Source: Phycisphaera mikurensis NBRC 102666 (GTDB taxonomy: Bacteria; Planctomycetota; Phycisphaerae; Phycisphaerales; Phycisphaeraceae). From it: 32,000 bases of DNA. Within the stretch, counting starts at the first letter, position 1, and each line of letters starts with the position of its first letter. Position numbers and translations under genes: made by a program. The notes beneath the pieces were generated by a model. That model did no database searches. It saw only the letters and a list, made by a program, of their open reading frames with translations, and was not told the DNA's origin. The stretch lies in contig NC_017080.1 of NCBI RefSeq assembly GCF_000284115.1, positions 1,410,001 through 1,442,000 on the forward strand, in the 5' to 3' direction. Positions 1 to 32,000 of the stretch are shown here, in pieces.

Positions 1-232
1 GGCCGCGTGGGGTCCCGCAGAGCCCGCGGGGCTCACGGTGCTCCGCTCGGCGGACGCGCCGGAGCGGGCGGGTGTGCCCCTCGCGGGCCGGCAGCTTCGG
101 AGCGACGGTTCCGCTGCACAAGTGCGATTCCAGCGGCAGTGTGTGAACGGTGCGGAGGCTATAACGGTTTGCCGAAGGATGTTCTGGCCGAATGCCTCCG
201 TGCGAAGTGCTTGTCGCGAACCAGGAAAGTCT

Positions 233-1408
233 ATGTCCATCGATCCAGTCTTTCTTCCCGCACGTCGTCTCGTCTTTACAGGCAGAGTGCTGTCATCAGT
301 GACGATGTGTGCAACGCTTTTGTTCGTTTCACTCTGCTGCGTGTTCGCACGGGCCGAAACACCGCACAACGACCCGCTGGCTGCGGTTCAGGCGTACAGC
401 AGAGCGGTCAATGGCATCGACTACGTGTTGGAGCAGAGAATGGTCCAGCGGAATGAGGGCCCGGAGCAGGCCGTCGATGAGCCGGGCGCAGAAGGCGAGC
501 TCCCCATCGGGGCGGTCCCTCTCGTTCCCGTTGTGAGCGAGATGCTGGATCTGAAGGTGGCGGTGTCTCACCGGGACGGCGCAACGCGGATCCTGGAGCG
601 GGAGGTGAAGATCCTTCAGGAGATGCCGGGCGGTGAAGTCTTCGACAACCACTACGGCGAGGACGTGCAGGGGACCGGCTACGTCGTGATGGTCGACGCG
701 CCGGCCCGGGGTGAGGAGGTGATCTTCGGGCTTGGCAACGGCGTCGACCGCTTCGAGGGGGGGCTCATCCACGACGAGATCGATTGGGGCTACTTCAACG
801 GGAGTCTCTACTTCAGGGGTCCGTACCCGCTGGCCATGGCTCGATTCGCGAGCAATGAACTTCTGGGACCCGCGTTCTGGGAGCGTTGCGAGGTGATTGC
901 TCTGGAAGGGGGGCAATCCCTGTTCACCTGGAGCGAAGATTCGCTGCGACACCGGTGGGTTTTCAACACACGGGGACCGATCGGGCTCGTTTCCTACGAG
1001 GCAGAGACCACCGCGTTCGGCGACGAGGAGCTCACCGTGTTCCGGATGGACACACTGGAGTCGCAGGCGCGGGGAGCGTTCGACCTTCCGTCAACGGCGG
1101 TCGCGGTCACCTACTACGTGGATGTCGACGTCCCCGCAACCTTCCCCGCCTTCCGGGTGGACCTGCGGTACGAGATCGGGCCCGGCACGTTGCCCCGGCC
1201 GGGAAGCGTGGAGAGTCTGTACACCAGATGGCCTGCTCACGCCGTGGTGCAGGAGCGGCGGATCCAGCGGGAGATCGCTTTGGGTGGCGAGCCCGAGGTC
1301 CTGACCGATGAGCGGATTGCGGATTGCGTGGCCGAACAGCTGGCCGAGGAGGCGGAGGCCCGGGCGGCCGCGGAACGGATCCTCGAATCCGCGGAGGCGC
1401 CCCGGTGA
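233..1408 (+). CDS. hypothetical secreted or membrane-anchored protein, no family recognised
   Basis: Part of ORF 38..1408. ATG at 233 follows GGAAAG (224-229) and a lower-GC upstream region. N-terminal hydrophobic segment VTMCATLLFVSLCCVFARA. Stop overlaps the next start (GTGA at 1405-1408). Protein-like composition throughout. Confidence 0.55.
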   Translation: MSIDPVFLPARRLVFTGRVLSSVTMCATLLFVSLCCVFARAETPHNDPLAAVQAYSRAVNGIDYVLEQRMVQRNEGPEQAVDEPGAEGELPIGAVPLVPVVSEMLDLKVAVSHRDGATRILEREVKILQEMPGGEVFDNHYGEDVQGTGYVVMVDAPARGEEVIFGLGNGVDRFEGGLIHDEIDWGYFNGSLYFRGPYPLAMARFASNELLGPAFWERCEVIALEGGQSLFTWSEDSLRHRWVFNTRGPIGLVSYEAETTAFGDEELTVFRMDTLESQARGAFDLPSTAVAVTYYVDVDVPATFPAFRVDLRYEIGPGTLPRPGSVESLYTRWPAHAVVQERRIQREIALGGEPEVLTDERIADCVAEQLAEEAEARAAAERILESAEAPR

Positions 1409-1716
1409 TTGTCCCCGACGATTCCCATGGTTCGGGTGAGGCGGTGGTGGCTCGGCGATCCCCGCTGGCGCGGGGAGGGCTGCTCGCGGTCGCTGCCGTT
1501 TTCGGGGCGTCCGCGTGGTGGAAGGCCCTGCCGGGGGGCCTGCGTGAAGAAGCATCGGCACCGACGCTCTTCGAGAGCTTCGCTGCCTGGGCCGGGCAGG
1601 CGGCCTGGTGGGTGGTCGCCGCGGAGGCCGCTCTGGCGGTGTTCCTGTGCGTCGGCGCCTTCCAGCCCCGCCTGCGGCAGCCGTCCGTCGCGCGCGGCGC
1701 TGCCACGACTGGTTGA
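1405..1716 (+). CDS. small membrane protein with two predicted hydrophobic helices
   Basis: In frame with ORF 1324..1716. GTG at 1405 overlaps the upstream TGA (GTGA). Two hydrophobic stretches (GGLLAVAAVFGASAWW and AAWWVVAAEAALAVFLCVGAF). Third-position GC is consistent with coding. Confidence 0.4.
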   Translation: MIVPDDSHGSGEAVVARRSPLARGGLLAVAAVFGASAWWKALPGGLREEASAPTLFESFAAWAGQAAWWVVAAEAALAVFLCVGAFQPRLRQPSVARGAATTG

Positions 1717-1729
1717 GGAGTCTGGCGCC

Positions 1730-2378
1730 ATGAAGCTGTTCTCCGCCGCACGCGCGGCGTCGTCCTGCGCGGCGGTGTGCCGCGGGTGCGGCCCGCGGGC
1801 CGCGGAGCCCCCGGGTTCCGAAACGACGCCTCCGCCCGCCGCGGCGTCCCGGAGCGACGCACCGGGCCCGCGGCAGGACGACGACCCACCCCCGTGGGTC
1901 CGCTTCCACGACTTCCACGACGAACCGGGTTGGTCGGAGCGCCTCGGCGGCGGCGGATACCTCCCCGTGCCCGACCCCGCGGCCCCGGGCGGGGCGGTCT
2001 GCAACTGCCCCCGTTTCCCCGACGCCGAGGTCGCCAGTGACTTCCTCTCGGCCCGCTGGGCGTGGCTGCACGGCCGGTCCGGCCTCGTGGAGGCCGACCT
2101 CCGCGTTCCGGCCCGGTTCCTGCTTGCGGGCGACTGCACCCGGGCGGGCTCCTACGCGGCGCCGCTGGGGACGGCGCCCACCGGCTTCGACGACGTCGAC
2201 AAGGACGACGCGCGGGCGGAGAGCTGGCTGCCGGCCGCCCGCGGCGGGATCGACCCGCACGCGGGCGGGTTGGCGGGCGTCGCGGCCGAGGGGAACGCCG
2301 GCTTCGCGGCCCCCGATGCCGCGCCCAGATTCACCCTGCACCCCGCCGAAGGCCGCGTCGCGTGGTCGGGCCCTTTGA
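1730..2378 (+). pseudogene. lipoprotein-like ORF with no in-frame stop codon (frameshift, assembly indel, or disrupted gene)
   Basis: ATG at 1730 preceded by GAGGAG (1715-1720). N-terminus MKLFSAARAASSCAAVC resembles a signal peptide plus lipobox. High third-position GC and protein-like composition run to about 2370. The frame then stays open to 5221 (it is the 1409..5221 shadow ORF). An out-of-frame TGA sits at 2376-2378. Confidence 0.3.
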
Positions 2379-2456
2379 AAGAGCCGGCGCGCGGCCGGCC
2401 GCCACCGCGAGAGCGCCTTGGCGAATGCTTTCGGCGGGCGCGTAATCTCCGCGGTT

Positions 2457-5306
2457 ATGCCCGAGCCTTCCGCCAAAGACGTCCGCCAGCAGTTCCTCGA
2501 CTTCTTTGCGCAGAAGCACGGGCACAAGGTCGTGCCCTCGGCGCCGGTGGTGCCCCACGGCGACCCCACGCTGCTGTTCGCCAACGCGGGCATGAACCCC
2601 TTCAAGCCGTACTTCCTCGGCGAGGAGGTCGCGACCGACAAGCGGGTCTGCGACACCCAGAAGTGCATCCGCGCCGGCGGCAAACACAACGACCTCGAAG
2701 ACGTCGGACGCGACACGTACCACCACACCTTCTTCGAGATGCTCGGCAACTGGAGCTTCGGGGACTACTTCAAGAAGGAAGCGATCCGCTGGGCGTGGGA
2801 GCTGCTCGTCGACGTCTGGGGGCTGGAGCCCGAGCGCCTGCACGCGACGTACTTCGAGGGCGACGAGGCCGAGGGCCTGGAGCCGGACCTGGAGGCCCGC
2901 GATCTCTGGCTCCAGCTGCTCCCCGCGGAGCGTGTCCACCCCGGGAACAAAAAGGACAACTTCTGGGAGATGGGCGACACCGGCCCCTGCGGCCCGTGCT
3001 CGGAACTCCACTACGACGGCACGGCCGACCTCTCCGGCGCCGCCAAGGTCAACGCCGACGACCCCGACGTCATCGAGATCTGGAACCTGGTCTTCATCCA
3101 GTTCAACCGGAGCACGACCGGCAAGCTGGAGCCGCTGCCCGCGAAGCACGTCGACACGGGCATGGGCTTCGAGCGGATCGTCCGCGTGCTGCAGGGCCAC
3201 TCCAGCAACTACGACACCGACGTCTTCACGCCGCTGTTCGAGGCGATCCGGGAGGCCACCGGTGCCGGCCCGTACACGGGCGAGCTGGAGAAGCCCGAGG
3301 ACGTGGCCTACCGCGTCATCGCCGATCACATCCGCACGCTGGTCTTCGCGCTCGCCGACGGGGCCCACTGCGACAAGGACGGCCGTGGCTACGTGCTCCG
3401 CCGCATCCTCCGGAGGGCCGTCCGCTACGGCCGCCAGACGCTCGGGCAGGAGCAGCCTTTCTTCTTCGAGCTGGTGCCCGCCGTCGTCGCCAACTTCGGC
3501 GACGCCTTCCCGGAGCTGCGGGAGAGGGCCGACGCCGTGGCGGCGGAGATCCGCGAGGAGGAGGAGAGCTTCTCCAAGACGCTCGGCCGCGGGATCCAGC
3601 TGTTCGAGCTTTCCGCGCGGCGGGTCGAGGAGGCGGCGGGACGCGGCGGCGGGAAGACCATCGCCGCCACCGACGCCTTCCAGCTGCACGACACCTACGG
3701 CTTCCCGCTGGACCTCACCGAGCTGATGGCCGCCGAGCGCGGCATGACCGTGGACGCCGAGGGATTCGACCGACTCATGGGAGAAGCGCGTGTCCGAAGC
3801 CGCGGCGGGGGCGACGGCGGCGAGGCGGCGGCGATGGCGTCGCTGCGCGAGGAGGTGCAGCGCGGCTTCGACGCCGGCTGGTACGCCGGCACCAACTTCA
3901 CCGGCTTCGAGACGGCCGAAGCGCCCTTCCAGCAGAATCAGATCCACGTGTTCCGGCGCCAGGACGATCACTGGCTGTCGCTCACCGCCGGCGAGTCGGC
4001 CACCGCCGGCGACGCCGTCGCGATCGTCCTGAAGATGTCGCCCTTCTACGCCGAGATGGGCGGCCAGGTGGGCGACACCGGCTCGATCCAGCTGCGGACC
4101 GGCGGCCGCGTCGCCGTCCGCGACACGCAGAAGGTCGGCGCGGTCCACGTCCACCTCGGCGAGGTGGTCTCCGGCGAGGTCGCCACGGATCCCGACGTGA
4201 TCCTCGCGGTCGCGGTCGACCTGGAGCGACGCCGGGCGATCGAGGCGAACCACACCGCGACGCACCTCCTGAACCGCTCGCTGCGGGACCGCGTGTCCGA
4301 CGACGTGCAGCAGCGTGGCTCGCTGGTCGAGGCCGAGCGGCTGCGCTTCGACTTCAACCACGGCGCCGCCCTCGGCGACGACGAGCTGGCGGCGATCGAG
4401 GGCGACCTGGCCGCCGCCATCGCCGCCCGCCGCGGCGTCTTCAGCGGCAACGCGCCCGAGGCGCAGGCCCGCGGCATCCGCGGGCTCCGCGCCGTCTTCG
4501 GCGAGAAGTACCCGCCGGTCGTCCGGGTCGTCTCCGTGGGCGAGCCGGTCGACAAGCTGCTGGCCGACCCCGACAACGCGGCCTGGGAGGAACTCTCGGT
4601 CGAGCTCTGCGGCGGCACGCACGCCGGCAACACCGCCGACCTCGGAGCGTTCGCGCTGGTCGGCCAGGAGGCCGTCGGCAAGGGCGTCCGCCGCGTCACC
4701 GCCGTCACCGGCGAGCCCGCCGTCGCGGCCCGCGAGGAGGCGGCGCGGCTCATGAAGAAGCTCGACGCCGCCGCCGGCCTCGACCCCGAAGCCGTCGCCG
4801 CGCAGCTCGACGGGCTCACCAAGCGGGTCGAGGCGGCGACGCTCCCGCTCGCGGAGCGAGCCGCCACCCGTGCCAAGCTGGCAACCCTCGGCGAGGCCGT
4901 GCGGAAGCACCGCAAAGAAGCCGGTGCCCAGGCTACCGACGCCGTGCTCGACGCCGCCCGCGCCGCCGCCGAGGGCGTGGCCGACGGCGCCGTGCTCGTG
5001 ACCGGGATCGACGGCGCCGACGGCAAGTCGCTCCGCGTCGCGATGGACGTGGTCAACAAGCTGCGCCCGCAGAGCCCCGCGATGCTCGCCGCCACCGAGG
5101 ACGGCAAGGTTTCGCTGATCGCCAGCGTTCCGAAGGACAAGGTCCAGGCCGGCTGGAAAGCCGGCGAGTGGGTGAACGCCGCCGCCGCCGAGGTCGGCGG
5201 CAGAGGCGGCGGCAAGCCTGACCGCGCCCAGGCCGGCGGGAAGGACCCCGCCAAGCTGCCGGCGGCCCTCGACGCCGCTCGGGCCTGGACCGCGGACCGC
5301 GGATGA
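2457..5306 (+). CDS. alaS: alanine--tRNA ligase
   Basis: ORF 2418..5306. Conserved AlaRS N-terminus (DVRQQFLDFFAQKHGHKVVPSAPVVP, DPTLLFANAGMNPFK, FFEMLGNWSFGDYFK) and editing-domain HTATHLL motif. ATG at 2457 preferred over the upstream TTG at 2418. Confidence 0.95.
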   Translation: MPEPSAKDVRQQFLDFFAQKHGHKVVPSAPVVPHGDPTLLFANAGMNPFKPYFLGEEVATDKRVCDTQKCIRAGGKHNDLEDVGRDTYHHTFFEMLGNWSFGDYFKKEAIRWAWELLVDVWGLEPERLHATYFEGDEAEGLEPDLEARDLWLQLLPAERVHPGNKKDNFWEMGDTGPCGPCSELHYDGTADLSGAAKVNADDPDVIEIWNLVFIQFNRSTTGKLEPLPAKHVDTGMGFERIVRVLQGHSSNYDTDVFTPLFEAIREATGAGPYTGELEKPEDVAYRVIADHIRTLVFALADGAHCDKDGRGYVLRRILRRAVRYGRQTLGQEQPFFFELVPAVVANFGDAFPELRERADAVAAEIREEEESFSKTLGRGIQLFELSARRVEEAAGRGGGKTIAATDAFQLHDTYGFPLDLTELMAAERGMTVDAEGFDRLMGEARVRSRGGGDGGEAAAMASLREEVQRGFDAGWYAGTNFTGFETAEAPFQQNQIHVFRRQDDHWLSLTAGESATAGDAVAIVLKMSPFYAEMGGQVGDTGSIQLRTGGRVAVRDTQKVGAVHVHLGEVVSGEVATDPDVILAVAVDLERRRAIEANHTATHLLNRSLRDRVSDDVQQRGSLVEAERLRFDFNHGAALGDDELAAIEGDLAAAIAARRGVFSGNAPEAQARGIRGLRAVFGEKYPPVVRVVSVGEPVDKLLADPDNAAWEELSVELCGGTHAGNTADLGAFALVGQEAVGKGVRRVTAVTGEPAVAAREEAARLMKKLDAAAGLDPEAVAAQLDGLTKRVEAATLPLAERAATRAKLATLGEAVRKHRKEAGAQATDAVLDAARAAAEGVADGAVLVTGIDGADGKSLRVAMDVVNKLRPQSPAMLAATEDGKVSLIASVPKDKVQAGWKAGEWVNAAAAEVGGRGGGKPDRAQAGGKDPAKLPAALDAARAWTADRG

Positions 5307-5336
5307 ATCCGGCCGGCGGCGGCGGCGGTCCGCGGG

Positions 5337-6194
5337 ATGCCCACAACCCGGCTCTACGATCGCCGCATCGCCAACACGCTCCAGGCCGAACCTCTAACGA
5401 CGCTCACCCTCGGCGGCGTCGCCTTCCGCGCGTCCCGGCCCCACGCCTTCGGCCTCGTCATCGAGGCGGTGGTCGATCCGTCGCCCGAGCAGGCGGAGGA
5501 CTACCTCCACGCGGTGCTCCTGGCCGAGGACCGCCGCGAGGCCTTCTTCGGCCTGATCGAGGCCGAGGGCCTGGTCGTCTGCCGCGGCATCCGCCGCGAG
5601 CACCCGACGTACCGGCCGGTCGCGGGCAAGTCCACGCCGGGCCGGCTGAGCCAGGCCGAGTACTACCACCACGACGGCTGCAGCGGCCCCGAGAAGCCGC
5701 GCTTCGACGAGATCCGCCTGCCGTGGGGCTCGCGGCCCCGCCGCGCCACCACCGCCGTCGCCCGCTTCGGCGACGTCGTGCGGGCCCAGCTCGTGGCGCT
5801 GCCAGAGCGGATGGTGGACGACGAGGTCGCCGGGTGGCGTCACGCCTTCGCGGAGCACGCGACGCGTCCACCGGCGGAGCAGTGGGACACGATCCAGGGC
5901 CGGGTGACACGCCGCGTCCGCAAAGAACTCGACGCCCAGCGGGCCCGGGCGTGGTTCGCGGAGGTCGACCGCCTGGCCGACGCGTACCTCCTTCCGTGGG
6001 AGCCCGGCGAGAGCCGGCTGATGCTCAACGGCCACGCCGACCTCACGCGGACGATGCAGCACCGCCGCGCCGAGCCTGCCGTCCGCGAGGCGGGCTCCGC
6101 GACCGCGTCGCTGGTCAAGCGGTGGACCGCCGAGGAGGCCGGCGGCTTCGCGGGGGCGGTGCCCGCGGGAGGAGCCCGCGGCTGCCGCCTCTGA
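5337..6194 (+). CDS. hypothetical protein, possible TauD/TfdA-like Fe(II)/2-oxoglutarate oxygenase
   Basis: ORF 5337..6194 (285 aa). HHD at residues 111-113. C-terminal pattern LLPWEPGESRLMLNGHADLTRTMQHRR resembles the W-x-x-G-D/E ... H-x-R signature of the TauD/TfdA fold. No firmer recognition. Confidence 0.5.
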   Translation: MPTTRLYDRRIANTLQAEPLTTLTLGGVAFRASRPHAFGLVIEAVVDPSPEQAEDYLHAVLLAEDRREAFFGLIEAEGLVVCRGIRREHPTYRPVAGKSTPGRLSQAEYYHHDGCSGPEKPRFDEIRLPWGSRPRRATTAVARFGDVVRAQLVALPERMVDDEVAGWRHAFAEHATRPPAEQWDTIQGRVTRRVRKELDAQRARAWFAEVDRLADAYLLPWEPGESRLMLNGHADLTRTMQHRRAEPAVREAGSATASLVKRWTAEEAGGFAGAVPAGGARGCRL

Positions 6195-6207
6195 GGGCGG
6201 CGCCCCG

Positions 6208-6253
6208 CCGCGGACCGCCGCCCCGGCGGGACGAAACACCCCGCGGTCCGCGG
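6208..6253 (+). terminator. GC-rich hairpin after the 5337..6194 gene, candidate terminator
   Basis: CCGCGGACCG (6208-6217) pairs perfectly with CGGTCCGCGG (6244-6253). An inner CCGCC/GGCGG stem lies in the loop. Followed by ATTT. Confidence 0.3.
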
Positions 6254-6268
6254 ATTTAGGCTGCCCGG

Positions 6269-7381
6269 ATGAGCGACGCGGCCCCCCCCGGCGACCCAGG
6301 CGAAGCAACGCGGGAGAAGCTCGCGCCGCTGCGGGACGAGATCGACGCGCTCGACGAGAAGATCGTCGGGCTGCTGAACGCGCGGGCGCGGGTGGTCGTG
6401 AAGGTCGGCGAGGTGAAGCGGGCGGGCGGCGAGGACGTGCCGATCTACGCACCCGACCGCGAGCAGGCGGTGCTGGAGAAGGTCCGCAAGCTCAACCACG
6501 GGCCGCTGCCGGACCGCTGCCTGGAGGCGGTTTGGCGTGAGCTGATGAGCGGATCCTTCGCGCTGGAGCGGCCGCTGCGGATCGGCTACCTCGGGCCGGC
6601 GGGGTCCTTTTCGCACCTGGCGGCGGTGAGCAAGTTCGGCCAGTCGGTCGAGTACGACGAGCTGTCGGACTTCCCGGCGATCTTCGACGCCGTCGCCCGC
6701 GGTCACGCCGACTACGGGCTGATCCCGATCGAGAACTCCACGCACGGCGGCGTCACCGCCTCGCTGGACTGCTTCCTGGAGTCCGGGGTGCCGGTCTGCG
6801 CCGAGATCCTCCTGCCCATCCACCACAACCTGCTCTCGCGGGTGCCGCTGGAGCGGATCAAGACCGTCTACTCGCACCCGCAGGTGCTCGGCCAGTGCCA
6901 GCGCTGGCTGACGGCGCAGCTCCCGCACGCGAAGCGGCTGGACGCGGCGAGCAGCTCGCAGGCGGCGCGGATCGTCGCCGAGAACCCCTCCGAGTCCGCC
7001 GCCATCGGCAGCACGCTCGCCTCGCAGCTCTACCGCCTGCCGGTGCTCTTCGACAACATCGAGGACAACCCCAACAACACCACGCGTTTCTCGATCATCG
7101 GCCGCCAGAGCCCCCGGCCCACCGGCGAGGACAAGACGGCGCTGGTCTTCACCACGGAGCACCGCGCCGGCGCGCTCACCGACGTGCTCAACGTCTTCCG
7201 CGACCACGGCCTGAACCTCACCCGCCTCGCCGAGCGGCCGAGCCAGCGAATGAACTGGGAGTACTACTTCTTCATCGACCTGCTCGGCCACGCGGAGGAG
7301 CCGGAGGTGAAGGCGGCGCTGGACGAGGCGCGGGGGCACTGCTTGCAGCTGAAGGTGCTGGGCTCGTTTCCGCGGGCGTGA
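6269..7381 (+). CDS. pheA: bifunctional chorismate mutase / prephenate dehydratase
   Basis: ORF 6269..7381. N-terminal chorismate mutase helix (LAPLRDEIDALDEKIVGLLNARA). Prephenate dehydratase core (RIGYLGPAGSFSHLAA, GLIPIENSTHGGV, TRFSIIG). C-terminal ACT-like region. Confidence 0.9.
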   Translation: MSDAAPPGDPGEATREKLAPLRDEIDALDEKIVGLLNARARVVVKVGEVKRAGGEDVPIYAPDREQAVLEKVRKLNHGPLPDRCLEAVWRELMSGSFALERPLRIGYLGPAGSFSHLAAVSKFGQSVEYDELSDFPAIFDAVARGHADYGLIPIENSTHGGVTASLDCFLESGVPVCAEILLPIHHNLLSRVPLERIKTVYSHPQVLGQCQRWLTAQLPHAKRLDAASSSQAARIVAENPSESAAIGSTLASQLYRLPVLFDNIEDNPNNTTRFSIIGRQSPRPTGEDKTALVFTTEHRAGALTDVLNVFRDHGLNLTRLAERPSQRMNWEYYFFIDLLGHAEEPEVKAALDEARGHCLQLKVLGSFPRA

Positions 7382-7403
7382 GGGCGGCGGCTGCGCCGCT
7401 CAA

Positions 7404-7603
7404 GAGAGGAAGCGAAGAAGCGAAGAAGCGAAGAAGCGAGGAAGTGAGCAAGCGAAGAAGCGAAGAAGAAAGGAAGTGAGGAAGTGAGGCAGCGCGTCGG
7501 CTGCGCCGACCTCCGCGACGGCTGCGGATGATCCCTCTCTGACTTCTTCGCTTCTCCGCTTCTTCGCTTCCCCCCTTGCCTCCCGCGCAGCGGGATGCCC
7601 CCC
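7404..7603. repeat. structured intergenic element: 10 tandem GAAGCGAA-type octamers, small hairpin, 4 reverse-complement octamers, conserved hairpin plus C-run module
   Basis: Octamer array 7409-7488 (gaagcgaa x3, gaagcgag, gaagtgag, caagcgaa, gaagcgaa, gaagaaag, gaagtgag x2). Hairpin GTCGGC-TGC-GCCGAC at 7496-7510. Complementary units 7541-7572. Module TTGCCTCCCGCGCAGCGGGATGCCCCCC at 7576-7603 abuts the minus-strand TAA at 7604-7606. Confidence 0.85.
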
Positions 7604-8653
7604 TTAAAACCCCCACCCCACCTGCAACTGAATCTGCCCGAACGCGTCCGCATCCTCCTGCCCCTTGAACTCGTGGGTGAGGAAGGTCTGGGCGTAGCCG
7701 ATCTCGGCGTTGAAGCGGTGGCCGGTGTAGCCGACGGCGAAGCCGCCGCGGAAGATGCCCAGCAGCGGCTCGCGGTCCACGGAGGGGGAGGGGTTGCGGG
7801 CGTAGCTGCCGTCGAGGAAAGTGTTCCACTGCACGTAGCGGGCGGCGGCGCCGGCGAAGGCGTAGACGCTCCAGCCCGGCTGCGGCCCGGCGCCGGTGAA
7901 GCTGCCGGGGTCGCGGACGCGGGCGGGGCCGAAGTCGTCGGGCAGCTTCCAGCCGACGCGGGCGATGCCGCCGAGGGTTGCGTCGCGGTGCGTGGTGCCC
8001 ACGCGGACCTCGCCGTAGGGCAGCAGCTGCGCGTTGAGGCCGCCGGGGCGGAGGCCGGGCAGCCCCAGGCCGGCGGCGTCGATCCGCACGGTCCGCCGGT
8101 AGGCGAGGTCGATGGCGAACTCGTCGCCGAGCTGGCTGTCCCAGCCGTTGGGGTCGTCGCCGGTGAAGTACTCGTGGATGTACTCCTGCACCTCCTTGGC
8201 CAGCGAGCTCTCGCCGACGACGCCGAGGTTCAGCTGCAGGTGGTCGAGGTGGTCGTCGTGCTCGCGCTGGCCGTAGAAGGCGCCGTAGAGGTAGCCGGCG
8301 TAGGGCCGGTCGTCGGGGTCGGGCACCCGCGCGGTGATGTCCTCGGGGGTGTAGATCTCGTGGGCGACCATCAGGCCGACGGCGGTGCCGTCCGCCGGCA
8401 GGCCCAGGCCGTCGACGAGACCGGCGAAGGTCTCGCTCTTGTGCGCCAGATCCAGCGCGGCGCCGTTGGTGTAGTGCCGGTCCTCCAGCTCGTTGAGCTT
8501 CACGAAGGAGCCGTCGTTCTCGAAGAGCACCTGGAAGCGGTACGCGGGGCCGGCGGCGGGAAGCTCCGCGGCGGGTCGATCTTCCTGCGCCGCCGCGAGC
8601 GGCGCCAGCGCGAGGAGCAGGCCGGCGAGGGATCGTCGGGAGGTGGGTGACAT
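7604..8653 (-). CDS. LpxR-family (DUF2219) outer-membrane protein, putative lipid A deacylase
   Basis: Within ORF 7604..8902. ATG at 8653 gives the signal peptide MSPTSRRSLAGLLLALAPLAAAQE. Family-typical motifs FENDGSF, DRHYTNG, HEIYTPEDI, DRPYAGYLYG. C-terminal aromatic residue (WGF). Confidence 0.75.
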   Translation of the reverse strand: MSPTSRRSLAGLLLALAPLAAAQEDRPAAELPAAGPAYRFQVLFENDGSFVKLNELEDRHYTNGAALDLAHKSETFAGLVDGLGLPADGTAVGLMVAHEIYTPEDITARVPDPDDRPYAGYLYGAFYGQREHDDHLDHLQLNLGVVGESSLAKEVQEYIHEYFTGDDPNGWDSQLGDEFAIDLAYRRTVRIDAAGLGLPGLRPGGLNAQLLPYGEVRVGTTHRDATLGGIARVGWKLPDDFGPARVRDPGSFTGAGPQPGWSVYAFAGAAARYVQWNTFLDGSYARNPSPSVDREPLLGIFRGGFAVGYTGHRFNAEIGYAQTFLTHEFKGQEDADAFGQIQLQVGWGF

Positions 8654-8741
8654 CGGTGCGTCTTTTTCGGGCCGGACGGGAGGAGGCTCCAGCCGACGGA
8701 GCGTACGGTCGGGGCCGCCGCACCACCGTGAGGAACCCGTG

Positions 8742-10772
8742 ATGACGCTCGACGCCGCCGACCGCCCGCTCCGCCTCGCCGCCGGGGTGCTCAACCAGAC
8801 CCCGCTGGATTTCGAGGGCAACGCCGCGCGGGTCCGCCGCGCCATCGACGACGCCCGCCGCCTGGGCGCGGCGTGGCTGTGCCTGCCGGAGCTGTGCCTC
8901 ACCGGCTACGGCTGCGAGGACGCCTTCCACGCCCCGTGGGTCTGGGAAGAGGCGACGCGGGTGCTGCTGGAGGAGGTCGCCCCGGCCAGCGCGGGCGTGC
9001 TCGTCGCGGTCGGATTGCCCGTGTTCCACCACGGCGCGCTGTACAACGCGGCGGCGGTCTGCTGCGACGGCGAGGTGGTCGGTCTGGTCGCCAAGCAGAA
9101 CCTCGCCGGCGACGGGCTGCACTACGAGCCGCGCTGGTTCAAGGCGTGGCCGGGCGGCCGCGCCGCGGAGCACGGGCTGCGTGGCGGAGACGGCGCGACG
9201 GTCCGCGTCCCGATGGGGGATCTGGTGTTCGTCGTCGACGGGGTGCGCCTCGGCTTTGAGATCTGCGAGGACGCGTGGGTCGCCGACCGCCCCGGCGGCC
9301 GCCTGGCCGGCCGCGGCGTCGACGTGATCTTCAATCCCTCCGCCAGCCACTTCGCCTTCGGCAAAGCCGACGTGCGCGAGGGCTTCGTCCGCAACGGGGC
9401 CCGGGCTTTCGGCGCCGCCTACGTCTACGCGAACCTGCTCGGCAACGAGGCGGGGCGGGCGATCTACGACGGCCACGCGCACATCGCCACGCCCGGGGCG
9501 CTGGTCGCCCGCGGCCCGCGGTTGATCTTCTCGGACGTCCACGTCACCGGCGCCGAGGTCGACGTGCAGACGCTGCGGGCGCACCGGGCGAGGCGCGTCG
9601 GCCACCGGCCCGACGTGGAAGGCGGGCCCAACGAGGTCGCCTGCTCCATTGCCGATCCGCCCGAGCCCGCCGCCGGCGTCCCGCCGCTCGCGACCGCGCA
9701 GGCGCCCTGGGTGAAGAAGGGCGACACGCACGTGAAGGAGGACGACTTCTGCCGGGCCGTCGCGCTGGGCCTCTTCGACTACGCCCGCAAGAGCCACAGC
9801 CGCGGCTTCGTGGTCAGCCTCTCGGGCGGGGCCGATTCCGCCGCCGTCGTCGCGCTCGTGGCCAAGGCCGTCGAGCTCGCCGGCAACGAGCTGGGACTGC
9901 CCGCGGTGGCGTCCGCGTGGGGGCTGGACCTGCCCGAGAACGCGACCCGGGAGGAGGTCGTCGCCGCCTCGCTGACGACGATCTACCAGGCCACGCGGAA
10001 CAGCGGCAACGCGACGAAGCACGCCGCGGAATCGCTCGCCGCCGGCATCGGCGCCACCCACCACCACGCCGACGTCGAGCCGCTGGTCGCGGGCTACACC
10101 GAGCGTGCCGAGGCCTGCTTCGGCCGGAAGCTCGCCTGGGAGACCGACGACGTCGCCCTGCAGAACATCCAGGCCCGGGTGCGGTCGCCGCTGGCGTGGA
10201 TGCTCGCCAACGTCGAGGGCAAGCTGCTGCTGTCCACCAGCAACCGCAGCGAGGCCGCCGTCGGCTACGCCACGATGGACGGCGACACCAGCGGCGGCCT
10301 GTGCCCGGTGGCCGGCATCGACAAGGCCTTCCTCCGCCACTGGCTCGGCTGGCTGGAGACCCACGGCCTCCACGGCGGCAGCCCGCTCCCGGAGCTGGCC
10401 GCGGTCAACGCGCTGCAGCCCACCGCGGAGCTGCGGCCGGCCGAGCAGGCCCAGACCGACGAGGGCGACCTGATGCCCTACCCGCTGCTGGACGTTTTCG
10501 AGGAGGCCGCCATCGGCCGCAAGCTCTCGCCCGCCCGCACGCTGGCCGAGGGCGTCAAGCGTTTCCCGCAGATCCCCGACGACCGCCTCCGCGTCTACCA
10601 CGCCCGCTTCTTCCGCCTGTTCGCCCGCAACCAGTGGAAGCGCGAGCGCTACGCCCCGGCCTTCCACGTGGACGACCGGAACCTGGACCCCAAGACCTGG
10701 TGCCGCTGGCCGATCCTCTCCGGCGGCTTCGAGCGGCAGCTGGCGCGGATCGCCGAGAACGGCTCCCGCTAG
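8742..10772 (+). CDS. nadE: glutamine-dependent NAD+ synthetase
   Basis: Within ORF 8493..10772, ATG at 8742 after GAGGA. N-terminal CN-hydrolase domain (CLPELCLTGYGCED, FEICEDAW). C-terminal NAD synthetase domain (SLSGGADSA P-loop, LSTSNRSE, GYATMDGD). Confidence 0.9.
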   Translation: MTLDAADRPLRLAAGVLNQTPLDFEGNAARVRRAIDDARRLGAAWLCLPELCLTGYGCEDAFHAPWVWEEATRVLLEEVAPASAGVLVAVGLPVFHHGALYNAAAVCCDGEVVGLVAKQNLAGDGLHYEPRWFKAWPGGRAAEHGLRGGDGATVRVPMGDLVFVVDGVRLGFEICEDAWVADRPGGRLAGRGVDVIFNPSASHFAFGKADVREGFVRNGARAFGAAYVYANLLGNEAGRAIYDGHAHIATPGALVARGPRLIFSDVHVTGAEVDVQTLRAHRARRVGHRPDVEGGPNEVACSIADPPEPAAGVPPLATAQAPWVKKGDTHVKEDDFCRAVALGLFDYARKSHSRGFVVSLSGGADSAAVVALVAKAVELAGNELGLPAVASAWGLDLPENATREEVVAASLTTIYQATRNSGNATKHAAESLAAGIGATHHHADVEPLVAGYTERAEACFGRKLAWETDDVALQNIQARVRSPLAWMLANVEGKLLLSTSNRSEAAVGYATMDGDTSGGLCPVAGIDKAFLRHWLGWLETHGLHGGSPLPELAAVNALQPTAELRPAEQAQTDEGDLMPYPLLDVFEEAAIGRKLSPARTLAEGVKRFPQIPDDRLRVYHARFFRLFARNQWKRERYAPAFHVDDRNLDPKTWCRWPILSGGFERQLARIAENGSR

Positions 10773-10805
10773 GTTCCGCCGCATGGCGACGCCGCCGCGC
10801 CGCGA

Positions 10806-11699
10806 TCAAGCCGCATGCCGGCGGCGAAGCACCAGCAGGCCGGCGACGGCGAGGGCGGCCGCCGCGGCGGGCTCGGGGATGGCGGTGTAGCCGATGGTGG
10901 CGAGGATCGCGAGGTCCGCGTCGGTGTAGACCCGCTCGGTCGTCCCCGAGAAGATCGCCGGGTTCATCAGGGAGTCGATGCCGGGTTCGAGGTGCGCCGC
11001 GTCGAAGTCGTCGCCGGTGACGGCGGTCCGGTGGCTCGTCCCGTCGGCGGCGGCGAAGAAGACCGGGCCCTCCAGGTCGCTGGCGGTGCCGACGTAGTTG
11101 CCGCTGGCGTCGATCAGCGGGTTGCCATCGGCGTCCCGCAGCGACGCGTCGTAGATGCCGTAGATGCGGTCGTTGCTGGCGAAGACCCCGCTGCCGTCCT
11201 CGCCGTCGATGAGGCTCAGCCAGCCCAGCGCGTGCGTGAACTCGTGCAGCGCAACCGACCGGAAGTCGCTCTCGCCGGAGCTGATCCCCGTGGGGTCGGC
11301 CCCCGTGTAGAAGTCCTGGTTGCGGTTCCACTCGATCGAGGCCGTGTTGCCCGAGATCGCCTCGCCGCCGAGGATCTCCCGCTCGACCTGCCCGCGGATG
11401 GGACCCTCCGCCGAGGTGGAGAAGCTGTACGTCTGCCCGCCGCGGGCCAGCGTGGACGAGCCGTTGCTGAACGTGGTCACCTCGAACGACACCGTGGCCG
11501 TGTACGCGGAGAGAAGGCCCGCGAGGTAGTCGCCGGTCTCGGTGAGGGTGTCCCGCCGGGCCTGCCCTTCGGCGGTGGCGGTGCTGAAGAACGTGGCGTT
11601 GGAAGGGTCGCTGAAGTCGAAGTCGAAGACGACGGCTCCGTTGGCGGCGGGCGTGCCGGCCACGAGGAGCGAGGCGGCGAGGGCGGAGGTGCGGATCAT
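10806..11699 (-). CDS. secreted zinc metalloprotease-like protein with C-terminal PEP-CTERM anchor
   Basis: ORF 10806..11699. Signal peptide MIRTSALAASLLVAGTPAANG. HEFTHALG (HExxHxxG) zinc motif. C-terminus IPEPAAAAALAVAGLLVLRRR is the PEP motif plus TM helix plus basic tail. Confidence 0.75.
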   Translation of the reverse strand: MIRTSALAASLLVAGTPAANGAVVFDFDFSDPSNATFFSTATAEGQARRDTLTETGDYLAGLLSAYTATVSFEVTTFSNGSSTLARGGQTYSFSTSAEGPIRGQVEREILGGEAISGNTASIEWNRNQDFYTGADPTGISSGESDFRSVALHEFTHALGWLSLIDGEDGSGVFASNDRIYGIYDASLRDADGNPLIDASGNYVGTASDLEGPVFFAAADGTSHRTAVTGDDFDAAHLEPGIDSLMNPAIFSGTTERVYTDADLAILATIGYTAIPEPAAAAALAVAGLLVLRRRHAA

Positions 11700-11862
11700 G
11701 GGTGTCTCCCAGAAGGGTCGGCGGGGCGGCGGAGACTAACGCCTTCCTTGGTCCTCCGATCGGGCGGCACGCCCACGCGACGCCACCGCCGTGGCGGCAT
11801 CGAGCGACCCGCAGCCAGCCGGTGGACGATCGGACGATGAATCGCGAGCCGCGGCCGGAGCC

Positions 11863-12453
11863 TCAGCCCCGCGCCAGCGCCAGGATCAGCTCGATCTTCC
11901 CCACGTGTTCGCCGGTGCGGGCGGCAATCGCCGGCGGGTCGAGGCCTTCGGTGGCGAGGCGGCTGACCTCGGCGCGGAGGGCGTCGGCCGCGGCCGGCGG
12001 GGGGCTGGGCGGTGGCGGGCTGGGCGGTGGCGGGGCCCCCGAGCCGATCGCCGGAGGAGCCGCGGGCCCGGCGGCCTCGGGCGCCCGCGCCGCGGCCACG
12101 GCGGCTGCGCGCGTCGCCGCGTCGAGCCGGTGGATCACCCGCTCGGCTTCGTCCAGCAGGGCCTCCACGCGCGAGGCCTTGTTGTCGAGCTGGGCCCCCA
12201 CGCGGCGGGCCATCTCCTCGATCGCGATCGAGACCGCCTCCAGGTCCTTCCGCTGGCCGTCCTTCAAGCGTGCGTCGGCCCGGGCGTGGTCGAGCCGGTC
12301 GCGCGCGGTGGTGGACGAGGCGGCGCCGCGCTTGCGGTTGCGGAGCAGCGTCATGAGGCTCGCGATCACCAGCAGGATGCCGCCGACCAGGAGCGCCTGC
12401 ACCCACACCGGCTCGCCGCCGTCCGCTGACGCCTGCGCCAGCACGCCGGTCAC
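11863..12453 (-). CDS. membrane-anchored coiled-coil protein with Pro-rich linker and C-terminal HTH-like tail (DUF2802-like)
   Basis: Within ORF 11863..12672. GTG at 12453 overlaps the upstream stop (GTGA). TM helix VQALLVGGILLVIASLMTLL, helical central part, PPPPSPPPPSPPP linker, tail GLDPPAIAARTGEHVGKIELILALARG. Start uncertain (alternatives GTG at 12408 or 12402). Confidence 0.5.
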   Translation of the reverse strand: MTGVLAQASADGGEPVWVQALLVGGILLVIASLMTLLRNRKRGAASSTTARDRLDHARADARLKDGQRKDLEAVSIAIEEMARRVGAQLDNKASRVEALLDEAERVIHRLDAATRAAAVAAARAPEAAGPAAPPAIGSGAPPPPSPPPPSPPPAAADALRAEVSRLATEGLDPPAIAARTGEHVGKIELILALARG

Positions 12454-12929
12454 GAGGACGGCCCCGCCGACAGCAGCGACCGCGACGCCGCCTCCGCCGC
12501 GAGCATCACCACCCGGAACGGCACGCCCGCCGCGGCCGCCCGCTCCGCCACGCCGTCCGCCTCCGGCCGGGCGAAGAGCCGCTCGCGGCCCAGCGTGCCG
12601 AGCTTGACGGACACCGGGCCGTACACGGTGTCGACCTCGTGGTGGGAGCGCTCCACGACCGTCCGCTCCCAAGCCCGCCGCCGCACGCCGAAGCTGCCCG
12701 TTTCCCGCAGCAGCGCGATCGAGAGCCGCGCCGCGTCGGCTTCCCGCACCAGGGCCGAGACGATCGTGCCCGGCCGCCCCTTCTTCATCTGGATGGGCGT
12801 GAGCCAGGCGTCGAGGGCGCCCGCGGCCAGGAGCGCCGCCGCGGCGTGTCCGAGCGTCTCGCCGGTGGCGTCGTCCACGTTGGCCGCCAGCTCGACCACG
12901 GCCTCGGGGGTGTCGGCTCCGGGTTGCAT
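12450..12929 (-). CDS. LarC-family (DUF111) C-terminal domain protein, stand-alone
   Basis: Last 159 codons of ORF 12450..14423, starting at ATG 12929. Motifs NVDDATGE, AGALDAWLTPIQMKKGRPG, LLRETGSFGVRRR, YGPVSVK match the C-terminal half of LarC nickel-insertion proteins. No N-terminal half is encoded upstream. Confidence 0.65.
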   Translation of the reverse strand: MQPGADTPEAVVELAANVDDATGETLGHAAAALLAAGALDAWLTPIQMKKGRPGTIVSALVREADAARLSIALLRETGSFGVRRRAWERTVVERSHHEVDTVYGPVSVKLGTLGRERLFARPEADGVAERAAAAGVPFRVVMLAAEAASRSLLSAGPSS

Positions 12930-13000
12930 GGGCCCAGCGTACGGGGCTCCGCTTCGGTCACCGGAGCGGCTCGGCCTCGGGAAGAGCCGTCGGCGGAGCC

Positions 13001-13726
13001 TCAGTGCGTCAGCGCATACGCCAGGATGTTCACGTTGAGCTTCCGGGCGCTCTTGATCTCGTTGCCGCCGCAGCAGCAGCAGTCGTCGTCGGCGAACTCG
13101 GTGTCGTTGAGGCCGTCGGGGCTCCAGAGCAGCACGACGCGGCCGTCCAGCGAGATCGTCCGCAGCTCCGGCAGGCGGTCTCTGCCTTTCTTGTACTTCG
13201 AGAGGTGGACGTCGTAGACGGTGTGGAAGGCGGGGTGGTCGGCCTCGAGCACCTCCAGCTCGGCGTCGGGGAAGATCTGCCGCACGGCCTCGCCGAAGGA
13301 GGCGTTCCAGGCGGTGGACGAGCAGCTGGCCGAGCCGACCAGGAAGCCGCCGCTGGTGAGGTAGAGCCGCAGGTTCTCGACCTCGTCGTCGGAGAGCCGG
13401 AAGCGGCCGTCGCCGGACATCACGCTGAAGGGGTGGTTGAACAGGTCCGGCGAGCCGGCCTGCACGGCCTCGAAGCCGCCGGTGGTGGCGACCTCGCTGT
13501 CGGCGGAGATCTGCCGGAGGAAGTGGTCGGCGAAGCAGGTGCTGGTCTTGCCGCCGCCGTAGATGAGGTTGCCGCAGGTGACGACGCCGGGGCCGGCAGG
13601 CTCCTGCTGCGCGCCGGCGGGAACGAAGAGGACGGCAGCGAGAAGCAGCGCCAGAATCCGCGGACCGTGGGCACAAAGCGGCCAAGCGTGCGACGGTCCG
13701 CGGCGGCGGGGGGCGGGGTGCTTCAT
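13001..13726 (-). CDS. DUF4159 domain protein (GATase1-like, Bat-cluster associated)
   Basis: Within ORF 13001..14191. ATG at 13726 overlaps the upstream stop (ATGA). Signal peptide ILALLLAAVLFVPAGAQ. Family-typical TCFADHFL, SGGFLVGSASC, CCCCGGNEI. Confidence 0.75.
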   Translation of the reverse strand: MKHPAPRRRGPSHAWPLCAHGPRILALLLAAVLFVPAGAQQEPAGPGVVTCGNLIYGGGKTSTCFADHFLRQISADSEVATTGGFEAVQAGSPDLFNHPFSVMSGDGRFRLSDDEVENLRLYLTSGGFLVGSASCSSTAWNASFGEAVRQIFPDAELEVLEADHPAFHTVYDVHLSKYKKGRDRLPELRTISLDGRVVLLWSPDGLNDTEFADDDCCCCGGNEIKSARKLNVNILAYALTH

Positions 13727-16700
13727 GGGGTGGTTTCTGCGGAGGAGGTGTCGGCCTCGTCGGCGAGGCGTTGGAAGTAGGCGGCGGCGTCGGCCCGGTA
13801 GCGGGGGGCAACGCCGGCGGTGCGGGCGGAGGCAGCATCCGCGGGGGCGGACACGCCGGCCTCGATGGACTCGGAGAACACCTCGCCGGCGAGCGCGACG
13901 CCGCCGGCGTCGCCGGGGCCGCGGCCGGAACCGGGGCCCGACCCGGCCCCGTCCACGGGAACACCAGCGAGCGCGGCGTGGACGCCGGCGAGCGCCGCGG
14001 CGGTGGCCGCGCCCGGGGCGAGGCCCGCGGCGGAGCCCGCGGCACCGGTGCCGACCCCGCTGCCGCTGGCGAGGAAGCCCGGCTGGCCGCGGCCGGTGCC
14101 GGTGCCCCGCCCGCCGGGACCGGGTCGGGGCCGGCTGCCGGCCATCTCGTCGAGCGCCGCCTGCATCTGCGCTTCGGTGAGCGTGAGGCACACGTCGTCG
14201 CAGGGCTGGCCGGGGCCGACCCGCACCTGTTGCACCAAGCTCGCGAGGGCGGTGGCGATCTCGGCCGTGGCGGCGGCGGCGGGACCGGCGCTGCCCGAGG
14301 CGGCCGAGGCGATGGCCTCGTCGAACGCCGGCTCCAGCGCGAGAGCTTCGACGGCGTCGGCGATGTCGGCGGCCTGCGCGGACAGCTTCGGGACGCGTTC
14401 GACGGAGGCTTCCGCCGCTCCACGGAGCGCGTCGATCGTGACGTAGAGCTCTTGCTCCAGCGCCTCCTGCCGCTCGGCGACGGCGGCGTACGCGGCGTCC
14501 CGCTGCTCGCCCGCGGGCTTGCCGCGGAGCGCTGCGGCCTCGTCGGCGATGGCCCGCTGCTCGCGGATCGAGGTCATCAGCCGGTCGCGGAGGCCGAAGA
14601 GCTCGTCGGCGGCGGCGAGGCGCCGCAGGTCGTGCTGTGCAGGAGTCGCCGCGTCGGATGCCGGCCGCAGGGCGTACGCGCCGTCGGCGAGTTCCTCGCT
14701 GGCGGAGGGGCCGGCGGGATCGGCGGAAGCGCCGACGGAGCCCGGGGCGCCCGGCGCCTGCGGCGGGCCATCGGGTGCCGGCTCCGCCACGTCCTCCTGC
14801 TCGCCCGCGGCCCGCTGCGCCGCGGCGGCGAGGTCGCGGATGGCGTCCGCCGTTTCGCGATCGCCGGCGGCGAGGGAGGCCTCGAAGCCATAGCCCTTGA
14901 GCCGGTCGGCCCGCTTCTCGAAGGCCTCGGCCAGCGCGTCCGAGGCGGCGGTCAGGCGGCGGAGCGCGGCGGCCGCGGCCTCGCGGTCGGCGGCGAGCGA
15001 CGCGGCGTCTCCGCCGGCCTCCGCGCGGGCGGCGAGGCCGGCCAGCGTCTCGGCGAGCCGCTCCCGCTCGGCGTCGAGCAGCGACACCGCGTCGTCGAGG
15101 GCTCGCTGCTCTTCGAGCAGGTCGGCGGCGCGGCGCTGCTCGCGGAGGAGCTCCTTCATCTCCTCGTCGGAGACGATCAGCACGCCGAACTCCGCGGGCT
15201 CGGACCGCTGCGACCCGCCGAGGGCGGTGGGGCGGTTGTCCTCGGCGACCACGCGGCCGCGCACATAGTCGCCGGGCACCAGGCCCATGGCGGCGGGGAT
15301 GATGGAAACGCCGGCCGTCGCGTCGCCGGGACCGGCCAGCGGCGAGCCCTCGATCGCGAGGTCGCGCTCCGGCGAGAGGCCGGGCCGGGCCGCCTCCTCC
15401 GGCGCGGCGAGCACGCCGCGCTCCTCGGCGTAGCCGGCGCCGGCCACGGCCACGTCGTCGCGCAGCGACAGCGGCACGTCCAGCGTCTGGCTCACCGCGA
15501 GGCGGACGACCGGCGGCTCGAGCCCGACGGCGGCGACGGGCGGGGCGTCGGGCACGGCGTCGATGCGGAGGCGAAGGGCCTCTGTGGCTTCGCCTCCGGC
15601 GAGGGCGGAGGCGAGGGCGACGCGGAAGTCGCCGCTCTCGGTGACCTCCGAGCGGTGGATCGCGCGGGTGGCGCCCCTTCCCTCGACCCAGCCCGCAGTC
15701 GGCTCGACGCCCGCCGGCCCGGCGGAGATCTCCGCCAGCGGCACCCGCGTCTCCACCGCGATCTCAACCGTCGTGCCGGCGAGCGCCCGGAGCTTCAGGT
15801 GCGGCGGGAGGGTCTCCGCGTCCTCGGCGTCGGGGACGAACGGCGCCGGGATCCGCACCGTCTTCGCCGGCCGGCCGGTGTACGCCGGCGGCGTCAGCGT
15901 GACGGTGCCGCCGACGACGCGCGGCGAGACGTCGACCGGAAGCGACACCCAGCGCCCGCCGCCCAGGTCGCTCTCGACCCGGGCGTGCAGCGTCGCGGCG
16001 ACGGGCGCGGCGACCCGGCCGCGGAAGCGGCGGACGCCGGGCTGGTCCTTCTCCGACGCGCCGCCCCAGGCCACACCCACCCGCGTCAGCGGCACCGGCT
16101 CGGCCGCGTCGCCGAGGATCAGCGAGGCGCGGACGGCCGGCCGCGACCTCTCGCCGGAATCGTGCTCGGGTGCCAGCCCGAGCATCGAGACCCACCACGG
16201 CCACGCGTCGCGGATCGTCACCTCCAGCGTCGCGGGCTCGCCGGCGACCAGCGGCCGGCGGGGCTCCACGGCGAAGGCGTGCGGCGTCCAGCCGGGCAGC
16301 TCGGTGAGCGGGCGGACCATCCGGCCGAGAGACACCGCGGCGGCGGTCGGCAGCAGGACCACGAAGAGGGCGGCGAGCAGCAGCGTCTCGCCGAGCCAGC
16401 CGCGGGCGCGGCGGGCGGGGGCAGTGTCGGCCAAGGCGGCGGCGTCGCCGAGGCCCGCGGCCGCGGCGTCGCCGCGCTTGATGGCCCGGCGGCGGAGCCC
16501 GGCGGCGCCCGCCGCATCCGGCCGGGCCAACTCGTCGGCGCCGCGGAAGCGGCCGTCGCCGCGGACGCCGGCTGCCCGCTCCAGCGCCTCGACCCCCCGC
16601 TCCGCGGCGTCGCGGTCATCCGCGGCGAGCCGCCAGCCGGCCCAGCCCCCCGCGACCATCACCGGCAGCGCGAGCAGCCGCAGCGGTGCCGGCACCGGCA

Positions 16701-16884
16701 GCGCCAGGTCGAGCAGCAGCCATCCCAGCAGGCCCGCCGCGGACCCCGCCGCCGCGCCCCAGGCCCGTGCCGCGAGGCCGATGAGGCGGACCCGGGACGC
16801 GTACGCCTCGGCCGCCGCGTCCAGCCGCGCCGGCCGCGCGACGGCCGCCTCGGCTCCCATCGGATTCGTGTGCGCCAGGGTCAT
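13723..16884 (-). CDS. large membrane protein, DUF4175-like (N-terminal TM helices, long extracytoplasmic and coiled-coil region)
   Basis: Within ORF 13723..16965. ATG at 16884 overlaps the upstream stop (ATGA). N-terminal hydrophobic helices. Extended Ala/Glu/Arg-rich helical segments. Position in a MoxR/VWA cluster. Confidence 0.6.
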   Translation of the reverse strand: MTLAHTNPMGAEAAVARPARLDAAAEAYASRVRLIGLAARAWGAAAGSAAGLLGWLLLDLALPVPAPLRLLALPVMVAGGWAGWRLAADDRDAAERGVEALERAAGVRGDGRFRGADELARPDAAGAAGLRRRAIKRGDAAAAGLGDAAALADTAPARRARGWLGETLLLAALFVVLLPTAAAVSLGRMVRPLTELPGWTPHAFAVEPRRPLVAGEPATLEVTIRDAWPWWVSMLGLAPEHDSGERSRPAVRASLILGDAAEPVPLTRVGVAWGGASEKDQPGVRRFRGRVAAPVAATLHARVESDLGGGRWVSLPVDVSPRVVGGTVTLTPPAYTGRPAKTVRIPAPFVPDAEDAETLPPHLKLRALAGTTVEIAVETRVPLAEISAGPAGVEPTAGWVEGRGATRAIHRSEVTESGDFRVALASALAGGEATEALRLRIDAVPDAPPVAAVGLEPPVVRLAVSQTLDVPLSLRDDVAVAGAGYAEERGVLAAPEEAARPGLSPERDLAIEGSPLAGPGDATAGVSIIPAAMGLVPGDYVRGRVVAEDNRPTALGGSQRSEPAEFGVLIVSDEEMKELLREQRRAADLLEEQRALDDAVSLLDAERERLAETLAGLAARAEAGGDAASLAADREAAAAALRRLTAASDALAEAFEKRADRLKGYGFEASLAAGDRETADAIRDLAAAAQRAAGEQEDVAEPAPDGPPQAPGAPGSVGASADPAGPSASEELADGAYALRPASDAATPAQHDLRRLAAADELFGLRDRLMTSIREQRAIADEAAALRGKPAGEQRDAAYAAVAERQEALEQELYVTIDALRGAAEASVERVPKLSAQAADIADAVEALALEPAFDEAIASAASGSAGPAAAATAEIATALASLVQQVRVGPGQPCDDVCLTLTEAQMQAALDEMAGSRPRPGPGGRGTGTGRGQPGFLASGSGVGTGAAGSAAGLAPGAATAAALAGVHAALAGVPVDGAGSGPGSGRGPGDAGGVALAGEVFSESIEAGVSAPADAASARTAGVAPRYRADAAAYFQRLADEADTSSAETTP

Positions 16885-19334
16885 GGCAGGCCGGCGGCTT
16901 TGCGGGCGATCCAGAGGGCGGACCAGATCCCGAGGAGGCCCGCGAGCACGGAGCCGGTGTCCCACAGCGGCTCGGGCCTCGGCGGCCGCGTGCGGCTGAT
17001 CGCCACGTCGTCGAGGTGGTCGATGAGGCTACGCGGGTCGGCGGGGTCGAGCACCTCCCCGCCGGTGCGGGCGGCGATCTCGCGCATCGCCGCGGCGTCG
17101 GCGGAGACCAGCGTCCGCTCCAGCCCCAGCGGCCGGACGTTGAGCAGGCGGACGACCGGCTCTTGCTCGCCGTCTCCGTCACCCGCCCACCCGCGGACGG
17201 TGTGCAGGCCGGGCTCCTCGGGCTTGAACGACAGGCTCAGCCCGTCGCGGTCCGCGGATTCTCCCGCCGCCGAAACGTCGGTCGCCGGCCGCAGCCGCGT
17301 CACCCGGCCCGAGGGCGGCGTCACCTCCACCCGCGCCGCCGCGGGCTCCACGCCGGGTCCAAGAAGCAGCCCGATGCGGACCTCCTCGCCCGGCGTCGCG
17401 GGTCCGTCGGGCATCGCCAGCCGCAGCGCCGAGGACGACGAGCCGCCGTCGGCGTCGGCCGAGCCGAACAGCAGCCCGCGGACGAGCCCGGCCCAGAGCG
17501 CGTCGTAGCGGGCGCGGGTTTCGGAAGGACCGCCCAGGCTCGTCGCGTCCGGCAGCGCCCACCGCCACAGCCCCTCGCCCAGCACCGCCAGCACCGAGCC
17601 GCGACCGACCGGCATCGCCACCAGCGCGGGCGCGGCCGGGTCGTCGGCCGCCCGCAGCAGCACCCGCGTCGCGGGCTTTGGCGAGAGCCCACGCTCCAGC
17701 CACCGCAGCGGCGGCGGGGCGGCGCGGACCGCCGCCGCCGCGGTGGCCCCGAACACACCGTCCGCGCCATCGGCCCCCTCGACGAGCGTCGTGCCCGCCC
17801 CGGTCGCGGTTCCCGCGCCCGCGACGACCGGGTCCAGCCGCGACGCCGCCGGCGTCGACAACGCCGCCGGCCGCCCGCGCGTCAGCACCAGGTGCCCGCC
17901 GCCCTCGACCCAGCCGGCAAGCGCCGCCCACTGGCCCGCCGAGAGCACGTCGTCGAGCCGCCGGCCGAGCATCACCACTTCGAAGGCGCTGAAGTCCAGC
18001 CGCTGGACGGCGTCCTCCGGGGACGGATCGTCCGCCGCGGAAGCGGTCGGAGGTCCCGCCGTTCCGCCCGCGTCCGCGCCGGACCTCAGCCGCTCCCAAC
18101 GCCCCTCGGTGACCCGCGTCACCTGCTCCACCGCCACCGCCGCGTCGGCCCGCAGCGCCTGGGCGATGAACTTCGTGTCCCAGTACGGCTGGCCCTCCAG
18201 CACCAGCACCCGCAGCCGCACCGGGGCCAGCGGCACCCGCACCTCCTGGCGGTTGTTCGCCTCGGCCGCCTCGCCGTCCACCGGCACCAGCGACACCGCC
18301 AGCCGCACGCCCGTCACCCCCTCGGCCCGCTCCAGCCGCCCGTCGGGCTTCGGCCGCAGCGCCCCCATCGCCCGCAGCGCCTCCAGCGGAACCGGCACCG
18401 GCAGCGTCTGCAGCAGCGAGCGATCGGCGCGCAGATCCGCCTCGTAGAGCAGGACCTCCTCCGCCGACTCGCCCGCCTCGCCGTCCGCCCGGCCCGTCAC
18501 CCGCACCGTCGACGAAGTGCCCGCCGCCGCCGCCCGCGTCGCGCTCAGCGTCACCTCCGCCGCGCCCGGCTCGCCGGCGATCCAGAAGGCGGTGGTGGGC
18601 GCCACCGACACCGCGAGGTCGAAGGGTGGCGGCGCCGCCTCGCCGACCGTCACCGTGTGGACGGCGAGCCCGCGGGTCTTTGCACGCTGCAGCCGCTCAC
18701 GCAGCGCCGGACTCAACACCGCGCCTTCGGGATCGGGCGCGATCGTCTCGCGGCCGTCGGAGAGCAGCACGACGGCGGGCGCCCCGAGGGGATCGTCGGC
18801 GATCGCCGCCGGCGCGGACGCCAACGCCGCGTCCATCGCCGCGATGAGCGACGTGTCGCCCGCGTCTTCCGCGTCGCCCTCCTCCCGGATCCGCTGGTCG
18901 AAGCCGACCACGCTCACCCGCGCCCCGCGCGCCCACGCCTCGCCCCCCCCGGCCAGCGGTCCCACCCACGCCTCCTCCACGAAAGCGGCGCGGCTTTTTC
19001 CGTCGGCCGCGTCCTTGGTCGCCATCGAGCCCGACCGATCGACCACCAGCAGCACCTCCGGCCGCCGCGCCTCGCCGCTGCCGCCGGTCATCTCCTGCGG
19101 GTTGAGCGCGAGCGCGGCGAGGCCGAGGAGCAGGGCGGAGCGGGCGAGCCACTCGACGACGATCACGGCAGAACGCCCGGCGCCGAGCCCGCCGCTGCGC
19201 AGCGCCTGCACCGCCACCGCGGCGACCCAGACCAGCCCGATCCCAAGCCCGGCGGCGATGGCGGCCGGCGGCAGCGCCGGCGCGAGCGTGACGCCTTCGG
19301 GCAGCCGCAGCAGCGTCTCCAGCGGCTCAGCCAT
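16881..19334 (-). CDS. VWA domain membrane protein (BatB-like) with GATase1-like middle region and C-terminal TM anchor
   Basis: ORF 16881..19334. N-terminal TM helices. MIDAS motif VVDRSGSM. VLVLEGQPYWDTKF block. C-terminal helix VLAGLLGIWSALWIA. Confidence 0.75.
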   Translation of the reverse strand: MAEPLETLLRLPEGVTLAPALPPAAIAAGLGIGLVWVAAVAVQALRSGGLGAGRSAVIVVEWLARSALLLGLAALALNPQEMTGGSGEARRPEVLLVVDRSGSMATKDAADGKSRAAFVEEAWVGPLAGGGEAWARGARVSVVGFDQRIREEGDAEDAGDTSLIAAMDAALASAPAAIADDPLGAPAVVLLSDGRETIAPDPEGAVLSPALRERLQRAKTRGLAVHTVTVGEAAPPPFDLAVSVAPTTAFWIAGEPGAAEVTLSATRAAAAGTSSTVRVTGRADGEAGESAEEVLLYEADLRADRSLLQTLPVPVPLEALRAMGALRPKPDGRLERAEGVTGVRLAVSLVPVDGEAAEANNRQEVRVPLAPVRLRVLVLEGQPYWDTKFIAQALRADAAVAVEQVTRVTEGRWERLRSGADAGGTAGPPTASAADDPSPEDAVQRLDFSAFEVVMLGRRLDDVLSAGQWAALAGWVEGGGHLVLTRGRPAALSTPAASRLDPVVAGAGTATGAGTTLVEGADGADGVFGATAAAAVRAAPPPLRWLERGLSPKPATRVLLRAADDPAAPALVAMPVGRGSVLAVLGEGLWRWALPDATSLGGPSETRARYDALWAGLVRGLLFGSADADGGSSSSALRLAMPDGPATPGEEVRIGLLLGPGVEPAAARVEVTPPSGRVTRLRPATDVSAAGESADRDGLSLSFKPEEPGLHTVRGWAGDGDGEQEPVVRLLNVRPLGLERTLVSADAAAMREIAARTGGEVLDPADPRSLIDHLDDVAISRTRPPRPEPLWDTGSVLAGLLGIWSALWIARKAAGLP

Positions 19335-21357
19335 CCGGCGTCGCCCTCCGCTGCAGCAGGATCTCCGCCAGCACGAGCGCGGCGACCACCGCCGCCGCGA
19401 GGCCGAACAGCGGCGTGCCCCGCCCCGCCCGCGCCGCCGCGGACGCCTGGGCGGAGCTCATCTCCGCCCCCGCTTCGCCGCCGCCCACGCCCGCGGTCCG
19501 CGCCCAGAGCTCCGCGGCCGCGGCCGCGATCTGCTCGCGCGGCAGCCGTCGCAGGTCGCCGTGGTCGGTGGCGGCGACCGCCGCCGGAGCTTCCGCGTCC
19601 GCCTCACGCGCGCCTGCCGTCACCCGCAGCCCCAGCGCGTCGACCGCGCCGCGGACGAGCCCGACGAAGACGCCGCGTCGCGGCAGCGAGCCGCCCTCGG
19701 GCCCGACCCCGAAGCCAAACGACAGCAGGCCGCCCGCCGCGGATGCTGGAGCCTCGCCCCCGGGAGCCGCCGGCCGCCACACCGCCGCGGGCTTCCCGTC
19801 CGACCAGCGCAGCAGCACCTCGGCGTCGCCGCCGGCCTGCGCCTCTTCGGCGAGGTCCGCCCGGCCGGCCCAGCGGACGCCGCCCAGCGCCGCCCCGCCC
19901 CGGGCGTCGAGCCCCGCGAGCAGCGCCGCCGCCAGCGGCGTCGGCGCCGCGGAGGCCACCAGCTCCGGCGACGCCCGGTCCGGGTCGAAGGACTCCCAGC
20001 CGTCGTCGCCCGGGGCCGGGAACCGCACCGCCGCACCGCCGGCCGCCGCCACCGCTTCGGCCACCTCCGCCCGCCGCCCGGCCGGCGCCGCGTCCGCCGC
20101 GACGATCACCACCCGGCCGCCGTCGCCCGCCTCGCCGGCTTCCGGCGCGTTGCCCGTCCAGCTCAAGTCGAAGCGGCTCCGCTCGGCATCCGGCTCCAGC
20201 GCCCGCCACAGGTACGCCGCCGCCGTTGCGTCCGCCGCCCGCCGCAGCCGCGCCCGTGGGTCGGCCACGCTCCAAACCGTCACCGGCACCCGCCGCACCG
20301 CCGGGATCAGCAGCTCCACCGCGTCGTCGCCGGCGAGCCCGTCCGCGCCGCCGGATCCCGCCGCCAGCGCCAGCCGCACCCGCCGCGGCTCGGGCCCGCC
20401 CGCGATCAACACCGTCGATGCCGCCTCCCACGCCGCGCCCGGCCGGCCCGGGTCCTCGGCCACCGTGCCGACCGGCTCGTCGTTCACCGCGAGCGTCAGC
20501 GCCGGCGACGCGGGAGCGTGCTTGCCCTGCGACGCCCCCAGCCGGATCCGCACCTCCGCCGGCTGCGCCCCCACCGGCGGCACGACCTCCGCGACCGCCA
20601 CCTGAGCGTTCGGCAGCGCCGCCGCCAGCGCCGGGACCACCGTGACGGCCGGCGTGTCCTCGCCCGCCGCCCCCGCCAGCTCCGCCGCCAGCGGCGCCCA
20701 ATCTTCCGCCTGCGCGTCGGTGACCACCGCCACCCGCACCGCGGCTCCGCCCGCCCGCTCGGCCAGCTGCGCCCCCCGCACGAACGCACCCCGCCAGTCC
20801 GCCAGGCCCTCGGGTCCACCCCCCGCCGCGAGCCGCGCCGCCAGCCGCTCCCGCAGCGCCGCGAGGTTCGTCGTGAACTCCGGCAGCACCGGCTCCACGC
20901 CCGTGCCCACGACGAGCACGGCCGCCGCGTCCAGCCCCGGCGACAGGTCCGCCAGCAGTTGGTCCGCCGCGTCGGCGATCGCCTCCGCCGCCTGGACTCC
21001 CCGCGCGTCCCGCTGCGCCGTCGACCCGCTGAGATCCACGAACACCAGCAGCGAACGTCCCGCCGCGTCGGCCAGCGCCTCCCCGCCCGCCGCGGCCGCC
21101 TCGCGCGACGGCCCGCCCAGCCAGCGCGGCTGGGCGAACAGCACCGCCAGCAGCAGGACCGCCAGTGCCCGCGCCGCCAGCAGCAGGTACCGCCGCAGCC
21201 GCTCGGCCCCGGTTTCCCGCGGGCGGCTCGCTGCGAAGAAGCGGACACCCGGCACCGGCACCGCCGCTCCTGCCGGCCGCCGCAGCAGGTGGATCGCCAC
21301 CGGCAGCGCCGCCGCGAGCGACGCCCACAGGAACGCAGGCGCCGCGAAGGCGATCAC
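19327..21357 (-). CDS. BatA N-terminal double-TM domain / VWA-like protein
   Basis: Within ORF 19327..22164. GTG at 21357 overlaps the DUF58 stop (GTGA). N-terminus FAAPAFLWASLAAALPVAIHLLRR is the aerotolerance-regulator N-terminal motif. DLSGS MIDAS-like motif follows the second TM helix. Confidence 0.7.
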   Translation of the reverse strand: MIAFAAPAFLWASLAAALPVAIHLLRRPAGAAVPVPGVRFFAASRPRETGAERLRRYLLLAARALAVLLLAVLFAQPRWLGGPSREAAAAGGEALADAAGRSLLVFVDLSGSTAQRDARGVQAAEAIADAADQLLADLSPGLDAAAVLVVGTGVEPVLPEFTTNLAALRERLAARLAAGGGPEGLADWRGAFVRGAQLAERAGGAAVRVAVVTDAQAEDWAPLAAELAGAAGEDTPAVTVVPALAAALPNAQVAVAEVVPPVGAQPAEVRIRLGASQGKHAPASPALTLAVNDEPVGTVAEDPGRPGAAWEAASTVLIAGGPEPRRVRLALAAGSGGADGLAGDDAVELLIPAVRRVPVTVWSVADPRARLRRAADATAAAYLWRALEPDAERSRFDLSWTGNAPEAGEAGDGGRVVIVAADAAPAGRRAEVAEAVAAAGGAAVRFPAPGDDGWESFDPDRASPELVASAAPTPLAAALLAGLDARGGAALGGVRWAGRADLAEEAQAGGDAEVLLRWSDGKPAAVWRPAAPGGEAPASAAGGLLSFGFGVGPEGGSLPRRGVFVGLVRGAVDALGLRVTAGAREADAEAPAAVAATDHGDLRRLPREQIAAAAAELWARTAGVGGGEAGAEMSSAQASAAARAGRGTPLFGLAAAVVAALVLAEILLQRRATPDG

Positions 21358-22352
21358 GGTGAACCCCCCGTTGCGCTTCCGTCGCAGATCGCCGCCGCCA
21401 CCTCCCACGGCGGCGCGTCCTGCACCACCCGCCGGCAGAAGCCGCCCGCCGCCCGCACCCGCGCCGCCAGCAGGTCCGCCTCCTCCCGCACCCGCTCCCG
21501 GTACGCCTCCCGCCACCCCGCGTCCAGCCGCACGACCCGCCCGGTCTCCACGTCCCGCACCCGGGCGCGCGTCACGCCAGCCGGCGGCTCCCACTCCTGG
21601 GGGTGCAGCGTGTGGACCACCTCCACCGCGTGCCCCTGCGCGGTCAGCCCGCGGACCGCGGCCGCGAACGCCTCGTCCTGCCCACGGTCCGCGGCGAGCC
21701 CGTCGGTGAAGACCTTCACGCTCGCTCGCCTCCGCAGGCCCCGGCCGACGCCCCGCAGCCCCGCCGCCAGGTCGGCCTTGTTCAGCGGCTTGATCAGCTC
21801 GCACCCGCGGACGACCAGCCCCAGCGCCGCCGATCCCCGCAGCGGCCCGGTCCGCCGCAGGTCGTGCCCGGCCGCTCGCTGCACGACCGCCAGCTCCACC
21901 GGGTCGCGCTGGCGGACCGCCACCGCCGCGAGCAGGCACGCGACCGCCGAGGCGTGGCGCAGCTTGGTGAAGCTGCGCCACGCCGTTGAGGGATCGTCGT
22001 CTCCCGGCGACCGCCGCGACCACGGCCGCGCCGCGGCCTTCGGCTTCGGCCACCCGCTCCAGCCCATCGACGCCGACGCGTCGAGCACCAGGTGCAGCGT
22101 GAGGTCGGTCGTGTCCTCGAACATCCGCAGATACAAACGCTCGGTCCGGCCGTAGACCTTCCAATCCACGTCGCGCACGTCGTCCCCCGGCACGTACGCC
22201 CGGTACCCCGTGAAGTCGTGGGCCCGCCCGCGCCGGCGGATCCGGTGCGACCCCTGCGCCGCCCCCGCCCGCGCCGCCGCCCGCGCCGGCGGCTCCAGCG
22301 TCCGCCCGCGCAGCGTCTCCAGGCCGAGCAGCAGGACCGAGGGGCTCGGCAT
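21354..22352 (-). CDS. DUF58 domain protein
   Basis: Within ORF 21354..22391. ATG at 22352 preferred over TTG at 22391. Signature YRAYVPGDDVRDVDWKVYGRTERLYLRMFE followed by VLDASASM. Confidence 0.8.
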   Translation of the reverse strand: MPSPSVLLLGLETLRGRTLEPPARAAARAGAAQGSHRIRRRGRAHDFTGYRAYVPGDDVRDVDWKVYGRTERLYLRMFEDTTDLTLHLVLDASASMGWSGWPKPKAAARPWSRRSPGDDDPSTAWRSFTKLRHASAVACLLAAVAVRQRDPVELAVVQRAAGHDLRRTGPLRGSAALGLVVRGCELIKPLNKADLAAGLRGVGRGLRRRASVKVFTDGLAADRGQDEAFAAAVRGLTAQGHAVEVVHTLHPQEWEPPAGVTRARVRDVETGRVVRLDAGWREAYRERVREEADLLAARVRAAGGFCRRVVQDAPPWEVAAAICDGSATGGSP

Positions 22353-22389
22353 CACGGGCACCCGCCGCGTCTTGGCAAGAAGCCGAGGC

Positions 22390-22519
22390 AAGCCGCGGAT
22401 GTCACGGATGAAACGGATTCAGAGGAAACGCGTTGGCCGCAACGCTCGTTTCGTCGATGGGGGCGCGAAGGATCGTGGTACCTCTTTCTCATCCCTGCGA
22501 TCCGTGACATCCGCGGCTT
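22390..22519. repeat. 20-bp perfect inverted repeat with nested hairpin in the moxR-DUF58 spacer
   Basis: AAGCCGCGGATGTCACGGAT (22390-22409) is the exact reverse complement of ATCCGTGACATCCGCGGCTT (22500-22519). Each arm carries three CGGAT/ATCC units at 9-nt spacing. Inner imperfect stem AACGCGTTG..CAACGC(TC)GTT around 22427-22450. Confidence 0.85.
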
Positions 22520-22543
22520 CTCTTCTCTCGGCCCGGCGCCGCT

Positions 22544-23668
22544 TCACCCCAGCACGCCGAGGATCTTCTCGACAACCGCCTCCGACGTGATCCCCGAGCC
22601 CGCGGCCGAGAAGCCCGGGATCACCCGGTGCCGCAGCACGAAGGGCGCGACCTCGCGGACGTGGCCCAGCGTCGCCGCCGGCTCGCCGTCGAGCACCGCC
22701 AGCGCCTTGGCCCCCATCACCAGCGCCTGCGCCGCGCGCGGCCCCGCGCCGAAGGCGACGTGGCTCCGCACCCACGCCTCCAGCTTCTCCACCTCCGGCG
22801 TCCGCCGCCCGATCCCCACCGTCGCGTGCGGCGAGTCCTTCGGCGGCTCCGCCGGCTTCTTCTTCGCAAGCAGCCGGCTCTTCGTTTCGCCCGCCGCCCG
22901 CGCCTCCTCAAGCGTGGGGCCCGGCGTCGGCCGCGTCAGCCGCACCAGGTCCAGCGCCAGCTCCACCACGTGCTCGGGCGCCGGCACCCGCCGCACGAGC
23001 TTCTGCGCCTCCACCAGCTCGTCCATCGACGGCAGACCCTCCGCATCGATCCTCGTTCCTTCGGGCCCCGCCACGCCGGTCGTCGCCTCCACCACCCGCC
23101 GCTCGTTCGCCCGGTCCGGGTAGCCCAGCGGGCAGGAGAACAGGAACCGGTCCAGCTGCGCCTCGGGCAGCGGGTACGTGCCCTCCTGCTCGATGGGGTT
23201 CTGCGTCGCCACCACCATGAAGGGCCGCTCGATCGCGTGCCGCGTCCCCATCGCGGTCACCTGCCGCTCCTGCATCGCCTCCAGCAGCGCCGCCTGCGTC
23301 TTGGGCGGGGTCCGGTTGATCTCGTCGGCCAGCAGCAGATTCGTGAACACCGGCCCGGGAACGAAACGCATCGAGCGATGACCCTCGCCGTCCTCGTCCA
23401 GCAGCTCCATGCCGGTGATGTCCGCGGGCATCAGGTCCGGCGTGAACTGGATCCGCCGCGTGCCCCAGCCCAGCCCGTCCGCCAGCGTCCGCACCAGCAG
23501 CGTCTTGGCCAGCCCCGGCACCCCCACCAGCAGCACGTGCCCCTCGCACAGCAGCCCCGCCAGCAGCACCCGCACCGCCGTTTCCTGCCCGATCACCACC
23601 GCCCCGACCCGCTCCTGCAGCCGGCCGAGCTTCCGGGAGGCCTCGTCCAGCTGCGCCGCGTCGTCCAC
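22544..23668 (-). CDS. MoxR-family AAA+ ATPase
   Basis: ORF 22544..23668 (GTG start). Walker A GVPGLAKT, Walker B LLLADEINR, VVATQNPIEQEGTYPLPEAQLDRF, GAGPRAAQ. Confidence 0.9.
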   Translation of the reverse strand: MDDAAQLDEASRKLGRLQERVGAVVIGQETAVRVLLAGLLCEGHVLLVGVPGLAKTLLVRTLADGLGWGTRRIQFTPDLMPADITGMELLDEDGEGHRSMRFVPGPVFTNLLLADEINRTPPKTQAALLEAMQERQVTAMGTRHAIERPFMVVATQNPIEQEGTYPLPEAQLDRFLFSCPLGYPDRANERRVVEATTGVAGPEGTRIDAEGLPSMDELVEAQKLVRRVPAPEHVVELALDLVRLTRPTPGPTLEEARAAGETKSRLLAKKKPAEPPKDSPHATVGIGRRTPEVEKLEAWVRSHVAFGAGPRAAQALVMGAKALAVLDGEPAATLGHVREVAPFVLRHRVIPGFSAAGSGITSEAVVEKILGVLG

Positions 23669-23723
23669 GCCGCGCAGGCTACCGACGCCGGTTCGCGGCG
23701 TGCGGCGGCTGGGGGTGCGGCTC

Positions 23724-23745
23724 GGCCCGGCCCGGCCCGGCCCGG
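23724..23745. repeat. pentanucleotide microsatellite (GGCCC)x4
   Basis: ggcccggcccggcccggcccgg read directly, ending 1 nt from the ABC ATPase stop codon (23747-23749), in the 78-nt spacer before moxR. Confidence 0.8.
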
Positions 23746-23746
23746 C

Positions 23747-24538
23747 TCAGCCGGTCATGCGGCCGAGGAAGGCGCGGGCACGCTCGGTCCGGGGGCTCGC
23801 GAAGAACGCTCCCGCCGGTCCGGCCTCCGCGATGACGCCGCCATCGAGGAACACGGCGTGGTCGGCCACCTCGGCGGCGAAGGCGATCTCGTGGGTCACC
23901 ACGACCATCGTCGTCTCGCAGGCGAGCTCGCGCATCACCGCGAGCACCTCGCCAACGGTCTCGGGGTCGAGCGCACTGGTGGGCTCGTCGAACAGCAGCG
24001 CCTTGGGACGCATCGCCAGGGCGCGGGCGATCGCGACGCGCTGCTTCTGCCCGCCGGAGAGCATCGACGGGTACGCGTCCGCCTTGTCGGCGAGGCCGAC
24101 CCGCCCGAGCAGCGCCTCCGCCTCGGCGTCGGCTTGCTCTCTGGCGGCGCCGGCGATCTTCCGCGGGGCGAGCGTGATGTTCTTGCGGACGGACAGGTGC
24201 GGGAACAGGTTGAAGTGCTGGAAGACCATCCCCAGGTTCCGGCGGAGCCCGTTGAGCTTCTGCGGCGAGGCCTTGGGCTTCTCCGTGCAGAACACGCGGT
24301 CGCCGGCGACGTCGATGGTTCCGGCGTCGGGCGTTTCGAGCAGGTTCATGCAGCGGAGCAGCGTGGACTTGCCCGACCCCGACGGCCCCAGCAGCACGTT
24401 GACCGTGCCGGGCGCGACGTCGAGGTCGACGCCGCGGAGGACCTCGAGCGCACCGAAGCGCTTGGTCAGGCCGCGGACCGCGATCAGCGGATCGCCTCCG
24501 GGGCCACGGTCCGCGGCGGGGGAGGGAGGTCGGTTCAT
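23747..24538 (-). CDS. polar amino-acid ABC transporter ATP-binding protein
   Basis: Within ORF 23747..25378. ATG at 24538 overlaps the permease stop (ATGA). Walker A GPSGSGKST, signature LSGGQKQR, Walker B LLFDEPTSALD, MVFQHFNLFPH typical of the GlnQ/HisP group. Confidence 0.9.
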   Translation of the reverse strand: MNRPPSPAADRGPGGDPLIAVRGLTKRFGALEVLRGVDLDVAPGTVNVLLGPSGSGKSTLLRCMNLLETPDAGTIDVAGDRVFCTEKPKASPQKLNGLRRNLGMVFQHFNLFPHLSVRKNITLAPRKIAGAAREQADAEAEALLGRVGLADKADAYPSMLSGGQKQRVAIARALAMRPKALLFDEPTSALDPETVGEVLAVMRELACETTMVVVTHEIAFAAEVADHAVFLDGGVIAEAGPAGAFFASPRTERARAFLGRMTG

Positions 24539-25290
24539 GGACGCTTCGTCCCCGCCGCCAAGCGGCGGTCCAGGAGCCCGAGGAGGCGCGAAACCGTGAA
24601 GACCAGGACGAAGTAGGTCGCGGCGATGGCGAGGTAGGTGGGGAAGACGGCGTACGTGCGGGCGGCGTAGAGCTGGCCGGTGCGGACGATCTCGGTGACG
24701 GCGATCACCGACAGCAGGCTCGTGTCCTTGAGCAGCGTGATCAGCTCGTTGCCCATCGGCGGCAGCGCCCGCACCAGCGCCTGCGGGGCCACGACGTGGC
24801 GGAAGGTGGCGAGGCGGCCCAGGCCCAGCGAGCGGGCGGCCTCGGCCTGGCCGCCGTCGATCGACCGCAGCGCAGCCCGGTAGATCTCCGAGAGGTAGGC
24901 CCCCGAGTTCAGGCCGCAGGCCAGCGTCCCCGCGACGATGGCGTCCTTCACCCAGACGCTCTCGCCGAAGCCCAGCTCGAAGCTGAAGGGCCGCCCCGTG
25001 AGCTGGATCATCAGCGCCGGCACGCCGAAGTACAGGAACAGGATCTGCACGAGCAGCGGCGTGCCGCGGATCGCGTCCACGTAGGCCAGGCACGGCCACC
25101 GCAGGAACCACAGCCCGTGCAGCCGGAGCAGCGCGATCGTGAGCCCGATGCAGATCCCGATCACCTCCGCCACCGCCGCGACGCAGACCGTGATGCCCGC
25201 CCCGCGGAGGAGCGCAGGCAAAACCGCCAGGAAGTGGTCGACCCCGGAAGGGGCCTCCGTCGCGGCTTGGGCGAGGAGGTGGAGGCTCAT
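24535..25290 (-). CDS. polar amino-acid ABC transporter permease
   Basis: ORF 24535..25290. Multi-TM protein. IRGTPLLVQILFLYFG and EAARSLGL motifs of the His/Glu/Gln/Arg permease family. Confidence 0.85.
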   Translation of the reverse strand: MSLHLLAQAATEAPSGVDHFLAVLPALLRGAGITVCVAAVAEVIGICIGLTIALLRLHGLWFLRWPCLAYVDAIRGTPLLVQILFLYFGVPALMIQLTGRPFSFELGFGESVWVKDAIVAGTLACGLNSGAYLSEIYRAALRSIDGGQAEAARSLGLGRLATFRHVVAPQALVRALPPMGNELITLLKDTSLLSVIAVTEIVRTGQLYAARTYAVFPTYLAIAATYFVLVFTVSRLLGLLDRRLAAGTKRP

Positions 25291-25329
25291 GCGTCGCGGG
25301 TGCGTCCCGGAGCAGCGGCCGCGGCGGTC

Positions 25330-26154
25330 TCAGTCCGCGGCGTCTTCCACGGCCGCGGGTGCGTCGTCCCCGAACCACCGGTCCTGGATGGTGTCGAATT
25401 GTCCCGAGGCCTTGACGTTCGCGAGGCCCGCGTTGAGCGTCTCGAGCAGCTCGGTGTTGCCCTTGCGGACGGCCATGCCGTAGTCGTCGGCGACGAGCAC
25501 CTCCGGCAGGATGATGACCTTGTCCGGGCGGCTCTTGGCGTAGGTCTCGCTGACGGGCTTGTCGTTGATGACGGCGTCCACCTTGCCGGCAACCAGCGCC
25601 TCCATCGACAGCCCCACGTCCTGGAAGGTCTGCACGCCGCCGATCTTGCCCTCGGCCGCGAGCTCCTCGGCGGCCGTGGCCCCGGTCGTCCCGATGTTCA
25701 CGCCGACCTGCCTGCCCGCGAGGTCGTCCACGCCCCCGATGCCGGTGTCGGGGCGGGTGGCGATGACGAGGCCGGCGTTGACGTAGGGGTCGGTGAAGTC
25801 GACGGTCTGCTGGCGCTCCTCGGTGATCGACATGCCCGAGACGGCGACGTCGATCTGGCCGCTGTTGAGCGAGGGGATCAGCGAGTCGAAGCCGACGTCG
25901 CGGAAGTCCGGCGTGAAACCCTGATCCTCGGCGATCGCCTTGAAGAGGTCGATGTCGAAGCCGACCGTGACGTCGTTCTCGTCCTTCATCTCGAACGGCG
26001 GGAAGGTCGGCTCGGTGCCGACCACGACGGTCCTGGCCGCGTCGTCGCCCCCGGTGGCGGCCGCGTCGCCGCCGCCGGCCTCGCCGCAGCCGGCGAGCGA
26101 GAGGGGGACGGCGGCGAGGGCGAGGACGGCGGGCAGGAGCTTGCGGCGGTTCAT
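25330..26154 (-). CDS. amino-acid ABC transporter substrate-binding lipoprotein
   Basis: Within ORF 25330..26232. ATG at 26154 gives MNRRKLLPAVLALAAVPLSLAGC (lipobox). Family-3 SBP motifs GTEPTFPPFE, GFDIDL, DVAVSGMSIT. Confidence 0.85.
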   Translation of the reverse strand: MNRRKLLPAVLALAAVPLSLAGCGEAGGGDAAATGGDDAARTVVVGTEPTFPPFEMKDENDVTVGFDIDLFKAIAEDQGFTPDFRDVGFDSLIPSLNSGQIDVAVSGMSITEERQQTVDFTDPYVNAGLVIATRPDTGIGGVDDLAGRQVGVNIGTTGATAAEELAAEGKIGGVQTFQDVGLSMEALVAGKVDAVINDKPVSETYAKSRPDKVIILPEVLVADDYGMAVRKGNTELLETLNAGLANVKASGQFDTIQDRWFGDDAPAAVEDAAD

Positions 26155-26228
26155 GGGGAGCTCGGCGGTGTCGCGGCGGGGCAGGCCGGGCGAGGGTAAG
26201 GGCTGCGCGGGCGTGCTTGCCCGCGGCC

Positions 26229-26969
26229 TCACTCGGAGCGCAGCGCGGCGGCCCGCGCGAGGGCGGCGTGCTCGCGGGTGAGCCCGAGGGTGAGTCCGGG
26301 CAGGCGGAGCTCGCCGCCGCGGGAGCGTCCCAACGCCCGAGCGGCCTCCCGCGGCAGCAGGAAGACCAGCCGCTCGTCGAGCTTCGGCGGCCGGGCGGCG
26401 TTCTGCGTGCGGATGCGCGGGTCGCTGAGCGAGCGATCGCTCAGCAGCGTGTAGCCCTCCAGCGGCAGCACGAACGCCTCGCCGTCGACGACGAGCCCGG
26501 CCGTCTCGGCGCCGGCCAGCCGCGAGCTGCGGCTGCCGAGCGTCTCGAGCACGAGCACCAGCGGATCGACGGGGCGGTCCTCCGCGGCGAGCGCCTCCCC
26601 AGGGTGGGTGAAGCCGACGGCGACCGCGTAGCGGGAGAAGCCCAAGAGGGCGCCGGACGCGGCCGCGATCCGCGCGCTGAGCACCGTGGTGCGGCCCGAG
26701 GCCGGATCGAAGACGGAGCGGAAGCGGCCTTGCTCGCGATCGACCAGCTCGCCCTTGGCGGGCAGGCCGGCGAGAGCCTCGAGGCGGCGGTTCTCGGTGG
26801 CGAGGTCCTCGCGGAGCTCGGGCGAGGGCGCGGGCGGCGGCGTCGCCGAGGCCTCCAGCCGCTCGCGCAGCGCGGCGTTCTCGGCCCGCAGCGCGGCGAC
26901 CTCGGCGCGGTCGGAGGCGCAGCCGGCGAGCAGCAGCGGGGCGGCGAGGGCGGCGAGGAGCGGGCGCAT
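26229..26969 (-). CDS. hypothetical lipoprotein with N-terminal coiled-coil segment
   Basis: ORF 26229..26969. MRPLLAALAAPLLLAGC lipobox. No family recognised. Confidence 0.55.
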   Translation of the reverse strand: MRPLLAALAAPLLLAGCASDRAEVAALRAENAALRERLEASATPPPAPSPELREDLATENRRLEALAGLPAKGELVDREQGRFRSVFDPASGRTTVLSARIAAASGALLGFSRYAVAVGFTHPGEALAAEDRPVDPLVLVLETLGSRSSRLAGAETAGLVVDGEAFVLPLEGYTLLSDRSLSDPRIRTQNAARPPKLDERLVFLLPREAARALGRSRGGELRLPGLTLGLTREHAALARAAALRSE

Positions 26970-26988
26970 CGGCCCAGTGTGCCCTCGA

Positions 26989-27693
26989 TCAGCCGGGCGC
27001 GTGCTCCGCCTCGGTGAAGTGCCGCCACGCGTGCACGACCGCGTCGGCGACGGCGTCGACGCCCTCGCCCTTGCGGACGGCGGTCATCAGGAACGGCCCC
27101 TCGTCCCGCATCGTGGCCGCGTCGTCGCGCATCACCGCCAGGTCGGCGCCGACGGCGTCGGCGAGGTCGATCTTGTTGATGACGAGCAGGTCGCTCTGGG
27201 TGATGCCCGGCCCGCCCTTGCGGGGCACCTTGTCGCCGCCGGCGACGTCGATCACGTAGATCGTGAAGTCGGCCAGCTCGCGGCTGAAGTGCGCGGCGAG
27301 GTTGTCGCCGCCGGACTCGCACAGCAGCAGCTCGGGGTGGTGGCGCTTGGTCAGCGACTCGAGCGCGAGCAGGTTGGGCGTTACGTCCTCGCGGATCGCG
27401 GTGTGCGGGCAGCCGCCGGTCTCGACCGCGGCGATGCGGTCGTGCGGGAGGGCGTCGTGGCGGACCAGGAACTCGGCGTCTTCGCGGGTGAAGATGTCGT
27501 TGGTCACGACGGCGAGCGAGAGCTTCTCCCGCAGCTTCAGGCACAGCGCGAGCACGAGCGCCGTCTTCCCGGAGCCGACGGGCCCGCCGATGCCGACGGT
27601 GAAGGCGCGTCGGGCGGTGTCGCGGCCGACGAGCGCGGCCTCGCGGTGGGCGAAGTGGCCGGGGTCGTCGGCGTGGTCGGCGGACATGTGCAT
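26989..27693 (-). CDS. ureG: urease accessory GTPase UreG
   Basis: ORF 26989..27693. [10 protein letters not shown]-loop, ETGGCPH, ESGGDNL, INKIDL. Confidence 0.95.
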
Positions 27694-27887
27694 GGATCAA
27701 TCCTCAAGCGGGTGTCGCGGCGGCAGCGGGCCGAGCCGTTGTAGCCCACCCGCCGCGGAGGAGCGGAAGCCTTCGAAGCGCAAGAGCGTGGAACAAAAGA
27801 TGAACGCCCCCAAAACCACCCCAGCCCCCACCCACCCCGCCGCCCTCCACAACGCCCCCCCCCACCCGCCCGCCCCCCCAGACCCTC

Positions 27888-28008
27888 CGCTTCCTCGCTC
27901 CCCCACTTCCCCACTTCTCCACTTCTCCGCTTCTCCGCTTCTCCACTTCTTCGCTTCCTCACTTCTTCGCTTCTTCGCTTGCCTCCGCGCAGCGGATCCC
28001 CCCCCCTC
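27888..28008. repeat. 12 tandem CRCTTCYY octamers plus conserved hairpin and C-run module in the ureF-ureG spacer
   Basis: Units read in phase from 27888 to 27983 (cgcttcct, cgctcccc, cacttccc, cacttctc x2, cgcttctc x2, cacttctt, cgcttcct, cacttctt, cgcttctt, cgcttgcc). Module TTGCCTCCGCGCAGCGGATCCCCCCCCC at 27979-28006 lies 2 nt from the ureF stop (28009-28011). Confidence 0.85.
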
Positions 28009-28683
28009 TCAACTCTGAAACAACTTCGAATACAGCCGCGGCTGCTCCCCGCTGAGCAGCGTGAGCAGGGGGCTCGTCGTGCAGACCTCCTCGAGCGAAC
28101 GGGCCAGGCTTCCGTCCGCCAGCGACTCCGCCTCGGCGGCGAGGCGGGCGAGGCGGGCCTGGGCGTCGAGCGGGCCGGCGATGCCGAGGCGGACGGCGGC
28201 GGAGAAGACCGTCCGGGCATCGGCGAAGAGGAAGGCCCGCGCAGCCTCCGATGCCCCGACGCCGGCGGCGGAGGTGACCAGCCCGAAGGCCACGGGCAGG
28301 TGGCCTCCGCCGGCGAGCGCGGCCTCCGCCTCCGCCACGCCGGGCAGGGCGAGCCCGCGGGCGGCGGCGAGCAGCCCGCCGCCGAGGCGGAGGCTCGCGC
28401 GGTGCGCGACCGCCTCGGCGGTGGCGGCCCCGCAGCGGGCATCCAGGTCGCGGAGCCGCGGGGGGTCGTCCGCGGCCCGCCCGGCGGCCCGGACGAAGAC
28501 CAGCGGGCCGGCGGCCAGGTCCCGGAAGCGTCGCCGCGCGAAGCGCTCCACGCCCGCCGCGTCCGCGACGCGGCCGGCCTGCGCCGCGGCCTCGAGCCCG
28601 CCGGAGTGGGCGAACCCGCCCGCGGGGAAGGCGCTGTCGATCACCTGCCAAAGGGTCCACGGGGCGGAGGAGGGGGCACCCAT
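28009..28683 (-). CDS. ureF: urease accessory protein UreF
   Basis: ORF 28009..28683. N-terminal LWQVIDSAFPAGGFAHSGGLE motif typical of UreF. All-helical Ala-rich remainder. Confidence 0.85.
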   Translation of the reverse strand: MGAPSSAPWTLWQVIDSAFPAGGFAHSGGLEAAAQAGRVADAAGVERFARRRFRDLAAGPLVFVRAAGRAADDPPRLRDLDARCGAATAEAVAHRASLRLGGGLLAAARGLALPGVAEAEAALAGGGHLPVAFGLVTSAAGVGASEAARAFLFADARTVFSAAVRLGIAGPLDAQARLARLAAEAESLADGSLARSLEEVCTTSPLLTLLSGEQPRLYSKLFQS

Positions 28684-28794
28684 GGCTCCACCATGACCAC
28701 ACCGCGCGTCCGGTGCAAAGCAGGAAGCGTTGACGCAACGAAGCGGCCTGGTGCATGCTGAGCTACCACCTCTGGAGATTCTGCCTAATCCGGT

Positions 28795-28810
28795 TGCAAT
28801 GTTCCTGCCG
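28795..28810 (-). promoter_or_regulatory. candidate sigma-54 (-24/-12) promoter directed toward ureF
   Basis: Minus strand reads CGGCAGG-AACA-TTGCA against consensus TGGCACG-N4-TTGCA. The GG and GC dinucleotides have exact spacing. It lies about 110 nt upstream of the ureF ATG in a lower-GC divergent intergenic region. Confidence 0.3.
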
Positions 28811-28935
28811 CTGCTTATGATGCCGCGCGTCGCCGGGGTCGTGAAGATTGTTCACGGCCCGCACGCCCCGACGCGGCTACTGGCGACGTGTTCATTCCCG
28901 GGCCAGCTGGCTCAATCCTCACGGAGTTTCTGAAG

Positions 28936-29928
28936 ATGCGTGGAACCCTTTTCTGCACCCCTGCCCTGCTCTCCGCCGCTCTCCTGGCCGGCACCTCCGC
29001 CACCGCCCAGGCCGACGCGGACCTGCAGGACGAGTCGCTGATCGAACGCCTCGGCGGCCAGGCCACCCAGCAGAACCTCGATGCGCCCGGGCGGTCGAGC
29101 ACCCAGATGGTCGTGCCCGAGCCGATCGTGGACGAGACGACCATGGGCATCTCGGCTTCCGTCGGAGGGGCGTACAACACGCACTTCGTCTCCTACGGCT
29201 TCGACATCTGGGGCGCCGGCACCGACTTCGGCGACAACGCCACCTTCAACCCCACCTTCGACCTCGCGATCGACCTGGGCAGCGAGATCCTCGGCGAGGA
29301 CTTCGCCCCGCTGGTCGCCAGCTTCGGCATCTGGGCCGACATCAACAACAACGCGCCCGACACGATCGGCGGAGACCTCCAGGAGGTCGACTTCTACTAC
29401 GGCCTTGGCTCGGGCTACGGCGACTTCGCCTTCAGCGTCACCTACCAGCAGTGGATCTACGCCGGCGCCGTGGAGCAGGTGCTGGACCTGGGCATCGCCT
29501 ACGACGACAGCGGCCTCTGGGACAACGGCTTCGCCTTCAACCCCAGCGTGCTGATCCACAAGCGCCTCTCCGGCGCCAACGCCAACTTCACCGGGGAGGA
29601 CGGCGTCACCCCCCGCAGCTCCAACGGCTTCGCCTACCTGCTCGGCGTGGAGCCGGCCTTCGACATCATCGACAACGACGCCTTCCCGATGTCGCTGTCG
29701 ATCCCCGTGGTCGTGGCCTTCGGCGACGACGAGTTCTACACCGAGGCCGGCTTCGCCTACGTCTCGGTCGGCGCCCAGTTCGCGTTCCCGCTGAGCTTCA
29801 TCCCCGCCGACCTCGGCGAGTGGGGCGTCTCCGCCGGCGTCACCGGCTACTTCACCGACGAGGACGCCATCGGCAACGTCGACGACTCCTTCCTCACCGG
29901 CAACGTCGGCCTCTCGCTGGCCTTCTGA
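28936..29928 (+). CDS. outer-membrane beta-barrel protein, putative porin
   Basis: Within ORF 28888..29928. ATG at 28936 gives the signal peptide MRGTLFCTPALLSAALLAGTSATAQA. Gly/aromatic/Asp-rich with alternating patterns. C-terminal LSLAF. Confidence 0.6.
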   Translation: MRGTLFCTPALLSAALLAGTSATAQADADLQDESLIERLGGQATQQNLDAPGRSSTQMVVPEPIVDETTMGISASVGGAYNTHFVSYGFDIWGAGTDFGDNATFNPTFDLAIDLGSEILGEDFAPLVASFGIWADINNNAPDTIGGDLQEVDFYYGLGSGYGDFAFSVTYQQWIYAGAVEQVLDLGIAYDDSGLWDNGFAFNPSVLIHKRLSGANANFTGEDGVTPRSSNGFAYLLGVEPAFDIIDNDAFPMSLSIPVVVAFGDDEFYTEAGFAYVSVGAQFAFPLSFIPADLGEWGVSAGVTGYFTDEDAIGNVDDSFLTGNVGLSLAF

Positions 29929-29940
29929 ACCAACGGCGAC

Positions 29941-29965
29941 GGCCCGCGTTCCACGCGCGCGGGCC
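29941..29965 (+). terminator. GC hairpin after the porin gene, weak terminator candidate
   Basis: GGCCCGCG (29941-29948) pairs with CGCGGGCC (29958-29965) around a 9-nt loop. No U-tract follows. Confidence 0.2.
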
Positions 29966-30091
29966 TCATCGGGGTCGGCTTCCCACCGGGAGCCGGTCCT
30001 CTTTCCGACAGCCACCACGCTTCCCGGCCTCCTGGTCGGAGACTGTCCCGCGCGAAGACGGACCCGCGCAGAACCCCGGAACCCAGACTCC

Positions 30092-31378
30092 ATGCAACGC
30101 CGCCCCTTCCTCCGCCTCGCCGCCGCCGCGGCCCTCGCCCTGCCGTTCACCGGTGCCTTCGCGCCCCACGCCTCCGCGGAGGACGGCCCGAAGGTCAAGA
30201 TCGGCGTGCTCCACTCGCTCTCGGGAACGATGGCGATCTCGGAGACCTCCCTCCGCGACGTCGTGCTCATGGCCGCCGAGGAGATCAACGAGGCCGGCGG
30301 CGTCGAGGTCGGCGGGGAGTCTCACATGATCGAGCCGGTCGTCGTCGACCCCGCGTCGGACTGGCCGCTCTTCGCGGAGAAGGCCAAGGAGCTGATCGAC
30401 CAGGACGTCGCGGCGATCTTCGGCTGCTGGACCAGCGTGTCCCGCAAGTCGGTCCTCCCGGTGATCGAGGAGGAGAACGCGCTGCTGTTCTACCCCGTGC
30501 AGTACGAGGGCGAGGAGCAGAGCCTCAACGTCTTCTACACGGCGGCCTCGCCCAACCAGCAGCTCGTCCCGGCGGCGCAGTACGCGATCGACGAGCTGGG
30601 CAGCAAGAAGTTCTACCTGCTGGGCACCGACTACGTCTTCCCGCGGACGGCGAACAAGGTGCTCAAGGCGTTCCTGCTGAAGGAGGGCGTGCCCGAGGAG
30701 AACATCATGGAGGAGTACACGCCCTTCCACCACCAGGACTACCAGACGATCGTCTCGAAGATCAAGCAGTTCGGGGCGTCCGGTGACGCGGTCGTTCTCT
30801 CGACGATCAACGGCGACTCCAACGTGCCCTTCTACACCGAGTTCGCGAACCAGGGCCTCACCTCCAGCGACGTGCCGATCATCGCCTTCTCGGTCGCCGA
30901 GGACGAGCTCCGCTCGATGGACACCTCCAAGCTGGTCGGCCACCTCGCGGCGTGGAACTACTTCCAGTCGCTGCCCGGCGAAGCCAACGAGGCCTTCGTG
31001 GAGGCTTTCAAGGCGTACTGCCAGGAGAACAACCTGCCCGGCGGCGACGCCCGGGTGACCGGCGACCCGATCGAGGCCGCCTACTACGGCGTGTACGTCT
31101 GGAAGATGGCGGCCGAGAAGGCGGACAGCTTCGACGTGGACAAGGTGCGCGAAGCGGTCTATGGCATGGAGTTCGAGGCCCCCGGCGGCACGAAGAAGAT
31201 GCACGAGAGCAACCAGCACACCTACAAGCCCGTCTACATCGGCGAGATCCGCGCCGACGGGCAGTTCGACATCGTCTGGGAGTCCGACGGCCTGGTCGAG
31301 CCCGACAGCTACTCCAGCCTGCTGCACAGCCCCGAAGAGCTCGCCGCCATCGAGCCCACCGGCGGCCCGAAGAAGTGA
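30092..31378 (+). CDS. urtA: urea ABC transporter substrate-binding protein UrtA
   Basis: ORF 30092..31378. Tat-like signal MQRRPFLRLAAAAALALP. Hallmark blocks KIGVLHSLSGTMAISE, FGCWTSVSRKSVLPV, LLFYPVQYEGEE, YTAASPNQQ. Confidence 0.9.
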   Translation: MQRRPFLRLAAAAALALPFTGAFAPHASAEDGPKVKIGVLHSLSGTMAISETSLRDVVLMAAEEINEAGGVEVGGESHMIEPVVVDPASDWPLFAEKAKELIDQDVAAIFGCWTSVSRKSVLPVIEEENALLFYPVQYEGEEQSLNVFYTAASPNQQLVPAAQYAIDELGSKKFYLLGTDYVFPRTANKVLKAFLLKEGVPEENIMEEYTPFHHQDYQTIVSKIKQFGASGDAVVLSTINGDSNVPFYTEFANQGLTSSDVPIIAFSVAEDELRSMDTSKLVGHLAAWNYFQSLPGEANEAFVEAFKAYCQENNLPGGDARVTGDPIEAAYYGVYVWKMAAEKADSFDVDKVREAVYGMEFEAPGGTKKMHESNQHTYKPVYIGEIRADGQFDIVWESDGLVEPDSYSSLLHSPEELAAIEPTGGPKK

Positions 31379-31429
31379 GGCGCTACATGAGCCGCTCGCA
31401 CGGAAGCGCTCGGTGACCGCGCCTTTGAA

Positions 31430-31569
31430 CGAGCAGCGCTTCGCTTGAACACAGAGGGCACAGAGGCACAGAGGCACAGAGAGAGGCACAGGGCAAGGCG
31501 GAGAGAGTCCGCTCCCCCCTTGGGCCTCCGTGCCTCTTCTCCCTCCGTGTTTCAGAGAAGCGTTGCTCG
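31430..31569. repeat. structured intergenic element: CACAGAGG tandem units, hairpin plus C-run, reverse-complement arm, outer 13-bp stem
   Basis: Outer stem CGAGCAGCGCTTC (31430-31442) against GAAGCGTTGCTCG (31557-31569), 12 of 13 complementary. CACAGAGG-type units 31450-31493. GGCGGA-GAGAG-TCCGCT hairpin followed by CCCCCC (about 31497-31519). Pyrimidine arm CCTCCGTGCCTCTTCTCCCTCCGTG (31525-31549). Confidence 0.8.
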
Positions 31570-31627
31570 GGATCACACCGAGGTGCACACGCTTCTTGGG
31601 ATGATCTGAACTTCTGCCACCGGGTCC

Positions 31628-32000
31628 ATGCGCGACAGGGTCATGAGAGTTCACCTTCCGCTGCTCATGGCGACGCTCCTCGCCCTGCCGATCGGGGCGC
31701 AGGAGAATCCGCGGACCGTGGGGGTTTCGGGCGAAAAGGAGGCACGGTCCGCGGATCTGATCGTGGGGCCGGGCGTGGCCGAGGTGCCGGAGTCAGCGGC
31801 GGCGGTTCCCGAAGCGGAGGAAGAGCAAGCCGACGCGGTGGGGCGGGTGATCCTGGCGGCGGTGCCGGAGCTGGGGGAGCGGAAGACGGCCGAGGACGCG
31901 GTCGATCGGCTCATCGGTCTCAAGGACGTCCGCGTGAAGCGGCTGTTCGAGCGGCTGGTGGCCTCGGAGGTCTACGAGCGCGGCGACGAAGCCGGAATCG
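31628..32000 (+). CDS. partial CDS (runs off window), secreted N-terminus; possibly the N-terminal extension of urea ABC permease UrtB
   Basis: Open frame from ATG 31628 (or in-frame ATG 31643) to the window end, absent from the ORF track because it has no stop. MRVHLPLLMATLLALPIGAQE signal-like start. High third-position GC. Lies directly downstream of urtA. Confidence 0.45.
   Translation, partial: MRDRVMRVHLPLLMATLLALPIGAQENPRTVGVSGEKEARSADLIVGPGVAEVPESAAAVPEAEEEQADAVGRVILAAVPELGERKTAEDAVDRLIGLKDVRVKRLFERLVASEVYERGDEAGI

Follow-up and report, generated by a model that had tools for sequence, protein, structure and literature searches.

Termination signals are poorly understood in high-GC bacteria without U-tract terminators, the Planctomycetota included. 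Among tandem repeats of short units, long simple sequence repeats with 5–11-nt units (LSSR 5–11) have been catalogued by Mrazek et al. 2007, as summarised in PMC4679880. In Geobacter metallireducens, paired octanucleotide-repeat sites of a GTTGCTYN and a TCTCCGTS class, with 21–24 pairs each, have been named 'global regulator binding sites' of classes 1–2, and IHF/HU has been proposed for them as a guess (PMC2700814). The element E1 of Phycisphaera mikurensis, described here, has the properties by which an LSSR is recognised, i.e. a tandem unit of 5–11 nt, a length greater than chance (0 in shuffles) and an intergenic position. Our analysis shows that this species has a dispersed family of extragenic foldback repeats, of which E1 is one copy. 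E1 is more general than was assumed in the sequence-only reading, an earlier description of the same spacer made from its letters, because it belongs to a family and possibly to a design found across phyla.

E1 occupies positions 7382–7603 of the window, the 32,000-nt stretch of DNA that was analysed, and corresponds to the 222-nt gap between the convergent stop codons of pheA and lpxR. Both stops were read directly. The TGA of pheA (7379–7381, + strand) is the left boundary of the element and its position is kept in relatives, and the TAA of lpxR (7604–7606, − strand; TTA on the + strand) is the right boundary. The flanking genes were identified by gene calls (pheA, CM_2/PDT/ACT) and by Pfam (lpxR, LpxR). 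The components listed in the sequence-only reading (ten octamers, a 6-bp hairpin, four octamers complementary to the first ones and a hairpin module with a C-run) are all in place, and its view that one composite inverted-repeat element fills the whole spacer also stands. Specifically, the pheA stop is adjoined on the + strand by a left terminal hairpin of 8 bp in the MFE fold (7382–7401, GGGCGGCG-GCUG-CGCCGCUC, core CGGCTGCGCCG), which was absent from that list and is the mirror of the module at the lpxR end. A purine-rich octamer array follows as the 5' arm (7402–7494, + strand; TRF period 8, 11.6 copies), with a CAAG-AGAGG linker first. Its 10 head-to-tail octamers of the GAAGCGAA type (7409–7488) are arranged as GAAGCGAA three times, GAAGCGAG, GAAGTGAG, CAAGCGAA, GAAGCGAA, GAAGAAAG and GAAGTGAG twice. 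The central perfect 6-bp hairpin GTCGGC-TGC-GCCGAC was read directly at 7496–7510, and the spacer behind it (7512–7540) holds a weaker hairpin of the MFE fold, UCCGCG-ACGGC-UGCGGA (7512–7528), and the CT-rich lead-in CCCTCTCTGA.

The complementary array of about four units on the − strand was earlier delimited as 7541–7572. This is a fair description, as TRF places 3.5 copies of period 8 at 7543–7570, and the inverted-repeat pairs I1–I9 connect it with the first arm. It is the 3' arm on the + strand and, read on the − strand, a purine array after the lpxR stop. The last component is the right terminal module of 28 nt (7576–7603, − strand), which on the + strand consists of TTGCCT, the hairpin CCCGC-GCA-GCGGG (7582–7594), ATG and C6, and on the − strand reads G6-CAT-CCCGC-TGC-GCGGG-AGGCAAG straight after the lpxR stop. 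It has an 18-nt match to the module adjoining the ureF stop, and like the left terminal hairpin it is part of the half-element alignment. E1 is a large inverted repeat built from two half-elements, with the mirrored terminal modules and the arms as its terminal inverted repeats. On the sense strand of its own gene, each half-element has the order stop codon, small GC hairpin, CAAG-type linker and purine octamer array. With up to 3 mismatches allowed, the 16-mer GAAGCGAAGAAGCGAA is matched 20 times against 0.28 expected, and a degenerate three-unit octamer pattern gives 11 against 0 in shuffles. Long purine-arm:pyrimidine-arm stems are predicted on both strands, with fold energies of −108.3 kcal/mol (z = −3.6) on the + strand and −125.8 kcal/mol (z = −6.7) on the − strand; the earlier expectation that transcripts from pheA or lpxR would fold is consistent with this prediction.

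Several other identities of E1 were considered and rejected. There is no match in Rfam 15 at the gathering threshold, and the sub-threshold matches are eukaryotic miRNA-precursor models only, i.e. generic long hairpins. The units of E1 are 8 nt long and contiguous, and are not the 24–48-nt repeats with unique spacers of a CRISPR array. A coding extension of pheA or lpxR is rejected because their stop codons are conserved. An sRNA gene was dropped as well, and so were transposon-footprint arrays, which nothing supported.

Regarding other copies, TRF and direct reading were applied to 51 kb, i.e. the window and a 10-kb extension on each side. This region has six octamer foldbacks, three of them within the window; all are intergenic, and of the 17 spacers that measure 100 nt or more, about 6 have one. 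The lack of other copies had been named by the sequence-only reading as a finding that would speak against its proposal, and further copies are present in the window and nearby. Where that reading calls E1 much more elaborate than a usual terminator, membership of a dispersed repeat family is the better description. E0 (DUF3140 gene to pdxA), E0b (divergent spacer between a lactamase-like gene and a membrane-protein gene) and E4 (urtBC to urtD) are outside the window. Within it, E1 is accompanied by E2 in the ureF–ureG spacer (27749–28006, − strand) and E3 in the urtA–urtBC spacer (31403–31597, + strand). The window arrays have 11.6, 12 and 3.9 copies of period 8 according to TRF. A separate foldback, built on 9-mers, is present at 22392–22543.

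Read on the − strand, E2 starts after the ureF stop with G9-AT-CCGC-TGC-GCGG-AGGCAAG, continues with 12 GAAGYGRR units (27980–27885) and a G-tract spacer, and ends in a short degenerate partner arm (27795–27759). E3 consists of a 40-nt hairpin, (CACAGAGG)n, a loop, (CCTCYGTG)n and a mirrored 40-nt hairpin. The full element has the same composition on either strand. It opens with a small GC hairpin SSGC-TGC-GCSS, which often stands after a G-run and usually adjoins the stop or start codon of the flanking gene. A (G)GCAAG-type linker, a purine-rich array of 8-nt period, a central GC hairpin with a CT-rich lead-in, a complementary pyrimidine-rich array (usually differing in length from the purine-rich array of the same element) and a mirrored terminal module make up the remainder. 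The half-elements can be aligned as G-run, hairpin, (G)GCAAG and array; most of them, not all, have in common the hairpin core CSGCTGCGCSG together with the (G)GCAAG linker, and the arrays differ. This core is present at six element positions in 51 kb. Moreover, the 18-nt block (C)CGCTGCGCGG(G)AGGCAAG is found behind the lpxR stop as well as the ureF stop (2 matches against 0 expected), and the CGGCTGCGCCGACC core forms the centre of both E1 and E0b and is followed by a CT-rich run that reaches (CT)20 in E0b. CT-rich lead-ins precede the pyrimidine arm in E0 and E0b.

All six elements have the purine-rich array first and the complement second, with arms of unequal length, and all six are predicted to fold on both strands into long purine-arm:pyrimidine-arm hairpins. 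In these models the arms pair in a stem of about 30–45 bp and many registers would be tolerated. The octamer varies among the elements (GAAGCGAA, GAAGYGRR, GAAGAGAG, GAAGAGAC, CACRGAGG) and the arms match within each of them. The elements usually adjoin coding ends, for example the stops of pheA, lpxR and ureF and the starts of pdxA and the lactamase-like gene. The family is not strictly a 3'-end device, because one of the six, E0b, is located in a divergent promoter region beside a start codon.

The composition of the arms bears on a reading in which the element works as an RNA-binding platform, with the GGA/AGGA purine array as a CsrA-like or ribosome sponge, or with the surplus pyrimidine units as a Rho rut site. 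There are a few GGA/GAGG motifs in the purine arms, in the lpxR transcript some 6 units of the pyrimidine arm (~50 nt with one G in 8) are predicted to stay unpaired, and E2 read on the + strand is C-rich and G-poor for more than 200 nt. However, the GGA/AGGA motifs, in which the sequence-only reading saw possible protein or ribosome sites, are placed by the folding models inside the stem and not in loops, and no + strand gene reads into E2. A rut site is recognised as at least 60–80 nt of C-rich, G-poor and unstructured RNA upstream of the release site, and the pyrimidine arms, C/U-rich with a single G in every 8, are predicted to be paired. Furthermore, the excess arm does not track gene direction, since for pheA, ureF and the DUF3140 gene the surplus is in the purine arm. 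We regard a binding platform of this kind as very unlikely.

The homologues of PheA point to Phycisphaerae as the group to which the organism belongs. Comparison of the pheA–lpxR spacer with its relatives reveals two states. Where PheA is 88% identical (L130/L131), the spacer has 22 nt, GGTTCCGCTCCGCGAAGCGGGC, with a single small hairpin. In two metagenome contigs with PheA of 93 and 92% identity (L126/L127), the spacer has about 209 nt and contains terminal hairpins and a diverged purine-first foldback. The arms of the latter consist of degenerate AGAGGGAA-like units, and the start of the E1 pyrimidine arm, CTGACTTC, can still be aligned. The spacer length is therefore 22 nt in L130/L131 as compared to 209–222 nt in L126/L127 and the window. 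In the more distant L128 and L129 the synteny is lost. Because of the 22-nt spacer on the one hand and the diverged foldback with CTGACTTC on the other, it is partly shown that E1 was gained within the P. mikurensis clade at a site of the 22-nt single-hairpin type and remodelled later, as far as can be judged from these sequences. No target-site duplication is recognisable between the empty L130 site and the filled pheA–lpxR sites, the flanks of which are very diverged. In the 51 kb of P. mikurensis sequence, no autonomous partner IS with the same ends was found.

The urt spacers give a similar picture. The UrtA encoded in the window is 100% identical to a protein that NCBI assigns to P. mikurensis. 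L252/L253 (UrtA 90%) have long foldbacks in both of them, and the base of the stem is conserved (CGCTTCGC...CACGGAG / CTCCGTG...GCGAAGCG) whereas the interiors differ. In L254, which has a lower GC content (UrtA 87%), the urtA stop is immediately followed, within the urtA–urtBC spacer, by a 12-bp hairpin and ATTTT, and urtBC and urtD overlap, so that E4 has no counterpart. Arrays are completely remodelled between species (one P. mikurensis strain was compared). Five E3/E4-type sequences from two loci, three contigs and two to three related genomes were aligned for covariation. In this alignment 89% of the cells are paired, and both sides have changed in 17 of the 58 pairs as compared to 9.0 ± 2.0 in shuffled data; none of 500 shuffles reached 17, and slid-partner controls give 2–4. 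Selection at the RNA level left no signal in the mismatch count of Watson–Crick-only folds (12 sense G·U-type against 13 antisense-type), and the sense folds of the six elements are not consistently more stable than the antisense folds. Since the mismatch test is strand-symmetric, the compensatory changes could be due to DNA-level copying within quasi-palindromes. Slippage, and copying from arm to arm and from copy to copy, would make the arrays turn over fast, and the arms would stay complementary through this turnover while the octamer sequence shifts. Copies at different loci of one genome are 68–75% identical and orthologous copies of different genomes 49–55%.

It is possible, though less likely than a function in transcript ends, that the foldbacks are selfish or neutral DNA, i.e. 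MITE-like or self-propagating extragenic palindromes without a host function. They would spread or grow by transposition, slippage and template switching and be tolerated in spacers, and the hairpins of the transcripts would be a by-product. This explanation agrees with the presence or absence of elements in close relatives (the 22-nt spacer of L130/L131, the overlapping urtBC/urtD of L254), with terminal modules common to unrelated loci and with the greater similarity of copies within a genome than between orthologues. Wobble-type mismatches without strand bias, the copy in the divergent promoter region and the breaks of short-read assemblies in the arrays, as at any repeat, point in the same direction. 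Against it, neither a target-site duplication nor sharply conserved termini can be defined at the compared sites, and the octamer changes from copy to copy, unlike in copy-and-paste MITEs. It is important to note that a neutral process explains neither the invariable purine-first polarity nor the tight abutment to stop codons in several phyla, both of which are described below, and that the terminal module is not linked to arrays among 120 metagenome matches. Selfish and functional readings are not exclusive, and a selfish origin may be combined with a co-opted function. This is the usual story for REP-like elements.

The strand symmetry of the mismatches would also fit a role of double-stranded DNA, in which the arrays are cooperative sites for a nucleoid-associated or regulatory protein, or cruciform- or triplex-forming DNA. 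Paired opposite tandem octamers at a variable distance match the description of the G. metallireducens sites (PMC2700814), the TCTCCGTS unit of which resembles the CCTCCGTG/TTCTCCGTG arm of E3/E4 and L253, and one copy is in a promoter region. Nevertheless, the octamers of a single genome (GAAGCGAA, GAAGAGAC, CACRGAGG) are so varied that they are hard to reconcile with one sequence-specific protein, the array lengths are very unequal and unstable, and what is conserved is the complementarity of the arms and not their sequence. No candidate protein is known, and we consider such a DNA-level role very unlikely. An explanation of E1 as a unique slippage or assembly artefact without generality is hardly credible. 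Short-read contigs end inside the E1 array. However, the sequence of the window is identical to contig JACHEL010000003.1 of the deposited public assembly GCA_014207395.1, five more elements are present within 51 kb, a diverged orthologue exists in two metagenome contigs and the same architecture is seen in other phyla.

A scan of species-representative genomes with three GAAGYGRR units gave at least 120 loci in many phyla. Among the matches listed, the octamer units often drift along the array with the 8-nt period kept, and a two-unit complement within 300 nt accompanies 10 of 124 arrays, in all 10 cases downstream. Foldback pairing was defined by TRF arrays matched by a reverse-complement consensus. 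Such period-8 foldbacks number 17, two of them from P. mikurensis sequence, and the first arm is at least 75% purine in every one of the 17. Gemmatimonadota, Acidobacteriota, Burkholderiales, Myxococcales and a Phycisphaerae MAG account for the remainder. Heptamer foldbacks of Microcystis are without purine bias. The purine/pyrimidine-rich inverted repeats found in P. mikurensis and its relatives are purine-first without exception. This is a real asymmetry and not a matter of the orientation chosen, because a foldback of this type reads purine-first on both strands.

When ten examples from other phyla were folded, the design of array, central hairpin and complement was obtained again. Convergent placement was seen in about 7 of 13 such loci, small numbers that come from a rough ORF heuristic and from loci chosen by the octamer pattern. 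At five loci (L094, L082, L095, L058 and L028) the arrays are located 1–12 nt from the stops of Pfam-verified genes, which include a convergent amine oxidase and E1 dehydrogenase pair in L094, PriA in L082 and FtsX in L058; the convergent arrangement was verified for two of these five. The 16–18-nt terminal module has 120 matches in metagenomes. None of them is followed by an array, and we therefore take them to be chance matches. We suggest with considerable doubt that purine-first octamer foldbacks are U-tract-less bidirectional terminators or 3'-end hairpins of a class that spans several phyla. In such a class, slippage-prone 8-nt arrays would supply a register-tolerant stem, and the order purine then pyrimidine would mean that the stem, as it closes, has a weak r(pyrimidine):d(purine) hybrid as its competitor.

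Regarding the family in P. mikurensis itself, we infer that it acts as a U-tract-less bidirectional terminator or 3'-end stabiliser, in line with the role that the sequence-only reading had proposed for E1, and we judge the arguments for and against this function to be evenly balanced. The dispersed modular family and its positions at coding ends suggest that the foldback is a local means to end or buffer the transcripts of both convergent genes. The complementarity kept between the arms, the purine-first polarity, the small number of U-tract terminators and the terminator-like hairpin of L254 point to the same function. A polymerase coming from pheA or lpxR would transcribe the purine arm, the central hairpin and the pyrimidine arm in that order. 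By the time the long stem has formed, the polymerase would still hold U/C-rich RNA. Hybrids of the r(pyrimidine):d(purine) type belong to the weak ones according to nucleic-acid thermodynamics. The element would thus mimic the bidirectional terminators composed of an A-tract, a GC-hairpin and a U-tract, in a version that does without U-tracts and suits a 70%-GC genome. Less read-through would reach the opposing gene, and the stable 3' hairpin left behind would shield the upstream message from 3' exonucleases. Between cistrons (urtA–urtBC, urtBC–urtD and ureF–ureG) the element would attenuate transcription or stabilise the upstream segment, in the manner of the REP/BIME elements of malE–malF.

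GC-rich stem-loops are present in E1 just 3' of the stop codons (7382–7401, 7496–7510 and 7582–7594) in addition to the long stem. A scan for canonical terminators found no terminator-like site in 7000–8000, canonical hairpins with a T-run occur at chance level across the window, a scarcity that fits the transcript-end reading, and no canonical promoter was found at the E1 site. There is no U/T-tract (at least 5 T in 8) directly 3' of any of these stems, which argues against that reading. The strand test (12 against 13) and the fold energies of the sense and antisense strands, which reveal no RNA-specific selection and no consistent advantage of the sense fold, also speak against it, as do the location of E0b between divergent genes and the relatives that do without an element (L130/L131 in pheA–lpxR, L254 in urtBC/urtD). 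Taken together, the predicted function of E1 is most likely that of a two-way transcript-end hairpin, and a selfish or neutral foldback is a strong rival to it.

If it is true that the foldbacks end or stabilise transcripts, they offer a recognisable signal for the annotation of such high-GC genomes. The long 7–8-nt simple sequence repeats (5–11-nt class) of free-living bacteria would then have a function, along with a sequence rule that can be tested directly. If the foldbacks are only selfish, they remain of practical importance: a considerable part of the longer spacers is taken up by them, short-read assemblies are interrupted there, and the intergenic regions of closely related species are remodelled.

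Known systems share some of these features. Like bidirectional intrinsic terminators, E1 stands between convergent stops and has, on both strands, a GC hairpin with a purine tract upstream and a pyrimidine complement downstream. It differs from them in having no U-tract and in that its flanking tracts are octamer arrays of 30–90 nt that pair with each other; its role as a terminator is a proposed one. Like REP/BIME, the foldbacks are abundant, species-specific imperfect palindromes that are extragenic only. They are located at gene 3' ends and between cistrons of ABC transporters (urtA–urtBC here, an analogue of malE–malF), the copies are homogenised within the genome, and by analogy their RNA hairpins may be able to stabilise upstream mRNA or attenuate transcription. 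A REP unit, however, is a single palindrome, about 35 nt long, which has a GTAG head, is conserved in sequence and is tied to RAYT transposases, whereas the arms of the octamer foldbacks are 8-nt microsatellites of variable length with a sequence that differs among copies. With MITEs such as Correia, ERIC and RUP they share the non-coding nature, the inverted ends, the presence or absence among relatives and hairpins able to affect neighbouring transcripts. Unlike in MITEs, their arms are microsatellites, and the analysis revealed neither a target-site duplication nor a fixed length nor a conserved full-length consensus.

Foldback-paired arrays, terminal hairpin modules and the purine-first rule were not found described together in the literature searched. 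LSSR 5–11, as summarised in PMC4679880, and the TAACTGA heptamers of cyanobacteria and Beggiatoaceae are intergenic arrays of 7–8-nt units that occur sporadically across phyla and are common in large genomes of free-living bacteria, with relatives that have shorter spacers without repeats. All of this is similar to our elements. In the literature searched, these arrays are treated as direct repeats, and foldback pairing, terminal modules and the purine-first rule do not belong to the descriptions. The G. metallireducens sites, compared by description only, have short arrays of fixed sequence with IS elements at a fixed distance and differ in this from the foldbacks (PMC2700814). They are nevertheless the nearest published look-alike of E1, being multi-copy intergenic pairs of 3–4 tandem octamers on opposite strands at a variable distance, with one class, TCTCCGTS, that resembles the E3/E4 arm (PMC2700814).

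The octamer-array elements break up short-read assemblies. Specifically, in two contigs of the same strain (the end of L122 and the start of L124, both from Logan assemblies of SRR12223476) the sequence stops inside the arrays, 50–58 nt beyond the pheA and ureF stop codons. In L254, a relative whose UrtA is 87% identical, a (TTGGGG)n-like array lies at a contig end (1–31), just downstream of ureF. Directly 3' of urtA the same relative has a canonical 12-bp hairpin followed by a T-run (3524–3551), whereas P. mikurensis has an octamer foldback at this place. It was also noted that urtB and urtC form a single fused gene of 998 aa in P. mikurensis (window 31643–34639), in which a HEAT_2 match precedes the permease domains. 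The fusion is present in L254 too, and in L253, another relative with the urt operon, the genes are separate.

The family member in the urease accessory operon, E2, has its loop between two cistrons of the operon (ureF and ureG). On the mRNA-sense strand (the − strand of the window) this loop is a run of G-tracts of about 90 nt (27796–27884), in the order G7, G3, G3, G9, G3, G4, G3, G5, G4 and G5, and is prone to G-quadruplex formation. The + strand ORF adjoining E2 (26686–27744) was rejected as a gene, since the − strand carries the true genes of this region. It is one of many very long spurious ORFs on non-coding frames or strands, others being 1409–5221 and 7272–10784. Such ORFs are typical for a genome of about 70% GC.

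A further member, E0b, occupies a divergent spacer some 3.9 kb before the window begins (L125, 5818–5978), and its start is 3 nt away from a start codon. It consists of (GAAGAGAC)5, a hairpin, an unbroken run of (CT)20 and, last, the complementary arm. In the gene adjoining E0b, the opening (GCCTCCCCC)5 codes for ASP repeats. A near-perfect foldback of 152 nt built on CGGATGAAA 9-mers (22392–22543) lies between the moxR-like gene and the DUF58 gene, and these two genes share a strand. Long intercistronic hairpins are therefore not confined to octamer arrays.

In four Microcystis records (L029, L031, L043 and L108) the heptamer arrays TCAGTTA ... ACTGATT also form foldback pairs, 40–200 nt apart; these heptamers are the published TAACTGA repeats, regarded as direct repeats (PMC4679880). 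In three Gemmatimonadales MAGs (L019, L037 and L006) a conserved REP-like hairpin, GTCATYCCSGCGCAAGCSGGGA, comes after arrays of (GAAGCGGG)n, always at the same spacing, and this is a further array-plus-hairpin module in an unrelated phylum.

Follow-up and report, generated by a model that had tools for sequence, protein, structure and literature searches.

A dispersed octamer repeat with a covarying hairpin in the ureF-ureG spacer of Phycisphaera mikurensis and at related loci

REP/BIME elements occur between genes that converge and downstream of binding-protein genes in transporter operons, and they influence the stability of upstream mRNA; IHF, DNA polymerase I and gyrase are among the proteins bound by BIMEs (PMC3184786). 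A GTAG or CGTC tag is the hallmark of REPs (PMC3733652). In cyanobacteria, STRR sequences form hairpins between hupS and hupL, for which an influence on transcript stability or on translational coupling has been suggested (PMC2670836). Paired tandem octanucleotide sites, among them one at proB-proA, are present in Geobacter metallireducens and are interpreted as DNA sites for IHF/HU (PMC2700814). MIRUs sit flush against gene boundaries (PMC12548453). Here we analyze a family of octamer elements in a 32,000-nt stretch of the planctomycete P. mikurensis NBRC 102666 (contig NC_017080.1, positions 1,410,001 to 1,442,000; referred to as the window) and in related loci; we found no description of these elements in the Phycisphaera literature. 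To our knowledge, almost nothing is known about how transcripts end or are partitioned in Planctomycetota.

The window has a G+C content of 74%. Together with the loci fetched around its genes, 45,032 nt of P. mikurensis sequence were read, in which five octamer arrays occur at four loci. The 224-aa product of the ureF open reading frame is 100% identical to P. mikurensis UreF (for ureG, the record is contig JACHEL010000003.1 of assembly GCA_014207395.1), and the ORF coordinates place ureF and ureG 315 nt apart, as stated in the preliminary description of this DNA. The sense strand of the spacer consists of 49% G, and its features are collected in Table 1 together with those of the other copies. 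A tract of twelve octamers had been placed at 27888-27983; TRF likewise returns 12.0 copies of a period of 8 with 82% matches, at 27885-27980. On the plus strand the array is followed by CTTGCC, TCCGC-GCA-GCGGA, a single T and a run of nine C residues, and the core of this hairpin, CCGCTGCGCGG, is found at array-adjacent sites only. The array contains nine GGA and six GGAG motifs, close to the ten or so counted originally. At the ureG-proximal end of the element, the pyrimidine arm, detected as the inverted repeats I1 and I2, is 74-92% complementary to the octamer array and aligns as an orthologue with the 3' arm end of the element found in the relative L033. A scan of positions 27500-28200 yielded no terminator-like site, i.e., no stem-loop followed by a U-tract as in intrinsic terminators; no T-run follows any hairpin at either the ureF-ureG or the 7.4-kb site, and a consensus scan of the ureF-ureG spacer revealed no sigma-70 promoter.

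Table 1. Positions of the octamer elements, their parts and the adjoining genes in the window, and of one copy just outside it.
Feature	Coordinates	Strand	Basis
pheA	6269-7381	+	stop at 7379-7381
pheA-side copy: GGGC, hairpin, CAAG, 11.6-unit array	7382..7494	+	begins directly after pheA stop
pheA-side hairpin GGCGGC-UGC-GCCGCU	7386-7400	+	part of pheA-side copy
pheA-side CAAG	7401-7404	+	part of pheA-side copy
pheA-side array, 11.6 purine octamers	7402-7494	+	TRF
central hairpin GUCGGC-UGC-GCCGAC, apex of long hairpin	7496..7510	+	sequence
lpxR-side purine array, 3.5 units (3' arm on + strand)	7543..7570	-	TRF; pairs with 7401-7457
lpxR-side module: G6, CA, UCCCGC-UGC-GCGGGA, GGCAAG	7575..7603	-	begins 0 nt after lpxR stop
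lpxR	7604-8902	-	Pfam (LpxR); stop TAA at 7604-7606
ureG	26989-27693	-	ORF; ATG at 27691-27693
ureG leader with GAGGA ribosome-binding site	27694..27754	-	sequence; aligns to L033 ureG leader
decayed pyrimidine 3' arm, end ...GCTCCTCCGCGG	27755..27793	-	inverted repeats I1, I2
G-rich center; G-quadruplex motifs at 27825-27845 and 27865-27885	27800..27884	-	regex scan
purine-rich octamer array 12 x AAGYGRRG, 5' arm	27885..27980	-	TRF and pattern matches
GGCAAG junction, base of long-hairpin arm	27978..27983	-	sequence; CTTG partner on opposite arm in two-armed copies
small hairpin UCCGC-UGC-GCGGA	27984..27996	-	core as in text; covariation over 10 copies
G9 run, 2 nt past ureF stop	27998..28006	-	sequence read directly
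ureF stop codon TGA	28009..28011	-	ORF end
ureF	28009-28683	-	ORF
CACAGAGG-unit long hairpin, urtA-urtB spacer	31430..31569	+	fold z = -7.9
CACAGAGG-family hairpin, urtBC-urtD spacer just outside window	L031 14588-14732		fold z = -8.0

The site at 7.4 kb had been described as another copy of the ureF-ureG module. The module is indeed there, but the site holds two elements rather than one, arranged head to head between the convergent genes pheA and lpxR. The arrays of the pheA side and of the lpxR side pair with each other, and CAAG/CTTG forms the base of the resulting stem.

Within the window, TTGCCTCC(C)GCGCAGC(G)GGAT matches at two positions only, 27979-27997 and 7576-7596, against 0 occurrences expected from 100 shuffles; this substantiates the proposal that the module of 28 nt has a second copy. 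Modules joined to an array number three in the window against an expectation of 0, and the ureF and lpxR modules of P. mikurensis match at 26 of 28 positions. Their stems are distinguished by a paired C/G insertion or deletion, TCCGC/GCGGA with five pairs versus TCCCGC/GCGGGA with six, each around a GCA loop (plus strand), so that pairing is kept, as originally noted. When both strands of the 45 kb of P. mikurensis sequence were searched for hairpins of the form NNGCTGCGCN'N' (NNGC-TGC-GCN'N'), five of the seven found were located inside octamer elements. The suggestion that the locus is something other than random low complexity is borne out by this conserved module and by its membership in a repeat family.

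Covariation in the stem, which the preliminary description had proposed as a check, was assessed with 10 hairpins from three genomes, aligned on the loop. Every junction of CAAG with a purine run in the Phycisphaera-lineage loci was listed for this purpose, so that hairpins were not selected for pairing; the copies are related to one another and are thus not independent observations. A triloop hairpin precedes every junction on the upstream-gene side and is absent from all four junctions on the downstream-gene side, and in every copy of the first family (R)GCAAG or CAAG stands between hairpin and array. Standard pairs fill 81.7% of the cells in the 10 hairpins versus 63.5% in shuffles, and the covariation score is 0.456 versus 0.166, a value reached by none of 500 shuffles. 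Shifting the 3' partners by 1-3 columns leaves 28-43% of the cells paired. Two stem pairs covary fully, one from CG to UA and one from GC to CG, and neither is left unpaired in any copy. The C/G difference between the ureF and lpxR stems thus exemplifies a real constraint. Template switching can keep the arms of a DNA palindrome complementary. Since DNA palindromes also stay complementary in this way, the constraint on the stem need not act on RNA.

A sister family of elements is present in the urt operon, with CACAGAGG or CACGGAGG as its units (Table 1). The base of the long hairpins of the CACAGAGG family is AGCGCTKCGCTTGAMCACAGAGG, and the urtBC-urtD copy carries a CCGCUGCGCGG hairpin beside its array, as is the case in the first family. 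Members of the CACAGAGG family also occupy operon spacers of an amino-acid ABC transporter in L067/L068.

With respect to RNA folding, the pheA|lpxR locus yields z = -3.7 on the plus strand and -6.1 on the minus strand relative to shuffles, and the ureF-ureG element of L033 yields z = -5.1, with its small hairpin forming part of the minimum-energy structure. The z values of complete family members also include -4.2, in addition to these and to the -7.9 and -8.0 of the two urt hairpins. The RNA of the ureF-ureG spacer of P. mikurensis is no more stable than its shuffles (z = +0.5 for the whole spacer, -0.6 for the inner part), and its UCCGC-UGC-GCGGA hairpin, folded alone, is not the minimum-energy structure. 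The small hairpins on their own are thermodynamically ordinary, with z near 0 in three of five copies.

Both modules first noted in the window had been said to directly follow minus-strand stop codons. This is correct for these two, in which the C-run ends 2 nt (ureF) and 0 nt (lpxR) from the stop; as a wider rule it applies to six of the seven terminal modules, which adjoin a stop on the same strand at a distance of 0-2 nt. The six are those of ureF, lpxR and pheA in P. mikurensis, of ureF in L033, and of argS and the Na/H-exchanger gene in L067. The exception is the L069 element, whose module is on the side of the downstream gene. Besides ureF, five further terminal modules have a G-run after the stop, and no such G-run was found after the stops of genes that lack an element. 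The stops in front of ureF-type modules are TAA in two of four cases and TAG in one, while nearly all other genes end with TGA. On the right, 18-105 nt always remain between the end of an element and the next ATG.

Related contigs were reached through homologues of UreF, of PheA and of a lineage-specific protein encoded downstream of ureG. In L033, whose UreF is 70% identical to that of P. mikurensis, the gene order is the same and the ureF-ureG spacer measures 243 nt. It begins with TGA, GGGC, the hairpin AGCGGC-UUC-GCCGCU and CAAAG, and continues with a purine array of AAGAGAGA units plus a GA run. A CGGC-GCA-GCCG hairpin marks the center, and the second half is made up of a pyrimidine array, (CTTTCTCT)n, followed by CTTGCTCCGCGG, a C-rich leader and ATG. 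The ureG-proximal spacer ends of L033 and P. mikurensis align, so that the ureF-ureG element must be older than the divergence of these organisms. An inversion of the P. mikurensis copy relative to that of L033, considered because of a shared ACAACGCCC, was dropped: the ureG-proximal ends are collinear in a direct alignment. In P. mikurensis, the module nearly identical to that of L033 ureF is the one on the pheA side rather than the one at ureF; the two differences are a G.U pair changed to an A-U pair and one change in the loop.

Further copies are found in L067. Downstream of argS, TAG is followed by eight G residues, CA, UGGC-UGC-GCCA, GGCAAG and an array, and this element, in the argS|SASA spacer, ends with CUGACU, a pyrimidine array and CUUGCCCCC, 18 nt before ATG. 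In the spacer between the Na/H-exchanger gene and argS, the order is TAA, GGCA, UGGC-UUC-GCCA, AGCAAG and an array, with two internal hairpin-GCAAG-array units in addition. The module is hence not confined to the two sites first noted: there is a third copy within the window and there are more in L033 and L067.

Orthologous sites differ between relatives in whether they are occupied. The more distant L029 (UreF 62% identical) has a ureF-ureG spacer of 66 nt without an array, and in L066, a relative represented by a 1.3-Mb contig, ureFG is absent from the syntenic place. The spacer between the SBP and permease genes is filled in L067 and L033; in P. mikurensis it is 39 nt long and free of an element. 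Four new loci (L069-L072) were fetched by PheA homology as a prospective check. In L069 and L070, whose PheA is 92-93% identical, pheA and lpxR are likewise convergent and are separated by a spacer of 209 nt, whose right half, a pyrimidine arm with CTGACTTCG, is orthologous to that of P. mikurensis; there are no long arrays and no G-run/hairpin modules at this site in either of them, and the lpxR stop is TGA without a module. Relative to L069 and L070, the hairpin at the lpxR stop of P. mikurensis is an insertion of ~16 nt. Algisphaera agarilytica (L072) has a spacer of 44 nt after pheA, and a search for arrays and junctions recovered no element in L071 or L072. A family-like element is present in L069 at 20380-20510, where the CAT of the module is the ATG of the downstream gene on the other strand. 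Presence/absence polymorphism, as known from MITEs, thus exists at ureF|ureG, at SBP|permease and at the lpxR stop. A comparison of filled with empty sites reveals no target-site duplication, and the ends, G-run-CAAG ... CTTG-C-run, form a weak inverted repeat. The element had been regarded as a mobile or recruited RNA module. Recruitment agrees with the orthologous element of L033, and mobility or turnover with the differences in presence and absence; the RNA part of that reading gains no support from a hairpin that is ordinary on its own or from the spacer value of z = +0.5.

Searches beyond these loci were unproductive. Rfam gave no match at the gathering thresholds and none at E <= 1 for the ureF-ureG spacer; the 7.4-kb locus returned only far-sub-threshold hits to miRNA precursors, noise typical of any long hairpin. 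A metagenome scan with the hairpin core plus array gave 0 matches, and one with the pheA-type module gave 32, all of them unrelated, GC-rich and mostly coding, none with an array. The CAAG-anchored array pattern found 26 loci, all unrelated, in a genome collection that did not contain P. mikurensis.

We consider it somewhat more probable than all alternatives combined (roughly 0.55) that the ureF-ureG spacer contains a copy of an intergenic repeat that is dispersed in, and specific to, the Phycisphaera lineage, complete copies of which act in RNA in a REP/BIME- or STRR-like manner. The anatomy, the membership in a family, the covariation of the hairpin, the orthology and the turnover between relatives follow from the data above, and the action in RNA is inferred. 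Read in the sense of the upstream gene, a complete member consists of the stop codon, a G-run, a GC hairpin of 4-6 bp with a UKC triloop and (R)GCAAG; then a purine array of 8-nt units ending near AGUCAG and a short center with a small hairpin; and lastly a complementary pyrimidine array, CUGACU...CUUG, with a C-run and a leader of 20-100 nt. The purine and pyrimidine arrays pair into a long, imperfect hairpin. The element would be transcribed as part of the operon mRNA, and complete copies could serve as a structural barrier or processing site that shields the upstream cistron at its 3' end and uncouples the downstream one from it; alternatively, those between convergent genes might function as bidirectional terminators devoid of a U-tract. 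Replication slippage is the most likely cause of gains and losses of array units. The ureF-ureG copy itself is old, given that L033 has it in the orthologous spacer, and lopsided, with a 5' arm that has grown to 12 units, a G-rich center and a decayed 3' arm. Since the long hairpin has been lost, this particular copy probably has a weak effect at most.

The main competing explanation, to which we assign clearly less weight, is that the elements are selfish or neutral DNA, propagated by MITE/REP-like spread or by gene conversion together with slippage, and found next to stops where insertions are tolerated. The distribution of the family is patchy: it has bloomed in P. mikurensis and likewise in L033 and L067, whereas about 60 kb of sequence from the closest relatives (L066, L069 and L070) contain few copies or none, which argues against an indispensable function. 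Left ends flush with stops, with sequence spared before the ATG, fit this explanation as well; insertion tolerance offers a simple alternative account of them, given that the other side of a short spacer contains the ribosome-binding site. So do the decay and asymmetry of the ureF-ureG copy, the L069 module that coincides with the start codon of an opposite-strand gene, and the closer resemblance of copies within a genome than of orthologues (ureF and lpxR resemble each other in P. mikurensis, whereas the L033 ureF module resembles that of P. mikurensis pheA). Neutrality is harder to reconcile with the fact that two species with UreF proteins of only 70% identity have both retained the ureF-ureG element in place, with the failure to find target-site duplications or clean terminal inverted repeats at the sites compared, and with the compensatory changes in the stems, although correction of DNA palindromes could produce the latter too.

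A bolder proposal, which we regard as improbable though worth stating, takes the G-run plus triloop hairpin as a polar signal for the 3' end of cistrons in Phycisphaerae. It would be read around translation termination, where the terminating ribosome must melt the hairpin, or would be left as a 3' cap after processing of the long hairpin, and the 8-nt purine arrays would constitute an evolvable tuning arm. The elements might then be one local form of a wider, undescribed habit of placing (GAAGYGRR)n arrays at or just after stops, in Acidobacteriota, Gemmatimonadota, Actinomycetota, Bacteroidota and others.

It is distinctly unlikely that the arrays are binding sites, at the DNA level, for gyrase or for a nucleoid-associated protein (IHF/HU-like). 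The Geobacter study interprets inverted pairs of arrays with units of 7-9 nt in this way (PMC2700814), the proteins that bind to BIMEs include IHF, DNA polymerase I and gyrase (PMC3184786), and the units vary by locus while the architecture is kept; against this, the units AAGCGAAG, AAGAGAGA, CACAGAGG and (GA)17 are so varied that a single sequence-specific binder is difficult to envisage, the 8-bp period does not match the helical repeat of DNA, and no candidate protein was identified. The least credible explanation casts the GGA/GGAG array as ribosome standby sites, as part of a coupled upstream ORF for ureG or as a CsrA-like titrating sequence: its motifs are spaced at 8 nt and the reading frame of ureF is open across the entire spacer and closes 3 nt short of the ureG ATG, but a role in ureG translation, hinted at in the preliminary description, or in CsrA titration is disfavored because identical arrays follow the terminal genes of a convergent pair, with no downstream cistron, and because the arrays of relatives, built from AAGAGAGA or GA repeats, are poor in GGA, and in addition the geometry of an upstream ORF is inconsistent over nine spacers, the motifs are not in hairpin loops and Rfam contains no match to CsrB/Rsm-type or other RNAs.

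Should the complete copies act on RNA, they would be natural sites at which to study the formation of 3' ends and the unequal expression of genes within an operon, for instance of a binding-protein gene versus its permease gene or of ureF versus ureG. They also provide a clean case of hairpin arms composed of tandem repeats that evolve fast, while the non-repeat ends are conserved and mark copies across species. If they are only selfish DNA, they constitute an ordinary new repeat family. In practical terms, short-read assemblies break at the arrays, and gene callers may read through them and fuse neighboring genes.

As for the systems with which the elements can be compared, they do not belong to the CsrB/RsmZ sponges: the nine GGA motifs are in a repeat arm rather than in hairpin loops, and there is no Rfam match. 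Neither do they belong to the MIRUs, with units of 8 nt as opposed to 40-100 bp and a stop/start geometry that is inconsistent over nine spacers; a MIRU-like coupled small ORF was discarded on the same ground. With MIRUs and with MITE-like elements (ERIC, Correia/NEMIS, RPE), which are transcribed within operons in their own hosts, they share a non-autonomous nature and differences in presence and absence. They differ from the MITE-like elements in having tandem arrays, not unique sequence, as arms, and no target-site duplications or clear terminal inverted repeats were seen at the sites compared. The Geobacter sites have a similar architecture, in which two inverted sets, each with 3-5 tandem units of 7-9 nt, stand a variable distance apart, between genes and also within operons, and, according to the consensus published in the figure legends, the class 2 unit TCTCCGTS (of classes 1-3) resembles the CTCCGTGC units of the sister family; those sites are known from genome annotation only, and no stop-adjacent hairpin module is described for them. 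Like STRR, the elements are tandem short units that are intergenic or intercistronic and form hairpins. They are not STRR members: the unit is 8 nt instead of 7, the host is a planctomycete instead of a heterocystous cyanobacterium, and the elements have a fixed polarity with the purine arm first and conserved ends comprising the hairpin module, CAAG/CTTG and AGTCAG/CTGACT. As to REP/BIME, no module is flanked by the GTAG or CGTC tag, the gene lists of the 45 kb read contain no RAYT-like gene, and the hairpin is shorter (4-6 bp) and joined to long arms of 8-nt repeats, which REPs lack. The likeness to REP/BIME lies in small, GC-rich extragenic hairpins that are dispersed, often clustered, and located between convergent genes and in the spacers of transporter operons: this picture agrees with the small hairpin module and with the element at urtA|urtB, and the palindrome typical of REP/BIME is present as a GC stem of 4-6 bp with a triloop, intergenic in location and covarying over 10 copies.

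The stop codons that precede the ureF-type module are TAA, TAG, TAA and TGA (including those at window 7604-7606 and, in the related contig L067, at 3167-3169 and 5165-5167), whereas TGA terminates nearly every other gene in these Phycisphaera-lineage loci, which are high in GC. The ureF-type module may bring, or favor, its own stop codon. In the relatives represented by contigs L069 and L070, the lpxR orthologue ends with TGA and is not followed by the module. Given a genomic GC3 of about 95%, the last codons of P. mikurensis ureF (TAT TCG AAG TTG TTT CAG AGT; window 28012-28035, minus strand) end unusually often in A or T; the same holds for the last lpxR codon, TTT, where L069 has TTC.

The ureF reading frame stays open across the entire ureF-ureG spacer (window 27697-28011, minus strand) and terminates 3 nt upstream of the ureG ATG; a 69-aa GTG-initiated ORF (window 27697-27906, minus strand) lies in this same frame. 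We regard the open frame across this G-rich spacer as probably due to chance. No ureE gene is present between ureF and ureG in P. mikurensis, whose urease genes are scattered (16413-16999 and 17089-20877 of L031, a P. mikurensis locus reaching beyond the window): ureF-ureG occupy one strand, the opposite strand carries urtABCDE, ureD and two Uma2-family genes, and a fused ureAB is found on the far side of genes for PhyH and an AraC-type regulator.

Two urt spacers carry long hairpins of a sister family, whose arms are built of the octamers CACAGAGG/CACGGAGG and whose base, AGCGCTKCGCTTGAMCACAGAGG, is conserved. Hairpins of this family are also present in the amino-acid ABC transporter operon of the related contigs L033 and L067.

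Sister-family long hairpins in the urt spacers of P. mikurensis
Spacer	Coordinates	Fold z
urtA-urtB	window 31430-31569	about -8
urtBC-urtD	L031 14588-14732 (about window 34679-34823)	about -8

Three Logan short-read contigs of the same strain (L002, L030, L032) end at or near octamer arrays (window about 27814, 7431 and 27951), which fits multi-copy or tandem k-mers. In L069 (19136-21113, minus strand), the gene caller read through a repeat element lacking an in-frame stop and so joined rpoN, which is frameshifted, to a DUF4126-like gene as a single 779-aa product.

Octamer arrays of the form (GAAGYGRR)n are present at 26 loci (L003-L028) matched in a pattern search of genome contigs, from Acidobacteriota, Gemmatimonadales, Planctomycetota, Kiritimatiellia, Streptomyces, Agromyces, Microcystis, Bacteroidales and others. 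At about 10 of them a credible gene on the same strand has its stop overlapped by the array start or no more than roughly 70 nt before it; an inverted partner array is present at five of the 26, other 7-9-nt arrays adjoin several, and at least two arrays (L027, L008) lie within long ORFs.

The argS-side hairpin differs by one base (TGCC versus TGGC) between two near-identical metagenome contigs, L067 (3140-3150) and L068 (972-982), with one stem pair disrupted in the L067 version; this difference may reflect polymorphism or an assembly error. In the related contig L066 (13055-15150), repeats spaced about 134 nt apart, each with a GCATC-CGGC-TKC-GCCG-GATC hairpin, flank a DDE transposase gene (13686-14903). 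These repeat hairpins are similar in flavor to the P. mikurensis module.
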